This document shows, one piece after another, positions 1-36,367 of a stretch of DNA of 36,367 bases. Positions within the stretch are counted from its first letter, which is position 1; every line of letters begins with the position of its first letter. The notes beneath the pieces were generated by a model. The model saw nothing but the letters and a program-made list of their open reading frames with translations, made no database searches and was not told the origin of the DNA. Source of the stretch: Thermoflexus hugenholtzii JAD2 (lineage in GTDB: Bacteria; Chloroflexota; Anaerolineae; J036; Brachytrichaceae); contig CAMDWA010000028.1 of assembly GCA_945877855.1 (NCBI GenBank), positions 1 through 36,367 on the forward strand, in the 5' to 3' direction. The translations under genes and the position numbers were made by a program.

Positions 1-108
1 TCTTTTCATTGCTAACGGGCGTTTGGTTTGTGTCTTTCATACCCCTTACTTTACTTCCGTTAGCTTTCTCCCTTTCTTTTTTTGACCTCTGAAACTGCCA
101 AACTCCAG

Positions 109-156
109 TCACTATCTCCCACAGCTGCGCTGTGGGAGATAGTGAGTGAAATCGGC
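109..156. repeat. REP-like palindromic hairpin element (family 1, partial copy) just 3' of rlmN
   Basis: Inverted repeat cactatctcccacagc/gctgtgggagatagtg with the conserved right terminus GTGAAATCGGC shared with copies at 8735, 10016 and 30581. Confidence 0.6.
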
Positions 157-224
157 AAACCTTTTATCTACTCAGAATCTGCCCAAGAAATCAGGTTTCT
201 TGCAGAAACCCGATTTCTCTAGGT

Positions 225-1370
225 CTAAGCTTTGACCTTGGCTTTCAACTGCCCACAACCGGCGGCGATGTCGATGCCACGCCGCACGCGCACACTGTTG
301 GGCACACCGGCGGCATCGAGCACGGCGCAAAATTTGGCGATGCGGTCACGCTGCGAGGCAAGGCCATCGTAACCATTGGTGGGGTTAAGCGGAATCATAT
401 TGACGTGCAACATATGCCGTCGCTCACGACGCGGGTCGTAGGTTTGACGCACCACATTTACCAAAGCATGGGCTTGGTCAATCGTGTCGTTTACACCTTC
501 AATCAAGGCCCATTCAAAACTAACGCGGCGGTTGGTAATGTGAATATAGTCACGGGTGGCCTCGGTTAGCTCGCTCAAAGGGTAGCGGGCGTTGATGGGA
601 ACCAATTTGTTGCGCAATTCATCGGTGCCAGCATGGAGCGACACGGCCAAATTGACCTGCCCGCCCTCTTCAGCAAATTTGCGGATGCCCTGCACCAGCC
701 CAACGGTTGAAACGGTGACTTTGCGTGCGCCTAGCCCAATGCCGCCTTGATCTTCGGCCTCGGTCAAGCGCCGCACCGCCGTCATGACATGGTTATAGTT
801 GGCAAATGGCTCGCCCATGCCCATTAACACCACATTGGTTAATTGAGAATTTAAAATTGAAAATGAAGAATTAGGGGAATGCTCCATTTTTAATTTTTCA
901 TTCTCAATTCTCAATTGCCGATTGGCCCACAGCACTTGCTCAAAAATTTCGCTGGCGGTCAGGTTGCGCAAGAAGCCCATTTGACCAGTGGCGCAAAAGC
1001 TGCAATTCATGGCACAACCGGCCTGCGACGAAATACAGGCGGTGCGACGTGCGCCCTCATATTCCATCAACACGGTTTCGATCTCGCTGCCATCGGGCAA
1101 GCGAAACAACCATTTGCGCGTCCAGCCATCGCTCGATTCTTGTTGTAGCACTGGCGTTAGCCGCCCCAACACATAGGCAGCGCTCAGTTTGCCGCGCAGG
1201 TCTTTGCTCAGGTCGGTCATTTCGTCAATGCTGCCAACATTGCGTTGATATAGCCAGCGCCAAATTTGTTTGGCGCGAAAAGCCGGCTCACCCCACGCCA
1301 TTAATTGGGCCGCCAATTGCTCGCGGCTAAGGTCGTATAGGCTGGGCAGATGAAAGTGTAAGTCGTTCAT
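225..1370 (-). CDS. rlmN: Radical-SAM 23S rRNA (A2503-C2) / tRNA (A37-C2) methyltransferase RlmN
   Basis: 381-aa ORF with the radical-SAM CxxxCxxC motif (CAMNCSFCATG), the GMGEP motif and a C-terminal catalytic Cys (AAGCGQL); similarity runs along the full length. Contains an in-frame AT-rich palindromic insertion (see findings). Confidence 0.9.
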   Translation of the reverse strand: MNDLHFHLPSLYDLSREQLAAQLMAWGEPAFRAKQIWRWLYQRNVGSIDEMTDLSKDLRGKLSAAYVLGRLTPVLQQESSDGWTRKWLFRLPDGSEIETVLMEYEGARRTACISSQAGCAMNCSFCATGQMGFLRNLTASEIFEQVLWANRQLRIENEKLKMEHSPNSSFSILNSQLTNVVLMGMGEPFANYNHVMTAVRRLTEAEDQGGIGLGARKVTVSTVGLVQGIRKFAEEGGQVNLAVSLHAGTDELRNKLVPINARYPLSELTEATRDYIHITNRRVSFEWALIEGVNDTIDQAHALVNVVRQTYDPRRERRHMLHVNMIPLNPTNGYDGLASQRDRIAKFCAVLDAAGVPNSVRVRRGIDIAAGCGQLKAKVKA

Positions 1371-1390
1371 TTATTCCGACTCACCATACT

Positions 1391-1426
1391 CCACACCCCA
1401 CACCCCATACCCCACACCCCAAACCC
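1391..1426 (-). repeat. Heptanucleotide tandem repeat (CCACACC on + strand, GGGGTGT on the rlmN mRNA strand), a predicted G-quadruplex motif in the rlmN 5' leader
   Basis: Four C4 tracts (1396-99, 1403-06, 1410-13, 1417-20) plus one C3 tract, separated by 3-nt loops, with a 7-nt period. It lies 20-56 nt upstream of the rlmN ATG on the coding strand. Confidence 0.7.
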
Positions 1427-1634
1427 TAAAGTATAAATTCTCATAACCTATCTCTTACACAGCAATCATAACACTAGCATCCAAATAAGTAGGGAAGTGA
1501 TGTGACCCCCTAAAAATGGAATCACTGTTTGCGAAATTTCACAGCCTGTTTGTGCTTAAACTAAATAGGGCTAAGGCGACTCAAACAGACATCGAATATC
1601 CATAATTAGAGCAAGTTTCAATATAGACAAAAGT

Positions 1635-4478
1635 TTACCGCACCTCAATCACCCCCGCCCACCAACCTTGACCCCCCACCAACAAACGCTCGCCCGAATA
1701 AGGCAAATAGAAGCCGACACGCAACTGATACTGACCGAGCGGCACATTGTCCAAGCCAAGCATGCGCTCGTCACGCACCCATTCACCCGCCGCCCAGCGC
1801 GAGGTGGGATAAGCCCCATTGAGCGGCTGCCCATCGTTTTGCGCCACCAAGCGCCCCGTTTTGGGGTCGATGAGATGCACAAACACCACATAATCTTGCT
1901 CGATGGGCTGCAACGAGTGCCAATGGAGTGCAAGTTGCAGGTTGCAAGTTGTGGCTTTCATCTCACACGCTGTCATATCAAACCCCGCCAATTCGATCAC
2001 GCCGCCCATAACCGCACCCACCCGCACCTGCGGCGAGGCCACCGCAAAGTTGCGCGGCGGGGCATTCACCGTAATCGCGCCCAAGTCGGCCAACAGCTTG
2101 CCATCGGCCAACACCTGCAATTGATAATCGCCAGCAGCCAAATTGCGCGGTAAGCGTAATTGATAACGGTCGAGCAACGCCAAGTTGGGCGGCCATTCGG
2201 CAAAGGGCAAACGGGCGCGGGCGGGTGCGCCATCAAACAAAGTAACAAGGCTTGGCCCAAGCAACTGCACCTTGAATGTGGCATTTGGCATGGGTTGGGC
2301 TGCCCCTTGCCAACACAGGTCTAGATTCAGCAACGCCCCCGTGTTTAAAGTGCGCTCGCGCAATTGCCACGCGCTTAAGGTTGCACCATTGGGCAAATGG
2401 GTTTGGGTGCTGGTGTAGGGGGCAGCGCTGCAAATGGGCACGGCGGCTGTCACAGGGGGGCGGGGCAATGGGGCGCTCAGTTTGCCAAACGGCAACACCA
2501 GCTCTAGCCCAGCAAATTGCTCATTGGGGCCAACCCGCGGCGGCACATCTTTGGTGTTTGGGTTAAAAAAGCTGATGCCGATTTGATAATCGCCAACCGG
2601 TGGGGTTCCGGTCGGCGGCGGCAATTCGATCTGGTCAAACACAATCTCACCCACCGTCCAATCGGCGGTGGGGTAATGAAATGGGTTGGCACGCACCCAT
2701 TCGCCCGACTCGGCATGAAACAGCCGCGCTACCAACTGCAACGGCTGCCCAATCTGGGCCATCGGCTCCCAGATCACGGTTGCCACACACGGCCCTTGCA
2801 CATGACATTCGCCAAATTTTTGAGCATCGCGCACTTTGACGATGTGGGCAAAATCGGCGGCGGGCGCGGGCAATTGGGCGCGAATGGCCGCGATATCGGC
2901 CTCGCGTAGCCGCATCACACGGGCGGCAACTACGCCATCGGGCGCGGTCAAGAGCGTATCGGTTTGCCAACGGCTGGTGATGAGCGTTGAATAGGGGGCG
3001 GGCGGGTCAACGAAGGTGGGCAAATAATAGAGCGCGTCGCCCTTGGGCGGCAGCACCAGCGTCGCCCCGCCGGTCAGCCATTTCACCTGCCCAAAACGCT
3101 GGGTCAGCGCCGCCACGGTCGGCGATTGATAATGGATGGAGGCGACATACAGCGTGGTGTTTTGCACATCGGCAACACTGCGGCGCTGCAAATCTTGCCC
3201 AATCACAGTCATATTGCCATCGGTGGCAACGAATAAATCGGGCGAGTGATTCCAGCGTGAGTAGCGGTTCCATGCTAGCAAACCAAGCATCGCCGCTGCG
3301 CACATCAACCCAATTTGCAGCCAGCGCCGCGAAATAGTGTGGGGGGGTAACAAACTGTGCAACCCATTAAACAGCGTCACACCGCCATAACCAATCACCG
3401 GTGCGAGAAAGGTCCAAACACCGATCATGCGAATATTGCTAGGGATGATGTCTTTGACCGCCAAGGCGCTGGGCACAAGCATGATTACTAGCCCGGACAA
3501 CAATAACGCCCGCGTGGCATAAACCTCCGAGGTCTTAAAGACCTCGGAGGTTTTTTGTGGGATGAGTAGCGTGATTACCCCAATTAACCCAAACAATGAG
3601 AAAACTTCGCCACTCAGCGGCAGGCCCGGCAGGTTATAGCGCACATTAGGGTCGCCGAAGTTGGGCAAAAACAAGCCGAGCCAACATTGCCACCATGCCC
3701 ACGCCACCTCGCGCCAGCCCGCACTACCACTCACTTGGTCGAGCCGCGCCGAAAAAATATCGGGGTTTTGAATAAAAAACCAGCCCAATGGCGCAAACAC
3801 TATTGCCGCCACAAGCCCCATCAACCCCACCCGTGCCAAACGCTGACCACACCCACGCCGGGCAGACACAGCCAACCACACCAATAACGCCAAGGCGACC
3901 GGAATAGGAAACAAACGCGCCGCCAAATAAGTATAGGCGACCAAACCGAGAAAAACACCCGCCGCCGCAAACCAACGCCAGCGTCCCGTATTCATGCCGC
4001 GCCATAGCGCCATAAGCACCAACGCCTGCACCACCGGTTGTGAGCCAGCGCGATAGCCATAACGCGCAAAAATGAGCGGCGCAATGCTGACAGCCAGCCA
4101 AAACGCGGCGATCAGGGCGATGGCATTGCGCTGAGGGTGCGCGGCAAACAACGAGCGCGTCATTGAAAAAGTGGCGGCGATGCCGATGAGGCTGAGCATG
4201 GCCGAAGCAAGGCGCGTACCCCAAGTGGCGTTATCGGCCATCATCAACCAAGGCGCGGCCCAATATAAAAAGCCCACCTCACGCCCGACAAAGGCCCGCA
4301 CAAAAATAGGCCGGTCTCCGTTATAGGCAATATCGCGGATGTTTAACACGTAGGCGGCTTCGTCGTAATGCAGCCCATGGGCAAGGGTAGTGATATCGGT
4401 CAGGCGCAATAACGCCGCCACCAGTAAAATCAAGGTGGCAAGCCATAAGGTGGTGCGGGCATCAGGTCGGCGCAACAT
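1635..4478 (-). CDS. GT-C superfamily membrane glycosyltransferase (ArnT/PMT_2-like, GT39/GT83-like) with a large C-terminal extracytoplasmic domain
   Basis: 947 aa with about 12-13 predicted TM helices in the N-terminal 450 aa, an HYDEAAY (DE) motif in the first loop, and a long non-membrane C-terminal domain. Contains a 33-bp in-frame palindrome at 3521-3553. Confidence 0.6.
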   Translation of the reverse strand: MLRRPDARTTLWLATLILLVAALLRLTDITTLAHGLHYDEAAYVLNIRDIAYNGDRPIFVRAFVGREVGFLYWAAPWLMMADNATWGTRLASAMLSLIGIAATFSMTRSLFAAHPQRNAIALIAAFWLAVSIAPLIFARYGYRAGSQPVVQALVLMALWRGMNTGRWRWFAAAGVFLGLVAYTYLAARLFPIPVALALLVWLAVSARRGCGQRLARVGLMGLVAAIVFAPLGWFFIQNPDIFSARLDQVSGSAGWREVAWAWWQCWLGLFLPNFGDPNVRYNLPGLPLSGEVFSLFGLIGVITLLIPQKTSEVFKTSEVYATRALLLSGLVIMLVPSALAVKDIIPSNIRMIGVWTFLAPVIGYGGVTLFNGLHSLLPPHTISRRWLQIGLMCAAAMLGLLAWNRYSRWNHSPDLFVATDGNMTVIGQDLQRRSVADVQNTTLYVASIHYQSPTVAALTQRFGQVKWLTGGATLVLPPKGDALYYLPTFVDPPAPYSTLITSRWQTDTLLTAPDGVVAARVMRLREADIAAIRAQLPAPAADFAHIVKVRDAQKFGECHVQGPCVATVIWEPMAQIGQPLQLVARLFHAESGEWVRANPFHYPTADWTVGEIVFDQIELPPPTGTPPVGDYQIGISFFNPNTKDVPPRVGPNEQFAGLELVLPFGKLSAPLPRPPVTAAVPICSAAPYTSTQTHLPNGATLSAWQLRERTLNTGALLNLDLCWQGAAQPMPNATFKVQLLGPSLVTLFDGAPARARLPFAEWPPNLALLDRYQLRLPRNLAAGDYQLQVLADGKLLADLGAITVNAPPRNFAVASPQVRVGAVMGGVIELAGFDMTACEMKATTCNLQLALHWHSLQPIEQDYVVFVHLIDPKTGRLVAQNDGQPLNGAYPTSRWAAGEWVRDERMLGLDNVPLGQYQLRVGFYLPYSGERLLVGGQGWWAGVIEVR

Positions 4479-4502
4479 AGCGGGCGATATTACCAGAAAG
4501 TG

Positions 4503-4625
4503 GGGAGCCGTGAGCCATGAGCTTTGAGCTTTGAGCCTTGAGCCTTGAGCTATGAGTCACAAGTCACGGCTCATGGCTCATGGCTCATAGCTCATGGCTC
4601 CAAAGCTCATGCCTCACGGCTCAAA
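4503..4625. repeat. Quasi-palindromic heptamer array (TGAGCNN x7, then its complement NNGCTCA x8) in the divergent promoter region
   Basis: Left arm tgagcca/tgagctt/tgagctt/tgagcct/tgagcct/tgagcta; the right arm is the complementary set cggctca/tggctca/tggctca/tagctca and so on. It sits between the GT gene start (4478, minus) and the CMD start (4642, plus). Confidence 0.75.
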
Positions 4626-4641
4626 GCTATACAATACAGAC

Positions 4642-5031
4642 ATGAGCAAATTAATTGAATATGACGAGGCTAGCCCCGAAGTGCGGTCTGTGTATGATGA
4701 CATTCGCGCCACACGCAAAAGTGATTTTATCAACAACTTTTGGAAAGCCATTGCCGTAAACCCACAAAATTTGCGGCGGGCATGGCAACACACCAAAGAG
4801 ATTATGACCGGCCCGGGCAGCATTGACCCGCTGGTGCGTGAAATGATTTATATTGCCGTCAGTGTCACCAACGGCTGCGAGTATTGCATCGCCAGTCACA
4901 CGGTTGCCGCTCGCAACAAAGGCCTGACCCCTGAAATGTTTGGCGATATGATGGCCATTATTGGCCTCGCCAATGAAAATAATCGCTTGGTGAAGGGATA
5001 CCAGGTGGAGATCGACGCGGCGTTTAAATAA
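4642..5031 (+). CDS. Carboxymuconolactone decarboxylase (AhpD-like) family protein
   Basis: CxxCxxxH motif (CEYCIASH) and a size typical of the CMD family. Start chosen at MSKLIEY (ATG 4642) because the upstream ATG at 4594 lies inside the heptamer hairpin. The stop overlaps the amidase start (TAATG). Confidence 0.6.
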   Translation: MSKLIEYDEASPEVRSVYDDIRATRKSDFINNFWKAIAVNPQNLRRAWQHTKEIMTGPGSIDPLVREMIYIAVSVTNGCEYCIASHTVAARNKGLTPEMFGDMMAIIGLANENNRLVKGYQVEIDAAFK

Positions 5032-6416
5032 TGATGACCAACTTGACCTTTACCCCCCTCAGCAAACTGCGCCGCATGTTACGAGATAAAAAAATCTCGT
5101 CGGTTGAGTTGACCCAGCATTTTTTAGACCGTTTGGCCCAACACGGCCCCAAATATAACGCGCTGGCCGAGCTGACACCCGATTTGGCATTGGCGCAAGC
5201 CAAACAGGCCGATCAATTGCTCAAAAAAGGCGAACACAACTCACCCTTGCTCGGCATTCCCTATGGGGCCAAAGATTTGCTGGCAACCAAAGGCATCCCC
5301 ACCCGTTGGGGATCACCCGCCCACCAAGACCAAGTGCCAGAGGTCGATGCCACAACGGTGCTGCGCCTGCGCGAGGCAGGTGCACCATTATTGGGCAAAT
5401 TGGCAATGGTCGAAATTGCGGGCGGCGGCGGGTATTCATTACCCAGCGCCTCGTTGCATGGGCCGGGGCTTAATCCTTGGAATGTTAATACGTGGTCAGG
5501 TGGCTCATCATCGGGGTCGGGCAGCGCGGTGGCGGCGGGGTTGGTGCCGTTTGCGCTTGGCTCTGAAACATGGGGCAGCATCGTCACACCGTCAACCTAT
5601 TGCGGCATTACTGGCTTGCGCCCAACCTATGGCTTGGTCAGCCGCTTTGGGGCAATGGAATTGGCGTGGACGATGGACAAAGTGGGGCCGATGGCGCACA
5701 GCGCCGAAGATTGTGGCCTCATTCTGCAAGCCATTGCTGGCCCTGATAGGCTCGACCTGACCGCAACCGGCAAATTTAAATTTCGCCCACGCAAAAAACA
5801 ACATCATAAGTTGCGGTTAGGCGTGTTGCCTGCCGATTTTAGTGGCGAGCCTGAGCTTGAGCAGGTTTTTCAGGCCGCGCTTGAGGTGTTGCATAAGGCC
5901 GGTATGAAGATCAAACCAGTGGAGTTGCCCAAGCACGACTATGCTGGCATCGCCAATACGCTGCTGTATGCCGAAATGGCGGGGGCGCATGAGGCGTTTA
6001 TCAAAAGCGACAAACTTGATTTGCTGGTGAATGGCCCGCAAAAAGAGGGCTTGCGCAACGCCTTAACCTACACTGCCGCCCAAACCATTCAAGCCCAACA
6101 ACAAAAATTACAGGCCACCCACGACCTGTTGCAGCTTTTTGACGAATTTGATGCGCTGGTGTCGCCGTCACTCATGATTGAGGCCCCATCGCTTGACACC
6201 GACTTGCGCACGGCGTTTAAACGGCGCGGGGGCTATAGCGTGTTGGGGGCCTTGTGTGGCGTGCCGGCCTTGGCTTTGCCGATGGGCTTTGGCAAATCGG
6301 GTTTGCCGCTTGGCCTTAATATTACCGGCAATTTGTTTGACGAAAACACCATTTTGCACATCGGCATGGTTTATCAGCGCGAAACCGATTGGCATGAACG
6401 GCGACCACCAATTTAA
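5031..6416 (+). CDS. Amidase-signature family amidase (GatA-like)
   Basis: Amidase signature GGSSSGSGSAVAAG...GSETWGSI with the catalytic Lys in YGAKDLL. 461 aa, translationally coupled to the upstream CMD gene. Confidence 0.8.
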   Translation: MMTNLTFTPLSKLRRMLRDKKISSVELTQHFLDRLAQHGPKYNALAELTPDLALAQAKQADQLLKKGEHNSPLLGIPYGAKDLLATKGIPTRWGSPAHQDQVPEVDATTVLRLREAGAPLLGKLAMVEIAGGGGYSLPSASLHGPGLNPWNVNTWSGGSSSGSGSAVAAGLVPFALGSETWGSIVTPSTYCGITGLRPTYGLVSRFGAMELAWTMDKVGPMAHSAEDCGLILQAIAGPDRLDLTATGKFKFRPRKKQHHKLRLGVLPADFSGEPELEQVFQAALEVLHKAGMKIKPVELPKHDYAGIANTLLYAEMAGAHEAFIKSDKLDLLVNGPQKEGLRNALTYTAAQTIQAQQQKLQATHDLLQLFDEFDALVSPSLMIEAPSLDTDLRTAFKRRGGYSVLGALCGVPALALPMGFGKSGLPLGLNITGNLFDENTILHIGMVYQRETDWHERRPPI

Positions 6417-6683
6417 ATTTAAAAGATGTCATGTCGGCTCCGCGACTGAAGTCGCCCCTAAAGGCTTCGCCGATTGCCCGCCTACGCGGGCAGAAATTGC
6501 GTCCCCGAAGGGGGACGCTCGGCAAAGCCTTTAAGGACGACTTCGAGTTGTCCAAAATATTCAATTCCACGATCATCTTGACCCTTACAAATTTCGATAA
6601 AAACGTTCACACTTCGTTTTAAAATAAAATATATCACAGATAATGTAATATCATTCTAATACTTCGAGCGCATACTTAGCCCT

Positions 6684-6707
6684 TGTGTCATTTGTTCAGA
6701 TGACACA
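6684..6707 (+). promoter_or_regulatory. 8-bp inverted repeat TGTGTCAT-N8-ATGACACA abutting the SD of the flotillin-like gene
   Basis: Read directly from the sequence. The right arm ends 1 nt before the GGAG at 6708-6711. Candidate operator or RBS-sequestering hairpin. Confidence 0.35.
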
Positions 6708-6718
6708 GGAGTATTAAG

Positions 6719-8704
6719 ATGCAAATTTCACTTGTTCCTTTATTATTGCTTGTGCTGCTATTTTTGATGATCCTCTTGATCATCGTGTTGTTAGCGGGCA
6801 TACGCATCATTCCCAACAATCGGGTTGGGATTGTCGAAAAAAAGTTTAGCGGTAAAGGCTCGGTTAAATCTGGGTTTATTGCCCTCAACGGCGAAGCTGG
6901 TTTTCAGCCACAGGTATTGCGCGGTGGCATTCATTATCTGATGCCATTTCAATACTCGGTGCATGTCGTGCCATTGGTCACGATTCCCCAAGGCAAAATC
7001 GGCTATATATTTGCGCGTGACGGGTTAATGTTAAACGCCACCCAAAGTTTGGCCTCCAACTTAACCGCCAGCGATTTTCAAGATGTGGTGGGCTTTTTGA
7101 AGAATGACGGCCAACGTGGCCCACAACGCCAAATTCTGCGCGAAGGCACTTATGCCATCAACTTAGTGCAATTTATTGTCATTACCGAAGAGCGTGTGTT
7201 TTATCTGCCCATTAACCGTGATGAAACGCAGATGATTCAAAATATGGCGACGGTCATCGGTGAACGCAAAGGCTTTACCCCGCTGGTGATCAAAGATTCT
7301 GACGACCTCATTGGTATTATTACAGTGCATGATGGCCCATCGTTGCCCCAAGGCGAGATTATTGCGCCGGTGCGTGGCGACGATGCCAATAACCGCGAAA
7401 CGTATCACAACAATTTTCAAGATGCCGACCGCTTTTTGCTGGCGGGTGGGATGCGCGGCAGACAATTACAGGTGATGGTTGAAGGCACTTATTACATCAA
7501 CCGCCTATTTGCGACGGTTGAAATGGTGAAAAAGACCATTATTGATGTGGGTAATGTCGGCGTGATCATCTTTTACACCGGTAATGTTGGCGAAGACATT
7601 TCGGGGGCCGACTATAAACATGGTGAATTGGTGCGCAAAGGCTATCGCGGGGTATGGGAAGAGCCGATGCTACCCGGCAAATATGCGCTAAATACCTATG
7701 CGGCACGGGTGGTGATTGTGCCAACCACTAACTTTATTCTCAAGTGGAACCGCAGCGAAGTGGGCGCCCATCGTTTTGACGAAAACTTGTCAGAGGTGTC
7801 GCTCATTACCAAAGACGCTTTCGAGCCGCTTTTGCCGTTGTCAGTGGTGGTGCATATCGATTATCGCAAAGCCCCGTTGGTCATTCAACGCTTTGGCGAT
7901 GTAAAACGCTTGGTTGAACAAACGCTTGACCCAATGGTAGCGGCCTATTTTAAGAATGTGGGCCAAACCCGCACCCTGATTCAGCTCATTCAGGAGCGCA
8001 GCGATATTCAAAAGATATCGAGCACCGAGATGAAAGAGAAGTTTACCCACTATAACCTTGAGCTAGAAGAGGTGCTCATTGGCACACCGACAGCAGCCAA
8101 GGGCGACCTCCAAATCGAAACCATTTTGACGCAATTGCGCCAGCGCCAAATTGCGCAAGAAAAGATCGAGACGTATCAACGTCAAGAACAGGCGGCGGTG
8201 CAAGAACGAGTGTTACGCGAAGCCGAATCGCGGGCCGAGCAACAAACCCGCATCACCGAGTCGGAATTGAACATTATGGTGCAAGGCAACCAAGGCAAGG
8301 CCGATTATCAACGCGCCGTGCAACAATCGGCCCAAATTCGTATTTTGGCCGAGGCCGAAGCCGAAAAAGCCGCCAGAATTGGGATTGGGCAAGCCTTGGC
8401 GATTGATGAACAAGTGCGGGCCTATGGTGGGCCACAATATCAAGTGACACAACAAGTGATGAATCGCTTTGCCGAAGCGATTGAGGCGGCTGGGGTCGAT
8501 GTTGTGCCACGCATCTCGATCAGCGGTGGCGCTGGTGGGGGGGCTGGCAGCAATAATTTGATGGAAGGGTTGATGGCGATGTTGTTGTCGGAGCGCATGG
8601 GGGTGACGTTAAATACGCCCAATACCCCGCGCAGTCCCGAAGCCGAAGCCATGCGCAAACAGATTATGGAAAGTTTGGCGAAAAAGTCTGAGGCATCTTC
8701 TTAA
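6719..8704 (+). CDS. SPFH/band-7 flotillin-like protein (YqiK/FloT-like)
   Basis: N-terminal TM helix, a PHB/SPFH core, and a long E/A/Q-rich coiled coil (EAEAEKAARIG...) typical of flotillins. Confidence 0.6.
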   Translation: MQISLVPLLLLVLLFLMILLIIVLLAGIRIIPNNRVGIVEKKFSGKGSVKSGFIALNGEAGFQPQVLRGGIHYLMPFQYSVHVVPLVTIPQGKIGYIFARDGLMLNATQSLASNLTASDFQDVVGFLKNDGQRGPQRQILREGTYAINLVQFIVITEERVFYLPINRDETQMIQNMATVIGERKGFTPLVIKDSDDLIGIITVHDGPSLPQGEIIAPVRGDDANNRETYHNNFQDADRFLLAGGMRGRQLQVMVEGTYYINRLFATVEMVKKTIIDVGNVGVIIFYTGNVGEDISGADYKHGELVRKGYRGVWEEPMLPGKYALNTYAARVVIVPTTNFILKWNRSEVGAHRFDENLSEVSLITKDAFEPLLPLSVVVHIDYRKAPLVIQRFGDVKRLVEQTLDPMVAAYFKNVGQTRTLIQLIQERSDIQKISSTEMKEKFTHYNLELEEVLIGTPTAAKGDLQIETILTQLRQRQIAQEKIETYQRQEQAAVQERVLREAESRAEQQTRITESELNIMVQGNQGKADYQRAVQQSAQIRILAEAEAEKAARIGIGQALAIDEQVRAYGGPQYQVTQQVMNRFAEAIEAAGVDVVPRISISGGAGGGAGSNNLMEGLMAMLLSERMGVTLNTPNTPRSPEAEAMRKQIMESLAKKSEASS

Positions 8705-8734
8705 TATACCAAGAAAAGATAAAAATTAAGAAAA

Positions 8735-8782
8735 CGCCGATTTCACACTCCCTCCGCAATCGGAGAGAGTGTGAAATCGGCG
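8735..8782. repeat. REP-like palindromic hairpin element (family 1) 3' of the flotillin gene
   Basis: cgccgatttcacactccctccg-caat-cggagagagtgtgaaatcggcg. Conserved termini GCCGATTTCAC/GTGAAATCGGC with a variable but self-complementary CTCCC/GGGAG core. Confidence 0.75.
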
Positions 8783-8801
8783 AAATTTGTTTTCATGGCG
8801 G

Positions 8802-8985
8802 CTGTTTGTCGCAAGGCTGTTCAAAAGTCAGCACGCTACTTAACCCGTCATCTCCGCGAACGCGGAGATCCATAACGTGTCATGGCAAAATTGCGGAAAA
8901 CCAGTCAACCTATGCCTGTCTGGTTATAGATTCCAGCTTTCGCGGGAATGACGAGGCGACTTTTGAACAGCCTTGCTGTTTGTCG
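8802..8985. mobile_element. MITE-like non-autonomous element (164 bp) with 18-bp perfect terminal inverted repeats and a 10-bp target-site duplication
   Basis: TIR-L caaggctgttcaaaagtc (8812-8829) is the exact reverse complement of TIR-R gacttttgaacagccttg (8958-8975). Both are flanked by the direct repeat ctgtttgtcg (8802-8811 and 8976-8985). There is an internal 9-bp-stem hairpin atctccgcg-aa-cgcggagat. No transposase ORF is present. Confidence 0.7.
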
Positions 8986-9040
8986 AGCGCAGCTTGACAA
9001 GCGAATTATTGTTATTGGCAAAGGTATCATACTCAGCCTG

Positions 9041-10012
9041 ATGTCTAATGCAACCAACCTAACACTACGCGCCTATCGTGGTCTTGTCGATCATCCCGCG
9101 ATGATCTCACTTACGAATGCCTGCCACCAACACGAAGGGGTAGAAGAATTTGAAACGGCAGAAAGTCTGCAACATTTTTTACATTTTCCGCACAGCGATC
9201 CTGAGTATGACATCATTGTCGCCGAAAATGCTGAGGGGATCATCGGTTATGCCCATACCTTTTGGCGAAAAAATCGCGATAACAGTATCGTGCATTATGT
9301 TTTTGTCTTTGTCCATCCCGATCAACAACGCCAAGGCGTGGGCACAAGGTTATTCGCCCAACTCCAACACCGCATTGCGGCGCTGACACAACAAACCGAA
9401 CCCAACAGCCCCCATCTATTACTCACTTATGTGCAAGAAAAAGAAGCGGCAGCCCAAGCCTTTGTAAACAAACACGGTTTTGGCGTTGCACGCTATTTAT
9501 ATGAGATGGTATGCCCGCTTGAACATTTGCCAAATTGTGATGATTACCCATTACCTGCCCATATTGAATTGCGACCAGCCTTGCCAGCCCATGACCGCGC
9601 CATTTACAATGCCCGCCGCGAAGCCTTTCTCGATCATTGGGGGTCGGCGCTACCCAGCGAAGAAGAATTTCAGGCATGGATAAACGATGAACAGCGCGAC
9701 CCAAGTAGGTATGTGATTGCCTGGGCCAATGACCAAGTGGCGGGCATGGTGCTCAATGAAATTAACCACAGTGAAAATGAAGCCAGTGGGCGCAAACGCG
9801 GCTATACCGACCCAATTGCGGTGCGGCGGCCTTGGCGCAAACAAGGCTTGGCAACGGCCATGCTGGTGCGCAGTTTGCACCTATTGCGTCAACATGGCAT
9901 GAGTGAGGCTGCACTGAGCGTTGACACCGAAAACCCGAGTGGGGCATTACGAATTTATGAACGCTTGGGGTTTAAAGCGGTAAAAAAGATCGTCGCTTAT
10001 CAAAAACTGTAA
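9041..10012 (+). CDS. Tandem-GNAT N-acetyltransferase, MshD (mycothiol synthase)-like architecture
   Basis: Two GNAT acetyl-CoA binding cores: VFVHPDQQRQGVGTRLF and IAVRRPWRKQGLATAMLVRSL...RLGF. The track ORF (8948) extends upstream into the MITE, so the start was set at MSNATNL; the start is uncertain. Confidence 0.6.
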   Translation: MSNATNLTLRAYRGLVDHPAMISLTNACHQHEGVEEFETAESLQHFLHFPHSDPEYDIIVAENAEGIIGYAHTFWRKNRDNSIVHYVFVFVHPDQQRQGVGTRLFAQLQHRIAALTQQTEPNSPHLLLTYVQEKEAAAQAFVNKHGFGVARYLYEMVCPLEHLPNCDDYPLPAHIELRPALPAHDRAIYNARREAFLDHWGSALPSEEEFQAWINDEQRDPSRYVIAWANDQVAGMVLNEINHSENEASGRKRGYTDPIAVRRPWRKQGLATAMLVRSLHLLRQHGMSEAALSVDTENPSGALRIYERLGFKAVKKIVAYQKL

Positions 10013-10015
10013 TAT

Positions 10016-10075
10016 GCCGATTTCACTATCTCCCTCCCATAGCTACGCTGTGGGAGGGAGATAGTGAAATCGGCC
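10016..10075. repeat. REP-like palindromic hairpin element (family 1, full copy) 3' of the GNAT gene
   Basis: gccgatttcac-tatctccctcccatagc-tacg-ctgtgggagggagata-gtgaaatcggc, a perfect hairpin. Confidence 0.8.
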
Positions 10076-10288
10076 CTTCATCTTTATCGGAATTTGCTTT
10101 ATTTAAACAAAAAACGCGAGTGTTTACTCGCGTTTTTTGTTTATCTGCCAGCCCTAGCAGCTATCTAGGCGATGCAATGTGACAGGTCTTTTGCCTTAGG
10201 TCTTAATCCCCCTATTCTCTCTATCTTTATCAAGGTGATAGCGGTCGGGATATCTCTTATGCTCACATGCATTCGAGGGATATATAAA

Positions 10289-11188
10289 ATGCCAAAGTCT
10301 CTACTCACTGCAATTATCACTGTCTTCATCATGCTGGTCGGGCCAAGCATTGCCAAAGCCACCCCACCCACCCCCATTAGCTCATTGGCAGGCTGGAACG
10401 CTGAATATTGGGACAATGCCGAGCAAAATGGCGAACCCATTCTCAGCCGCATGGATGGGGCAATTAATTTTAATTGGGGCAACGCTGCCCCCAACAGTGA
10501 GTTGCCAAGCGATCATTTCTCGGTGCGTTGGTTGCAAACCATCAGTGTGCCAGCCGGTCGCTATCGTTTTACGCTCTATGCCGATGATGGCATTCGTATC
10601 TTTGTCAATCATAAGCTGGTGCTAAACCGCTGGGACAACCAAGGCTATCAAGTCCATTCGGTAACGGTAGACCTTGAAGGTGGTGGTGACTTGGTGCGCA
10701 TTGACTATGTTGATCGTGGTGGCAGTGCCCGTGTGCAACTCAAGGCCCAACGCATTACCCTTGCGGCTACGGCTGCCCCACAACGTGAATTGCGCCCAGT
10801 CAGCAAAAGCAACAACCGCCCCTGGGAAATTGCATTTTTTAACAATACCGAACTGAAGGGCGAACCGATTCACACCCTGCAAGCCACCAATGCCAATTTT
10901 GATTGGGGCAAATCGAAGCCCAAATTGGTAACGCAAAACGGTTTCTCGGTGCGCATGACCAAGCGTGAATATTTGGGGGCTGGTAATTATCGCTTTATCG
11001 TGGCCGCCGATGATGGCATTCGCATGTTCGTAGATGGCAAATTGGTAGTGAATGACTGGCAACCCGCCCGCAACCATATTTCACGCAGCACTGGGCTAGC
11101 GCTCGACACTGGCTTTCATGAGATCGTGGTCGAATATTTCAATCAAGGCAGCAGCTCACAACTTAATGTGACGTGGGAATTGTCATAA
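10289..11188 (+). CDS. Secreted protein with two tandem PA14 domains
   Basis: Signal peptide (MPKSLLTAIITVFIMLVGPSIAKA), then two repeats of the PA14 pattern (GW/WE..F.N..L.GEP...DFNWG...FSVRW...G.YRF...ADDG.R.FV...LV.N.W). The track ORF starts further upstream, at 10172. Confidence 0.75.
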   Translation: MPKSLLTAIITVFIMLVGPSIAKATPPTPISSLAGWNAEYWDNAEQNGEPILSRMDGAINFNWGNAAPNSELPSDHFSVRWLQTISVPAGRYRFTLYADDGIRIFVNHKLVLNRWDNQGYQVHSVTVDLEGGGDLVRIDYVDRGGSARVQLKAQRITLAATAAPQRELRPVSKSNNRPWEIAFFNNTELKGEPIHTLQATNANFDWGKSKPKLVTQNGFSVRMTKREYLGAGNYRFIVAADDGIRMFVDGKLVVNDWQPARNHISRSTGLALDTGFHEIVVEYFNQGSSSQLNVTWELS

Positions 11189-11211
11189 AAAACCATCGTT
11201 GGCGGCGTGCC

Positions 11212-12774
11212 TTACGCCGTCTTCAATATTTCATCAGCGGCTTTTACACCCGACAAATACGCCCCATGCACCGTGCCAAAATATTGGCGGCTAGCCGCCT
11301 CACCCGCAAAATACAGCACATCGTCTAGCGATTTTGCCAAATGGTCGCGCATTTCGGGAACCGCGCCAACTGGGTTAAATGAATAGGAGCCACCCGCAAA
11401 AGGGTCTGAACTCCAACGGGTAATTTGATAATCGATCGGGTCAGGGGTGTTGCGCCCGAAGATAGTGCGCAGGGTTTGCATGGCGCTGGCGACGATCTTC
11501 TCATCGCTCAAAGCCTCAATCGATTGCCCGATATTGGCGGCGTTAAACCCCAGCAAAATGGGCAAACCAGTCGGGCGGGCAAAACTCACCCACTCCACCC
11601 ATTCGCCAGCGTTGGGGGCCACATATTCCATCCAATCGTATTTGGCTTGCCAAAATACCTTGGGGAAGCGCAAATAGCACTTGTTCAACACGCCCATTTT
11701 TAGCGCCTCGATGGCCTTTTGTTTTTGGGCAGGCAAGGCGGGCTTAAACATCACGGCACTGCGTTTCAGCACCCCCAGCGGCAAAGTGACAAGCACCTTC
11801 TCGGCCACATAAGTCGCGCTGTCAGTCGTAACACTTACACGATCTTTTGCCGTTTTCCATTCAATCTGACGCACTGGGCTGTTGGTTTTAATATCAAGCC
11901 CTTGCGCCAAATACCCTGCAATAGCCCCATAACCAGCCAAAAAGAGCGCGTCATCGCCCTTAAACGCCGCATCATCGTCATACCAATGCGCCGACAATTC
12001 GCCAATGCTGCCAGCGTATTCTTGCTCAAACTTGCCATTGAGAATAAAACTAACCAGCTGCTGCTCTTCGAGTGACAGTTTGGCCCAATTGAGCGCTTTT
12101 TCGATGACGGTCTGAATCGACTGGTCGTCATCACGTTTTTGGGCCGCCTTCAGAGCTTGGGTAATGGCTTTATCTAGCCGTTCAATTTGCGCCTCTTGCG
12201 CATCGCTCAAAACTTGACCTTGTGACCCATACCCAATTGTGCTCTCATAATATGTGGTCGCCATTTTTGCACCCACCGTCTGAGCCAAGGTCATAATCGG
12301 GTTGCCATCCACTCCGTGAATCCACGACGCGCCCAAATCCATTGGCGCATCGGGCCACTTGTTGCTCGTCCACAACCGCCCGCCAATGCGATCACGTGCC
12401 TCTAACACCAGCGGCTTGATGCCACGCTGGGACAATCTTTGCGCAGCCGCCAACCCCGCCATGCCTGCACCAATAACAATGACGCGCTGAAAGGCAGCAG
12501 TGACAGCCTGAGCCACAACAATTGGCAAGCAAATTACAGCGGAAGTAGTTTTGTCGCGCTGAGAGTCGGCGGTAACAGCCTGAGCCGCAACCGCAGTCGG
12601 CACGGGGGGCAGTGTGGGATTAGATGGTGGCGACAAAGCAGGTGGTGGCACAGGTGTCGCGTTGACCGGGGCTGAGATATCAGCAGTAGGGGCATAGGAA
12701 GGTAAAGTGCTTGTGGAGGCGCTCAAACCTACCACTGTCGCCCCCAGCCATTGCAAAAAATGTCGTCTGTGCAT
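11212..12774 (-). CDS. Tat-exported flavin-containing amine oxidase (MAO/polyamine oxidase family)
   Basis: Twin-arginine motif RRHFLQW at the N-terminus, a Pro/Ala-rich linker, then the FAD-binding fold VIVIGAGMAGLAAA...LEARDRIGGR and the C-terminal amine-oxidase motif YFAGEAAS...GAYLSG. Confidence 0.75.
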   Translation of the reverse strand: MHRRHFLQWLGATVVGLSASTSTLPSYAPTADISAPVNATPVPPPALSPPSNPTLPPVPTAVAAQAVTADSQRDKTTSAVICLPIVVAQAVTAAFQRVIVIGAGMAGLAAAQRLSQRGIKPLVLEARDRIGGRLWTSNKWPDAPMDLGASWIHGVDGNPIMTLAQTVGAKMATTYYESTIGYGSQGQVLSDAQEAQIERLDKAITQALKAAQKRDDDQSIQTVIEKALNWAKLSLEEQQLVSFILNGKFEQEYAGSIGELSAHWYDDDAAFKGDDALFLAGYGAIAGYLAQGLDIKTNSPVRQIEWKTAKDRVSVTTDSATYVAEKVLVTLPLGVLKRSAVMFKPALPAQKQKAIEALKMGVLNKCYLRFPKVFWQAKYDWMEYVAPNAGEWVEWVSFARPTGLPILLGFNAANIGQSIEALSDEKIVASAMQTLRTIFGRNTPDPIDYQITRWSSDPFAGGSYSFNPVGAVPEMRDHLAKSLDDVLYFAGEAASRQYFGTVHGAYLSGVKAADEILKTA

Positions 12775-13784
12775 TCTAATCCAAACTCTAACGTCGAATG
12801 ACGATAAAGCTTGATTATATTCAGATCAAGTTGTAATAAGATTGTTGCCTCATTTTTACCTACATACTCTAACACCGACAGCACATAGCAAATGCTTTCA
12901 GGCCGTGCATTCTTCTTGTTGTTGTCCCGCACAACAATCCAAGGCCTAAACGAGGTATAGACCTTGCTAAACATCAATTCTTTACATTTGGTATACGAAT
13001 CCCAAAATGCTTGGCTTTTGGCATCCATTAGGCTAATTTTCCATTGTTTCAATGGGTTATCAGCCCGTGAATCAAAACGTCATTTTTGCTCCTCTTTCGA
13101 GATCAAAAACCAAAATTTGATCAGCGTGACACTGTCTTCATACAACCTATGCTTATATTCGGTCACTTGGCGAATAAATTGCTCATATTGTTCGGGTGCG
13201 CAAAAGCCATTGACCGACTCGACGACAGCGCGGTTATACCAACTGCGGTCAAAAAACACAATCTCACCGCAATTTGGCAATTGGCACGTGTAACGCTGAA
13301 AATACCATTGCCCCACTTCTTCTTCGGTCGGCTTGGGCCAAGCCACCACTCGCAAGGCACGCGGGTTCATATGCTCGGTAAAGCGGCGAATGGCCCCGCC
13401 CTTACCGGCGGCATCGCGGCCCTCGAACAAAATCGCCACACGCCGTTTTTTCTCTTGCACCCAGCGTTGCAGTTTCACCAATTCGATCTGTAGCTTTTGC
13501 AATTCGTTCTCATAATTGAGCAACTCGACAATTTTTTGCGGGTTAATCTCCTTCGACTGCAGCAAACTAAACAGATCACGCGGCGACTGCACGCTGATCA
13601 AATCTTTGTAGGTTAGAAATGGCGCATCGGGGTTACTGGGCGGCGTCATGGGCAAGGCTGGCGGCACTTTTGGGGGCAACTTGGCGGCTGCGGGTTTGGG
13701 CGCAGCTTTTTTGCGGCGCTTTGGCTTGTCGCTGTTCGGGTTGTTGTTTGGGTCGCTGGGGGATGGAAGTGAAGCTTGAGACAT
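12729..13784 (-). pseudogene. ppk2: Polyphosphate kinase 2 (PPK2) interrupted by a single in-frame TGA
   Basis: Upstream ORF (to 13080) has the PPK2 Walker A FEGRDAAGKGG and ...FWFLISKEEQK. A TGA at 13080-13082 is followed in the same frame by RFDSRADNPLKQWKISLMDAKSQAFWDSYTK...PWIVVRDNNKKNARPE, the conserved PPK2 C-terminus. Start taken at MSQASL (13784). The ORF is otherwise intact. Confidence 0.65.
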
Positions 13785-13869
13785 AAGAATGTGTGGGATA
13801 AAACAAAATAAAAACACCTCGTGCAAAAATCACACGCCGTAGACAGCATATTCTGCCCTTGTTCATCAC

Positions 13870-14840
13870 TCACCCCCCTGATGGGTAGCACGGCACTGGC
13901 TTGTTGGATAGTGCACAACAACCTCACAAGACCAGTCCGCGTTGACGCAAATGCAGCACTCACCCTGCTATCAATTGAGGCGGTGGGCGCGTTTGTCTGG
14001 CTTGCTTGCGCGGCTCGTGCGGGGGCAGATGCCCAGCAACTGACAGTTGCTGGGCATCTACTCACCCTTAATTGATGGCAAACGTAACACTCACCACGCC
14101 ATCAATTGAGGCAGTGATGGGGTTAGTCTGGCGTGCTTGCGCGGCTCATGCGGGTGCAGATGCACCGCACCTCGCAGGTGCGGCGCATCTACTCACCCCA
14201 CGTTGGTGGCAAATGCAACGCTCACCCCGCCCTCAATTGAGGCAGTGATGGGGTTAGTCTGGCTTGCTTGCGCGGCTCGTCCGGATGCAGATGCACCGCA
14301 CCTCGCAGGTGCGGCGCATCTACTCACCCTTAAATTGATGGCAATGCAACGCTTACCCCGCCCTCAATTGAGGCAGTGGGCGCGGTCATTTGGCTTGCTT
14401 GCGCGGCTCGTGCGGGGGCAGATGCCCAGCAACTGACAGTTGCTGGGCATCTACTCACCCTTAATTGATGGCAAACGTAACACTAACCCCGCCATCAATT
14501 GAGGCAGTGACGGGGTTAGTCTAGCTTGCTTGCGCGGCTCATGCGGGTGCAGATGCGCCGCACCTGCGAGGTGCGGCGCATCTACTCACCCTTAAATTGG
14601 TGGCAAATGTAACACTCACCCTGCCCTCAATTGAGGCGGTGACGGGGTTAGTCTGGCGTGCTTGCGCGGCTCGTGCAGGTGCAGATGCCCAGCAACTGGC
14701 AGTTGCTGGGCATCTACTCACCCTTAAATTGATGGCAAATGCAACGCTCACCCCACCCTCAATTAAGGCGGTGGGCGCGGTCGTTTGGCTGGCTTGCGCG
14801 GATCGTGCGGGTGCAGATGCGCCGCACCTGCGAAGGGCGA
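13870..14840. repeat. Tandem array of about 7.4 units of ~131 bp (130-133 bp), each with two conserved hairpins and two alternating variants
   Basis: Unit starts (motif caattgagg) at 13971, 14104, 14234, 14365, 14496, 14628 and 14760. Variant A hairpin is gatgcccagcaactg-aca-cagttgctgggcatc; variant B hairpin is gatgcgccgcacct-gcg-aggtgcggcgcatc. A second hairpin, aattgatggc...gcc(a/c)tcaatt, spans the unit junctions. Confidence 0.85.
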
Positions 14841-14888
14841 CGACGACATCTCTTTGCCAATATGACACCCCTGCCCCCCACGGCCGGG

Positions 14889-14925
14889 CCGCGCTCCGCG
14901 CGGGCAGAGGGGTGCTCCCCTCTGC
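14889..14925 (-). other. Two adjacent GC-rich hairpins 45-80 nt downstream of the NACHT-FGE gene stop (DGR-type post-VR hairpins)
   Basis: ccgcgc-tcc-gcgcgg (14889-14903) and gcagagggg-tgct-cccctctgc (14904-14925; 8-9 bp stem with a 4-nt loop). Confidence 0.5.
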
Positions 14926-14968
14926 ACTCCCCCTTGATACCAGATAACCCAGAGCACCAAAGACCCGA

Positions 14969-17839
14969 TTAACCGGAGGCCCGAGCGGAGAATCGGGGCG
15001 CACTACTCACCAAACGAAAACCGTCGTTGCTGTCACGGATGTCTACATGGGAGTCGTCACGGACCGCCGCCCGCGCATCCGTATCATAGTTATACCACGA
15101 CCCGCCGCGCACGACCCGCTTTTTTATATTTTCTATACTTGGGTCTTCACGTTCCAAATTCGCCTGATATGGATACGCTAAGTAAGCACTGCTCGTCCAT
15201 TCCCACACATTACCGCATAAATCGCTAATGCCTTCAGGCGTTTCGCCCTCGGCAAAGAGACCAATCGGGGTGGTGCGACGAATATGACGCTCGAACGTAT
15301 TGCATTGACTGGCTTCAAATTTTTCGCCATACGCATAGGCACGCGCCCGCCCGCGCCGGTCAGGTTGACCCCGCGCTGCGGCCTCCCACTGCGCTTCGCT
15401 CGGCAAAACATAGCGGCTGCCAATTTGGGCACTCAGCCACAAACCATAGGCCCGCGCCTCATGCCAACATACCCCCACCACCGGCTGGCTGGGCTGGTTA
15501 AAGGCGCTGTCTTCCCAAAACCGCGGCTGCAGCGGCACCTCACCCATCGGAAAGGTTTTAGCCAACCACGCTTCAAAGGCCTCATCACTCCAATTGCGAA
15601 GCGTATGCCAAGCTCGCGCTTGGGTTGAGGTGCAGCGTTGTTGCGCCAATAAATGGTCGATATAGTCCTCCTCCCAGCTTTTTATAGCTTGTCTGCTGCT
15701 TCGCCAGCCCTCGCGCTGGCCTGCCACCGCACCTTCGGGGGTGCGAAAATAGCTTGCGGCTGGCGTATCCCACCAACGGGCATCGCTATAACCACCCGCA
15801 CGCATAAAACAAGCAAATTCGGCATTGGTGACCGGAAACTTACCCATGCGAAATGCATCCAACTTGACGCGGTGCACATGCTTAGCATTATCATACGACT
15901 GGTCTTGGTCGCCCAGCACATAGTCACCGGCCTCAATGGCGATCATGGGCGGCAACAGATATTCATGCCCCAGCTTGCCCATGCGCCGCTCAAAACGCGG
16001 GTCGCCCAGCCCCCCCAACGCCTCACCGGCGGCAATCCGCGCCCGTAGGTCGGCGTTGCGGTCTTGGCTGCGGGCAATCAAGCCTTGCTGCAACTCGTGC
16101 AACAAGGTGGTCGCCAGCTTGGGCTTGACCTGCGCCGCCACCTCGGCCGCCAACGGCAAGTTGAGCGGCATCAGGCTGGCAATCAGCGCATTCGGCTGCT
16201 CACTCAGTTGGGCCGCCAATTTCAGCGTTTCGGCCCAGCCGCTGCGATCGAGCGGCGGCAATGGCTCATAATCTTGGGCGGTTGCCAGCCACTGCGCCAA
16301 ACTCGGCTGCACCGCCTCGGCCTGCCACGCAATCGCCGCCAGCGGCGCATCAAATTGGCGGGCCGCACGGCGGGCCGCAAAAAATTCTTGCAGCAATTGA
16401 TGATAAAACCAAAACTCCTCGCGTTGGCGATCTTCATCTAGCACCGTCAGGGCCACGCCTGCCGTCAGCACCTCGCGCGCCCGTGGGTGTTGCAACACGT
16501 CGCAGGCGCGGGCTTCGTCCAACGTCACCCGCCCACCCGCGCCAGCCAGCCCTTGGCATTGCATGGCATAGGCCAATTCGCTTAGCTTGGGCATGAGCAA
16601 CCCGCGTTCGGGCAAACGCAGGTTGGTTTGGGTATCAACACGGGTGACATCTTCACGGTCACGCAGGTCGAATAGCGCTTCGTCCAGCAGCAGTGCATTC
16701 TTGCCCTCCACCTCGCGGCGGGCGGCGCGCCGCACCAGCTCGGCAAATAACTCGGCGCGGCTAGCCGGAATTTGCCCGGCCCGCTCATTCACCAAATCGC
16801 ACAATATTTTGGCGAAATAAGGCGTGGCATATAACGCAAGTTGCTCAGGCTGGTCCTTGATCTTGCCCCATATCGCAGCGGCGTGTTTGGGCGTATGTTG
16901 CTGCAAAAACGCCTCAAGCTGAACCGCATTGAGCACCTTCAGCGTGATCTGGCGCACATCCACATCGTCTTTCACGCTTAGGGTTTGGCTATAGTCGAGG
17001 CTGCGGCAGGTAAACACGGCGCGATTGCCCGATGGCAGGTCATCGCGCAAAAAATCGCGCCAGCGTTCCACCTGTTTGCCATATACCGCCCCGTTTGGGT
17101 GTGGCATCTCGTTCAGTGCATCCAACAACAGCAACACACACCCTTGCGCCAAAAAATAATCGAGCGGCGGCAGGGTGACATGAAAGCGCTTCAGCGTTTG
17201 CTGCCATTGTTGCGCCAGCCACTCGGCTGGGTCGGGCGCGTCGGGCGTGTATTTGTTGAGTGTAACAAACAATGTCACACTCAGCTGGGGTTGGTCTGCC
17301 GCCAAATACTCGGTCGCGCTTTGCCATTGCAGGCGGCGCAGCAAGGTGGTTTTGCCGCCGCCCGGCACCCCCAGCAGCACCAGCGACGGGTCGGTGATTT
17401 CCGCATCCGCCAGAACCTCGCTCAGGTCTTGGTAATCGTGGTCGCGCTCGGCAAAGCTCAGGCTGGTGTCGGTTTTTTGGCGGTCGAGCAGCCGCATCCG
17501 CACAAAACGGGTGTCAATTTGGCGCTTTTGGGCCAAATCTTTCGCCACTGCGCGATGATATGCCGTCAATGCGGCTTGGGTGGCGGCGGGGTCGGGCGCG
17601 GGTTGGGCATCGGCAAAGCTGATATTCGGGCGGGCCTCACGCACGGCTTGCAGTAATTTGGCATAATCGCCACGCGATTCGCAATGCTTAATCAAGTTCA
17701 TGGCGAACTTGGGTTGGGTATTGCGCTCAAAATCCTCGTCTCCAATCCCCAACTCAAAACACAACAGTTCGAGTTCGTCTGTTTTGAAATGCGCCTTCAA
17801 TGCCGCATAAAGTTGTTGCTGGGTTGGGGTATGGGGCAT
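14969..17839 (-). CDS. STAND NTPase: N-terminal death-like/effector-associated helical domain, NACHT P-loop NTPase, HEAT-like repeats and a C-terminal FGE-sulfatase (SUMF1-like, C-type-lectin fold) domain
   Basis: Walker A LLGVPGGGKTTLL, a NACHT-type Walker B LLLLDALNEM, and a HEAT-like AAGEALGGLGDPR. FGE motifs: HRVKLDAFRMGKFPVTNAEF, GNVWEWTSS, RVVRGGSW...GFRLV. The N-terminus carries LxxALKAHFxxxELELLCFELGIGDEDF. Confidence 0.8.
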   Translation of the reverse strand: MPHTPTQQQLYAALKAHFKTDELELLCFELGIGDEDFERNTQPKFAMNLIKHCESRGDYAKLLQAVREARPNISFADAQPAPDPAATQAALTAYHRAVAKDLAQKRQIDTRFVRMRLLDRQKTDTSLSFAERDHDYQDLSEVLADAEITDPSLVLLGVPGGGKTTLLRRLQWQSATEYLAADQPQLSVTLFVTLNKYTPDAPDPAEWLAQQWQQTLKRFHVTLPPLDYFLAQGCVLLLLDALNEMPHPNGAVYGKQVERWRDFLRDDLPSGNRAVFTCRSLDYSQTLSVKDDVDVRQITLKVLNAVQLEAFLQQHTPKHAAAIWGKIKDQPEQLALYATPYFAKILCDLVNERAGQIPASRAELFAELVRRAARREVEGKNALLLDEALFDLRDREDVTRVDTQTNLRLPERGLLMPKLSELAYAMQCQGLAGAGGRVTLDEARACDVLQHPRAREVLTAGVALTVLDEDRQREEFWFYHQLLQEFFAARRAARQFDAPLAAIAWQAEAVQPSLAQWLATAQDYEPLPPLDRSGWAETLKLAAQLSEQPNALIASLMPLNLPLAAEVAAQVKPKLATTLLHELQQGLIARSQDRNADLRARIAAGEALGGLGDPRFERRMGKLGHEYLLPPMIAIEAGDYVLGDQDQSYDNAKHVHRVKLDAFRMGKFPVTNAEFACFMRAGGYSDARWWDTPAASYFRTPEGAVAGQREGWRSSRQAIKSWEEDYIDHLLAQQRCTSTQARAWHTLRNWSDEAFEAWLAKTFPMGEVPLQPRFWEDSAFNQPSQPVVGVCWHEARAYGLWLSAQIGSRYVLPSEAQWEAAARGQPDRRGRARAYAYGEKFEASQCNTFERHIRRTTPIGLFAEGETPEGISDLCGNVWEWTSSAYLAYPYQANLEREDPSIENIKKRVVRGGSWYNYDTDARAAVRDDSHVDIRDSNDGFRLVSSAPRFSARASG
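14995..15112 (-). other. Putative DGR variable region (VR) at the C-terminus of the FGE domain
   Basis: RGGSW-YNYDTDARAAVRDDSHVDIRDSNDGFRLV. The scaffold positions match the canonical FGE-type template pattern RGGSWNNN..AR.A.R......GFR, and the variable codons are mostly NNC/NNT (tat aac tat gat...gac tcc cat gta gac atc cgt gac agc aac gac), as expected for AAC/AAT-derived mutagenesis. Confidence 0.5.
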
Positions 17840-17847
17840 GGCGTGAG

Positions 17848-17872
17848 ATTATAGCAAGATGAGCAATGTCAA
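17848..17872 (-). promoter_or_regulatory. Consensus -35 TTGACA and -10 TATAAT hexamers (13-nt spacer) 8 nt upstream of the NACHT gene ATG
   Basis: Minus strand reads ttgaca-ttgctcatcttgc-tataat-ctcacgcc-ATG. The hexamers are perfect but the spacer is short, which would make the gene near-leaderless. Confidence 0.3.
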
Positions 17873-17882
17873 TCGCCCAAGG

Positions 17883-18272
17883 TTAAACGACTAAACGACC
17901 TTTTTGTCCATCAATAGTCAACACACGCTCTGCTATTAAATCCATACCTATCAACCCCTCCACACCTAAATTATCAGGCACAATATTTTGAGCAAGCACT
18001 GAAAATGAGGTTAGCACTAAACCCATTGTTTCAAAGCGTTGAATGGGTAATTCATAGGCTCTCAACCGCCCACCAATTCCAGACAATATCACAGTTCGTG
18101 TGCCCATTTGAGCACTGTAACCCAGCAAATCTAAAATTGCAACGTCTATGATTGATTGCGGCGAGCCAGTATCAAGAATACAGTCCAAGTAACGATCGCC
18201 ACGTGGGCCAAAAATATGGACCGTTACCCAAATAATGCCTTCAGTAAGATCGTAATCACAAGTCCACATCAT
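17883..18272 (-). CDS. Retropepsin-like (clan AA) aspartic protease
   Basis: 129 aa with the catalytic LDTGS motif and a downstream GMDLI flap-like motif, a size typical of a single-domain bacterial retropepsin. Lower local GC. Overlaps the upstream small ORF by 17 nt. Confidence 0.65.
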   Translation of the reverse strand: MMWTCDYDLTEGIIWVTVHIFGPRGDRYLDCILDTGSPQSIIDVAILDLLGYSAQMGTRTVILSGIGGRLRAYELPIQRFETMGLVLTSFSVLAQNIVPDNLGVEGLIGMDLIAERVLTIDGQKGRLVV

Positions 18273-18507
18273 TATTAATCGTCGTAAATAGGGACAATCC
18301 GTGCTTTTTACCCGTCCACAAAATCGCTGCTGACTTCAGGTCTCTTTGCTTCTCAAGAACCCGCGCATGATTTGTATCATGGGCAAAAACCACACCTCGA
18401 CTAATTTCGCCCATATTGGGCCATTCAACCTCGATCAACACCACCCACTGATTCGGGTATTGCTGTTTAATTTCGGGCCAAGTTAATAAATTTTGCTGTT
18501 TTTCCAT
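18256..18507 (-). CDS. Small hypothetical protein (83 aa) translationally coupled to the retropepsin gene
   Basis: Start set at MEKQQNLL (ATG 18507), preceded by a strong SD GGAGG 6 nt upstream. The longer track ORF (to 18567) would overlap the uvrB start. Function unknown. Confidence 0.5.
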
Positions 18508-18538
18508 CGCATCCTCCCCCTCTCCAAAGTATAATATC

Positions 18539-18552
18539 GAACATAAGTTCGA
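18539..18552. promoter_or_regulatory. LexA (SOS) box of the Cheo/Gram-positive type, CGAACATAAGTTCG
   Basis: Matches CGAAC-N4-GTTCG, and matches the B. subtilis consensus CGAACRNRYGTTCG at 13 of 14 positions. Overlaps a TATAAT at 18530-18535. Ends 2 nt before the uvrB ATG and lies 32 nt upstream of the divergent small-ORF start. Confidence 0.7.
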
Positions 18553-18553
18553 T

Positions 18554-20722
18554 ATGTCAGAGTTCAAAGTCCACTCCCCTTTTCAGCCAATGGGCGACCA
18601 ACCGACCGCCATCGACGATATGGTCAAAAGCCTGAATGCAGGCAATCGCTACACCACCTTGCTCGGTGCAACCGGCACTGGCAAGACGTTTTCGGTGGCA
18701 AAAGTGATCGAGCGGGTGCAACGCCCGGCGCTGATTATGGCGCACAACAAGACCTTGGCGGCCCAACTCTATGCCGAGTTCAAAGAATTTTTCCCCGACA
18801 ACGCGGTGGAGTATTTCGTCAGTTATTACGATTATTACCAACCCGAAGCCTATGTGCCGCGTCACGACCTGTATATCGAGAAAGAATCGACCATCAATGA
18901 CGAACTTGATCGGCTGCGGCTAGCCGCCACCAGTTCGTTACTCAGTCGGCGCGATGTCATCATCGTGGCCTCGGTGTCGTGTATTTACGGCATCGGCAAC
19001 CCCGAAGATTATGGGCGCTATGTGGTCAAGCTGCACAAAGGCGAGGTGCGCCGCCGCGATATCGTGCTGCGTATGCTCATCGCCATTCAGTATGAGCGCA
19101 ACGACATCGCTTTTGCCCGCGGCAAATTTCGCGTGCGGGGCGACACGCTCGACATTTACCCAGCCTATGCCGATACCGCCTATCGGGTCGAGTTTTTTGG
19201 CGACGAGGTCGAGCGCATCGCCGAGTTTCATCCGGTCACTGGCGAAATTATCGACGATGTCGAAGCGATCGAGATTTTTCCCGCCAAACACTTCATCACG
19301 CCCCAAGACAAACTAAAGAAGGCCATTACCGAAATCGAAGCCGAGCTTGAAGAACGGGTGGCGTGGTTTAAGTCCCACGACAAACTGTTGGAGGCCCAAC
19401 GCATCGAACAACGAGTGCGTTATGACGTGGCGATGTTGCGCGAGGTTGGGCACACCACTGGTATCGAAAATTATTCGCGCATCTTAGATGGTCGCCCGAC
19501 CGGCTTCCCGCCCTTCACCCTGCTCGATTATTTCCCCGACGATTTTGTACTGATTGTGGATGAAAGCCACAACAGCTTGCCACAAATTCGCGGCATGTAT
19601 GCCGGCGACCAAGCCCGCAAGGGCGTATTGGTCGATTATGGCTTTCGTTTGCCCAGCGCAATGGATAACCGCCCGCTTAAGTTTGATGAATTTGAAACCC
19701 GTTTTCGGCAAGCCATTTTTGTCAGCGCCACCCCCGGGCCATTTGAAAAAGAAAAAAGCCAATTGGTGGCCGAGCAAGTCATTCGCCCGACCGGCCTGAT
19801 CGACCCCGTGATCGAAGTAAAACCGGTCAAAGGGCAAGTCGATGATCTCATCGCCCAAATTCGCGCCACCGTTGCCAAAAAACAACGGGTGCTGGTGACC
19901 ACGCTCACCAAACGCATGGCCGAAGACCTGACCAATTATTTGCAAGAAATTAATATCAAGGTGCAATATTTGCACAGCGAGGTCGAGACGGTCGAGCGGG
20001 TCGAGATTTTGCGCGACTTGCGCTTGGGTGAATATGACGTGGTGGTCGGCATTAACCTGTTGCGCGAAGGCTTAGACCTGCCCGAAGTGTCGCTGGTGGC
20101 GATTTTGGATGCCGATAAAGAAGGCTTTTTGCGCAGCACCACCTCGCTCATTCAAACTGTGGGCCGCGCCGCACGGCATGTCGATGGACGGGCGATTATG
20201 TATGCCGACAAAATGACCGACTCGATGAAAAATGCCATCGACGAAACCAATCGGCGACGCATCAAACAGGTGGCTTACAACACGGCGCATGACATCCAGC
20301 CAGCTTCGATCAAAAAATCGGTACGCGACCTGACCGACCGGGTGCGGGCCGATGACGATGCCCAAGAAGCGCTACCCGAAGGCGAATATCGATCCCCCGG
20401 CGCTGAGTTTCGCCGCGCCGCCCAAGCCTTGCGTGAAACCGCTGGCAAACGGGTGTCTGATATGCCAAAAGAAGCCGCGCAACAACTGATGGCCGATTTA
20501 GAGGCGCAAATGAAGCAAGCCGCCAAAGACCTCGAATTTGAAAAGGCCGCTGCCCTGCGTGATCAAATCATGGAACTGCGCCAACGGGTGCTGGGTGTAG
20601 ACCCAAATGCCCCAGCTTGGGAGCAAGCCCGCAAAGGGATTGACGTAGAAGATAAATCGCCCGCCCAAAAGTCGAAGGGCGATGTGCAATATAAACCCAA
20701 ACGGGTGGGTCGAGGGCGTTAA
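18554..20722 (+). CDS. uvrB: Excinuclease ABC subunit B
   Basis: 722 aa; N-terminus [22 protein letters not shown] aligns with UvrB. Has Walker A GATGTGKT, helicase motifs, and a C-terminal UVR domain ([18 protein letters not shown]) followed by a basic tail. Confidence 0.95.
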
Positions 20723-20805
20723 TCATCCGATCGATAACCAACGGCCTTCACAACCAATTTTCGCAAAAACGTATAAGGATCAAAATGATAAAAAAATTAT
20801 CCTGT

Positions 20806-20868
20806 CCATCCTGCCTATCCATGTGCATAACCCTATAAAACATGGATAGGCAGGATGGGCAAGATAAG
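20806..20868. terminator. 18-bp perfect inverted repeat (ccatcctgcctatccatg / catggataggcaggatgg) with a 27-nt loop between convergent uvrB and the NuoN-like gene
   Basis: Read directly. The loop is unusually long for an intrinsic terminator, so this could instead be a protein-binding palindrome or a mini-element. Confidence 0.4.
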
Positions 20869-20891
20869 AACCTTACACAAAAAGTGCAAAA

Positions 20892-22541
20892 TTAGCGATA
20901 AAAGCTAAATAGGCGGCTCAATGAAGCCGCCATTGTGGTGAAAATAACGGGCGACATGCCAAAATAAAAAATAGCCAGCGAGATGATCACCGGCAAAGAA
21001 ATGGCTAACGGCGCAATACGCTCAGCCAAGGTTTCAGCCACATTAACCTGCGGTTGAGGCTCAACCACAGGTTGAGGCTCATTCAAAGCACCCATTTCAT
21101 TCGCTGCTAAAGGCATTTCTTGCGATAGCACTTCGGTCATTGGCATGGCCTCGGTTGGCATCGCTTCAAAAGCGCTCGGCGCAGGGGCATTGAGCGCCGC
21201 CACTTCGTTGATGGGCGGTTTGGCCACATCAGCAGGGTTGGCAGATTGGGCTTGCGGGGTAGATTTGGGTTTTTCTGAGATCAATGCCGACACACCGCGC
21301 AAAAAACCAATGCCAACACTGGCAAACGCCACCAACAAGCCAACCGCCAATTCGGTATCGGTGCTAGCAATGGTACGCGCTTGCACCCAACGGGTGACAA
21401 AGCCAATGCTGCCCGGCAAACCGCTCAGCGACATGCCCCCGGCACAAATCGCCAACGCCGCCAACCGTGCGCTGGTTCCGGTGCGGGCTGCGCCCATCAA
21501 CTCAGCAAAATCATCATCACGGGCTTTGCCGCGCAAAATGGCTAACCCAATCGCCACCGCCCCCAACGACAACGTCAGCGAAACCACATTTAACGCCACC
21601 GCCTCGACCGACTGATGCACATGTTGATTAAGCATGAGCAAATTTGCCCCAATATCGACACTCAGGGCGCTGGCGATTAAACGGCTAAACGACATTTGTG
21701 CCCATGCCAACGCCCCACCGACCACAATCATGATCAAACTAACCGCAACAATATAGGTATTGCCATCTAAATTACGAAACCATGACAACTCTTGTTTAAG
21801 CGCCAAATAAAAAAATGAGATCGTGCCGCTACAGACCGTAGCAATAAAGGCCGTCGTTAAGGGTGGAGCATCATTTGCCACCAAATGCGTCCACGTAAAC
21901 AAGGGGAAAGCCCCCAACAACAATACAAATCCGCCGCCCAAAAAGATGCTAGCGTTGTCAAACAGCACTGCAGCGGCCTCTTCGGTCAGGCCGCTGGCAT
22001 TGGCCTGATTAAAATAATAACCAGCCCCTAAAAATGCAGGCAAGGCGAGGGTGCTTAAAATCAAATAACGCATCGCGCCATGCGTGCTACGTTCGCCAAT
22101 ATGCTCAGCTTGAATCATGATGGCGACTAAGGCCGCCGCAATGACAAACAACAAGCCGCTATAGGCAAAGGGGCGAATCATCAACCCCGCGCTCATGATA
22201 GACAACACACAGAGCCCCAATGGAATAAATGTGCGGCCTTGCGAAGTGCGCCACGACAACGCAAATAAGATCATGGCACATAAAAATATCATCGAAAGTG
22301 CAATTTGATCGTAAGCATGCATCCGCAGCGTAACGCCCAAAAATTCGATGGGGCGGCCTAAATCGAGTGTGCCGATCAACAAATTATTGCTGCGGTCGTA
22401 AGGCAACAGCAGCACCCCGACAACCAAGCCACAGGCCAACAGGCCCATTAAAACCTCGAGGCTGCGCCGTTGCCGAAAAACATAGGCGGGCAACGCCGTT
22501 AATAATGGCAAAAGGAGCACAAGAATCGAACCGGAAATCAT
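20892..22541 (-). CDS. NuoN/NuoM/MnhD-like proton-antiporter-family membrane protein with a low-complexity C-terminal tail
   Basis: Multi-TM protein; the middle region (FPLFTWTHLVANDAPPLTTAFIATV) resembles the Proton_antipo_M fold. Its ~140-aa P/E/A-rich tail ends in a final TM helix. No other complex I genes are adjacent. Confidence 0.45.
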   Translation of the reverse strand: MISGSILVLLLPLLTALPAYVFRQRRSLEVLMGLLACGLVVGVLLLPYDRSNNLLIGTLDLGRPIEFLGVTLRMHAYDQIALSMIFLCAMILFALSWRTSQGRTFIPLGLCVLSIMSAGLMIRPFAYSGLLFVIAAALVAIMIQAEHIGERSTHGAMRYLILSTLALPAFLGAGYYFNQANASGLTEEAAAVLFDNASIFLGGGFVLLLGAFPLFTWTHLVANDAPPLTTAFIATVCSGTISFFYLALKQELSWFRNLDGNTYIVAVSLIMIVVGGALAWAQMSFSRLIASALSVDIGANLLMLNQHVHQSVEAVALNVVSLTLSLGAVAIGLAILRGKARDDDFAELMGAARTGTSARLAALAICAGGMSLSGLPGSIGFVTRWVQARTIASTDTELAVGLLVAFASVGIGFLRGVSALISEKPKSTPQAQSANPADVAKPPINEVAALNAPAPSAFEAMPTEAMPMTEVLSQEMPLAANEMGALNEPQPVVEPQPQVNVAETLAERIAPLAISLPVIISLAIFYFGMSPVIFTTMAASLSRLFSFYR

Positions 22542-23194
22542 AAAACGAGCGGCTCGCTATCGGCAAGCGTAAGATAAGCGATGGCAATCCCCACAATTAA
22601 CGAAATTAAACCGATCATGACGCTAACCCCGACGTTGGGCAATACCGCAATATAACCCAATTCGACCCCCGAAATAAACATGAGCAACCCAATGCCAATA
22701 TTCAGCGCTTCAGGGGTGGTTGCAATAATAAATAGGCCACAGGCAATTAATACATAAGCGGCAAAATGCAATTCGCGGGCATTGCCCGGCAATGGGAAAC
22801 GGGTGGTAGCCCCGAAGGCCGCTGTTAAGACCAATAACAATGCCACCGCCCGCAACAATACTTGGGCTGGCACACTACGCCATGCCACCATGCGAATGCG
22901 TTCAACGGCGATCGATTCACCGCGTTGGGCACGCATATCATCGGCGCGTTGGGCCGCGATGCTAAGCGCAAATGACACCAAGGCCCCCGAAATAAGTTTG
23001 ATCAGCGCCAAGCTGGGTTGAATCGAGCGGGCCATTAGCAACCCCACTAAAACATATTGTGCAATTAAAATGGGCAGTGTAAGCCGCCAGTTTCGCACAA
23101 GCACAATACCAGTAGCGCTGGCAACCAGCGACAGCAATAATGGCGTAATCGCCAAGCGCGATAACTGCTCGATCAGTGCGATCACATCATTCAT
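22538..23194 (-). CDS. Hypothetical polytopic membrane protein, stop/start coupled (ATGA) to the NuoN-like gene
   Basis: 218 aa with about 6 hydrophobic helices. No recognisable motif. Confidence 0.45.
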   Translation of the reverse strand: MNDVIALIEQLSRLAITPLLLSLVASATGIVLVRNWRLTLPILIAQYVLVGLLMARSIQPSLALIKLISGALVSFALSIAAQRADDMRAQRGESIAVERIRMVAWRSVPAQVLLRAVALLLVLTAAFGATTRFPLPGNARELHFAAYVLIACGLFIIATTPEALNIGIGLLMFISGVELGYIAVLPNVGVSVMIGLISLIVGIAIAYLTLADSEPLVL

Positions 23195-23371
23195 GTTGTA
23201 AGATGATTATAAGTCATGTGGCATTTCAGTCATGCGAGGATAAACGAGGGTTTGACGATTATTAAAAGATAGACCAAGCAAGAGAAAAATCGGCGCAAAT
23301 CGCATTTTTATACCTATCTTAGTATAAAAGCTGTGATACTTTTGCGATTGCCACGTATATTTATTTAGAAC

Positions 23372-23971
23372 ATGGTTGGAAACATTCCTTTCCTTAATCG
23401 CCTCGGCGTATTTGGCAGCCAACAACGGGCCGCCCGTAACCCTAAGATTGATTGGGAGGCTATTTATGCCGATCAATTGCCAAAGGTGTATAACTTTTTT
23501 CGTTACCGCGTGAACGATGATGCCTTGGCCCAAGACATGACCGCCGCCACATTTGAAAAAGCATGGCGAGCGCGTGATCGTTATCGCAGTGATTTGGCAG
23601 GCTTTTCAACATGGTTATTCAGCATTGCGCGTAATGTTGCCAATGACCATTTTAGACAAGCCCAAGCCAATGCACTCAGCGCAACGGCATCGTTAGATGA
23701 AATTGGCGAGGTGTCAACTGAACTCTCGACTGACGACATTGCCCAACAACGGGCCGATTTGCGCCAATTGGCCCGCTTGCTCAGCCAATTAGATCAGCGC
23801 GAACGCGAATTATTGGCGCTGAAATTTGGCGCTGGGCTGACCAATCGTGCCATTGCTGGCCTGATGTCACTCAGCGAATCAAATGTCGGAACCATTACCA
23901 ATCGCCTGATGCAGCGATTAAGAACGGCATGGGACCAACCCACCCCAACTAAAAAAGGAGATTCCCAATGA
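23372..23971 (+). CDS. ECF (group 4) sigma-70 factor
   Basis: Region 2 (ATFEKAWRARDRY...FSTWLFSIARN) and region 4 (RERELLALKFGAGLTNRAIAGLMSLSESNVGTITNR) are both present. Confidence 0.8.
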   Translation: MVGNIPFLNRLGVFGSQQRAARNPKIDWEAIYADQLPKVYNFFRYRVNDDALAQDMTAATFEKAWRARDRYRSDLAGFSTWLFSIARNVANDHFRQAQANALSATASLDEIGEVSTELSTDDIAQQRADLRQLARLLSQLDQRERELLALKFGAGLTNRAIAGLMSLSESNVGTITNRLMQRLRTAWDQPTPTKKGDSQ

Positions 23972-24963
23972 ATACAGAAGAAATGCTCACCCAATATCAG
24001 CAAAAACCCGATGCTGACTTTGCCAAGAAATTGTATCGGCAAATCGATCAGCCAACCGCCACCCGCAAAATTGCACCAGCACGTGCCGCCACCCTCGCCA
24101 TTGCAGGGGCCGCCGCCGTTGGCATGGTGATGTTTAGCGTGCCAAATGTCAGCGAAGCTGCGCAAAACTTCCTCAATTTATTCCGAGTCAAACAAGTCAC
24201 CGCCATCGCCATTGACCCAGCACGCCTAGAAGCGCTGAGCAAAATAGCCAAAGACAACAAAATTGACCTCAAAGCGCTTATCGGCGATGACATCAAAATT
24301 ACCAAAGAGCCGGGCAAGCCCTCGCCAGTTGCCAACGCCGAGCAAGCCAGCAAATTGGCTGGCTTTACGGTAAAGATGCTCGGCCCAACTTCGGGCATGA
24401 CGATGGACAGCATCAATGTGCAAAATGAAGGGTCCTCACAAATTAAGGCCAACAGCGCCAAATTGAACGCTTTGCTCACCACCATGGGCATTACCGATAT
24501 CAAGGCTCCAGCCAAACTCGATGGTGCAACCCTTGCCGTCACCATGCCCAATGTCGTCGCCACTCGTTATTCTGGCGCACGTGGCGAGGTGCTCATTACC
24601 CAAGCCAAAAGCCCCGAAGTTACTTTACCCGATGGCGTGACGATGGCTGAATTGGGCGAGATCGGGTTACGGCTGACCGGCATGCCCGCCAACGATGCCA
24701 AACGGTTGGCTGCCACCATCGATTGGAACAGCACCTTGGTCGTGCCCATCCCCACCAATGTCGCTTCGTTCCGTGATGTCACGGTGCGCGGCAACAAAGG
24801 CGTATTAATCACCCAAAGCGGCAACGGCGCAACCGCCGCCCGCGCCAACAACAGCCCACGCGCCTCGGCGACCCTCATCTGGTCAGAGAATGGCATCGTT
24901 TACGCCGCCGCCAGCACCCTCTCACCCGACGACCTCACCGCCATCGCAGCAACATTACAATAA
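23968..24963 (+). CDS. Putative anti-sigma factor (single TM, large extracytoplasmic domain)
   Basis: ATGA overlap with the sigma gene; short N-terminal cytoplasmic segment, one TM helix (ATLAIAGAAAVGMVMFSV), then a ~270-aa external domain. Confidence 0.55.
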   Translation: MNTEEMLTQYQQKPDADFAKKLYRQIDQPTATRKIAPARAATLAIAGAAAVGMVMFSVPNVSEAAQNFLNLFRVKQVTAIAIDPARLEALSKIAKDNKIDLKALIGDDIKITKEPGKPSPVANAEQASKLAGFTVKMLGPTSGMTMDSINVQNEGSSQIKANSAKLNALLTTMGITDIKAPAKLDGATLAVTMPNVVATRYSGARGEVLITQAKSPEVTLPDGVTMAELGEIGLRLTGMPANDAKRLAATIDWNSTLVVPIPTNVASFRDVTVRGNKGVLITQSGNGATAARANNSPRASATLIWSENGIVYAAASTLSPDDLTAIAATLQ

Positions 24964-24965
24964 GA

Positions 24966-25068
24966 GTGGCAGGAGGCAAGTGGCAGGTAGCAAGTGGCAA
25001 GTAAAAAGTATCTAACTACTTTGCACTTTGCACTTTGCACTTGCCACTTGCCACCTGCCACCTGCCCC
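24966..25068. repeat. Quasi-palindromic heptamer array (GTGGCAR x~7 / YTGCCAC x~7) followed by a T-tract; probable terminator or attenuator between the anti-sigma and ABC genes
   Basis: gtggcag gaggcaa gtggcag gtagcaa gtggcaa ... tttgcac x3 ttgccac x2 ctgccac ctgcccc, then tttttt and the ABC ATG at 25075. Confidence 0.75.
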
Positions 25069-25074
25069 TTTTTT

Positions 25075-25998
25075 ATGTTCGTTATCGAAACCCAACACCT
25101 GCAAAAACAATTTGGCAATAAGCTAGCCGTTGCCGATCTTACGCTCACGGTCAACTCAGGCGAGGTGTTTGGGTTTCTGGGGCCAAATGGGGCAGGTAAA
25201 AGCACCTCAATTAAAATGTTGTTGGGGTTAGTCAAACCCAGTGCGGGCAACTGTTGGGTATTGGGGTTGCCGCCCGGCAATGTGCAAGCTCGCCGCAAAA
25301 TTGGCTTTTTGCCCGAGCATTTTCGTTTTCACGATTGGCTGACCGGACGCGAGTTTCTGCATTTTCACGGGCGGTTATATGGCATGTCGGGCCAAGCACT
25401 CAAACAACGGATCGAGACATTGCTGGCGCGGGTCGCCTTGTTAGAAGCGGGCGACCGCAAATTGCAACAATATAGCAAAGGCATGTTGCAGCGCATCGGG
25501 TTGGCAATGGCCTTGCTCAATCACCCCCAAATTGTCTTTTTAGACGAGCCAACCTCAGGGCTTGACCCATTAGGCCGCCTGCTGGTGCGCGATATCATCA
25601 CGGAAATACGCAACGAAGGCACTACTGTCTTTCTAAATTCGCACTTGCTCAGCGAAATCGAAGTGACGTGTAACCGCGTGGTTTTTCTCAAGCGCGGCAA
25701 TGTGGTGCGCGAAATCAACTTAAAAGACAATGAAATTCATATCAACGAACTCGAACTAAAATTGGGGCCGGTCGATGACAGCATTTTGCAAGGGTTAGCC
25801 CAATTTGGCAGCAATGCCCATCGAGATGGCGACCTCATTCGCATGAATATTCAAGACGAAGCCAGCCTGCCACAACTGGCCCGTTGGCTGGTCGGCCAAG
25901 GTTGCGAAATTTATCGCCTCGCTGCCCATCACCCATCGCTTGAACAACTGTTTGTTGAAACCATGACCGAAGAAAATAAGTTAACCATTGATGGTTAA
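25075..25998 (+). CDS. ABC transporter ATP-binding protein (ABC-2 / exporter type)
   Basis: Walker A GPNGAGKST, signature YSKGMLQRIGLA, and Walker B IVFLDEPTSGLD. Confidence 0.85.
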   Translation: MFVIETQHLQKQFGNKLAVADLTLTVNSGEVFGFLGPNGAGKSTSIKMLLGLVKPSAGNCWVLGLPPGNVQARRKIGFLPEHFRFHDWLTGREFLHFHGRLYGMSGQALKQRIETLLARVALLEAGDRKLQQYSKGMLQRIGLAMALLNHPQIVFLDEPTSGLDPLGRLLVRDIITEIRNEGTTVFLNSHLLSEIEVTCNRVVFLKRGNVVREINLKDNEIHINELELKLGPVDDSILQGLAQFGSNAHRDGDLIRMNIQDEASLPQLARWLVGQGCEIYRLAAHHPSLEQLFVETMTEENKLTIDG

Positions 25999-26078
25999 TG
26001 ATTAATGGTCAATGATTAATGGTTAATGATTAATGGTTAATGATTAATGATTAATGATTAATGATTAATGATTAATGG
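25995..26078. repeat. Heptanucleotide microsatellite TTAATGR x12 spanning the ABC ATPase stop codon and the permease start codon
   Basis: Units counted directly as ttaatga, ttaatgg, tcaatga, ttaatgg, ttaatga, ttaatgg, ttaatga x5, ttaatgg. The ATPase TAA (25996-98) is in unit 1 and the candidate permease ATG (26068) is in unit 11. Confidence 0.85.
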
Positions 26079-26946
26079 TAGTTTTGCTGCGTTAAAAATG
26101 ATGTTTACGATCGCCCATCTCACCTTTCATGAAGCCCTGCGCAAGCGGGTATTACTGGCGGCCATTGTGCTGGGGGCACTTTTTCTCATCGTCTTTGGCG
26201 TTGGCATTTATTTTATTAACGATGCGGTCATCCAACAAGAGTTACGATCAGCGCCGTCGGCCATTCGTGCCCAAAGCAACCGCCTCGCCTATAATTTTTT
26301 GGCGATGGCCGGGCTATACACGGTGAATTTTTTGCTGGTCATGATGGCAACCCTGTTACCCGTTGACACCCTTTCGGGCGAAATAAGCTCTGGCTCAATT
26401 CAGTCATTGGTGGTTAAACCGGTGCGGCGCTCGCAAATTGTGCTAGGCAAATGGCTGGGCTTTGCGTTCATTATGCTGATTTATGCCAGCTGCATGATTG
26501 GCGGCATCGTTGGCCTGGTGGCAATCATGACCAGCTATGACTTGCCCAATATTCACATCGCCCTGCCGATTATGTTACTCGAAACCTTGCTATTGCTCAC
26601 CTTGTCGATTGCAGGCGGCACGCGATTTACCACCTTAACCAATGGCGTTTTTGTGTTTGGTATGTTTGGCTTGGCCTTTATCGGCGGCTGGGTCGAGCAA
26701 GTCGGCGGTTTACTTGGCAATCAGGCCGCGCAAAATATCGGGGTCATCACCAGCCTCATCATGCCTAGCGAAGCGCTGTGGCGGCTAGCCGCGCATTATA
26801 TGCAACCCGATGGCATAAGCGCACTCAACATCACCCCATTTTCAAGCACCATTGTGCCCAGCCCCAATATGTTATTGTGGGCCATTGGCTACACCCTTAT
26901 TACGTTACTGCTCGCCATCCGCCACTTCTCGCAAAGAGATTTATAA
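26068..26946 (+). CDS. ABC-2 family transporter permease
   Basis: 292 aa with about 6 TM helices, located downstream of the ABC ATPase. The start is ambiguous (26068 inside the heptamer repeat, or ATG 26098). Confidence 0.65.
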   Translation: MINGSFAALKMMFTIAHLTFHEALRKRVLLAAIVLGALFLIVFGVGIYFINDAVIQQELRSAPSAIRAQSNRLAYNFLAMAGLYTVNFLLVMMATLLPVDTLSGEISSGSIQSLVVKPVRRSQIVLGKWLGFAFIMLIYASCMIGGIVGLVAIMTSYDLPNIHIALPIMLLETLLLLTLSIAGGTRFTTLTNGVFVFGMFGLAFIGGWVEQVGGLLGNQAAQNIGVITSLIMPSEALWRLAAHYMQPDGISALNITPFSSTIVPSPNMLLWAIGYTLITLLLAIRHFSQRDL

Positions 26947-26972
26947 ATTTACCGCATTTTCTCAATCATTGG

Positions 26973-27075
26973 GAGCATCCCCAAAAGACGTAACGCCGAA
27001 CGCACTGTCACTTTGTGTTTGAAGAGGGCAAAGCCTTCTTCAAACACAAAGTGACAGTGCGTTCGGCGAAAATAG
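26973..27075. repeat. ~100-bp palindromic MITE-like element (family 2, copy 1, inverted orientation)
   Basis: cgccgaacgcactgtcactttgtgtttgaagagggcaaagccttcttcaaacacaaagtgacagtgcgttcggcg plus the tail ggggatgc...cgtcttttgg. Near-identical to the copies at 32410 and 34717. Confidence 0.8.
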
Positions 27076-27166
27076 ATTTTGATTTCCCCTGTTTATTGAA
27101 TAGATATAAAAATACAATATAATATTACAGCAAAACTGAAAATCTATAATATTTCGGGGGTGTCTC

Positions 27167-29230
27167 ATGACTTCTGTTCGATTAGGCCAAATTTTTTTAG
27201 CAATGATTTTGTTGATCTCGGCGGCAAATTTACAACCTGCGCAGGCCTTGCCACCATCGCCAAATTTAACAACAACGCAAGCGATTGCACCGCAATTAGC
27301 CACTCGTGCCAACAATGCACCCAGCGCCCCAGCCGCCCCCAACGACCGGCTCATTGGCCTGGATTTAAACGAAATTAGCATTCAACCTGCCTCAAACGGC
27401 TTTGAATGGGTGGAACTGAAAAATAATTATTGGCTAGAGGTAGACATCAGCGGCTATAAACTGAGCAACGAAGAAGGCATGTGGTTCGTCTTCCCAACCC
27501 TGCCGCCAGTGCCGCCCGAAACCTTCGTGCTGGTCATCTTCGATGGCATGGGCAGCGCCGCCAACGACACCGACTCCAGCGATAAACGCATTACCTTGCA
27601 CAGCCCGCCGGATATGGTGAATGTGCTAAATGATCAAGCTGGACAACTCAGCCTATATGGGCGTGGCACACGCGCTTTTTTGCCGCTGATTGCCAACAAC
27701 CTGAGCGAAAACACCGCTGACGAACCCTCATTGCCTTGGCGTGAAGCCGGTGTGCCGCCCATTGCCATGCGCGATTTTGTAGCATGGGGAACTGCGCCCA
27801 CCGATGCCCCCGGCCCCAAAGCCGAAGCCGCAATTGCGGCAGGCTTGTGGCAAAAAGATATGTTTGTGCCACTCGACTTTGAAGGCACAACCGTTGCCAT
27901 GCAAGGCAAAACCATCGGACGTTATCCCGGCAGGTATTTGTATAACTTCGTCGAGACGGATTGGCTCATTTATTCGTCGGGCGATGTGACCCAAGGCAGC
28001 GACAATAAAAACCTCGCACCCGATATCTTATCGCCCGTCGCCAATACCACCCTAATCAATATTCAACGCCCAGAGATTATTTGGTCGCCGCTCGACTTGG
28101 TTGAAAGTTATCAAGTGCAGATTGACGACGAAGCTACCTTTGCCACACCGCTTATTTCAGGCACAGTCGCAGGCACGTTTTACTCAGCCTTGCCCACCAA
28201 CAATTTAAATTATGGGCGTTATTATGCGCGGGTCAAAGCCTTCTTTAATAATAAAACCCAGTCAGCCTTCTCGCCATCGGTGGTGTTTACCTTGGCCAAA
28301 ACAATCACGCTTGCCAGCAAATCGACCGCCGACACCTTGCCCAACTTCAGTGCTAGCCCAAATGCAGACTTACCGGTAAGTATTACTGCACCCGCCAAAG
28401 ACACGAAATCGCTCGATTTACATAATTTATGGACCAACCAAGGCGCATGGGATACCGCCCATGCCAAACCAGAAAACGCCAAAGACGTGCTACTTTACAA
28501 TAATTTCAGCACCATCCAAGCCATGGCAAAATATTATGGCGGCAACCTCAGCCAAGATCGTATTGCCTATGAATTTTGTAAAAATTATGGCGAACGTGAA
28601 TTAGATCTGTGTCCGATCAATCTCACTCGTCGCATCTTGGCTTGGAACAAAGGGGAAAATTTTCGATTGCTGTTGCAGTGGGCATTGAATGGCACTGAAG
28701 TACAGTCATATACAATAACCGAAAGGGATGATTACACTGACGAAATTGTAAATGCACTTGCGAATCGGATCCCTGTAATTATTTTTGCCAACTATCAGAG
28801 ATCAATGTCTGCGGGCATCACGACAAATATGCTAAGCAGAGATAAATTGATTGGCATTACGCCGCTCTTTAGACAACCCCATATGTTTGTTCATCCTCGG
28901 TTTCTGGTTCAGGTTAAAGCCCAAGTGACTATTTTTATCCCCAAAAACGCACCGGTCGCCAATGCACCAGCCCGCCGCGATGAAGATTTGAATAACAACG
29001 GGGTTTCTGACCTGAATGACGACACCGATGGCGACGGCGTATCAGACTTTGACGAGCGCGTGCGTTTTCAATCGCCCTTTGGCGGCTTAGATCTGGCCAA
29101 TGCTGATAGTGACGGCGACCTTGTGCCAGACAAAACCGAGATTTTTGCCTATACCAAAGACCACCGTTATGCCGATATTGACCGCGACGGCAAGCGCAAC
29201 GAAATTGACCCCGACAGCGACCGATTTTGA
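27167..29230 (+). CDS. Large secreted protein: signal peptide, lamin-tail-like domain, FN3-like domain and thrombospondin type-3 (Ca-binding DxDxDG) repeats; ends at an in-frame TGA
   Basis: Signal MTSVRLGQIFLAMILLISAANLQPAQA; LTD-like INEISIQPASNGFEWVELKNN...DISGYKL; TSP3-like DLNDDTDGDGVSDFDE, DSDGDLVPDKTE, DIDRDGKRNEIDPDSD. An AT-rich, rare-codon segment lies at about 28540-28920. Confidence 0.65.
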   Translation: MTSVRLGQIFLAMILLISAANLQPAQALPPSPNLTTTQAIAPQLATRANNAPSAPAAPNDRLIGLDLNEISIQPASNGFEWVELKNNYWLEVDISGYKLSNEEGMWFVFPTLPPVPPETFVLVIFDGMGSAANDTDSSDKRITLHSPPDMVNVLNDQAGQLSLYGRGTRAFLPLIANNLSENTADEPSLPWREAGVPPIAMRDFVAWGTAPTDAPGPKAEAAIAAGLWQKDMFVPLDFEGTTVAMQGKTIGRYPGRYLYNFVETDWLIYSSGDVTQGSDNKNLAPDILSPVANTTLINIQRPEIIWSPLDLVESYQVQIDDEATFATPLISGTVAGTFYSALPTNNLNYGRYYARVKAFFNNKTQSAFSPSVVFTLAKTITLASKSTADTLPNFSASPNADLPVSITAPAKDTKSLDLHNLWTNQGAWDTAHAKPENAKDVLLYNNFSTIQAMAKYYGGNLSQDRIAYEFCKNYGERELDLCPINLTRRILAWNKGENFRLLLQWALNGTEVQSYTITERDDYTDEIVNALANRIPVIIFANYQRSMSAGITTNMLSRDKLIGITPLFRQPHMFVHPRFLVQVKAQVTIFIPKNAPVANAPARRDEDLNNNGVSDLNDDTDGDGVSDFDERVRFQSPFGGLDLANADSDGDLVPDKTEIFAYTKDHRYADIDRDGKRNEIDPDSDRF

Positions 29231-30046
29231 GATGACCGCTCACGCGATGGCTGTGAAGATGCCAATCGTAATGGGTTTTATGATTCACAAGCCACCGGCA
29301 ATAACAAAGAAACCAACAACGCCGACCCAAGCCAAGAAAAAGACTGCAAAAACCCCGAAATTAGCATCACCAGCCCCGCCGCTGGGGCCAAGATCGATGC
29401 TTGTTTGGCCGATTTACAAGGCGAAATTGTCAGCGTGCCCGACATGAAAATTCTCACCGCCGAAATCATCGCCGCAAAACAACAATCACACGTGCAACTT
29501 TCTTTTACAAAATCGTCAGATCGTTACACGTTCAAGCAAAAATTGCCCTTATTCAAAGGCAAAAACACCGTGCTGATTAACGCTACCAATGCCGACGGCG
29601 GCTCAGATCAAGAATTGCTCGTGCTGTCGTGTGATCGCGCCGCCGATCTACATTTGCAACTGACATGGGGGCAAATTGGGCGTGATGTCGATTTGCATTT
29701 GTTGCGCGGCAGCGCCGCCCTTAATTCAAAAGATGATTGTTATTACGCCAATGCCAACCCAGATTGGGGAGATGCTGGTAACCCCGACGATAACCCCAAG
29801 TTAGATGTGGATTGCATCAGCAATTGCACCGTCGAAAACATTTACTTTACTGCCCCCAAACCGGGCCTCTATACCGTCATCGCCTATTATTACAATGATA
29901 AAAGCCAAGGCCCAACTGTGCCACAAGTGACGATTAATGCACGTGGCAAAACCTATAAATTGGGGCCACGCACCTTAGCCAAAACAGGCGACCAATGGAC
30001 GGTAGCGACCATCGAAGTGACAGCCACTGATATCATTGTCAGGTGA
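29231..30046 (+). other. In-frame, stop-free continuation of the preceding ORF after the TGA (further TSP3-like repeat, Ig-like segment, PPC-like DVDLHL domain)
   Basis: Same reading frame as 27167..29230, with no stop between 29231 and 30046. The translation DDRSRDGCEDANRNGFYD...LHLQLTWGQIGRDVDLHLL...YTVIAYYYNDKSQG continues the domain architecture. Confidence 0.55.
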
Positions 30047-30135
30047 TTGAATGACAAACCATCATTTTTCGCTGCGCCAAACGGCACAACTTCACATAAA
30101 TTCATAACCGCTGACATCGCGTTTACAATACATTT

Positions 30136-30519
30136 ATGAAAATAGCCCGCACCTTTGCAATCATGGCAATCGTCATGTTAATACTCGATCTTCTTGCCAT
30201 CAACTTTATCGTCATGCCAATGTTTAACCAATATCTGGGGGATTGGCTAACCCCCACACCACGCTTATGGGCAGCGGGTTTGTTTTATGTCATTTACCTC
30301 ATTGGCGTATATATATTGGCAATTCAACCTTCAGCAACAGCAACACAAGCACTAACCCGCGGGGCATTGTTGGGGTTAGTGGCATATGGCACATACGAAT
30401 TAACCAATATGGCAACCCTACAACGCTGGGCAATGCCTATGCTGATCGCTGACCTTGCGTGGGGCACAACCCTCACCGCCATTGTGGCATGGGCTGGGCA
30501 TAAGGCCCGCCGAGCATAA
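30136..30519 (+). CDS. DUF2177-like small membrane protein
   Basis: 127 aa with four hydrophobic helices. Family assignment is from general resemblance only. Confidence 0.4.
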   Translation: MKIARTFAIMAIVMLILDLLAINFIVMPMFNQYLGDWLTPTPRLWAAGLFYVIYLIGVYILAIQPSATATQALTRGALLGLVAYGTYELTNMATLQRWAMPMLIADLAWGTTLTAIVAWAGHKARRA

Positions 30520-30580
30520 TCAAACAATAAAATAGCTTTTTCGCTTGACATTGTCATATTCGCAAATGCCAATAGGTTTT

Positions 30581-30634
30581 CGCCAATTTCACGATCCCCA
30601 CTCAGCATAGCTAAGTGGGGATCGTGAAATCGAC
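30581..30634. repeat. REP-like palindromic hairpin element (family 1 variant) 3' of the DUF2177 gene
   Basis: gccaatttcac-gatccccact-cagcatagc-taagtggggatc-gtgaaatcgac. Confidence 0.7.
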
Positions 30635-30702
30635 ATACCTCTTGCTTAATCTGGCCTTGTCAAGTTAGTATAACGAATACCAAATACATCCTTTCCGAAA
30701 AA

Positions 30703-32352
30703 ATGAAAAGTAATATTCACGCCCCACGCGGCACCCAACTTGCCTGCAAAAACTGGCAAATCGAAGCAGCCTACCGCATGTTACAAAACAACCTCGACCC
30801 TGAGGTTGCATTTGACCCCGACAACCTAATTGTGTATGGTGGGCGTGGGCGTGCCGCTCGTAACTGGCAAAGCTACGAAGCCATTCTCGAATCATTACGC
30901 ACCCTCGAACCGACAGAAACCTTGCTGGTGCAAAGCGGCAAGCCAGTGGCAATATTTCGCACCCATGCCGATGCACCTCGGGTGCTATTGGCAAACAGCA
31001 ATATTGTGCCCAAATGGGCCACCCAAGAAAATTTCGACAAATGGGAACGCGAAGGCCTCATCATGTATGGACAAATGACCGCTGGAAGCTGGATTTACAT
31101 CGGCACTCAAGGCATTTTGCAAGGCACCTACGAAAGCTTTGGCGCACTAGCGCGCAAACATGGCTGGGGCAGCCTAAAGGGTCGGCTGGTGCTCACGGCG
31201 GGTTTGGGCGAGATGGGCGGCGCGCAGGCGCAAGCCATTACCTTTAACGAAGGCGTGGGCGTGTTGGTTGAAGTTGACCCTTGGCGCGTCGAGCGACGGC
31301 TAAAACTGCGCCAACTCGATGTGGCGACCGACAACCTTGAAGAAGCCATGACCTGGGCCGATGAAGCCAAAACCAAAGGCATCGCCAAAAGCATTGGGCT
31401 AATCGGCAATGCCGCCGAAGTATTGCCTCGTTTGCTTAATTATGGCATTGTGCCCGATGTCGTCACCGACCAAACCAGTGCCCATGATGTCATGGTTGGC
31501 TACATTCCCACAGGGCTATCGGTGGCCGAAGCCACCGAATTACGCACCTCACACCCCGACCAATATAAACAACGCGCCATGCAATCGATGGCAACCCACG
31601 TCCAAACCATGCTCGAATTTCAACGTCGGGGCAGCGTGGTGTTTGACTATGGCAACAACCTGCGCCAACGCGCCTTTGACTACGGCGTAACCGATGCCTT
31701 CAACTACCCGGGCTTTGTGCCAGCCTATATTCGCCCACTGTTTTGCGAGGGCAAAGGCCCATTTCGTTGGGTCGCCCTCAGCGGCGACCCCGAAGATATT
31801 TACAAAACCGATCGCGCCATTGCAGCCCTATTCCCCGAAAATGAACACTTGTTGCGCTGGCTCAAATTGGCAGGCGATCATGTGGCATTTCAAGGCCTGC
31901 CCGCCCGCATTTGCTGGCTGGGTTATGGCGAACGCGCCAAAGCCGGGCTAATGTTTAACGAAATGGTGGCACGCGGCGAATTAAAAGCCCCCATTGTGAT
32001 TGGGCGCGATCACCTTGACAGCGGCAGCGTGGCCTCACCCAACCGTGAAACCGAGGCCATGAAAGATGGCAGCGATGCCATTGCCGATTGGCCGTTGCTT
32101 AATGCCATGGTGAATGCGGTGAATGGCGCAACCTGGGTCAGCCTCCATCACGGCGGCGGGGTTGGCATTGGTTATAGCATTCACGCCGGTCAGGTCATTG
32201 TGGCCGATGGCACAGCCGATGCCGCCCGTCGCCTCGAGCGTGTATTGACCAGCGACCCCGGCATGGGCGTTGTTCGTCATGTCGATGCCGGTTACGATGA
32301 AGCCATCACCTTTGCCCGTGCCAACGGGGTTAAGGTGCCGATGATGAAGTAA
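30703..32352 (+). CDS. hutU: Urocanate hydratase
   Basis: 549 aa; N-terminus [32 protein letters not shown] and a body typical of HutU along the full length. Confidence 0.9.
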
Positions 32353-32409
32353 TTTTAGCGTTTAGATTTACAATTAAAATAATTCAAAAATAGCGAAGAT
32401 TAAAACAAA

Positions 32410-32510
32410 TTTTCGCCGAACTCACTATCATTTTGTGTTTGGAGAGGGCTTTGCCCTCTCCAAACACAAAATGATAGTGAGTTCGGCATTACGTCTTTTG
32501 GGGACGCCCC
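32410..32510. repeat. ~100-bp palindromic MITE-like element (family 2, copy 2)
   Basis: ttttcgccgaactcactatcattttgtgtttggagagggctttgccctctccaaacacaaaatgatagtgagttcggcattacgtcttttggggacgcccc. Confidence 0.8.
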
Positions 32511-32548
32511 AATGATTAAAAGATACAAAAATTCAATCGTCAATCATA

Positions 32549-33412
32549 ATGAAGACTCAAATCACCGCCCAAGCCGCATTAAGCCTATTACCCCTGCCCA
32601 ACAACCGGCGTGATGCCGAAGTCGGCAGACGTGGCACACTCATCGTCGAAATGTATGCGCCCAAAGGCACAGACCCGCAGCAACCCCACAACCAAGATGA
32701 GCTTTACATTGTCTATTCTGGCAATGGCACTTTTGTGTGCGGCGACGAGCGCATGACATTTGGCGTTGGTGATGTGTTATTTGTGCCCGCCGGTGTTACT
32801 CACCGCTTCGAGCAATTCAGCGACGATTTCGCCACTTGGGTGGTGTTTTATGGCGAAGCCGGTGGCGAGTTACCTTTGCCCGCCGCCATTGCCGAAGGCG
32901 AAAACCCGCCGCCCGACAGCGCCCTCACCCGCAATGCGCTGATTTGGCGCACCCGCAGCGCCTATGGCGTGCTAAGCGAATTTCTCGACTCGCTTAGCGA
33001 AAGCCAAGCCACCGACCCCAAAGATGCCGCAGGTTGGGCGGTCAAAGATCACGTGTTACACCTCGTGCCATGGCTGCGCAGCATGATTTGGGTGATGAAT
33101 AAACGCCCCAAAGTGGATGGCATGGGAATAAGCAAGGAGCAATATGCCCAAGGCTTTGATGTCGTCAATGACATTATCTTCCAACGCGAAAAACACCGCA
33201 GTTTTTACGATGCCCGTTGGCAACTGCATCGCTGTTATAGCGAATTTATGGCGCTATTAATGTCATTACCCAACGAGGCCGTGTTGCAGCCGTTTAAATC
33301 CTATCAAACGGATTCAGACAAAACCGATCCGGTTATCTTTTGGCTATGGGGCAACAGCGGCGGGCATTTTTATGAACATTTGCCTTGGATGAAAGCCATT
33401 ATCAACCAATGA
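32549..33412 (+). CDS. Cupin-domain protein fused to a DinB/ClbS-like helical domain (hypothetical), inserted between hutU and hutI
   Basis: N-terminal cupin motifs (GTFVCGDERMTFGVGDVLFVPAGVTHRF); a C-terminal ~170 aa with a VKDHVLHLVPW-type helical-bundle motif. ATGA overlap with hutI. Confidence 0.35.
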   Translation: MKTQITAQAALSLLPLPNNRRDAEVGRRGTLIVEMYAPKGTDPQQPHNQDELYIVYSGNGTFVCGDERMTFGVGDVLFVPAGVTHRFEQFSDDFATWVVFYGEAGGELPLPAAIAEGENPPPDSALTRNALIWRTRSAYGVLSEFLDSLSESQATDPKDAAGWAVKDHVLHLVPWLRSMIWVMNKRPKVDGMGISKEQYAQGFDVVNDIIFQREKHRSFYDARWQLHRCYSEFMALLMSLPNEAVLQPFKSYQTDSDKTDPVIFWLWGNSGGHFYEHLPWMKAIINQ

Positions 33413-34707
33413 ACTGCGACCTCATCATCCACTCCGCCGCCCAACTCGTTACCTGCGCCAGCGCCAATAACGGCCCCAAACGCGGCCATGACATGCGCGA
33501 CGTTGGCGACATCGCCAATGGCAATCATTTGCCCGCCGCCATCGCCATTAGCGATGGGCAAATTATTGCCATTGGCCCAAGTGACGATATTTGTGCCGAC
33601 TATCAGGCAAAGCACAGCATCGATGCCAGCGGCAAAACCATTTGCCCGGGGTTGATCGACCCCCATACTCACCTCATTTACGCTGGCGACCGCGTGGCCG
33701 AATGGGAGATGAAACTGCGTGGTGTCGCCTACTTAGAAATTTTGGCCGCGGGCGGCGGCATCGTCAGCACCATGCGGGCCACACGGGCTGCCGGGATAGC
33801 CGCGCTGGTGGCGCAAGCAAAGCCGCGCCTCGACACGCTGATGCGTAATGGTGTCACCACTTGCGAGATCAAAACCGGTTATGGCCTCAGCCTCGAGGCC
33901 GAATTAGCCATGTTACAAGCCATTGAACAACTGGCACAAACCCACCCATGCGATGTGCTTTTAACATTACTCGCCGCCCATACCACCCCACCCGAATTTA
34001 AAACCGACCCAAATGGCTATGTCGATTTGGTGGTTGAGCAAATCATTCCCCAAGCCGCCGCATGGTTTAATCAAAACGCCCGTGCCAACCACGCTACACC
34101 CATGGCATGTGATGTATTTTGCGAAAATCACGCCTTTGATGTGGCGCAAGCACGGCGAATATTAATGGCAGGCAAACAACATGGCCTCACACCTAAAATC
34201 CACGTCGATCAATTTACCTCATTGGGCGGGGTCGAGATGGCGCTTGAGGTCGGCGCGTTATCGTGCGATCATTTAGATGTGACCACAGCCGACGATCGGG
34301 CGCGGCTAGCGCAATCATCGGCTGTAGCAGTGGTGTTACCCGCGGTCACATTTCATCTTGGCAGCCACCAATTTGCCAACGCCCGTGCTTTTATTGATGA
34401 TGGCTGTGCACTCGCGCTCAGCACCGACCATAACCCCGGCTCGGCCCCGTGTTTGTCGCCTGCGCTCACCATGTCGATCGCATGTCGTTACCAGAAACTC
34501 AACCCTGCCGAAGCGCTCAACGCTTGCACCATCAACGCCGCCCATGCACTTGGCATCGGCAACAAAGTTGGCTCGCTCGAAATCGGCAAACAAGCCGATA
34601 TCATTATCATCAACGCGCCCGACTATCGCCACTTAGCCTATCAATTTGGGGGCAATTTGGTGCAATATGTTATTAAAAATGGGGCAGTAGCAATGGTTAA
34701 TGGTTAA
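33409..34707 (+). CDS. hutI: Imidazolonepropionase
   Basis: Amidohydrolase fold with GLIDPHTHL, KIHVDQF and the metal-ligand pattern typical of HutI. Start taken at MNCDL, overlapping the upstream stop; the track ORF starts at 33385. Confidence 0.85.
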   Translation: MNCDLIIHSAAQLVTCASANNGPKRGHDMRDVGDIANGNHLPAAIAISDGQIIAIGPSDDICADYQAKHSIDASGKTICPGLIDPHTHLIYAGDRVAEWEMKLRGVAYLEILAAGGGIVSTMRATRAAGIAALVAQAKPRLDTLMRNGVTTCEIKTGYGLSLEAELAMLQAIEQLAQTHPCDVLLTLLAAHTTPPEFKTDPNGYVDLVVEQIIPQAAAWFNQNARANHATPMACDVFCENHAFDVAQARRILMAGKQHGLTPKIHVDQFTSLGGVEMALEVGALSCDHLDVTTADDRARLAQSSAVAVVLPAVTFHLGSHQFANARAFIDDGCALALSTDHNPGSAPCLSPALTMSIACRYQKLNPAEALNACTINAAHALGIGNKVGSLEIGKQADIIIINAPDYRHLAYQFGGNLVQYVIKNGAVAMVNG

Positions 34708-34716
34708 TGAATTTAT

Positions 34717-34816
34717 TTTCGCCGAACTCACTATCACTTCGTGTTTGGAGAAGGCAAAGCCTTCTCCAAACACAAAGTGATAGTGAGTTCGGCATTACGT
34801 CTTTTATGGTCACCCC
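34717..34816. repeat. ~100-bp palindromic MITE-like element (family 2, copy 3)
   Basis: ttttcgccgaactcactatcacttcgtgtttggagaaggcaaagccttctccaaacacaaagtgatagtgagttcggcattacgtcttttatggtcacccc. Confidence 0.8.
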
Positions 34817-34836
34817 AAATTATTGGAAAAATACTA

Positions 34837-34873
34837 AAAAGCCTTGATTTCTGATCAAAATCAAGGCTTTTTT
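34837..34873. terminator. Bidirectional rho-independent terminator (stem aaaagccttgatt / aatcaaggctttt, with T/A tracts on both sides)
   Basis: Hairpin followed by TTTTTT on the + strand (hut operon side) and by TTTTT on the minus strand immediately 3' of the tRNA. Confidence 0.7.
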
Positions 34874-34876
34874 ATA

Positions 34877-34950
34877 CGCCCTCAGAGAGACTCGAACTCC
34901 CGACCTAGGCATTAGAAGGGCCGCGCTCTATCCACCTGAGCTATGAGGGC
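34877..34950 (-). tRNA. tRNA-Arg (anticodon TCT), no encoded CCA
   Basis: Minus-strand sequence GCCCTCATAGCTCAGGTGGATAGAGCGCGGCCCTTCTAATGCCTAGGTCGGGAGTTCGAGTCTCTCTGAGGGCG. Clover-leaf with a 7-bp acceptor stem, GCTC/GAGC D-stem, T-arm GGGAG-TTCGAGT-CTCTC and anticodon loop CTTCTAA. The anticodon stem has only 3 Watson-Crick pairs (C:U at 27:43 and 31:39). Confidence 0.7.
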
Positions 34951-34966
34951 AAGCGCATCGCGCCAA

Positions 34967-35386
34967 CTACACCATCATAATTGGCTTAATTCCATTATAC
35001 ACAACCCGTCCGCTGAGCTGAGTCAACACATCAGCCGAACGACGCCCCATCATGGCAGCTAACTCAATGGTGGTTAATGGCTTATTATTATTCACCAAAA
35101 AAATACGAAAGGCCGCCTCAAACACTGGGGTACGGGCGCTAATGAAATCTGGCGCCTTCGCCGATTCATCACGAATCATTTTGACGGCGGCGTTAACATG
35201 CTGCACCTCGCCGGTATCTTCGTCAATATAGTCATACGCAGTCGTATTCGGCGAATTACCCAACCGCTCCAATTGCTCGGCGGTTAGGTATTTTTGAATC
35301 AGCACATTCACATCTTGGCCCTTTTCATCGAACCAGTTGTAATCAATGTGAAATTTGGTTTGTTCGGTGGGACGAAAGAATTTCAT
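34967..35386 (-). CDS. Hypothetical protein (139 aa)
   Basis: Intact ORF with no recognisable motifs, located immediately beyond the tRNA. Confidence 0.35.
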   Translation of the reverse strand: MKFFRPTEQTKFHIDYNWFDEKGQDVNVLIQKYLTAEQLERLGNSPNTTAYDYIDEDTGEVQHVNAAVKMIRDESAKAPDFISARTPVFEAAFRIFLVNNNKPLTTIELAAMMGRRSADVLTQLSGRVVYNGIKPIMMV

Positions 35387-35394
35387 AATCGACT

Positions 35395-36367
35395 TTAATT
35401 ACGCTCGCTCAAATGCCAATAGTTATCACCAACAGGCAAAAAGGCTGGGTTATTGCACAAAGCATTAAACACATCACGCGGGGCAGTGCGAATTAATAAA
35501 TTGACCACCGCATACAACGTTCGGGCATGCACATTGCCTTGAGGGCTAAGTTTGGCAATTTCAGGGAATACCTCACGCACAATTTGTGCCACATCGCGGG
35601 TTTGCCCAACACGCACATTTTCAAACACCCGCAGGTCATCCGCATACAACGACATCAAATCATCGGCATCACATGTAGTGGCACGTTGTGCTGTATCAAG
35701 CCGCAAACGCCCATCACGGACACTCGCAACTCGCACCCAATCCCGCTTAGGTTTATGGCGCTTACCATCAATAATAAATACGTTGACATCTGGCCCGCGT
35801 GATATTTCGATTGTAGCGCCAACGGGCAAATCATTGGTCTTATACCAATCTGCCAATCCCCAAATATAATTGCCCTCTTTTACCAACCAAGCCGTAAACT
35901 GCTTATTATTCATCTTATCGCGCAAGAAAATAGGGATACGCGGCTTAGCCGTTTTAGGGAACACCGATGCCAAACGCCGCCCTAACCCCAAGGTGCCGGC
36001 ACGCCGATGTGGCGCAGTTAAAACAACCGTCGCTGAATTTTGCGGGGCAAGATTCCCTAGATGTTGGGTTGTGGATATATCCAGTTCGTCATCTAGCTCA
36101 ATCATCAATTGATCCAGTGGCGGCAATGGGTTATCTTTTGTTAAAACCTTGCCAACCAACGCCGATGGAAACTCACGCACTTGATCTGGCTCGAGCCGGC
36201 GCAAAAACCACGCTGGCTTATCGGTCAGGCTGACCTCATCAAAACGAGGGTCAGCGGCTAACACGGTGTTAAGTGACACTTCTTGCAATGAGCGAGCAAT
36301 TTCTTGCGGCAAACCAAGATCACGCAAAATAATGTGGGTAGGCAATGGCCCGCCCTCAGCCACTTCG
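35395..36367 (-). CDS. Hypothetical protein, 5'-partial (runs off the window edge)
   Basis: ORF is open to the window end with no recognisable motifs. 8-nt gap to the downstream ORF, so probably in an operon with it. Confidence 0.35.
   Translation of the reverse strand, partial: EVAEGGPLPTHIILRDLGLPQEIARSLQEVSLNTVLAADPRFDEVSLTDKPAWFLRRLEPDQVREFPSALVGKVLTKDNPLPPLDQLMIELDDELDISTTQHLGNLAPQNSATVVLTAPHRRAGTLGLGRRLASVFPKTAKPRIPIFLRDKMNNKQFTAWLVKEGNYIWGLADWYKTNDLPVGATIEISRGPDVNVFIIDGKRHKPKRDWVRVASVRDGRLRLDTAQRATTCDADDLMSLYADDLRVFENVRVGQTRDVAQIVREVFPEIAKLSPQGNVHARTLYAVVNLLIRTAPRDVFNALCNNPAFLPVGDNYWHLSERN

Follow-up and report, generated by a model that had tools for sequence, protein, structure and literature searches.

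Does a single palindrome between uvrB and a divergent group of genes place a defence-like operon under SOS control? The question is posed by a 36,367-nt stretch of DNA from an Anaerolineae (Chloroflexota) MAG (the whole stretch analysed is called the window below), in which uvrB stands back to back with a small ORF, a retropepsin-like gene and a NACHT-FGE gene on the opposite strand. A sequence-only reading of the window had proposed that a Cheo-type LexA box in the intergenic region controls uvrB on one side and all three minus-strand genes – as one operon – on the other. Coordinates of the features are collected in Table 1; related loci are denoted by L numbers.

Table 1. Features of the uvrB locus and its surroundings (positions of the window)
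Feature	Position	Strand	Basis or remark
131-nt tandem repeat, 6.7 copies	13947-14830	none	Downstream of NACHT; lineage-variable segment
EAD7-NACHT-FGE-sulfatase STAND NTPase, 956 aa	14969-17839	-	Pfam
Extended -10 of NACHT, TGcTATAAT	17848-17856	-	8 nt before ATG, without Shine-Dalgarno; leaderless-type start
Retropepsin-like aspartic protease, 129 aa	17883-18272	-	Pfam PF13650 (Asp_protease_2), E 2.8e-8
Small ORF, 83 aa	18256-18507	-	Family of ~75-100 aa, distant DUF5678 relation
Shine-Dalgarno GGAGG of small ORF	18513-18517	-	Sequence; 5 nt before ATG
Inferred uvrB -10, TATAAT	18530-18535	+	Consensus match; same layout at related uvrB loci
-10-like TATTAT	18531-18536	-	Promoter scan; predicted start ~18524
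Extended 9+9 perfect palindrome, ATATCGAAC-ataa-GTTCGATAT	18534-18555	none	Inverted-repeat analysis
Predicted LexA (SOS) operator, GAAC-N4-GTTC / Cheo-box class, CGAACATAAGTTCG	18538-18551	none	Sequence and conservation
uvrB, 722 aa	18554-20722	+	Pfam UvrB domains; N-terminus aligns from residue 1 with relatives
-35-like CTGACA	18555-18560	-	Inside uvrB codons 1-3; 18 nt from TATTAT

The site CGAACATAAGTTCG agrees perfectly with CGAAC-N4-GTTCG (10/10) and at 13 of 14 positions with CGAACATATGTTCG, the latter as had been claimed; its GAAC and GTTC half-sites, 4 nt apart, form the palindromic arrangement by which the class is recognised. It lies one base to the left of the 18539-18552 first assigned to it, ends 2 nt before the uvrB ATG (18554) exactly as described, and is adjacent to the TATAAT (2 nt downstream of it) rather than overlapping it. 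Around the box runs a longer inverted repeat with arms ATATCGAAC (18534-18542) and GTTCGATAT (18547-18555), the right arm of which takes in the AT of the uvrB ATG. The exact 14-mer occurs once in the window, compared to 0.04 expected, and was matched in 4 of 100 shuffles; the looser 8-base core alone is expected 0.34 times per window and is non-significant there. The significance of the operator thus comes from its position and its conservation in orthologous promoters, not from the core count. A further 10 kb of the source contig (L174) holds a single extra GAAC-N4-GTTC, at 1988-1999, inside a called permease gene (1760-2713).

Conservation was assessed at 80 related loci. A perfect GAAC-N4-GTTC core is present within 120 nt upstream of uvrB at 21 of these (0.23 expected), and a core with at most one mismatch at 33 (3.1 expected). 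The uvrB boxes of relatives nearly always touch a TATAAT-like -10, and the layout – TATAAT, 0-3 nt, box – recurs at related uvrB loci (e.g. L019, L024, L027 and L047). The same motif precedes uvrA, at 27-30 nt, in four loci (L050, L076, L082 and L083). In all sampled sublineages that retain the region the TATAAT and the box are invariant; the 19 nt beside the small-ORF start and the 2-nt flanks of the box vary. For Chloroflexi, the LexA motif is given as variations of GAAC-N4-GTTC in the statement of PMC4951493 that cites Fernandez de Henestrosa 2002. Together the footprint in orthologous promoters, the uvrA boxes and the Chloroflexi motif literature bear out the proposal of a palindromic Cheo-type box as SOS operator of uvrB. 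The likeness to the LexA operators that govern uvrB and uvrA in Firmicutes, Actinobacteria and Chloroflexi extends to the 14-bp palindrome with CGAAC/GTTCG half-sites and 4-nt spacer, to the overlap with the core promoter of a gene central to the SOS response, and to conservation ahead of uvrB and uvrA orthologues; in kind the two do not differ, and the site is a new instance, predicted from sequence, in uncultured Anaerolineae. As judged by these comparisons, the palindrome is very probably a genuine, conserved Cheo-type LexA operator of uvrB in this Anaerolineae MAG. That the Gram-positive-type motif and SOS control of uvrB/uvrA are thereby extended, by comparative evidence, to uncultured Anaerolineae is an expected result of modest value.

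A palindrome of this extent could also be the operator of some other dimeric regulator, or a hairpin – in RNA or DNA – masking the start codon of uvrB or acting on the leader of the minus-strand transcript. As RNA the 9-bp stem has a predicted energy of -11.7 kcal/mol (z -3.9 against shuffled controls), and it includes the AT of the ATG; moreover, in the L084 lineage the outer flank has changed symmetrically, on both sides together, from at..at to gt..ac, and our scan flags the palindrome as terminator-like on the minus strand. However, the left arm of the palindrome contains the predicted uvrB start (the TATAAT being 2 nt upstream), and so the uvrB mRNA could not form the hairpin. The stem extension is gone in L092, where the flank is cc, and among distant relatives the half-sites alone are conserved while spacer and flanks vary freely: this is the signature of a protein operator, not of a stem. 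The recurrence of the motif at uvrA speaks in the same direction. Rfam gave no match for the palindrome, and a terminator or riboswitch-like RNA was rejected as its main role. We regard a regulator other than LexA, or a hairpin, as very improbable.

How would a LexA operator at this position work? Based on the consensus, the predicted uvrB start is at ~18542 and the operator spans about -4 to +10; this promoter has no good -35. A LexA dimer on CGAAC-N4-GTTCG, lying across the predicted start, would block RNA polymerase, and DNA damage – through RecA-stimulated self-cleavage of LexA – would free the promoter and induce uvrB. The presence of LexA in this genome is assumed at the level of the clade, because a phmmer search with B. 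subtilis LexA matched no lexA among the ORFs of the window and of all fetched loci, and the 10 kb of further contig contains no lexA and no SOS gene. In a database search, the same protein as query matched Bacillus LexA alone, so that no Anaerolineae lexA promoter came to light.

Next to be considered is the other side of the operator. The distance from the small-ORF ATG (18507) to uvrB is 46 nt, as had been noted, while the box begins at a distance of 30 nt from that ATG, not at the 32 nt originally counted. Since the strong Shine-Dalgarno of the small ORF needs a leader, its mRNA must start inside or beyond this 46-nt region. The promoter scan finds a minus-strand pair, CTGACA-18 nt-TATTAT, that scores 10/12, above the plus-strand site; the operator fills its spacer, from about -14 to -27, and a leftward transcript from it would carry a 17-nt leader with the small-ORF GGAGG. 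The TATAAT of the plus strand and the TATTAT of the minus strand pair reciprocally – A-11/T-7 opposite T-7/A-11 – with predicted starts 18 bp apart. This corresponds to a common configuration of bidirectional promoters, namely reciprocal -11A/-7T pairing with starts 18 bp apart, as PMC10268837 summarises it from Warman et al. 2021. The hexamer geometry matches that summary, with the starts here predicted from consensus; the promoters it describes are mainly from Escherichia and Salmonella, whereas the host here belongs to the Chloroflexota, and at the present site, unlike in those described, one repressor operator would serve both directions. Because the -10 is nearly symmetric, the 46-nt region probably also fires leftward. 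As the operator sits between the -35 and -10 elements of that predicted promoter, LexA could plausibly co-repress the small ORF together with the retropepsin that is translationally coupled to it; we put the odds of this at about even.

The same data can be read more narrowly: the operator may matter to uvrB alone, with the small ORF and retropepsin being constitutive, or regulated separately, from a start insensitive to LexA, so that adjacency has no regulatory effect. Boxes are not enriched upstream of 80 homologous modules elsewhere (7 seen compared to 7.1 expected, none perfect), nor upstream of the closest homologues outside the lineage. The module is also dispensable: the protease is a pseudogene in L084, the module is deleted in L182 and an IS interrupts the small ORF in L002. 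In addition, the -35-like hexamer lies within uvrB coding sequence, which constrains it, and could therefore be fortuitous; this lineage has TCA (Ser) as uvrB codon 2, and the CCN (Pro) of most relatives shown would give CTGGCA. Against these points stands the geometry of the region. The promoter for the GGAGG leader (18517-18513) must be within or upstream of the ~30 bp that a LexA dimer bound at 18538-18551 would cover, such that occlusion or a roadblock is hard to avoid, and it is the minus-strand site, not the plus-strand site, that scores better. An effect restricted to uvrB is, to our mind, unlikely. The absence of box enrichment at homologous modules nevertheless means that any SOS control of the pair would be incidental: co-repression would follow from the place where the module has landed and would not be a trait of its family. 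Responsiveness of the pair to SOS, through the uvrB operator and a symmetric bidirectional -10, is put forward on this reading of the promoter region as a tentative possibility.

The pair itself is best described as a conserved, separable two-gene module that resembles the candidate system PDC-M08, a description that draws on profile matches and on recurrence at other loci. Both the GGAGG Shine-Dalgarno and the 17-nt overlap of small ORF and retropepsin gene are present as first reported. The retropepsin has the motifs DTGS, GIGG and LIGMD, and its match to PADLOC profile PDC-M08B (E 1.1e-10) runs from residue 30 to 124 on profile positions 27-120 of 127; the small ORF matches PDC-M08A (~86 aa) weakly (E 3.7e-4, residues 9-26). 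PDC-M08 is a two-gene phage-defence candidate that was predicted by guilt-by-embedding (Payne et al., preprint 10.1101/2024.01.29.577857). Gene order and tight coupling are the same here, and the B-protein match is nearly full length while the A-protein match covers 18 residues; in contrast to an embedded system, however, the present pair lies beside uvrB and not within BREX, DISARM or RM systems. PDC systems are predicted candidates for anti-phage activity.

Pfam and NCBIfam gave no match for the small ORF itself, and DUF5678 was weakly touched by 2 of 41 members of its family. Its AF2 model (pLDDT 80) had no match with E < 1 in a Foldseek comparison to the PDB, and thus no fold or DNA-binding assignment is made. 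We infer a partner or antitoxin-like role. Homologous modules (n = 80 loci) were sought with a narrower alignment, a first alignment being too diverse; in at least 45 of the 80 metagenome loci a retropepsin ORF lies directly downstream of the small-ORF relative. One member of the family carries a PIN-like DUF5615 domain as a fusion. A programmed frameshift fusing small ORF to protease, in the manner of gag-pro, was considered and rejected: the longer proteins of the family repeat the small domain in tandem or are the PIN-like fusion. Two general linkages were likewise discarded, that of the module to uvrB (no uvrB in the 80 homologous loci) and that of the module to NACHT (the sole 'NACHT' match in these loci is a lone FGE-sulfatase domain).

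If true, a single operator would here govern the two directions of a symmetric bidirectional promoter in a compact arrangement, with a core repair gene on one side and a candidate defence or toxin-like retropepsin pair on the other. Were the pair controlled by SOS, DNA damage – or phage-triggered activation of RecA – would switch on a bacterial retropepsin, which might then work as an abortive or defence device gated by damage. E. coli has toxin-antitoxin-like modules under SOS regulation, for example tisB/istR, symE, dinJ-yafQ and yafNO. These too are small accessory two-component modules behind a LexA box, but they own their boxes, whereas the box here is that of uvrB and would be shared; the chemistry also differs, with an aspartic protease in place of membrane or RNase toxins. 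A role of the retropepsin in DNA-damage tolerance or repair, by analogy to the eukaryotic retropepsin-type protease Ddi1, strikes us as a long shot.

What, then, of the NACHT-FGE gene? It follows the retropepsin gene after the 43-nt gap previously given and encodes the 956-aa protein that had been announced, with Pfam domains EAD7 (residues 10-71), NACHT (153-283) and FGE-sulfatase (630-944). If small ORF, retropepsin and NACHT-FGE were one LexA-controlled operon read from the 46-nt region, the STAND NTPase would be damage-inducible. The three genes are indeed on the same strand, separated by no more than the overlap and the gap, and the scan detected no terminator between the pair and NACHT, meaning that some read-through into NACHT is possible; the three-gene order recurs in another sublineage (L179-L181), 3 of 5 sampled sublineages have NACHT downstream of the operator on the minus strand, and in L182 the gene stands on that strand ~150 nt from the same box.

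The three genes are nevertheless not kept together across sister lineages, in which every partial combination occurs. All three are present in the window and in L179-L181, the pair occurs without NACHT in L092, the small ORF is accompanied by a dead protease and no NACHT in L084, and NACHT occurs without the pair in L182; the loci from which NACHT is absent are L084-L091 and L092-L093. NACHT as a strain-specific insertion was rejected on the same grounds, given its presence with both partners in L179-L181 and on its own in L182. Furthermore, NACHT always comes with its own TGcTATAAT, 7-8 nt before its ATG in all three contexts at this locus (window, L179 and L182), and the motif in L182 is identical despite different upstream sequence; in that lineage the box and NACHT are kept apart by 120 nt of highly structured sequence (dG -72.5 kcal/mol, z -6.2). 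A 57% homologue at an unrelated locus (L183) has a TATAAT 6 nt before its ATG, and a -10 next to the ATG is seen at other genes of the window as well. Since the NACHT ATG is without a Shine-Dalgarno and has its own -10 7-8 nt before it, a transcript reading through from the pair would be poorly translated. Elsewhere, NACHT-FGE homologues stand alone, with the N-terminus exchanged for TIR, trypsin-like, SIR2 or EAD8 domains, and no EAD7 partner links NACHT to the pair.

These comparisons lead us to regard NACHT-FGE as a single-gene module in its own right, variably present and equipped with a predicted leaderless-type promoter of its own. The proposal of a defence-like operon under SOS therefore divides: the box stands as the predicted LexA operator of uvrB, while the operon that was to include NACHT falls on the separable genes, the gene's own -10 and the stand-alone homologues. 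SOS control of the STAND gene is not supported, and one operon of all three genes is improbable; that NACHT shares in SOS responsiveness at all, with read-through adding some induction, is more doubtful still. The idea of an SOS-induced STAND NTPase fails because NACHT is a separable cassette with a predicted leaderless-type promoter, and this negative outcome is the more useful one. The reading that we favour, and consider reasonably probable as a whole, combines a LexA operator of uvrB with plausible co-repression of the divergent pair and an independent NACHT-FGE gene.

Bacterial NACHT (STAND) proteins, EAD-NACHT ones included, reportedly form conflict systems, as is said of them in work by Kaur, Burroughs, Iyer and Aravind from 2020 and in that on bNACHT defence. 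The architecture found here – EAD7, NACHT and a C-terminal FGE-sulfatase – fits such systems, going by the Pfam names; an EAD-bearing partner effector would be expected nearby, but phmmer with the EAD7 region as query revealed no second copy or partner among the window ORFs. PADLOC gave no match for the NACHT gene.

Overall, accessory genes turn over at the locus beside uvrB in the manner of a small hotspot. The 131-nt repeat is present as one copy in L084, and its unit folds into a strong hairpin.

The palindromic box beside uvrB is confirmed. The sequence-only reading had recognized a Cheo-type (GAAC-N4-GTTC) LexA site between uvrB and the divergent small ORF; the site exists, but one base away from where it had been placed, and the TATAAT it was said to overlap is adjacent, 2 nt upstream of it. 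The remaining layout held: uvrB and the small ORF are 46 nt apart, the latter has a strong GGAGG, the small ORF (83 aa) and the retropepsin gene (129 aa) overlap by 17 nt, and a gap of 43 nt precedes the 956-aa gene. The Pfam domains are UvrB, Asp_protease_2 (retropepsin-like) and EAD7 + NACHT + FGE-sulfatase. The box sits within a perfect 9+9 inverted repeat (ATATCGAAC/GTTCGATAT), and its exact 14-mer occurs once in 36 kb (0.04 expected); the 8-base core, with a chance expectation of 0.34 in the window, is unremarkable by itself.

Coordinates of features in the window
Feature	Position	Strand	Basis
Box CGAACATAAGTTCG	18538-18551	palindrome	sequence
Inverted repeat, arms	18534-18542 and 18547-18555
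TATAAT	18530-18535	+	sequence
TATTAT	18536-18531	-
uvrB ATG	18554	+	sequence
Small ORF start	18507	-	sequence
GGAGG ahead of small ORF	18517-18513	-	sequence
-10 next to ATG, PMT_2-like gene	4479-4486
-10 next to ATG, 218-aa gene	23195-23205
-10 next to ATG, DUF2177 gene	30129-30135
-10 next to ATG, NACHT gene	17840-17853	-
131-nt tandem repeat	13947-14830
PPK2, two ORFs	12729-13826
7-nt repeats GGGGTGT/GGGGTAT	1371-1430
7-nt repeats GCTCAAA/GCTCATG	4479-4593
7-nt repeats GATTAAT/GGTTAAT	26008-26075

That the box is the ordinary SOS operator of uvrB, as had been proposed, is well supported by orthologous uvrB promoters, by copies at uvrA and by the Chloroflexi literature. In the 120 nt upstream of uvrB at 80 related loci a perfect core is present at 21 loci (0.23 expected, judged by the remaining sequence of these loci), one with no more than a single mismatch at 33 (3.1 expected) and the 14-mer version at 16 (about 1 expected). 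In nearly all box-bearing loci the box touches a TATAAT-like -10, lying just downstream of it, as in the window (L019, L024, L027, L047, L071), or fused to its upstream side (L004, L005, L016, L018, L036). Away from uvrB promoters, a perfect core stands 27-30 nt ahead of a long ORF in four cases, and each time that ORF is uvrA (L050, L076, L082, L083). Within the close lineage the TATAAT and the 14-mer are invariant, while the 2-nt flanks vary, as do the 19 nt adjoining the small-ORF start. Variations of GAAC-N4-GTTC are given as the LexA motif of Chloroflexi in PMC4951493, which cites a Dehalococcoides study. A phmmer search with B. subtilis LexA found no lexA in the window or in any fetched locus, nor did 10 kb more of the contig show one, and the presence of LexA in this genome is thus inferred from the clade. 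Identical copies of the uvrB protein occur on several metagenome contigs; among species-representative genomes it is matched best by Chloroflexota MAGs – an uncultured-bacterium bin (76% identity), then a Thermoflexales MAG (74%) – with many Anaerolineae next (60-66%).

Among related uvrB loci only the half-sites of the box are conserved, spacer and flanks being variable: the pattern expected of a dimeric protein operator. That the palindrome acts instead as an RNA stem is unlikely. In favor of a stem, its 9 bp fold stably as RNA for so short a helix (z -3.9), and in the L084-L091 lineage both outer flank bases (18536-18537 / 18552-18553) are altered together, from at..at to gt..ac (L084 5945-5975), leaving the 9+9 palindrome perfect. 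However, the left arm contains the predicted uvrB start, L092 lacks the stem extension (its flanks, at..cc, break the palindrome), distant relatives keep half-sites only, and an Rfam search of the palindrome gave no match. For the paired flank change two origins would fit, selection acting on a symmetric protein site or mutation templated by the palindrome.

Given a LexA operator at uvrB, the promoter layout bears on whether the pair (small ORF plus retropepsin gene) shares it. The -10 region is nearly symmetric, -11A and -7T of TATAAT and TATTAT pairing reciprocally, and matches a bidirectional-promoter layout described as common in PMC10268837 (reciprocal -11A/-7T, divergent starts 18 bp apart); the starts predicted here are at about 18542 and 18524. 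A minus-strand promoter scan gave CTGACA-18 nt-TATTAT (10/12 matches), with the -35 within uvrB codons 1-3 and the operator in the spacer. A start near 18524 would give the small ORF a 17-nt leader bearing GGAGG, and, from the position of the box, other leadered small-ORF promoters would have to lie under or upstream of a bound LexA dimer. Shared control of this retropepsin module is a reasonable supposition, and the odds that LexA co-represses the pair appear about even. A designed link is disfavored by the lack of box excess at homologous modules: the 250 nt upstream of 80 such modules hold seven one-mismatch cores (7.1 expected) and no perfect core, and the nearest non-lineage homologues have neither box nor uvrB neighbor. 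Co-repression, if real, would be a consequence of position. Codon 2 of uvrB (18557-18559) reads TCA (Ser) in this lineage, against CCN (Pro) in most of the relatives compared; seen from the minus strand, this single difference makes CTGACA out of CTGGCA, a better -35-like hexamer for the minus-strand promoter.

A word-indexed database yields just three close relatives of the small ORF; a full HMMER scan recovered a family of 96 cluster representatives, mostly 75-100 aa, with a motif around LTWxEIKxxYPDEWVxLVD...GVVxAH...WTG, and DUF5678 is weakly matched by 2 of 41 members. At 45 or more of 80 metagenome loci of these relatives (many of the others end at contig edges) a retropepsin-like ORF follows immediately in the same orientation, and the two genes thus form a conserved module. 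In PADLOC the protease, which carries DTGS, GIGG and LIGMD motifs, is PDC-M08B (E 1.1e-10), and the small protein weakly matches PDC-M08A (E 3.7e-4, 18 residues aligned); PDC systems are candidates only, proposed because their genes occur inside BREX, DISARM and type I RM loci. The confident AF2 model of the small protein has no structural match in the PDB. In longer family members the small domain is duplicated in tandem, and fusion to an N-terminal DUF5615/PIN_10 (PIN-like) domain in one relative (P0023, 230 aa) hints at an antitoxin-like partner of toxin-type enzymes. In L084-L091 the small ORF is intact (96% identity) and the retropepsin is a pseudogene (L084 6236-6625, window equivalent 17883-18272), in which codon 3 has gone from TGG to TGA, 3 nt are deleted and there are insertions of +6 and +5, the +5 shifting the frame: such decay, partner kept and enzyme lost, recalls toxin-antitoxin remnants.

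The proposal of one DNA-damage-induced operon including the NACHT gene, and with it SOS control of this STAND gene, is not supported. A first comparison suggested that NACHT was a strain-specific insertion; further loci replaced this with five locus states: pair plus NACHT (window and L179-L181, 96.4% nucleotide identity over 6 kb), pair only with intact PPK2 next (L092/L093), intact small ORF plus protease pseudogene without NACHT (L084-L091), NACHT only (L182), and a small ORF interrupted at codon 4 by an IS (L002). Pair and NACHT are thus separable. In L182 the order is uvrB start, box, TATTATACTTTG, a 120-nt, highly structured spacer (L182 196-315; dG -72.5 kcal/mol, z -6.2) in place of small ORF and retropepsin, then NACHT. 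This spacer, three nested or adjacent hairpins with CCCATACC repeats, may represent a REP/MITE-like element, or else may insulate NACHT from the uvrB-divergent promoter. In all three contexts the NACHT ATG follows the same TGcTATAAT by 7-8 nt, with no Shine-Dalgarno, and in a 57% homologue from an unrelated locus the ATG comes 6 nt after a TATAAT. A sequence scan detected no terminator between pair and NACHT, so read-through is possible, but an internal ATG lacking a Shine-Dalgarno would be poorly used on such an mRNA. The NACHT-FGE core is widespread, its N-terminus swapped for EAD8, TIR, trypsin-like, SIR2 and other domains, as is typical of stand-alone STAND conflict genes; phmmer with the EAD7 region found no second EAD7 protein among window ORFs. 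Several window genes (see table) carry a TATAAT-like hexamer 6-11 nt ahead of an ATG that lacks a Shine-Dalgarno, and the nearest relatives' uvrB genes (L004, L005, L016) show the same arrangement, which suggests frequent use of leaderless or very short-leader mRNAs in this lineage.

The locus acts as a small hotspot at which accessory genes turn over. The L002 strain has uvrB and box identical to the window; its IS (1-1680; junction at window ~18497) encodes a transposase with a weak Dimer_Tnp_Tn5 match, reading towards uvrB, and is cut short by the end of the contig. Between the NACHT stop and PPK2 lies a 131-nt tandem repeat (6.7 copies, 83% matches), single-copy in the L084 lineage (L084 6668-6815); its period is not a multiple of 3, its unit forms a strong 17-bp hairpin (minus strand dG -65 kcal/mol, z -4.6), and it has no match in Rfam. 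The window and the L084 lineage have PPK2 broken into two ORFs (profile positions 6-150 in one, 161-226 in the next), and L092 has it as a single 330-aa gene; the split probably marks a frameshift pseudogene, or an assembly or sequence change common to both. Identity to the L084 lineage is 99.3% on the PPK2/amine-oxidase side of the variable segment (8948-13684) versus 94.5% on its uvrB side (17851-23289), evidence that the locus has recombined. Three intergenic regions are taken up by runs of 7-nt tandem repeats, and the GATTAAT/GGTTAAT run extends into the annotated start of an ABC-2 permease gene.

What the first reader, a model, noticed from the sequence alone, without database searches (positions are those of the whole stretch)
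17883..18507. Small protein plus retropepsin-like aspartic protease gene pair immediately upstream of the STAND NTPase, in a lower-GC block
The 83-aa ORF and the 129-aa DTGS protease are translationally coupled (17-nt overlap), are AT-richer than their neighbours, and sit 43 nt upstream of the NACHT-FGE gene on the same strand. Single-domain retropepsins paired with a tiny partner look like toxin/antitoxin or effector/immunity pairs, and the pairing with a STAND NTPase suggests a three-gene conflict module. The NTPase's N-terminal death-like/EAD-type helix pair (LxxALKAHFxxxELELLCFELGIGDEDF) implies it recruits a partner carrying the same domain. Neither small gene has it, so the cognate effector is elsewhere. 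Perfect TTGACA and TATAAT hexamers with an odd 13-nt spacer sit right before the NTPase ATG.
Basis: inference. Interest (0 to 1): 0.55.

Follow-up and report, generated by a model that had tools for sequence, protein, structure and literature searches.

The report
Small protein plus retropepsin gene pair
The two small genes are a real, widely conserved two-gene unit, a tiny DUF5678-like protein followed by a retrovirus-type aspartic protease, that behaves like a toxin-antitoxin or candidate phage-defence pair, and the large NTPase gene beside it is a later, unrelated insertion.

Summary
On the minus strand an 83-aa ORF (18256-18507) overlaps by 17 nt a 129-aa DTGS retropepsin (17883-18272). 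The pair has 42.6% GC and lies 43 nt upstream of an EAD7-NACHT-FGE gene. The pairing is strongly conserved. Of 47 assessable loci seeded with the small protein, from four phyla, 39 carry a protease or its remnant directly downstream. Every assessable locus seeded with the protease has the small gene upstream. Both proteins match PADLOC's untested candidate system PDC-M08 (B: E=1e-10; A: weak). Both are under purifying selection (dN/dS 0.09 and 0.13). The link to the NTPase is not conserved. Relatives at about 96% and 90% identity have uvrB, the pair and PPK2 but no NACHT gene. None of 60 other loci has a NACHT or FGE homologue, and one has a different STAND-type ATPase. Decay is one-sided: the protease is degraded or lost in 21 of 47 loci where the small gene survives, and the reverse was never seen (p=1e-4). 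That fits a protease toxin with a small neutralising partner, but nothing has been tested experimentally. A perfect LexA-type box shared with uvrB overlaps the pair's likely promoter.

The parts
18256..18507 (-). Small gene (83 aa), a DUF5678-like / PDC-M08A-like protein and first gene of the pair.
   Evidence: ORF with GGAGG 5 nt upstream. An exhaustive phmmer search found 96 cluster representatives at E<=1e-3. The family consensus is LTWxEIKxxYPDEWVxLVD..GVVxAH..TG. The PDC-M08A hit is E=3.7e-4, and 45 of 70 relatives hit that model. Eight of 70 relatives weakly hit DUF5678. dN/dS is 0.09 against L011. The AF2 model has pLDDT 78.5, a beta-alpha-beta-beta-alpha-beta fold and a disordered tail at residues 70-83.
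17883..18272 (-). Single-domain retropepsin-like aspartic protease (129 aa, LDTGS), second gene of the pair.
18531..18560 (-). Promoter-like site for the pair (CTGACA-18 nt-TATTAT), in the 46-nt divergent gap shared with uvrB.
   Evidence: Promoter scan, 10 of 12 positions match. Function is inferred, not shown.
18538..18551 (.). Perfect palindromic LexA (Cheo-type) box CGAACATAAGTTCG, upstream of uvrB and inside the spacer of the pair's promoter-like site.
   Evidence: It is the only perfect match in the window and is conserved in L001. Assignment as a LexA site rests on my knowledge of the Gram-positive/Chloroflexi SOS box consensus CGAACN4GTTCG. No binding was tested.
14969..17839 (-). EAD7-NACHT-FGE STAND NTPase. 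It is an adjacent accessory gene, not part of the conserved pair.
   Evidence: Pfam domains. Window 13685-17850 is replaced by 155 nt in L001-L008, and the gene is absent in L011. The architecture is described in PMC8195603.
17840..17882 (-). 43-nt spacer containing TTGACA-13-TATAAT and the left junction of the NACHT insertion (about 17850).
   Evidence: Alignment with L001 loses homology about 11 nt before the NACHT ATG. No terminator-like site lies in this spacer on the minus strand.

Best explanation
The 83-aa gene and the 129-aa protease gene form a self-contained two-gene operon. It is a divergent member of the family that PADLOC lists as the untested phage-defence candidate PDC-M08: a DUF5678-like small protein followed by a single-domain retropepsin.

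Shown:
- The pair is conserved as a unit across at least four phyla, always in the order small gene then protease, with overlapping stop and start codons.
- It sits in unrelated contexts and is usually AT-richer than its flanks.
- The protease has the complete retropepsin catalytic signature and fold.
- The NACHT-FGE gene beside it is a lineage-specific insertion.

Inferred mechanism:
- The protease is a cytoplasmic effector that is harmful when free. It would act as a homodimer, like other retropepsins.
- The small protein, made first and in fixed proportion through the overlapping genes, binds and neutralises it. It might do so by blocking dimerisation or by occupying the active-site cleft with its disordered tail.
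- Loss or inactivation of the small protein, for example through phage infection or stress, would release the protease to cleave cell or phage proteins.
- In this genome the operon's likely promoter overlaps the uvrB LexA box, so expression may rise with DNA damage.
- Read-through into the NACHT gene is possible but incidental.

The confidence of 0.5 is for the statement as a whole. The autonomous, NTPase-independent pair I hold at about 0.9, and the toxin-like mechanism at about 0.45.
For: Pair conservation:
- Small-protein-seeded genome loci: 26 have an intact protease directly downstream on the same strand, 13 a degraded one, 8 none and 6 cannot be assessed.
- Protease-seeded loci: 13 of 13 assessable metagenome loci and all 7 checked places from six protease-seeded contig look-ups have an intact small gene upstream.
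- The asymmetry gives Fisher p=1.2e-4. This is what a toxin(protease)/antitoxin(small) pair predicts.

Other toxin-antitoxin-like features:
- Several copies occur per genome, including two copies in tandem in L031.
- The pair is AT-richer than its flanks in 26 of 27 loci.
- The window lineage shows the decay directly. In L001-L008 the protease has W3->stop, frameshifts and DTGS->DTGL (88.8% identity), while the small gene is intact at 98.0% and uvrB is at 96.1%.

Family assignment and protease integrity:
- PADLOC hits to PDC-M08A and PDC-M08B. The origin of the PDC systems is described in 10.1101/2024.01.29.577857.
- Catalytic motif and fold.

NACHT independence.

LexA box and promoter.
Against: - There are no experimental data on toxicity, binding or phage defence for this family. 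Literature searches found none.
- In many Kofleriaceae genomes the pair sits stably between ordinary housekeeping genes, not in defence islands.
- In L010 the small gene also carries a premature stop, so it is not always retained once the protease is dead.
- Some frameshifts in metagenome-assembled genomes may be assembly errors.
- The PDC-M08A match of the window protein covers only 18 residues.
- tblastn with the protease protein finds no copies on sequenced plasmids or phages.
Confidence: 0.5

Rival explanations
1. Three-gene conflict module. The small protein, the protease and the EAD7-NACHT-FGE NTPase work together, with the pair acting as effector or regulator of the STAND sensor.
For: The three genes are on the same strand. 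Only 43 nt and no terminator-like site separate the protease from the NTPase. In L009 a different STAND-like protein (kinase-AAA_16-TPR type, 1232 aa) lies directly upstream of a homologous pair. Both the pair and NACHT proteins are candidate defence genes, so they could share a variable hotspot.
Against: Relatives at ~96% (L001-L008) and ~90% identity (L011, with an intact pair) have uvrB-pair-PPK2 and no NACHT gene. The junction lies 11 nt before the NACHT ATG. No NACHT, FGE or EAD7 homologue occurs in 60 other loci. Large neighbours elsewhere include a SpoIIE phosphatase, an aminotransferase, a caspase, Ig-repeat proteins, an S49 peptidase and an RCC1-repeat protein. Pfam-annotated contexts show chemotaxis, aconitase, proC and similar genes. 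Neither small protein carries an EAD.
Confidence: 0.05
2. Cooperative pair. The small protein is a positive partner of the protease, acting as an adaptor, chaperone or activator that delivers substrates in the way ClpS serves ClpAP. The pair would carry out a regulatory or quality-control cleavage and would not be a toxin system.
Against: The ClpS signals are below any significance threshold. If the small protein only served the protease, it should be lost together with it. Instead it persists intact in 21 of 47 loci where the protease is degraded or gone, and in L001-L008 it is better conserved than uvrB. The low GC, multiple copies and patchy distribution look like an accessory element.
Confidence: 0.2
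3. Enzyme and substrate. The small protein is a precursor that the protease cleaves, for example to release its variable C-terminal tail as a peptide signal or toxin.
For: The C-terminal tail (residues 70-83) is disordered and poorly conserved. Protease-precursor gene pairs are common in peptide maturation systems.
Against: The conserved part is the folded N-terminal domain, not the tail. There is no leader or core organisation, no export or modification genes are linked, and neither protein has a signal peptide by reading of the sequence. Orphan small genes without a protease are frequent.
Confidence: 0.07
4. Relic of a mobile or retro-element whose gag-like and protease genes were left behind, with no present cellular function.
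For: The protease has a retroviral-type fold, a weak gag-asp_proteas Pfam hit and low GC.
Against: No reverse transcriptase, integrase or repeats accompany the pair in any locus examined. No PHROG matches were found, and tblastn with the protease found nothing in phages or plasmids. Both genes are under purifying selection (dN/dS 0.09 and 0.13), and the pair is conserved across phyla.
Confidence: 0.03

Closest known systems
PADLOC phage defence candidate PDC-M08 (cassette CAS_00054, FAM_03167>>FAM_00414; Payne et al., bioRxiv 10.1101/2024.01.29.577857)
   Same: Same two-gene layout: a protein of about 86 aa followed by one of about 127 aa. The window protease hits PDC-M08B at E=1.1e-10 over 94 of 127 model positions, and all 42 relatives tested hit it. 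The small protein hits PDC-M08A, as do 45 of 70 relatives.
   Different: The relationship is distant: the A match covers only 18 residues at E=3.7e-4. PDC systems were picked because they were embedded in BREX, DISARM or type I RM loci. This pair lies beside uvrB, and most relatives sit among housekeeping genes. PDC-M08 itself is untested, so it supplies a name and not a mechanism.
Type II toxin-antitoxin modules
   Same: Two small overlapping genes with the presumed neutraliser first. They occur in multiple copies, are patchily distributed and are AT-rich relative to the host. The effector gene decays more readily than its partner, and neighbours include PemK (L009) and an AbiEii-type ATPase (L046).
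   Different: No known toxin fold: a retropepsin toxin has not been described in the literature I could search. The small protein lacks the HTH, RHH or AbrB DNA-binding domain of classical antitoxins. Toxicity and rescue are untested.
Bacterial single-domain retropepsins such as ApRick/APRc of Rickettsia; eukaryotic Ddi1 RVP domains; retroviral proteases
   Different: To my knowledge APRc is membrane-associated and autoprocessed, and it has no small partner gene. Ddi1 carries ubiquitin-like and UBA domains. This protein is a bare 129-aa cytoplasmic domain that always follows a DUF5678-like gene.
Pfam DUF5678 (PF18929)
   Same: Shares the short conserved stretch around YPDEWV-L. Eight of 70 family members hit the model weakly, best E=3.6e-4.
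   Different: The window protein itself gives no Pfam hit at E<=1. DUF5678 has no assigned function.
EAD-STAND-FGS conflict systems (Kaur, Burroughs, Iyer, Aravind; PMC7159879, PMC8195603). This concerns the neighbouring gene.
   Same: The neighbouring 956-aa protein has exactly the described EAD7 + STAND (NACHT) + FGS/FGE architecture.
   Different: The pair carries no EAD and is not linked to such NTPases elsewhere, so it is not the EAD-coupled effector of this NTPase.

Membership tests
Retropepsin-like aspartic proteases (clan AA; Pfam Asp_protease_2) | Profile match above the curated threshold | tested here: met
   PF13650 scores 34.8 bits against a cut-off of 24.3, E=2.8e-8.
Retropepsin-like aspartic proteases (clan AA; Pfam Asp_protease_2) | Catalytic Asp-Thr/Ser-Gly triad and second G-L-x-G-x-D motif | tested here: met
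   LDTGS at residues 33-37 and GLIGMD at 106-111. D34, T35, G36, G106, L107 and G109 are invariant in 42 relatives.
Retropepsin-like aspartic proteases (clan AA; Pfam Asp_protease_2) | Retropepsin fold | tested here: met
Retropepsin-like aspartic proteases (clan AA; Pfam Asp_protease_2) | Active as a homodimer with proteolytic activity | not testable with these tools
   Needs biochemistry or a multimer prediction.
PADLOC PDC-M08 candidate system | Gene B matches a PDC-M08B model | tested here: met
   E=1.1e-10, model positions 27-120 of 127. All 42 relatives tested match.
PADLOC PDC-M08 candidate system | Gene A matches the PDC-M08A model | tested here: inconclusive
   The window protein gives E=3.7e-4 over residues 9-26 only. 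Of 70 relatives, 45 match, best E=7.7e-6.
PADLOC PDC-M08 candidate system | A then B, adjacent, on the same strand | tested here: met
   17-nt overlap here. The same order holds in all loci that have both genes.
PADLOC PDC-M08 candidate system | Embedded in or beside known defence systems | tested here: not met
   Here the pair lies between uvrB and a NACHT gene that is a later insertion. In the other loci examined the flanks are mostly housekeeping genes.
PADLOC PDC-M08 candidate system | Protection against phage | not testable with these tools
   The authors themselves list it as untested.
Type II toxin-antitoxin system | Two small co-directional genes with coupled translation | tested here: met
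   Stop and start overlap by 4-41 nt across loci.
Type II toxin-antitoxin system | Effector is not tolerated without its partner, while the partner is tolerated alone | tested here: met
   The protease is degraded or absent in 21 of 47 small-seeded loci. The small gene is present in 20 of 20 protease-seeded places, p=1.2e-4. This evidence is indirect.
Type II toxin-antitoxin system | Antitoxin has a DNA-binding domain and autoregulates | tested here: not met
   No Pfam or NCBIfam DNA-binding domain was found. The fold has no solved relative.
Type II toxin-antitoxin system | Toxicity of the effector and rescue by the partner | not testable with these tools
   Requires expression assays.
DUF5678 (PF18929) | Profile match | tested here: not met
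   The window protein has no Pfam hit at E<=1. Only 8 of 70 relatives hit, all weakly.
EAD-coupled STAND effector system | Partner gene carries the same EAD as the NTPase | tested here: not met
   EAD7 occurs only in the NTPase.
EAD-coupled STAND effector system | Conserved linkage of the pair to a STAND NTPase | tested here: not met
   The only other case is L009, which has an unrelated AAA_16-type protein.
ClpS adaptor | Significant sequence or fold match | tested here: not met

The most novel reading that the evidence does not exclude
A retrovirus-type aspartic protease serves as the toxic effector of a previously uncharacterised toxin-antitoxin or abortive-infection class. It is held in check by a DUF5678-like protein with a fold that has no solved relative. 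In this genome the operon is wired to the SOS response through the uvrB LexA box. That would add aspartic proteases to the known bacterial self-harm effectors and give the PDC-M08 family a mechanism.
Probability: 0.35. Interest if true: 0.65.

Novelty: new member of a known kind. Interest (0 to 1): 0.4.

Why it matters
If the toxin-like reading is right, this family would be the first toxin-antitoxin or defence module built on a retropepsin. The protease-profile search retrieved 885 sequence clusters at 90% identity. The result would also assign a role to DUF5678-like proteins, which currently have none.

The family offers a very small experimental system of two genes totalling 625 bp, with a clear catalytic mutant (D34) to test.

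The negative result matters as well. Physical adjacency to a STAND NTPase here reflects insertion at a variable spot beside uvrB, not a functional three-gene system, so this locus should not be used to infer effectors of EAD7-NACHT-FGE proteins.

Tried and rejected
- Word-indexed protein searches with single sequences found only 3 hits for the small protein and 5 for the protease. The exhaustive search and a profile search were needed to see the families.
Narrower alignments worked.
- The afdb50 fold library was unavailable.
- Longer proteins that hit the small domain were checked for informative fusions. P0013 and P0096 are repeat proteins and probably spurious. P0028, a PIN-like DUF5615 plus the small domain, is a single case.
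- Apparent small+protease fusions in high-GC loci were artefacts of long open frames: the two genes are in different frames.
- There were no PHROG hits. tblastn with the protease protein found no plasmid or phage matches. No Rfam family lies near the locus.
- Literature searches for DUF5678, PDC-M08, and retropepsin combined with antitoxin or anti-phage found nothing relevant.
- I could not predict the small-protein/protease complex with the tools allowed.

Full report
**1. The observation**

- The 83-aa ORF runs from 18507 to 18256, with a GGAGG 5 nt before its ATG.
- The 129-aa ORF runs from 18272 to 17883, so the two overlap by 17 nt.
- The 956-aa NTPase starts 43 nt further on, at 17839.
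- Pfam assigns the 129-aa protein to Asp_protease_2 (E=2.8e-8, above threshold). It assigns the NTPase EAD7, NACHT and FGE-sulfatase domains. The 83-aa protein has no Pfam hit.
- The pair has 42.6% GC, against 58.7% for the NTPase gene, 54.6% for uvrB and 52.1% for the window.
- TTGACA-13 nt-TATAAT-8 nt-ATG is present before the NTPase. With that spacer it is not a conventional promoter, and the scan did not call it.
- uvrB (18554-20722, + strand) is transcribed divergently from the pair across a 46-nt gap.

**2. Both small ORFs are real genes and form a conserved unit**

The small protein belongs to a real family.
- An exhaustive phmmer search of 1.84 billion cluster representatives found 96 with E<=1e-3, mostly 75-105 aa.
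- Their alignment has a clear core: LTWxEIKxxYPDEWVxLVD, then GVVxAH, then TG.

The genome scan seeded with the small protein returned 52 loci.
- They come from Chloroflexota, Cloacimonadota, Myxococcota (mostly Kofleriaceae, often several loci per genome) and Riflebacteria.
- I called ORFs, built an iterated protease profile and also searched stop-masked frames.
- Of 47 assessable small genes, 26 are followed at once on the same strand by an intact protease.
- Thirteen are followed by a truncated or frameshifted protease, and 8 by none.

The metagenome scan seeded with the protease gave the converse picture.
- All 13 intact proteases of about 130 aa with enough upstream sequence have an intact small gene overlapping their start.
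- Seven more distant hits are longer proteins (about 200-400 aa) with a different architecture and no small gene.

Six contig look-ups seeded with protease-profile hits gave nine further loci (L087-L091, L094-L097) with precomputed Pfam annotation. Each has a 91-105-aa upstream gene, and seven checked with the small-protein profile all score E 1e-17 to 1e-21.

Against the ~90%-identical relative L011, dN/dS is 0.09 for the small gene and 0.13 for the protease.

**3. The NTPase is not part of the unit**

- Contigs L001-L008 come from many samples, with uvrB about 96% identical. They run uvrB, small gene, protease remnant, PPK2. Window 13685-17850 (the NTPase gene plus a tandem repeat array) is replaced there by 155 nt holding one repeat copy.
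- Homology stops about 11 nt before the NTPase ATG, inside the TATAAT.
- Identity is 94.5% on the uvrB side and 99.3% on the PPK2 side, which suggests recombination at this spot.
- The more distant L011 has an intact pair followed directly by PPK2, again without the NTPase. The simplest history is therefore insertion of the NTPase gene beside an older pair.
- The exact NTPase protein is found only in contigs with the window's own arrangement.
- phmmer with the NTPase, its EAD7, its NTPase core and its FGE domain found nothing among called genes of 60 other loci.
- The ten largest neighbours include a SpoIIE phosphatase, an aminotransferase fusion, a caspase, Ig-repeat proteins, an S49 peptidase, an RCC1-repeat protein and an AbiEii-type ATPase.
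- Annotated contexts show chemotaxis genes, aconitase, proC, peptidase M28 and the like.
- The one exception is L009, where a kinase-AAA_16-TPR protein precedes the pair and a PemK toxin gene follows it.
- EAD7 occurs nowhere else in the window.
- The EAD7-STAND-FGS architecture is itself already described (PMC8195603; PMC7159879).

**4. What the two proteins are**

- The protease family keeps D34-T35-G36 and the GLxG motif (G106, L107, G109) invariant.
- The AlphaFold model (pLDDT 88.9) is a retropepsin monomer with a GIGG-tipped hairpin in the flap position.
- Eight of 70 relatives touch Pfam DUF5678 weakly.
- Neither protein has a signal peptide by reading of the sequence. Calculated pI values are 6.3 for the small protein and 4.5 for the protease.

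**5. Comparison with what is known**

- PADLOC's library holds a two-gene phage defence candidate, PDC-M08.
- The protease hits PDC-M08B at E=1.1e-10, and all 42 relatives tested hit it. The small protein hits PDC-M08A at E=3.7e-4 over 18 residues, and 45 of 70 relatives hit it.
- PDC systems come from a search for genes embedded in BREX, DISARM and type I RM loci, and are stated to be untested. PDC-M08 is cassette CAS_00054 with a count of 381 (10.1101/2024.01.29.577857).
- I found no paper on DUF5678, PDC-M08, or a retropepsin in a toxin-antitoxin or anti-phage role.
- The pair is therefore a divergent member of a catalogued but uncharacterised family.

**6. How it most likely works**

Evidence for a toxin-antitoxin-like relationship:
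- The presumed neutraliser gene comes first and overlaps the effector gene.
- Several copies occur per genome, including a tandem duplicate in L031.
- The contexts are unrelated to one another.
- The pair has lower GC than its flanks in 26 of 27 loci, by 5.3 points on average.
- Decay is one-sided. The partner is missing or broken in 21 of 47 loci when one starts from the small gene, and in 0 of 20 when one starts from the protease (Fisher p=1.2e-4).
- The window's own relatives illustrate this. In L001-L008 the protease has an early stop, frameshifts and DTGS->DTGL at 88.8% identity. The small gene is intact at 98.0%, better conserved than uvrB at 96.1%.

From this I infer that the free protease is harmful and the small protein restrains it. 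How it does so is unknown. It could block dimerisation or plug the cleft with its tail.

Points against this reading:
- The small protein lacks a DNA-binding domain.
- In Kofleriaceae the pair often sits stably among housekeeping genes.
- In L010 the small gene also carries a stop.
- Some frameshifts in metagenome-assembled genomes may be assembly errors.

I put the toxin-like mechanism at roughly 0.45, and a cooperative adaptor or activator role at 0.2. The conclusion that the pair is an autonomous unit independent of the NTPase I hold at about 0.9.

**7. Local regulation**

- The 46-nt gap between uvrB and the small gene holds the only perfect CGAACN4GTTCG in the window, at 18538-18551.
- To my knowledge this is the LexA box consensus of Gram-positive bacteria, and it has been reported for the Chloroflexi member Dehalococcoides.
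- The box lies in the spacer of a minus-strand promoter-like site, CTGACA-18 nt-TATTAT, and is conserved in L001.
- The pair may therefore be de-repressed with uvrB after DNA damage.
- No terminator-like site lies between the protease and the NTPase, so read-through into the NTPase gene is possible.
- Both points are inferences.

**8. Verdict**

The gene pair is real and resembles a conflict system, but the three-gene module with the STAND NTPase is not supported.
- Novelty: a new, divergent member of a known but untested candidate family.
- Interest is moderate at 0.4. It would be higher if the retropepsin is shown to be a toxin.

Noticed in passing
window 18538-18551: A perfect palindromic LexA (Cheo-type) box, CGAACATAAGTTCG, lies just upstream of uvrB in the 46-nt divergent gap. 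It falls inside the spacer of the promoter-like site of the small-gene/protease operon (18560-18531). It is the only perfect copy in the window and is conserved in L001.
   Followed up: partly
window 13947-14830: A tandem array of a 131-nt unit (6.7 copies, 83% matches) lies between PPK2 and the 3' end of the NACHT-FGE gene. By eye, the consensus unit printed contains a GC-rich inverted repeat. Close relatives L001-L008 carry a single copy at the same place. A spurious 154-aa ORF (14539-15003) runs through the array. No Rfam family matches it.
   Followed up: partly
window 13685-17850 versus L001 6658-6812: The NACHT-FGE gene plus the repeat array is an insertion/deletion polymorphism between near-identical genomes. 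Flank identity jumps from 94.5% on the uvrB side to 99.3% on the PPK2 side, which suggests a recombination breakpoint or variable hotspot. No transposase or integrase lies nearby.
   Followed up: yes
L010 2281-2532: In the Chloroflexota MAG REEB501 the small gene, 97% identical to the window's, carries a premature stop at codon 49. In that lineage the whole module is decaying, not just the protease.
   Followed up: partly
L031 4787-5496 and 5932-6641: A Kofleriaceae contig carries two complete copies of the small-gene/protease pair about 1.1 kb apart on the same strand.
   Followed up: no
P0028 (230 aa): One database protein joins a PIN-like DUF5615/PIN_10 domain (residues 1-105) to the small DUF5678-like domain (154-214). 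This may be a true fusion of a toxin-type nuclease with the small domain, or a merged gene call.
   Followed up: no
L009 1-5111: In a high-GC metagenome contig a homologous pair (56% identical protease) follows a 1232-aa kinase-AAA_16-TPR protein and is followed by a convergent PemK/MazF-type toxin gene. This is the only other locus with a STAND-like neighbour.
   Followed up: partly
window about 12729-13826 (PPK2); L001 6848-7768; L092 10056-11111: The polyphosphate kinase 2 gene is called as two consecutive ORFs (189-234 aa plus 99 aa) in the relatives and in contigs identical to the window. It may carry a frameshift or be a split gene. The second piece overlaps the start of the FAD oxidoreductase gene.
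   Followed up: no

Follow-up and report, generated by a model that had tools for sequence, protein, structure and literature searches.

A heptamer array between the two genes of an ABC transporter is probably a hypermutable heptanucleotide microsatellite, one among many intergenic period-7 arrays of a Chloroflexota (Anaerolineae-type) lineage, and an analogue of the short tandemly repeated repetitive (STRR) and other heptanucleotide repeats of cyanobacteria; we give this reading a probability of roughly 0.7. Whole 7-nt units are gained or lost far faster than the flanking DNA gathers substitutions, and replication slippage would be the mechanism of these changes. The array would be transcribed within the ATPase-permease messenger and fold there into a long, weak hairpin that begins at the ATPase stop and ends ~20 nt upstream of the permease start, and the permease would start at the conserved ATG 26101 (or 26098) at any copy number. 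Copy number would then set the length of the spacer (43-141 nt) and the stability of the hairpin (about -27 to -62 kcal/mol), and its effect on permease translation or messenger stability could be a quantitative adjustment at most, with no on/off switching.

In the window, i.e. the whole 36,367-nt stretch of DNA that was analysed, the ABC transporter ATP-binding protein (307 aa, PF00005) is encoded at 25075-25998 and the ABC-2 family permease (MFTIAHL..., PF12679) at 26101-26946, both on the plus strand. The array lies on the same strand at 25988-26078 and is composed of 13 in-register units, TTGATGG followed by 12 others. The original prediction described the latter as 12 exact repeats of TTAATGR at 25995-26078; the coordinates are right but the repeats are not exact, since unit 3 (26009-26015) reads TCAATGA and differs by one base, while the remaining 11 of the 12 fit TTAATGR when read in register. 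The degenerate 13th unit, TTGATGG (25988-25994), is located upstream, within the ATPase reading frame. The last codons of the ATPase gene, ATT GAT GGT TAA, consist of repeat units and its stop (TAA, 25996-25998) falls in unit 1, as had been proposed. Most of the array is non-coding, the coding part being restricted to the first 1.5 units, and 22 nt separate its downstream end from the conserved permease ATG. TRF returned a period of 7 with 13.0 copies (score 140) and a higher-order period of 14 nt (score 158), the latter due to the last position alternating between G and A in the first half of the array; units 7-11 are five identical copies of TTAATGA. A three-unit pattern with at most one mismatch gave 11 matches in the window compared to 0 in 100 dinucleotide-preserving shuffles, and a chance origin of the array is excluded. 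We also rejected an assembly artefact, since the 13-unit sequence of the source strain is identical in four independent assemblies, with no variation among them, and is shorter than the k of 141.

The proposal that slipped-strand events would readily change the length of an array of 7-nt units, altering the spacing of the two genes, is borne out by the orthologous junctions found on other metagenome contigs. These junctions carry 5, 6, 7, 8, 9, 10, 11, 13 or 19 units, all differences in length amount to whole units, and the 6-unit allele exists in two compositions (6 and 6'). Contigs whose flanking coding sequence is identical over 1,700 nt (0 mismatches) carry alleles of 6 (both compositions), 7 or 8 units. 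The distance from the ATPase stop to ATG 26098 ranges from 43 to 141 nt across the alleles, and the spacer downstream of the array has a constant length in all of them. The strain series was assembled from cluster members and exact-protein look-ups; it derives entirely from metagenome assemblies of short reads, seven contigs end within the array, and the 5-unit allele (L168) is a k=31 Logan contig that could be collapsed. JGI metagenome contigs scanned with the permease contained no close relatives (best identity 56%). As for parity, alleles of the window type all have an odd total of units (5, 9, 11, 13, 13 and 19) and those of the L005 type have 6, 7, 8 and 10 units; we found no evidence for an even-parity constraint that would deliver ribosomes in frame, either parity ending at a permease-frame ATG.

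A hypermutable array directly upstream of the permease gene is what would be expected of a contingency (phase-variation) locus, in which slippage would heritably and reversibly switch or modulate the permease and lead to pre-adapted variants. A precedent is provided by the TGAAAGA repeats upstream of hmw1A and hmw2A in Haemophilus influenzae, a variable-number 7-nt tract whose length also differs among strains (PMC2651432). However, the Haemophilus tracts belong to adhesin promoters, in a pathogen adapted to its host, and have been demonstrated to affect expression (PMC2651432), whereas the host of the present array is free-living and the array lies within an operon and follows a pattern seen genome-wide. 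It shares hypermutability with contingency loci but not their location in a reading frame or core promoter: both reading frames remain intact in every allele from 5 to 19 units, the conserved permease start is downstream of the array, and a scan for promoter and terminator consensus sequences gave no hit in the array or next to it. In addition, the permease is a housekeeping-type ABC-2 exporter subunit of an environmental lineage, and its ATPase partner would not co-vary. We consider a contingency locus improbable, and an on/off switch for the permease is unlikely.

The same conclusion is reached from the other arrays of the window. A second heptamer structure (24965-25074, plus strand) fills the spacer between the ATPase gene and the gene upstream of it (23968-24963); it comprises a GGCARGT-type left arm, a loop and an ACYTGCC/ACTTTGC right arm followed by a run of six T immediately before the ATPase ATG, its RNA fold reaches -62.2 kcal/mol (z -7.6), and the copy numbers of its two arms vary among strains independently. 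An inverted pair of heptamer arrays, GAGCCTT-type and then its complement, lies between divergently oriented genes at 4505-4623 (fold -91.5 kcal/mol, z -11.4), and a direct array of five CCACACC units, for which no inverted partner was seen, is found between two minus-strand genes at 1391-1426. The hutI gene (33385-34707, plus strand) ends in a copy of the array's own motif, as originally noted: AATGGTTAATGGTTAATGA, at 34692-34709 on the plus strand, provides its last codons and stop in 2.6 units and may be an unexpanded seed. The strong arrays of the window sit in the ~9% of non-coding sequence, most of them being inverted pairs that form long hairpins, and several L007 loci carry heptamer arrays as well. 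Each array locus has its own unit. In the 72.7 kb available for the clade, TRF listed 26 period-7 rows (at least 3.5 copies) versus a single period-6 row, whereas 76 other loci (772 kb) gave 23 period-7, 26 period-6 and 25 period-8 rows; the density of period-7 arrays is thus ~12-fold higher in the clade, as counted on a sample of about 73 kb. Because similar arrays occupy unrelated intergenic regions of the genome and of its relatives (at 4505-4623, before the ATPase gene, at the end of hutI and at the L007 loci), with no association to a particular function such as surface structures or restriction-modification, the repeat is a genome-wide habit and not a device tied to the transporter. The original idea of a dedicated contingency device is not supported on these grounds and on the integrity of the permease frame in all alleles, and the array is probably not a dedicated transporter switch.

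We then consider where permease translation begins. ATGs in the permease frame lie at 26068, 26098 and 26101. The first one is indeed located in repeat unit 11, as predicted. Gene callers pick 26068, leading to a protein of 292 aa, while PGAP-type calls give 282 and 281 aa. ATG 26101 is the only one conserved in all relatives: in the L006, L186 and L007 loci, the nearest ATG before the conserved N-terminus M-[FL]-T-I-A-H-L is the equivalent of 26101, and the ATG equivalent to 26098 is absent from a permease variant (KIMFT). Of the 10 columns added by a start at 26068, 3 are variable, a higher share than the 20 of 282 in the remainder of the protein (p = 0.036), and judging by these patterns of conservation the ATG of unit 11 is probably not the working permease start. 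The array is separated from the conserved start by a spacer of constant length (26079-26100, plus strand, TAGTTTTGCTGCGTTAAAAATG) that shows two point differences only between strains and contains no GGAG, GAGG or AGGA motif. From 5 to 19 units, the conserved start keeps a predicted accessibility of about 0.5. Thus, with the conserved start downstream of the array, a variable extension from 26068 and unchanged accessibility, the view that the repeat governs the choice of the permease start was not upheld.

The unit sequence itself suggests another way to reach this start. Pairs of units encode ATG ATT AAT GRT TAA, each stop overlapping the next ATG (TAATG), and ribosomes might re-initiate stepwise along such minicistrons up to the permease. 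Nine of 10 alleles keep this chain of overlapping stops and starts without a break between the ATPase stop and an ATG in the permease frame; depending on parity, its last element is the ATG of the penultimate unit or a stop located 2 nt upstream of ATG 26098. Nevertheless, such a chain follows automatically from the sequence of the unit, it is broken in one allele (L184), no Shine-Dalgarno-like motif accompanies it, and the L006 and L007 arrays at the same junction contain no ATG at all, making a relay of this kind very improbable.

Regarding transcription, an ECF-type sigma factor (23372-23971, plus strand) and a 331-aa protein that matches no Pfam family (23968-24963, plus strand) are encoded upstream in the same orientation as the transporter genes, and the consensus scan placed a promoter-like site at 23333-23361, upstream of the sigma factor gene. 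Co-transcription of the ATPase and permease genes is what we infer from gene order and from the scan, which showed no promoter-like site in the interval separating the two. Neither an internal promoter nor a classic terminator is supported at the array, the scan being empty and the stem being A/U-rich and followed by four U.

In the messenger, the array is predicted to fold on itself into a long imperfect hairpin (25984-26079, plus strand) made of 6-bp A-U/G-U helices separated by single mismatches, with a loop near 26028-26035, and spanning both the ATPase stop codon and ATG 26068. TTAATGR is nearly self-complementary through its ATTAAT core and G-U pairs. The minimum free energy of the sense RNA is -38.2 kcal/mol against -17.2 +/- 2.6 for shuffles (z -8.1), that of the antisense RNA is -15.3, and the array as DNA folds weakly (-14.5, centroid unstructured). 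With longer flanks, the array alternatively folds as two shorter hairpins. Rfam recognized no known RNA family at the array, its sole match in the window being a tRNA (34877-34950).

The genomes closest to the window are Chloroflexota/Anaerolineae MAGs, and the same junction was compared in relatives. In L005, the unit is of the TTAATGR type, as in the window, with 8 copies. L006 and L186 contain inverted AGTTGAC/GTCAACT arrays of differing lengths and L007 contains inverted ACGAGTA/TACTCGT arrays, all of which fold into hairpins. In homologs with at most 57% identity, the ATPase-permease spacer is reduced to 0-5 nt. The first units of the window and L006 arrays both read NNTTRAY and the ATPase tails are alike (LTIDG and LTVDS), so that homology between unit types at this junction is arguable for these two only; we make no such claim for the L007 unit because a best-rotation match of 5/7 is expected by chance in roughly 1/6 of comparisons (an estimate). 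These shared features, which suggest an ancestral array evolving in place, bear on whether the heptamers arrived instead with a small MITE-like mobile element, as an insertion or a remnant. Inverted arrays do resemble terminal inverted repeats, and contig L173 joins a different upstream gene inside an array loop. However, every locus has its own unit sequence and both spacers of the ATPase-permease operon are occupied in all four lineages, and we hold such an element to be hardly likely at all.

A more substantial alternative is that the intercistronic hairpin itself is selected, either because it protects the upstream messenger from 3' exonucleases or because it enforces translational coupling, the ribosome that ends the ATPase melting a stem that hides the permease initiation region and slippage tuning the strength of the effect. 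Folding potential at the junction is kept in four lineages with three different units, a sequence pattern that might stem from selection on the structure. The arrays of L006 and L007 have a 5' arm that overlaps the ATPase stop or comes immediately after it, and a 3' arm whose end is 3-14 nt short of the ATG; in the window array, the sole frequent unit variant (R = A/G) pairs with U either way, and a stable fold is predicted for the sense RNA only. The array may couple translation of the two genes, and comparable roles have been suggested in filamentous cyanobacteria, where 7-bp STRR hairpins between hupS and hupL were proposed to act in transcript stability or translational coupling (PMC2670836). 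Yet several observations speak against selection. The lengths of the arms vary independently among strains, distant homologs manage without a spacer, and the arrays between divergent genes at 4505-4623 cannot have an intercistronic role. Moreover, the conserved permease start of the window is outside the hairpin, with a predicted accessibility independent of copy number, and a mechanism intrinsically producing palindromic arrays would give the same pattern with no selection. We therefore regard a selected hairpin as unlikely, with a small but real chance of being correct.

The microsatellite reading is in line with what has been described in other bacteria. In the work of Mrazek (2007), as reported in PMC4679880 and PMC4692102, the long simple-sequence repeats of many bacteria are most often heptanucleotides, with a sporadic phylogeny and an intergenic preference, and polymerase slippage is proposed as their cause. 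As far as the searchable literature shows, there is no report of heptanucleotide repeats in Chloroflexota. STRR sequences, the nearest described counterpart of the array, are the heptanucleotide repeats of filamentous/heterocystous cyanobacteria (Mazel et al. 1990, cited in PMC4692102). Like them, the arrays described here consist of 7-nt units repeated in tandem between genes, also between subunit genes that would share a transcript, with many arrays per genome; they are hairpin-capable, and transcript stability or translational coupling has been proposed as a function. The array under study is tandem beyond chance, sits in a non-coding spacer, belongs to an over-represented period of 7 and is polymorphic by whole units. 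By contrast with STRR, the host is a member of the Chloroflexota, the units are different and locus-specific, most arrays are inverted pairs, and strain-level variation in copy number is directly documented. STRR units include CCCCAGT, TTGGTCA and CAACAGT, and TTAATGR is not known to be one of them. By analogy, the array would work like an STRR but is not a strict member of the family.

Other heptamer systems share some of these properties. The GGGAATC arrays of Xanthomonas and the GGGGA(T/C)T arrays of Nostoc are likewise intergenic, some are inverted, the same genes flank them in related species and they vary extensively in length and sequence; their units, however, are G-rich and studied as quadruplex formers (PMC4692102), whereas TTAATGR is A/T-rich and would form an A-U/G-U hairpin. 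TAACTGA direct repeats, found in marine Beggiatoaceae and in some Cyanobacteria and Bacteroidetes with a proposed role in translation (PMC4679880), resemble TTAATGR in that the heptamer contains TAA and TGA and closes every forward frame, and in their forward orientation just upstream of start codons lacking ribosome-binding motifs (PMC4679880). In that network, one unit recurs throughout the genome and in different phyla, mostly as 2-6 copies for which no structure is predicted (PMC4679880), while the loci described here differ from one another in their unit, have more copies and are predicted to form hairpins. With TTAATGR as its unit and other units at the other loci of the window, the array does not belong to this network.

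The stem-loops also recall a different class of elements. REP elements of enterobacteria are extragenic palindromes found in operons, where stem-loops in the messenger can shift how strongly the genes on either side are expressed relative to each other; they have a single consensus and an associated RAYT transposase, are not tandem heptamers and do not change in length by slippage of units. The stable stem-loop predicted for the sense transcript (-38.2 kcal/mol, z -8.1) is a point of likeness, but no common consensus exists here, units differing at every locus. A more speculative picture would make the spacers of this lineage 'hairpin microsatellites', in which the unit turns over fast while the stem-loop is kept, TTAATGR being the limiting self-complementary case where one direct array serves as both arms. 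Such spacers might be selected regulators of coupling or messenger stability that slippage can tune, or the product of an undescribed, lineage-specific, hairpin-templated slippage; we see only a slim chance that this picture is right.

The phenomenon of heptanucleotide repeats known from cyanobacteria, Xanthomonas and Beggiatoaceae is now extended to an uncultured Chloroflexota lineage. The strains provide a natural series, i.e. one operon junction with 5 to 19 units in otherwise identical DNA, completed by three hairpin-forming units in sister lineages, that could be used for testing whether repeats tune translation or messenger stability. For annotation, gene callers that set the permease start inside the repeat add 10 or 11 residues that are probably spurious. 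Assemblies of genomes of this lineage also tend to break at heptamer arrays.

Between an ABC ATP-binding protein gene (PF00005; 25075-25998 per gene callers) and an ABC-2 permease gene (PF12679), positions 25988-26078 of the window hold 13 tandem heptamers in a single register. The array opens with a TTGATGG unit, and 11 of the 12 units that come after it are TTAATGR, the deviant being unit 3 (26009-26015), TCAATGA. Thus, the original description of 12 exact repeats is correct except for unit 3 and for the additional degenerate unit that precedes the twelve, and its report of a copy of the motif at the end of hutI is borne out as well (2.6 units at 34692-34709). TRF returned a period of 7 with 13.0 copies, together with a 14-nt higher-order period due to G/A alternation in the first half, and a three-unit pattern, searched with up to one mismatch, gave 11 matches in the window against 0 in 100 dinucleotide-preserving shuffles. 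The ATPase stop TAA sits within the first TTAATGA unit; the first ATG opening into the permease frame is at 26068 (unit 11), and further in-frame ATGs are at 26098 and 26101. The best-supported explanation of this intergenic array is a hypermutable heptanucleotide microsatellite, one of the intergenic arrays that form a genome-wide class in this lineage.

The ATPase protein is present on metagenome contigs and in one MAG (GCA_947492325.1), the nearest genomes being uncultured Chloroflexota/Anaerolineae MAGs. Four independent assemblies match the window at 100% identity over stretches of 3.5-6.9 kb that include the array. As the key test of the original prediction of length change, we took the contigs of variants in the 90%-identity clusters of the ATPase and permease proteins and counted total units in complete arrays, all from short-read assemblies. 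Contigs of the window type carry 13 units (the window and L180, the latter with one point change), 11 (L181), 9 (L166), 19 (L179) or 5 (L168, a k=31 Logan contig in which collapse is possible). Those of a second type, named after locus L005, carry 8 (L171), 7 (L172, L173, L175, L182, L183), 6 in two compositions (L170, L174, L185) or 10 units (L184). The alleles differ by whole units in every case, and the 22-nt spacer 3' of the array is of constant length in all of them. Contigs with 6, 7 and 8 units show no mismatch over 900 nt of the ATPase gene and 800 nt of the permease gene, indicating that the array changes far more rapidly than substitutions build up on either side of it. The predicted proneness to length change is therefore upheld by this whole-unit polymorphism of 5-19 units among strain contigs, with polymerase slippage as the probable mechanism. 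Seven contigs (L165, L167, L169 and L176-L178 among them) terminate within the TTAATGR array, so that heptamer arrays tend to be break points in assemblies of this lineage; assemblies with k=87-141 nevertheless bridge arrays 42-133 nt long, and five independent assemblies share the 7-unit allele.

Relatives carry the same or other units at this junction. Permease identity to the window is 96% for loci L005 and L006, 82% for L007 and at most 57% for the remainder. The L005 junction has the TTAATGR unit in just 8 copies. That of L006 consists of AGTTGAC x6, a short loop and complementary GTCAACT x~8, its relative L186 has four copies of each around a short loop, and in L007 a loop separates ACGAGTA x4 from TACTCGT x4. 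In the homologs with at most 57% identity the spacer is absent, and the ATPase stop and permease start overlap or lie no more than 5 nt apart. Heptamers in the close relatives and no spacer in these homologs indicate that arrays invaded the spacer in the ancestor of a small clade; both the length and the units of the arrays have changed since then. In the window, the first units (AGTTAAC, CATTGAT, GGTTAAT) resemble the L006 unit (AGTTGAC, AGTTGAT), and the repeat-encoded ATPase tails are alike (LTIDG in the window, LTVDS in L006), which suggests, without being proof, that the two arrays are one ancestral array diverged in place.

The junction array is not isolated. With at least 3.5 copies required, TRF reported 26 period-7 rows against 1 period-6 row in the window and L005-L007 (72.7 kb), compared with 23 period-7, 26 period-6 and 25 period-8 rows across 76 more distant loci (772 kb), a period-7-specific enrichment of ~12-fold. 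Given correctly placed gene starts, all strong arrays of the window lie within its ~9% non-coding DNA. They include an inverted pair of heptamer arrays between divergent genes (4505-4623) and another that fills the spacer 5' of the ATPase gene (24965-25070), followed by a six-T run and the ATG. This latter pair is also polymorphic between strains, its two arms varying independently. Five copies of CCACACC stand at 1391-1426; the genes on either side are encoded on the minus strand, on which the unit is GGTGTGG, a G-rich heptamer of the sort considered to form quadruplexes in Xanthomonas and Nostoc. TTAATGR-like units arise elsewhere in the clade too: at an unrelated locus of L007 (2467-2560), a TTAATGA/TTAGTGA-type array is paired with an inverted array of ATTCATA type. 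The AATTACG unit forms an inverted array pair in L007 (12545-12687) and a 9.9-copy array in L080 (5898-5966), a distant Chloroflexi MAG whose permease is 45% identical; several further Anaerolineales loci (L075, L052, L067) contain period-7 arrays as well, though weaker ones. In L173 (1-1200; ERZ28657115 scaffold_853), the ATPase gene and the right arm of the heptamer hairpin 5' of it are as in other strains, the left arm differs and the upstream gene encodes an AMP-binding enzyme where the window encodes a 331-aa protein. The two parts meet in the hairpin loop, through either recombination at the heptamers or a chimera made in assembly. L168 (Logan SRR35672364) is a mosaic of a window-type ATPase gene (99.3% identical) and an L006-type array 5' of it, which suggests between-strain recombination around arrays.

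The inverted arrays of the window are predicted to form long hairpins (-62 to -92 kcal/mol), as are the junctions of L007 (-43 kcal/mol) and L006 (-67 kcal/mol), the z values relative to shuffled sequence being -7.6 to -11.4. Although no inverted partner accompanies the TTAATGR array, its unit is nearly self-complementary (ATTAAT core), and the sense RNA of the array (25984-26079) is predicted to fold on itself into 6-bp A-U/G-U helices with single mismatches between them, at -38.2 kcal/mol against -17.2 +/- 2.6 for shuffles (z -8.1). The antisense RNA reaches merely -15.3 kcal/mol, and the DNA folds are weak and diffuse. The common variation within the unit, at R, concerns a position opposite U in the fold, with which A and G both pair. 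With array folds predicted at the window, L006 and L007 junctions, all three versions could form a stem-loop extending from the 3' end of the ATPase gene to just before the permease start. The array is probably transcribed within the operon messenger, given the gene order and the fact that no promoter- or terminator-like site was found at the array, and would then form a hairpin in the transcript. Selection on this hairpin as an intercistronic stabiliser or coupling device is the main rival to a hypermutable microsatellite, since hairpin potential persists at the junction despite changed unit sequence. However, arrays also lie between divergent genes, their arms alter length independently, and distant homologs do entirely without the spacer. 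Moreover, while predicted folding energy grows with copy number (-27 to -62 kcal/mol over natural alleles), the conserved start region is predicted to be unpaired with a near-constant probability of 0.48-0.51. Any effect of the microsatellite on the permease would be at most quantitative.

It had also been proposed that repeat number possibly alters start choice for the permease. Homolog tblastn matches start at residues 2-5 of MMFTIAHL; in L006, L186 and L007 the nearest ATG 5' of the conserved N-terminus is that at the 26101 position; permease lengths of 282 and 281 aa come from NCBI-type annotation or some pipelines and from L006-type strains; a KIMFT variant has lost the 26098-position ATG; and the 10-residue extension from 26068 has 3/10 variable columns against 20/282 in the rest (one-sided Fisher p = 0.036). 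On this evidence ATG 26101 is most likely the start, and control of start choice by the repeat is not supported. Automatic gene callers begin the permease at a repeat-internal ATG in many assemblies, and these 292-aa calls probably over-extend into the repeat (26068-26100), an annotation artefact that has probably spread through protein databases. Two units read ATG ATT AAT GRT TAA, the TAA overlapping the following ATG (TAATG), and 9 of 10 alleles hold an unbroken minicistron chain from the ATPase stop to a permease-frame ATG at either copy-number parity. As the unit sequence by itself entails such a chain, and the L006 and L007 arrays, devoid of ATG, lack one, we treat it as a curiosity and not as a mechanism. 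A true contingency switch, as originally suggested, is unlikely because both flanking frames are intact in all alleles, none changes a recognisable promoter, and the arrays show no tie to particular gene functions.

Among long simple-sequence repeats, those with 7-nt units are the most abundant in many bacteria, and polymerase slippage is their proposed cause (Mrazek 2007, as relayed in PMC4679880 and PMC4692102). Filamentous cyanobacteria carry 7-bp STRR arrays, some forming hairpins between co-transcribed hupS and hupL with suggested roles in transcript stability or translational coupling (PMC2670836). The window array works alike, yet is not an STRR in the strict cyanobacterial sense. Xanthomonas GGGAATC arrays are intergenic, some inverted, and differ in length and sequence between sister species (PMC4692102); TAACTGA repeats lie immediately 5' of start codons in Beggiatoaceae (PMC4679880), and TGAAAGA tracts 5' of the hmw genes modulate expression in Haemophilus (PMC2651432). 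No paper in the searchable literature combines 'heptanucleotide' with 'Chloroflex', and the phenomenon thus appears to be newly recorded in this host lineage. The main value of the array is as a natural allelic series to test what such repeats do.

Finally, other repeats and folds occur in the window. A G+C-rich 131-bp unit is repeated 6.7 times at 13947-14830 (83% match); no long reading frame crosses it, nor is 131 divisible by 3. Directly 3' of the hutI stop (gene at 33385-34707) and the two-unit TTAATGR seed lies a near-perfect palindrome (34721-34793; arms of ~35 bp; DNA fold -39.8 kcal/mol, z -14) of which heptamers are not the building blocks. A terminator-like hairpin between A and T runs (AAAAAGCCTTGATT...AATCAAGGCTTTTTT; 34838-34951) adjoins a tRNA-Arg with anticodon tct on the minus strand (34876-34951).

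Follow-up and report, generated by a model that had tools for sequence, protein, structure and literature searches.

Among bacteria, the IS-derived MITEs include the Correia elements of Neisseria, enterobacterial ERIC, pneumococcal RUP and bcr1 of Bacillus cereus, and both Correia elements and ERIC affect mRNA processing. These MITEs are about 100–160 bp long and non-coding, have many intergenic copies, carry terminal inverted repeats and are flanked by target-site duplications. The whole unit folds as a long imperfect hairpin, and it can bear outward promoter-like hexamers and add stable hairpins to mRNAs. An 8-bp target duplication is a property of the IS66 family; Y1 elements produce no target duplications. 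ISDge4, an active element of the ISBst12 group in the IS66 family, encodes a single ORF, ends in GTAACTGCTCAGCA and produces a direct repeat of 8 bp (PMC12898284). REPs have 5–13-bp stems, a GTAG or CGTC tag, no target duplication and a link to Y1 transposases (PMC3733652).

Here we analysed three palindromic repeats (hereafter, copies A, B and C) in a 36,367-nt stretch of DNA (hereafter, the window). They are copies of an abundant MITE family that is of a known kind and is itself new. The repeats are likely to be a non-autonomous IS66-type MITE with ISBst12-type ends, which is moved in trans and whose palindrome is kept by a DNA-level process. The general features of Correia, ERIC, RUP and bcr1 given above are shared by the window family, which differs from them in having IS66-family (ISBst12-type) ends and an 8-bp duplication, not TA or TTTAT. 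Its centre is a 35-bp perfect palindrome of free sequence that is nevertheless complementary and has a flipping loop, and this central module recurs in elements with other ends.

Structure and age of the copies in the window

In this Chloroflexota lineage the full unit is 154 bp long, with a 73-nt perfect hairpin at its centre, the linker AATAAAACAAATTTTC before it and ATTACGTCTTTTGGGGnnnn after it, and an end of 22 nt on either side. The linkers are asymmetric, and the terminal inverted repeat is GTATCTTCTCAATAA(nnn)GGGG. The three copies and their parts are as follows.

26954..27107, minus strand: MITE copy A, exactly 154 bp, both terminal inverted repeats kept in degenerate form (12/15 each)
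26995..27067, unstranded: central hairpin of copy A, arms of 35–36 nt that are 97% complementary, loop AAA on the plus strand
27093..27107, plus strand: outer inverted repeat of copy A, paired with the one at 26954–26968; its sequence ttattgaatagatat matches TTATTGAGAAGATAC
32392..32526 (start approximate), plus strand: MITE copy B, with left linker, hairpin, right linker and a right inverted repeat ending at 32526
34706..34834 (start approximate), plus strand: MITE copy C, with short left linker, hairpin at 34721–34793, right linker and right inverted repeat at 34820–34834

The repeats are real and lie where a sequence-only reading of this DNA had placed them, with A inverted relative to B and C and with the neighbours it had named. 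Copy A is between the ABC-2 permease stop (26944–26946) and the LTD-protein gene, B between hutU and the cupin-DUF1706 gene, and C between hutI and tRNA-Arg, its left linker abutting the hutI stop codon (34705–34707). What had been described as a unit of about 100 bp is in fact the 154-bp element with outer inverted repeats. The hairpin of each copy is 73 nt long, the arms being 35 bp and the loop 3 nt. It is perfect in B (32415–32487; 35+3+35 nt, 100% complementary), and the arms of A and C are 97% complementary. The copies were 85–89% identical over the hairpin and 82–87% over the core of about 100 bp, lower than the >90% previously given, and the supposedly fixed asymmetric tail is exact in B only (A, gttacgtcttttgggg; C, attacgtcttttatgg). 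The fold energies of the window hairpins are extreme (z = −11.6 to −14.9), e.g., −48.5 kcal/mol for the DNA fold of the copy A hairpin (z = −11.6) and −80.1 kcal/mol for the RNA fold of copy B (z = −14.9). A 27-nt arm pattern had six matches in the window, with 0.00 expected from 100 shuffles.

Both ends were recognised in A (12/15), and only the right end in B and C, given that the left inverted repeat of B is unrecognisable and the left arm of C is gone. As B and C are each short of one end, they are relics. Copy A has an ortholog, also of 154 bp, in the MAG REEB501 (L033:129–282), and the two differ by compensated substitutions; because the orthologous site lies in a region that is 92% identical, copy A predates the split from REEB501. 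None of the three copies is a recent insertion, i.e., they are old or decayed, which does not fit the recent spread that had been proposed.

The copies do bracket the block of secreted-protein and hut genes as had been noticed, but they are not the sole copies, because a fourth hairpin module lies inside the block (30582–30634). Six hairpin modules plus two remnants were found in the 36-kb window, those besides A, B and C being listed here.

30582..30634, plus strand: 53-nt hairpin module, GCCAATTTCACGATC...GATCGTGAAATCGAC, of the same superfamily but with a different outer frame, between DUF2177 and hutU
10016..10074, plus strand: hairpin module, 59 nt, GCCGATTTCACTATC..., beginning 4 nt past a stop codon; an ortholog is present in REEB501 (L022)
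8693..8800, plus strand: degenerate MITE copy; left inverted repeat GCATCTTCTTAATAT, hairpin of 46 nt at 8736–8781
106..156, unstranded: partial hairpin module, right base GATAGTGAGTGAAATCGGC kept
23285..23300, unstranded: deletion remnant, …AAATCGGC; a 55-nt hairpin is intact at the orthologous site of REEB501 (L033:3908–3962)

Abundance and target-site duplications of the family

At 154 bp, most of which is hairpin, the element is within the size range of MITEs (below about 300 bp, no coding capacity). Its ends are GTATCTTCTCAATAA...TTATTGAGAAGATAC, and the 15 end pairs were 77% paired across 18 copies. In related MAGs we repeatedly found copies that have both ends and are exactly 154 bp long. 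Genomes scanned for the hairpin module gave at least 78 loci, and most of the matches listed were from REEB501 and CAZLOF01. Among those listed, all were intergenic in four Chloroflexota MAGs except two chance matches, and many of the loci sit at contig ends. An exact scan of metagenomes for the end sequence gave at least 120 loci, which included about 50 short end pairs (91/92, 110 and 146–176 bp), most with perfect 8-bp duplications. Many of the short palindromes between genes in these MAGs, and many of the contig breaks, are explained by the family, which is worth masking ahead of searches for regulatory RNAs or terminators.

The 8-mers flanking the element were identical at 7–8 of 8 positions in half of the Chloroflexota copies (8/16), against a chance expectation of about 2/8. 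Target-site duplications of 8 bp are present in related copies from both Chloroflexota MAGs and the metagenome. Those of the window are not clean. The 8-mers at copy A (AATTTACC / AAAAATAC) match at 3/8, or at 6/8 if shifted by 1 nt, which may indicate a decayed target duplication, and B and C are unscorable.

Ends shared with single-ORF IS66-family elements

On metagenome contigs, these ends were found inverted to each other and 1.76–1.95 kb apart, enclosing one ORF of 549–593 aa. All four ORFs tested matched PF03050 (DDE_Tnp_IS66; 46.5–56.7 bits, cut-off 23.1), and they scored 114–117 bits with the NCBIfam IS66 model NF033517, which is under its equivalog cut-off of 180. Three of these elements (L118, L143 and L145; 1.76–1.86 kb) contain one long ORF and have no room for others, and thus lack the tnpA/tnpB accessory genes of classical IS66. 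Homologous transposases were detected at about 20 of the at least 120 loci, with 40–73% identity to that of L145 (49–73% for full-length matches). Perfect 8-bp duplications flank the full elements L182 and L131; duplications are missing from several other full-length IS copies of the metagenome.

These autonomous elements with the MITE ends resemble ISDge4 and the ISBst12 group in their single ORF with DDE_Tnp_IS66 and their 8-bp duplications, and the ISDge4 end matches the MITE end at 10/14 positions. They differ in that the ISDge4 transposase has 449 aa, compared with 549–593 aa, and in falling under the equivalog cut-off; the window elements differ from the group in being non-coding. Neither the window nor about 640 kb of host-lineage sequence had a transposase with these ends. 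The transposase-bearing elements were all on contigs of organisms other than that of the window, mostly GC-richer, so that mobilisation in this genome is inferred. The "MITE-like" label given to the repeats beforehand is well founded, considering the terminal inverted repeats, the 8-bp target duplications, the many dispersed copies and the ends shared with elements that encode an IS66-family transposase.

We propose that the MITE group is set by its terminal inverted repeat, which would be the end of a single-ORF ISBst12-type IS of the IS66 family. An IS66-type DDE transposase supplied in trans would mobilise the 154-bp MITE, with 8 bp of target duplicated per insertion. Copy A would then be complete but mutated, and copies B and C, having lost the left end, would be immobile. 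A very abundant MITE group (at least 120 metagenome loci, several size classes) is thus tied to a little-studied single-ORF branch of IS66, whose end sequence and target duplication are now given.

Separately, we observed a perfect hairpin with a flipping loop also at the centre of 91-bp MITEs that are unrelated but have the same IS66-type ends.

Covariation of the hairpin arms

In the alignment of 18 copies, 27 of the 35 hairpin pairs change on both sides and 97% of the cells are paired, a combination reached by 0/500 shuffles. The stem base also co-varies in the 154-bp alignment, e.g., GCCAAACGCAC and GTCAAAATCAC. The mismatches among 630 cells were 11 G·T and 19 other, and with so few G·T cells wobble pairs are not favoured, unlike what is expected for an RNA helix. 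The loop is AAA or TTT depending on the copy, against the same asymmetric flanks. Near-perfect covariation of the arms is also expected from selection on structure, and strong covariation alone is no proof of RNA function. The correction at the DNA level that we favour is suggested by three observations: wobble pairs are not enriched, the loop flips and orientation is mixed. The perfection of the palindrome would mainly come from intra-strand template switching between the arms, by which a change in one arm would be copied to the other and the loop could be flipped as well. With their co-varying arms and flipping loop, the copies offer clean natural data on the upkeep of long perfect palindromes in bacterial DNA.

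The hairpin module (GCCGAnnTCACTATC...) was also found within elements with quite different outer ends, which is not predicted by a simple model of two joined IS ends. It is conceivable, though we think it rather improbable, that the central palindrome is no passive filler but a separate unit, a self-maintaining hairpin cassette that was captured by, or moves among, at least four transposon frames. Such a cassette may consist of the stem base GCCGAnnTCACTATC, an upper stem that is freely variable yet perfectly paired, and a flipping loop. Its frames may be the IS66-type MITEs of 129/133/154 bp, an IS630-like TA MITE and two more, and it may be needed for efficient mobilisation, e.g., if the ends are brought close to each other by a cruciform or a single-strand hairpin. 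If this were true, "end-hairpin-end" would be a functional design of IS66-type MITEs and the module would be a new kind of hitch-hiking palindrome.

Relation to transcription

Two further features of the window bear on possible effects of the elements on transcription.

34836..34872, unstranded: canonical bidirectional intrinsic terminator between copy C and tRNA-Arg, outside the element
27096..27123, plus strand: promoter-like site TTGAAT-16-TATAAT, the first hexamer in the end of copy A and the second in the flank

We consider it unlikely that the elements are primarily structured RNA signals selected by the host in 3' UTRs or operon spacers, i.e., mRNA stabilisers, RNase III processing sites or transcription terminators/insulators, with their transposon features being secondary. 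The RNA hairpins are indeed very stable (−66 to −80 kcal/mol, z = −13 to −15), and the strong covariation includes compensated changes between orthologous copies, but wobble pairs are not enriched and the loops flip among copies. Copies are near stop codons and occur in 12 convergent but only 6 divergent spacers, and a T run is found 8 nt past the stem on one strand, as a 3' signal might suggest; against this, the orientation is mixed in tandem contexts (14 sense, 19 antisense). An effect on mRNA processing like that of Correia elements and ERIC would fit, yet copy B sits inside, and breaks, an operon (hutU-cupin-hutI) that is contiguous in a relative, and even close strains differ by the loss or replacement of copies. 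For example, segment 32370–32542 with copy B is replaced by a terminator hairpin and vapBC in strains L080, L084 and L086–L088. With Rfam 15 at gathering score, tRNA-Arg was the only match in the window and no element was matched; at a relaxed threshold there were only generic long-hairpin matches to eukaryotic miRNA precursors, far under their thresholds.

A role as terminators or insulators, which the sequence-only reading had suggested, is also not supported. An intrinsic terminator has a GC-rich stem followed within 0–2 nt by a T run; here the T run is 8 nt past the stem and on one strand only, and a terminator consensus scan called none of the three elements. Canonical terminators adjoin both copy C and the 10016 module (about 10110–10140), which, with the mixed orientation, leaves the terminator role unsupported.

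Under the IS66-type MITE explanation, host effects would be by-products. One would be a very stable hairpin in read-through mRNA, e.g., that of copy B in the hutU-cupin-hutI transcript. Another would be the outward −35-like hexamer in the element end, which in copy A would contribute to the promoter-like site upstream of the LTD gene. This putative promoter ends 44 nt before the LTD gene ATG (27167), matches at 10/12 positions (tied best in 26000–36367) and is kept in REEB501 as TTGAAA-16-TATAAT.

Comparison with REP/REPIN palindromes

The family resembles REP/REPIN in consisting of abundant extragenic palindromes near gene 3' ends, in mixed orientation and at assembly breaks. It is nonetheless very improbable that a tyrosine transposase (HUH/Y1, RAYT-type) recognises the hairpin base and flanks and moves the repeats as single-stranded DNA, in the manner of REP/REPIN palindromes. 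Subfamilies with differing outer arms do have in common the stem base (GCCGA[A/T]nnCACTnTC) and immediate flanks (TTTTC / ATTACGTC), but the base co-varies, so there is no fixed recognition sequence. A CGTC motif adjoins many copies and recalls CGTC-tagged REPs (PMC3733652); in REPs, however, the tag is adjacent to a short stem, whereas here it is 4 nt from a 35-bp stem and varies (CATC, TGTC, CGTA). The 8-bp duplications and the 15–22-nt terminal inverted repeats, which are shared with the elements that encode a DDE (IS66-family) transposase, argue against a Y1 partner, and no recurring ORF was found among those neighbouring the hairpin modules.

Gene order around the hut genes

In a relative whose cupin protein is 81% identical (L089/L090), the order DUF2177-hutU-cupin-hutI-(139 aa)-(525 aa)-L9 is as in the window, the hutU-cupin gap is 3 nt and there is no element between hutU, cupin and hutI. 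The elements are therefore younger than the gene order, and the cupin gene did not enter it later, contrary to the idea that a foreign cupin gene had parted hutU from hutI. The same reading had set against its own proposal a ubiquitous terminator module without association to rearrangement; the family is ubiquitous and has no rearrangement link, but it is not a terminator module.

That the copies served as recombination sites uniting the LTD block, hutU, the cupin gene and hutI is hardly credible: they are at block boundaries, the spacer of B is a strain-variable spot with vapBC in other strains and synteny with L089 breaks upstream of DUF2177, but the relative has the same order without elements, cupin and hutI overlap in the window (33412 vs 33385/33409), recombination of A with the oppositely oriented B or C would invert the segment and not assemble it, and the family occupies such a large share of intergenic spacers that any gene block is expected to be bracketed by chance. 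As regards the hut genes, the elements are passengers that did not shape the gene order.

Copies A, B and C belong to a 154-bp element with a long hairpin

The three palindromic repeats around the LTD-protein and hut genes lie where the sequence-only reading had placed them, in the gene context that it described: copy A between an ABC-2 permease and the LTD-domain protein gene, copy B in the spacer between hutU and a cupin-DUF1706 gene, and copy C 3' of hutI, facing tRNA-Arg(TCT). Each copy forms a 73-nt hairpin of 35-bp arms and a 3-nt loop. A 27-nt arm pattern had six matches in the window versus 0.00 expected from shuffles, and the folds were far more stable than shuffled sequence (z = -11.6 to -14.9). 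Pairwise identity is 85-89% for the hairpin and 82-87% for the ~100-bp core, short of the >90% originally proposed, and the asymmetric tail described as fixed matched exactly in copy B only.

Element limits were set by aligning the window copies with relatives at other loci. Conservation extends ~40 nt past the hairpin on either side, up to inverted repeats, and the layout from 5' to 3' is GTATCTTCTCAATAA(nnn)GGGG, linker AATAAAACAAATTTTC, the 73-nt hairpin, linker ATTACGTCTTTTGGGGnnnn and CCCC(n)AATTATTGAGAAGATAC. A length of exactly 154 bp recurs among two-ended copies. The window copies are as follows.

Copy A, 26954-27107: 154 bp, with an ortholog of equal length in the related Chloroflexota MAG REEB501; hairpin at 26995-27067, one mismatch in the stem
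Copy B, ~32392-32526: left linker through right end kept, left end unrecognisable; hairpin at 32415-32487, perfectly complementary
Copy C, ~34706-34834: begins at the hutI stop codon, ~15 nt left of the hairpin remain; hairpin at 34721-34793, one mismatch in the stem

The element belongs to an IS66-type group of MITEs

At Chloroflexota loci, flanking 8-mers were identical at 7-8 of 8 bases in 8 of the 16 two-ended copies (chance, ~2 of 8); AAACAAAG, TTACAAAT and TATTTTAG are examples of 8-mers that stand duplicated on both sides of a copy. An exact scan of metagenome contigs recovered the end sequence GTATCTTCTCAATAANNNGGGG at at least 120 loci. Among the metagenome loci listed, most end pairs spaced 91/92, 110 or 146-176 bp apart had perfect 8-bp duplications, and pairs spaced 1.76-1.95 kb apart enclosed one ORF of 549-593 aa. 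All four ORFs tested matched Pfam DDE_Tnp_IS66 (46-57 bits, cut-off 23.1); the NCBIfam IS66 transposase model also matched them, but under its equivalog cut-off. Perfect 8-bp duplications flanked two full transposase-bearing elements (L182 and L131), and homologous transposases adjoined the end sequence in ~20 of the 120 metagenome loci listed.

Within the IS66 family, the ISBst12 group is characterized by one ORF, a direct repeat of 8 bp and ends starting GTA-CT-CTCA. ISDge4, an active element of this group, combines the end GTAACTGCTCAGCA with an 8-bp repeat (PMC12898284). The ISDge4 end agrees with that of the window family at 10 of 14 positions. Given the 8-bp duplications in the family and the ends shared with IS66-type transposases, we class the three repeats as MITEs of an IS66-type group, and the earlier label 'MITE-like' is right. 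No long high-identity repeats (IS copies) were found in the host-lineage loci examined. A comparison of the ORFs lying up to 2.5 kb from 80 hairpins gave no common neighbor gene as a candidate transposase; the sole sizeable ORF cluster had 10 members, including the ABC ATPase gene region common to the window.

The same IS66-type ends also bound 91/92-bp MITEs that were common in GC-rich metagenome contigs (L094, L125, L147, L149, L174 and others). These are flanked by perfect 8-bp duplications, and at their center lies a GC-rich perfect hairpin, GTGTGCGGGCGGC-GAA/TTC-GCCGCCCGCACAC, whose loop flips between copies.

An integron attC origin, raised by a core-like GCCGAAC...GTTCGGC, was rejected given dispersed copies in both orientations, perfect hairpins without extrahelical bases, and AAC/GTT cores absent from other family members. 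Nor is the element a REP: REP elements have stems of 5-13 bp, whereas those of the window element are 35 bp, and unlike REP its family makes duplications and has a DDE transposase partner. Rfam searches, with the gathering cut-off and with a looser one, gave nothing meaningful, and the papers searched held no account of the end or stem sequences, nor of MITEs in Chloroflexi. We regard the element as a MITE family not described before, though of a familiar type.

The hairpin module recurs in unlike outer frames

In a scan of the genome collection, the palindromic stem base GCCGANNNCACTNTC…GANAGTGNNNTCGGC occurred at at least 78 loci. Those listed were all intergenic save two chance matches and fell in four Chloroflexota MAGs (REEB501; CAZLOF01, 'Thermoflexus sp.'; Anaerolineae AQU-02; and one other), many of them at contig ends. 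The window itself matches an ENA contig and GCA_947492325.1 at 100% identity and REEB501 at 92-99%; metagenomes in which the species occurs include ERZ27280291, SRR20005812 and ERZ17175178. Its 36 kb contain six hairpin modules along with two remnants, and one module (30582-30634) falls within the gene block that the three copies were supposed to bracket. The module and its immediate flanks recur within elements with different outer ends, and this sharing is the basis for a less probable reading of it as a separate unit. Further members are as follows.

Window 10016-10074: 59-nt hairpin family
Window 30582-30634: 55-nt hairpin family
REEB501 loci L020, L036, L047, L068 and others: ~210-bp IS630-like MITE, 17-bp ends AGACAGTGTTTCTTAAA, TA flanks

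The IS630-like MITE has at least 14 near-identical copies in REEB501, many terminating contigs, and holds a 75-nt version of the module. The motif TAGTATAA beside 55-nt-subfamily hairpins was considered as a -10 box and dropped; it appears to lie at the outer end of that subfamily's frame. In a degenerate MITE copy, the left inverted repeat gcatcttcttaatat at 8693-8707 contains the stop codon of a 661-aa ORF (6719-8704), so that the element supplies the end of this reading frame.

Terminator role and possible effects on host genes

A role as terminator or insulator, suggested earlier from position, was not supported. A consensus terminator scan of copies A, B and C called no element, canonical bidirectional terminators lie just past copy C (34836-34872) and past the 10016 module, and orientation is mixed: among 51 scored contexts, the asymmetric strand of the element was the sense strand in 14 tandem spacers and the antisense strand in 19, with the others in convergent (12) and divergent (6) spacers. 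Since the site of copy B is a contiguous operon in a relative, transcription probably reads through this copy. The counter-case named in the sequence-only reading, a ubiquitous terminator module, largely holds, in its ubiquity and its lack of association with rearrangement, and not in its terminator role.

Two side effects on the host are possible. A promoter-like site at 27096-27123 (TTGAAT-16-TATAAT) has 10 of 12 consensus positions and is tied best in 10 kb. It ends 44 nt short of the LTD gene, and REEB501 retains the site. Its TTGAAT faces outward in the end of copy A and its TATAAT lies in the flank, a predicted hybrid promoter that might serve the LTD gene. Copy B, as modeled, would add a hairpin of ~-80 kcal/mol to the hut transcript.

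Upkeep of the stem pairing

In an 18-copy alignment, 27 of the 35 stem pairs showed two-sided change and 97% of cells were paired, a covariation that shuffles and slid controls came nowhere near. G·T cells (11) were not enriched versus other mismatches (19). Against the same asymmetric flanks, the loop reads AAA in some copies and TTT in others; it reads GTA/TAC in other subfamilies and GAA/TTC in the unrelated 91-bp MITEs. Selection on structure may alternatively have kept the stems paired. We favor upkeep of the hairpin at the DNA level rather than by selection on RNA, because G·T is not enriched, loops flip and copies face either way relative to transcription. Template switching from one arm of a quasi-palindrome to the other, established in E. 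coli, would account for the lack of G·T enrichment, the loop flips and the mixed orientation alike.

Age of the copies and gene order of the hut block

Copy A is occupied at the orthologous REEB501 site, in a region 92% identical, and what separates the two stems is one G·T-to-A·T change plus a pair of double substitutions, both fully compensated. Copy A is old. The window copies are old rather than recently spread. Copy B is polymorphic: in five same-species contigs with flanks 98-99% identical, 32370-32542 is replaced by a haplotype (L080:5331-6076) with a 17-bp-stem terminator hairpin, of which the window retains the left arm only, and a vapBC-like pair (86 aa and a PIN-domain protein). At the site of copy C, contigs of a more distant relative (L089/L090; cupin 81% identical) carry another hairpin, 53 nt long and oppositely oriented (L090:2350-2402). 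REEB501 and CAZLOF01 likewise have different hairpin subfamilies in opposite orientation at one orthologous site (L037:~3985-4066 versus L056:2538-2609). Such swaps suggest replacement or inversion at hot spots, not simple vertical descent. Clean empty sites were sought in relatives for all three copies and none was found, A being filled, B replaced and C carrying another hairpin. At window 23285, a hairpin found whole in REEB501 is reduced to its final bases.

The elements had also been proposed as recombination sites that assembled the hut order around a foreign cupin gene. L089/L090 have the order DUF2177-hutU-cupin-hutI and downstream genes as in the window, with a hutU-cupin gap of 3 nt and no element between these genes, and cupin and hutI overlap in the window. 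The genes therefore stood in this order before the elements came in, and the cupin gene was not inserted later with the elements as its borders. The observation of the sequence-only reading is essentially right and its MITE label stands; its functional and historical inferences are not supported.

Other repeats in the window

A GC-rich (0.61) tandem array at 13947-14830, between two minus-strand ORFs, repeats a 131-bp unit 6.7 times (83% matches), a unit length that is no multiple of 3. Every unit carries a 33-nt palindrome, e.g., AGATGCCCAGCAACTGACAGTTGCTGGGCATCT, and the array has no Rfam match. Heptamer tandem repeats lie at 25987-26079, 4505-4623, 24966-25066 and 34693-34706, with units ATTAATG (13 copies), GAGCCTT followed by its complement, and GGCAAGT; such repeats (STRR) are known from filamentous cyanobacteria. 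One heptamer array takes up the entire gap from the ABC ATPase gene to the permease gene, and the last hutI residues, just before copy C, are encoded by two TTAATGG units.

Follow-up and report, generated by a model that had tools for sequence, protein, structure and literature searches.

Does an in-frame TGA inside the gene of a large secreted protein mark UGA read-through, which would yield a short and a long form of the protein, or does it record the ordinary loss of a gene? The question is raised by positions 27167-30046 of the window, the stretch of 36,367 nucleotides analyzed here, in which the earlier note had seen two intact-looking genes with one internal UGA each and had called programmed or tolerated read-through worth testing.

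One gene split at codon 688

Translation of the frame gives 687 codons, a TGA, 271 stop-free codons and a second TGA (Table 1). By our own arithmetic, 271 codons would be free of stops by chance with a probability of approximately (61/64)^271, or roughly 2e-6, and the continuation beyond the first TGA is homologous over 99-100% of its length to full-length orthologues of 954-962 amino acids. Frame translation and orthologues thus uphold the view that a single gene, of 959 codons, spans the interval and is split at codon 688, and the predicted ORF at 29405-30046 is indeed no more than the end of this frame, with a TTG taken as its start. Two routes to expression of the tail were considered and rejected. 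The first in-frame starts, TTG at 29405 and ATG at 29444, have neither a signal peptide nor an obvious Shine-Dalgarno sequence, and an exported product from a tail restarted at either would be unlikely. As the sequence reads, a +1 slip at the U-UUU-UGA run leads into a frame that ends at a TGA at 29445 and is not the conserved frame.

The part of the gene still translated encodes a signal peptide, a Lamin-tail domain (LTD), an FN3-like domain, a C39-like pseudo-protease and the first half of a series of Asp-rich repeats. The domain labels given in the earlier note stand to different degrees. For the LTD, the window protein scores 29.3 bits, below the Pfam cut-off of 34.3, but 20 of 20 homologues match (best 1.2e-41), and the region is modelled as a confident beta-sandwich. 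The PPC match is weak (19.2 bits), TSP3_bac is matched weakly in 3 of 20 homologues with low pLDDT across the repeat region, and FN3 is visible only as a beta-sandwich in the predicted structure. The C39-like domain, which had been overlooked, lies between the FN3-like domain and the Asp-rich repeats; a Pfam search did not detect PF13529 in the window protein itself and matched it in 13 of the 20 homologues. In the alignment, 16 distant homologues retain the motifs YC[VE]RAS and PGHxRVIDGY, whereas the clade of the window protein has YNNFST or YSQFSV and lacks the His motif. The catalytic Cys and His have been lost from the C39-like domain in this clade, whose protein, as aligned, cannot be a cysteine peptidase. 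A Foldseek search against the PDB for a fold-based clue to function returned only generic Ig-like sandwiches. Residue 688 itself sits in a variable loop of three residues. The REP/MITE-like element in front of the gene has no part in the lesion.

Table 1. Features of the window discussed in the text, with the basis for each.
Feature	Position	Strand	Basis
ppk2 pseudogene; internal TGA at 13082-13080; natural stop lost; many radical substitutions	12729..13826	-	alignment, lineage comparison
Palindromic REP/MITE-like intergenic element, just upstream of the secreted-protein gene	26972..27094	.	
Codons 1-687, still translated part of the secreted multidomain protein gene	27167..29227	+	translation, domain searches, structure model
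Signal peptide	about residues 1-27	+	within codons 1-687
Lamin-tail domain (LTD), residues 66-159	27362..27643	+	Pfam PF00932, E = 1.2e-6; pLDDT 80-93
C39-like alpha/beta domain, about residues 400-600; without catalytic Cys and His in the window clade	28364..28966	+	PF13529 in 13/20 homologues
Asp-rich DxDxDG (bacterial TSP3-like) repeats, about residues 603-726; contain the stop	28973..29344	+	invariant D/G alignment columns
Premature stop TGA (W688*), from TGG via G>A at 29230; +4 base G	29228..29230	+	allele comparison across loci
Codons 689-959, now untranslated	29231..30043	+	domain searches, structure model, dN/dS
Ig-like sandwich, residues 730-822	within 29231..30043	+	domain search, structure model
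C-terminal PPC/DUF2135-like sandwich, residues 828-959	within 29231..30043	+	domain search, structure model
Natural terminator TGA, next base T; TGA in 5/5 sequences compared	30044..30046	+	alignment

The stop stands in place of a conserved tryptophan codon

The orthologues do not terminate at this place. Four of them, of 959, 954, 954 and 962 amino acids, align over 99-100% of the fused frame, with ...DSD(R/Q)(F/Y)W DDRSRDGCED... at the site of the stop, and all intact relatives, from 99% down to 65% identical, have Trp encoded by TGG at codon 688. CAZLOF01 and JAHBAL02 are among the intact relatives. The sense codon that the earlier note expected here is found at eight loci (L001, L002, L005, L006, L010, L011, L012 and L013). 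TGA occupies the position in the window and in L003, L004, L014, L015 and L016, and among the orthologous loci compared it is restricted to the window strain. Because every intact relative has TGG, the stop is the product of a single G>A transition, TGG to TGA.

The change is very recent. Of the intact alleles L006 is nearest, with 12 differences over the 2880 bases of the gene (about 99.6% DNA identity). A parsimony comparison with L006, L001 and L011 assigns just three private changes in the gene to the window strain: W688* and two synonymous substitutions, to T at 27457 and to A at 28186. Each of the three is a GC>AT transition, and none lies downstream of the stop. Local hypermutation or deamination was considered as the source of the stop and set aside, the spectrum of differences between the window and L001 being balanced (G>A 17, A>G 16, C>T 21, T>C 23).

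That the codons after the stop are conserved as protein is borne out by the full-length orthologues and by substitution rates: among intact relatives, dN/dS is 0.02-0.055 over codons 689-959 vs about 0.15 upstream, so that no other part of the gene is under such strong constraint. One close intact relative was recovered from the metagenome of a freshwater aquaculture system. In a literature look-up of the samples, the only accession traced, SRR20005812, belongs to a freshwater recirculating aquaculture study. A census of alleles in JGI metagenome contigs gave no matches, by either a DNA pattern scan or a protein scan.

Read-through of the stop

Among the stop codons UGA leaks most, and its near-cognate reader is tRNA-Trp. 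Tolerated or functional read-through by this tRNA would give a short form of 687 residues and a wild-type form of 959 residues, making the allele a knock-down and not a knock-out, and the residue that such near-cognate decoding puts in, Trp, is the very one present ancestrally. Beyond the stop the frame is unbroken, and the variability of the loop at 688 means that another inserted residue would probably be tolerated as well. Misreading of UGA by tRNA-Trp is documented in E. coli and B. subtilis (PMC5289835), and some full-length wild-type protein may be made in this way here.

No relative, L006 included, has the stop at codon 688. The +4 base is G (UGA-G); contexts reported to be leaky in bacteria have A or C there. 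The sequence downstream of the stop is the same as in the TGG alleles, and a stimulatory RNA structure was not found there: the 119-nt fold after the stop has z = -0.86, and 43 of 200 shuffled sequences fold as well. Because the mutation is so recent, the 271 intact codons fit ongoing read-through and a simple lack of time to decay equally; recency already explains them, given no unique changes downstream and only two elsewhere. Other lineages carry TAG codons and frameshifts, which tRNA-Trp could not rescue, and TGA is also the normal terminator of this same gene. With a stop confined to one strain, this context, no stimulatory structure and lesions of other types elsewhere, programmed or selected read-through is not borne out, and we regard tolerated or functional read-through as very unlikely.

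A variant of the same idea would make W688* a "soft" knock-down, in which misreading by tRNA-Trp keeps a few per cent of the exact wild-type protein; recurrent disruption of the gene would then reflect fluctuating selection (e.g. phage or grazer pressure), with Trp>UGA as an easily reversible, leaky off-switch. This we hold to be decidedly unlikely.

Lesions in other lineages

The gene is disrupted elsewhere in the population by different means. L005 keeps TGG at codon 688 and has a 1-bp deletion at the site corresponding to window position 29358; SNPs cluster around this deletion, which may itself be an assembly artefact produced by a strain bubble. L012 and L013, one from a JGI and the other from an ENA data set, are identical: in both, a 1-bp deletion at codon 216 is joined by W422>TAG and W505>TAG. 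Constraint is relaxed on their branch, with 59 nonsynonymous to 47 synonymous changes, vs 4 to 14 on an intact branch. Gene calls show the neighboring genes at full length in the L005 and L012/L013 loci. Since two other lineages have inactivated the gene by different lesions, it would seem that part of the population can do without it or is under selection to lose it.

Selection could have favored truncation itself, with an advantage in losing the C-terminal domains or the entire protein, for example as escape from a phage or predator that uses the surface protein. Three independently disrupted lineages among about a dozen strain-level alleles, with neighboring genes intact, are what such selection might leave, and two of the three first lesions are no more than 43 codons apart, shortly ahead of the C-terminal domains. 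The L012/L013 allele, however, was hit early, at codon 216, and has decayed along its whole length, as is typical of plain loss; the L005 lesion is possibly an artefact, and the sample of alleles is small. We consider adaptive truncation very unlikely.

Is the TGA allele real?

All of the data are metagenome assemblies, known here at the consensus level, and a single base separates the allele from its nearest relative, so that a sequencing or assembly error with a true codon of TGG had to be weighed. The identical TGA is present in four assembly records, the MAG GCA_947492325.1, ERZ27280291, ERZ27280234 and the Logan assembly of ERR3719138, which represent three sources (NCBI, ENA with two analyses and MEGAHIT-style k141 contigs, and Logan) and at least two assemblers, and the exact 687-residue product is found in the assemblies of all three sources. 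Contig boundaries differ among the records and the ERZ27280234 copy is one SNP away from the window, which indicates separate consensus calls. Because four separate records from at least two assemblers agree, one of them a base off the window, the allele appears to be real rather than a consensus error, and an error is highly improbable. Related samples from a single study may lie behind all four records, which speak for the reality of the allele and not for its being widespread.

Genetic code and the second internal TGA

The standard code assumed in the earlier note holds in the window. Its 24 credible genes end in TAA (18), TGA (4) or TAG (2), with three of the four TGA terminators in ATGA start/stop overlaps, as had been observed, and they contain 173 TGG codons vs one TGA at a Trp site; the TGA terminator of the secreted-protein gene is conserved. 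A search of the window for a suppressor tRNA or RNA element found only a tRNA-Arg(TCT) and no other Rfam match.

The second internal TGA, in ppk2, is present as described, and its gene is not the intact-looking one it was taken for: ppk2 has accumulated 60 derived changes, about 42 of them nonsynonymous and falling at otherwise invariant sites, vs 5 changes in the sister lineage. It is an old, neutrally decaying pseudogene, and the argument for read-through from two intact-looking genes with one UGA each fails with it. The ancestral codon at its TGA is CGG (Arg). A separate TGG>TGA event in ppk2, suggested by a W in the public proteins P0033 and P0035, was rejected, since the L008 DNA has TGA, the W comes from gene calling with table 4 and the ancestor is CGG.

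The same two proteins, which come from this population and show W at a TGA, are what an altered code (TGA as Trp in code 4 or Gly in code 25) or selenocysteine could draw on; with that W an artefact of table 4, 173 TGG codons to one TGA, four genes ending in TGA (one with a terminator conserved in relatives), a ppk2 TGA descended from Arg, and none of the signs of a selenoprotein that were sought (no stable hairpin after the UGA, no Rfam match, and Trp rather than Cys or Sec in the orthologues), a UGA-sense code or Sec decoding is refuted within the window as far as its genes can tell, and we give it practically no credence.

Discussion

We think it highly likely that the TGA at codon 688 is a genuine and very recent strain-level loss-of-function mutation, a case of ordinary gene loss and not of programmed read-through. 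One G>A transition turned a TGG Trp codon into TGA, and the change is fixed in a single strain belonging to an uncultured population of freshwater Anaerolineae (Chloroflexota). Translation would then stop at codon 688 and leave a secreted fragment of 687 residues. Missing from it is the pair of beta-sandwich domains at the C-terminus, which are more strongly conserved than any other part of the protein, and for want of them its function is most likely lost or badly impaired. We infer that UGA is misread by tRNA-Trp only at a background level, which would restore the wild-type residue. The downstream region has no strain-specific substitutions, the allele being too young for relaxed constraint to show; the older disrupted allele L012 does show relaxation.

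The finding matters little beyond correct annotation: 27167-30046 should be recorded as a single gene, a pseudogene or truncated allele carrying a premature stop, and neither as two genes nor as a recoding event. When an internal stop turns up in an otherwise "intact" metagenomic gene, a young nonsense allele is the most economical explanation, and the test is whether the stop is kept in relatives. Public protein sets hold table-4 translations of standard-code contigs, which can create spurious evidence of recoding in the form of Trp at TGA. The recurrent loss of a secreted protein across strains is a modest population-genomic observation.

Comparison with known systems

The ppk2 sequence is clearly homologous to solved PPK2 polyphosphate kinase structures (E = 5e-75) and keeps the Walker A motif; it differs from functional PPK2 in its internal TGA, its lost natural stop and its approximately 42 derived nonsynonymous changes. 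The secreted protein shares its architecture, over 70-100% of its length, with an uncharacterized family of Chloroflexota LTD/C39-like peptidase secreted proteins, some of which have FGE-sulfatase or VWA domains. Signal peptide, LTD, FN3-like domain, C39-like domain, Asp-rich repeats of the Ca-binding type and C-terminal beta-sandwich are all in common, and the window clade (at least 65% identity) stands apart in having lost the catalytic Cys and His.

Genes with natural tRNA-Trp read-through, as in E. coli and B. subtilis, or with programmed read-through resemble this one in having UGA where Trp would complete a functional protein of full length, and in a frame that continues beyond it as a long conserved extension. 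The extension is trivial here, because it is part of the ancestral ORF. In programmed read-through genes the stop is shared by relatives and usually goes together with a leaky context or a stimulatory element; none of these is seen here.

The closest parallel is with strain-specific nonsense or loss-of-function alleles of bacterial surface or secreted proteins, in which, as here, a sense codon becomes a stop in a single step in one lineage of an otherwise intact gene, other lineages have acquired lesions of their own in the gene, and constraint is relaxed in the older alleles. Nothing substantive separates W688* from such alleles; its only peculiarity is that the lost codon is Trp, so that background misreading of the UGA would regenerate the wild-type protein.

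The interrupted gene

Translated, the frame of the secreted-protein gene runs for 687 codons to a TGA (...GAC CGA TTT TGA GAT GAC CGC...) and then for 271 stop-free codons to a second TGA, as the earlier note had correctly claimed; by our own arithmetic a run of that length has a chance of about 2e-6. Searching with the fused frame as query returned uninterrupted full-length homologues covering 99-100% of it: P0001 (959 aa, 98% identity), P0002 (954 aa, 83%, entered at NCBI as a hypothetical protein from the MAG of an Anaerolineae bacterium), P0003 (954 aa, 81%) and P0004 (962 aa, 65%). This homology leaves no remaining doubt that the split frame is one gene. The ORF list for the window divides it into 27167-29230 (687 aa) and 29405-30046, the latter being, as had been proposed, the tail of the frame called from a TTG.

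All four homologues read ...DPDSD(R/Q)(F/Y)W DDRSRDGCEDANRNG..., placing Trp at the window's TGA; a sense codon there had been anticipated in the earlier note. Since the DNA of eight homologous loci (L001, L002, L005, L006, L010, L011, L012 and L013) has TGG at codon 688, the lesion is a single G>A transition at 29230. These loci include two GTDB species representatives, 'uncultured Thermoflexus sp.' CAZLOF01 (L011, 90%) and 'Anaerolineae bacterium AQU-02' JAHBAL02 (L010, 83%).

Reality and age of the allele

The TGA allele is also present in GCA_947492325.1 (5.4-kb contig), ERZ27280291 (53 kb), ERZ27280234 (3.9 kb, one SNP from the window) and the Logan assembly of ERR3719138. As the records differ in contig ends and assembler, and one has an independent SNP, a consensus artefact is very unlikely. 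Entries from NCBI, ENA and Logan include an exact copy of the 687-aa product and, after the stop, the 200-aa ORF called in the tail by gene callers.

Of the intact alleles, L006 (encoding P0030) is the nearest, with 12 mismatches to the window over the gene's 2880 positions. When changes in the gene are polarised by parsimony, with L006, L001 and L011 for comparison, three are private to the window strain: W688* and the synonymous 27457 C>T and 28186 G>A. None lies 3' of the stop, so the intact-looking tail is too young for decay and is uninformative on translation.

Tests for recoding at codon 688

Traces of wild-type protein could arise if tRNA-Trp misreads UGA at a background level, but nothing indicates programmed or selected misreading at codon 688. 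Programmed or tolerated read-through, which the earlier note had suggested, is not supported: youth accounts for the intact tail, and protein and DNA comparison found the premature stop in no relative. Base +4 is G; in bacteria inefficient UGA termination is associated with +4C and efficient termination with +4U, and misreading by tRNA-Trp in E. coli with +4A (PMC5289835). No stimulatory RNA structure was detected, as the 119 nt from the stop, a stretch common to TGG alleles, are no more stably folded than shuffled sequences (z = -0.86). The gene normally terminates at TGA-T, with the TGA kept in 5/5 sequences compared. Slipping by +1 on U-UUU-UGA would lead into a frame ending at 29445, not the conserved frame, and selenocysteine is ruled out by Trp in the orthologues and the lack of a hairpin 3' of the stop.

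The 24 credible window genes, which contain 173 TGG codons, stop at TAA (18), TGA (4) or TAG (2), a marked TAA preference at ~51% G+C. Of the four TGA terminators, three fall in ATGA start/stop overlaps, as described previously. Arg-TCT is the sole tRNA in the window, with no further Rfam match.

The second gene cited for read-through, ppk2, does carry an internal TGA but is not intact. In orthologues of 335-342 aa the corresponding codon is CGG (Arg) and the C-terminus reads ...HRSTLNLD; in the window the natural stop is gone. With L009 as outgroup and L007 as sister lineage, the window lineage has 60 derived changes (42 nonsynonymous, 18 synonymous) vs 5 in L007; those at otherwise invariant positions include three R>C, P>S, three P>L, G>S and H>Y. 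On the coding strand the spectrum is rich in C>T (26, vs 11 G>A), and the adjoining FAD-oxidoreductase gene has symmetric changes, 38 vs 36. Another strain also has a ppk2 pseudogene, there with its 5' end deleted too. Thus ppk2 is an old pseudogene and gives no support to read-through.

Database proteins P0033 and P0035 show Trp at the ppk2 TGA artefactually: locus L008 has TGA, and the protein fits table-4 translation only. The contig that bears them (L008, at 1071-1934) was gene-called with that table, and the two entries mimic evidence of UGA=Trp recoding.

Neighbouring features

A ~4.2-kb segment with G+C of 0.56-0.62 (vs ~0.50) is missing from strain L008, and in L009 uvrB directly adjoins ppk2; the segment resembles an inserted island with an NLR-like gene for defence or signalling. 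A palindromic intergenic element (REP/MITE-like, 105-125 nt) has three copies, one just 5' of the interrupted gene. Between its urocanase and cupin genes L001 has (at 5332-6076) a small ORF and a PIN-domain gene (86 and 138 aa, a toxin-antitoxin-like pair); the window counterpart holds the palindromic element only.

Positions of features in the window; residues are from the AlphaFold model of P0001
Feature	Window position	Residues or codon
Interrupted gene	27167-30046 (+)	
Premature TGA	29228-29230	688
Natural terminator	30044-30046	
N-terminal signal helix		4-20
LTD sandwich		~63-270
FN3-like sandwich		285-377
Alpha/beta domain (C39-like)	28364-28966	~400-600
Poorly ordered Asp-rich region, holds codon 688		~600-726
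Ig-like sandwich		730-822
C-terminal sandwich		828-959
L005 SNP cluster (window-equivalent)	29305-29387	
L005 1-bp deletion	29358	
ppk2	13826-12729 (-)	
ppk2 internal TGA	13082-13080	
ppk2 lost stop, TGA>CGA	12740	
~4.2-kb segment	13685-17850	
EAD7-NACHT-FGE-sulfatase gene in segment, 956 aa	14969-17839 (-)	
Palindromic element copies	26972-27094; 32388-32531; 34710-34840	
Perfect 35-bp hairpin of element, -80 kcal/mol, z = -15.3	32395-32535	
Counterpart of L001 PIN-gene site	32370-32542	
ATGA overlaps	22541; 23968; 33409	

Protein architecture

The family is uncharacterised. Pfam matches over 20 homologues were LTD (20), Peptidase_C39_2 (13), FGE-sulfatase (6), TSP3_bac (3), PPC (2) and DUF2135 (1); the window protein matched only LTD (29.3 bits), PPC and Glucodextran_B, all under their cut-offs. 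The domain layout comes from a model with mean pLDDT 67.7, and Foldseek against PDB returned generic Ig-like folds only. The catalytic Cys and His of the C39-like domain are kept in 16/16 distant homologues and absent from close orthologues P0001-P0004, so in the window's clade the domain is a pseudo-protease, still under purifying selection (dN/dS ~0.15). Residue 688 falls within a loop of three residues, which appears as an indel in distant homologues. Codons 689-959 are the gene's most constrained part (dN/dS 0.02-0.055 vs ~0.15 upstream), and their loss most likely abolishes function.

Other disrupted alleles

The ENA locus L005 (ERZ19025716) has a 1-bp deletion 43 codons downstream of its TGG. 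The deletion sits among clustered SNPs (9 in 82 bases) and may therefore be an assembly artefact; the cluster agrees with the allele type that other strains carry (P0024, P0027, P0028), suggesting either that co-existing strains have recombined or that the assembly is chimeric at a strain bubble. L012 (JGI 3300032314) and L013 (ENA ERZ28594022) share one allele, ~92% identical to the window, in which codon 216 has a 1-bp deletion and W422 and W505 have become stops, both TGG>TAG. Nonsynonymous:synonymous changes on this branch are 59:47 for the N-terminal part and 8:18 for the C-terminal one, vs 4:14 and 0:7 on the intact L001 branch, which shows relaxed constraint on the disrupted allele. The flanking ABC transporter, DUF2177, urocanase, cupin and amidohydrolase genes are full-length calls in all three loci. 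tRNA-Trp cannot rescue TAG stops or frameshifts.

G>A Trp-to-stop change is thus the usual nonsense route in this GC>AT-biased lineage. The secreted-protein gene is repeatedly lost in the population, and W688* is a real but ordinary, young, strain-specific nonsense allele.
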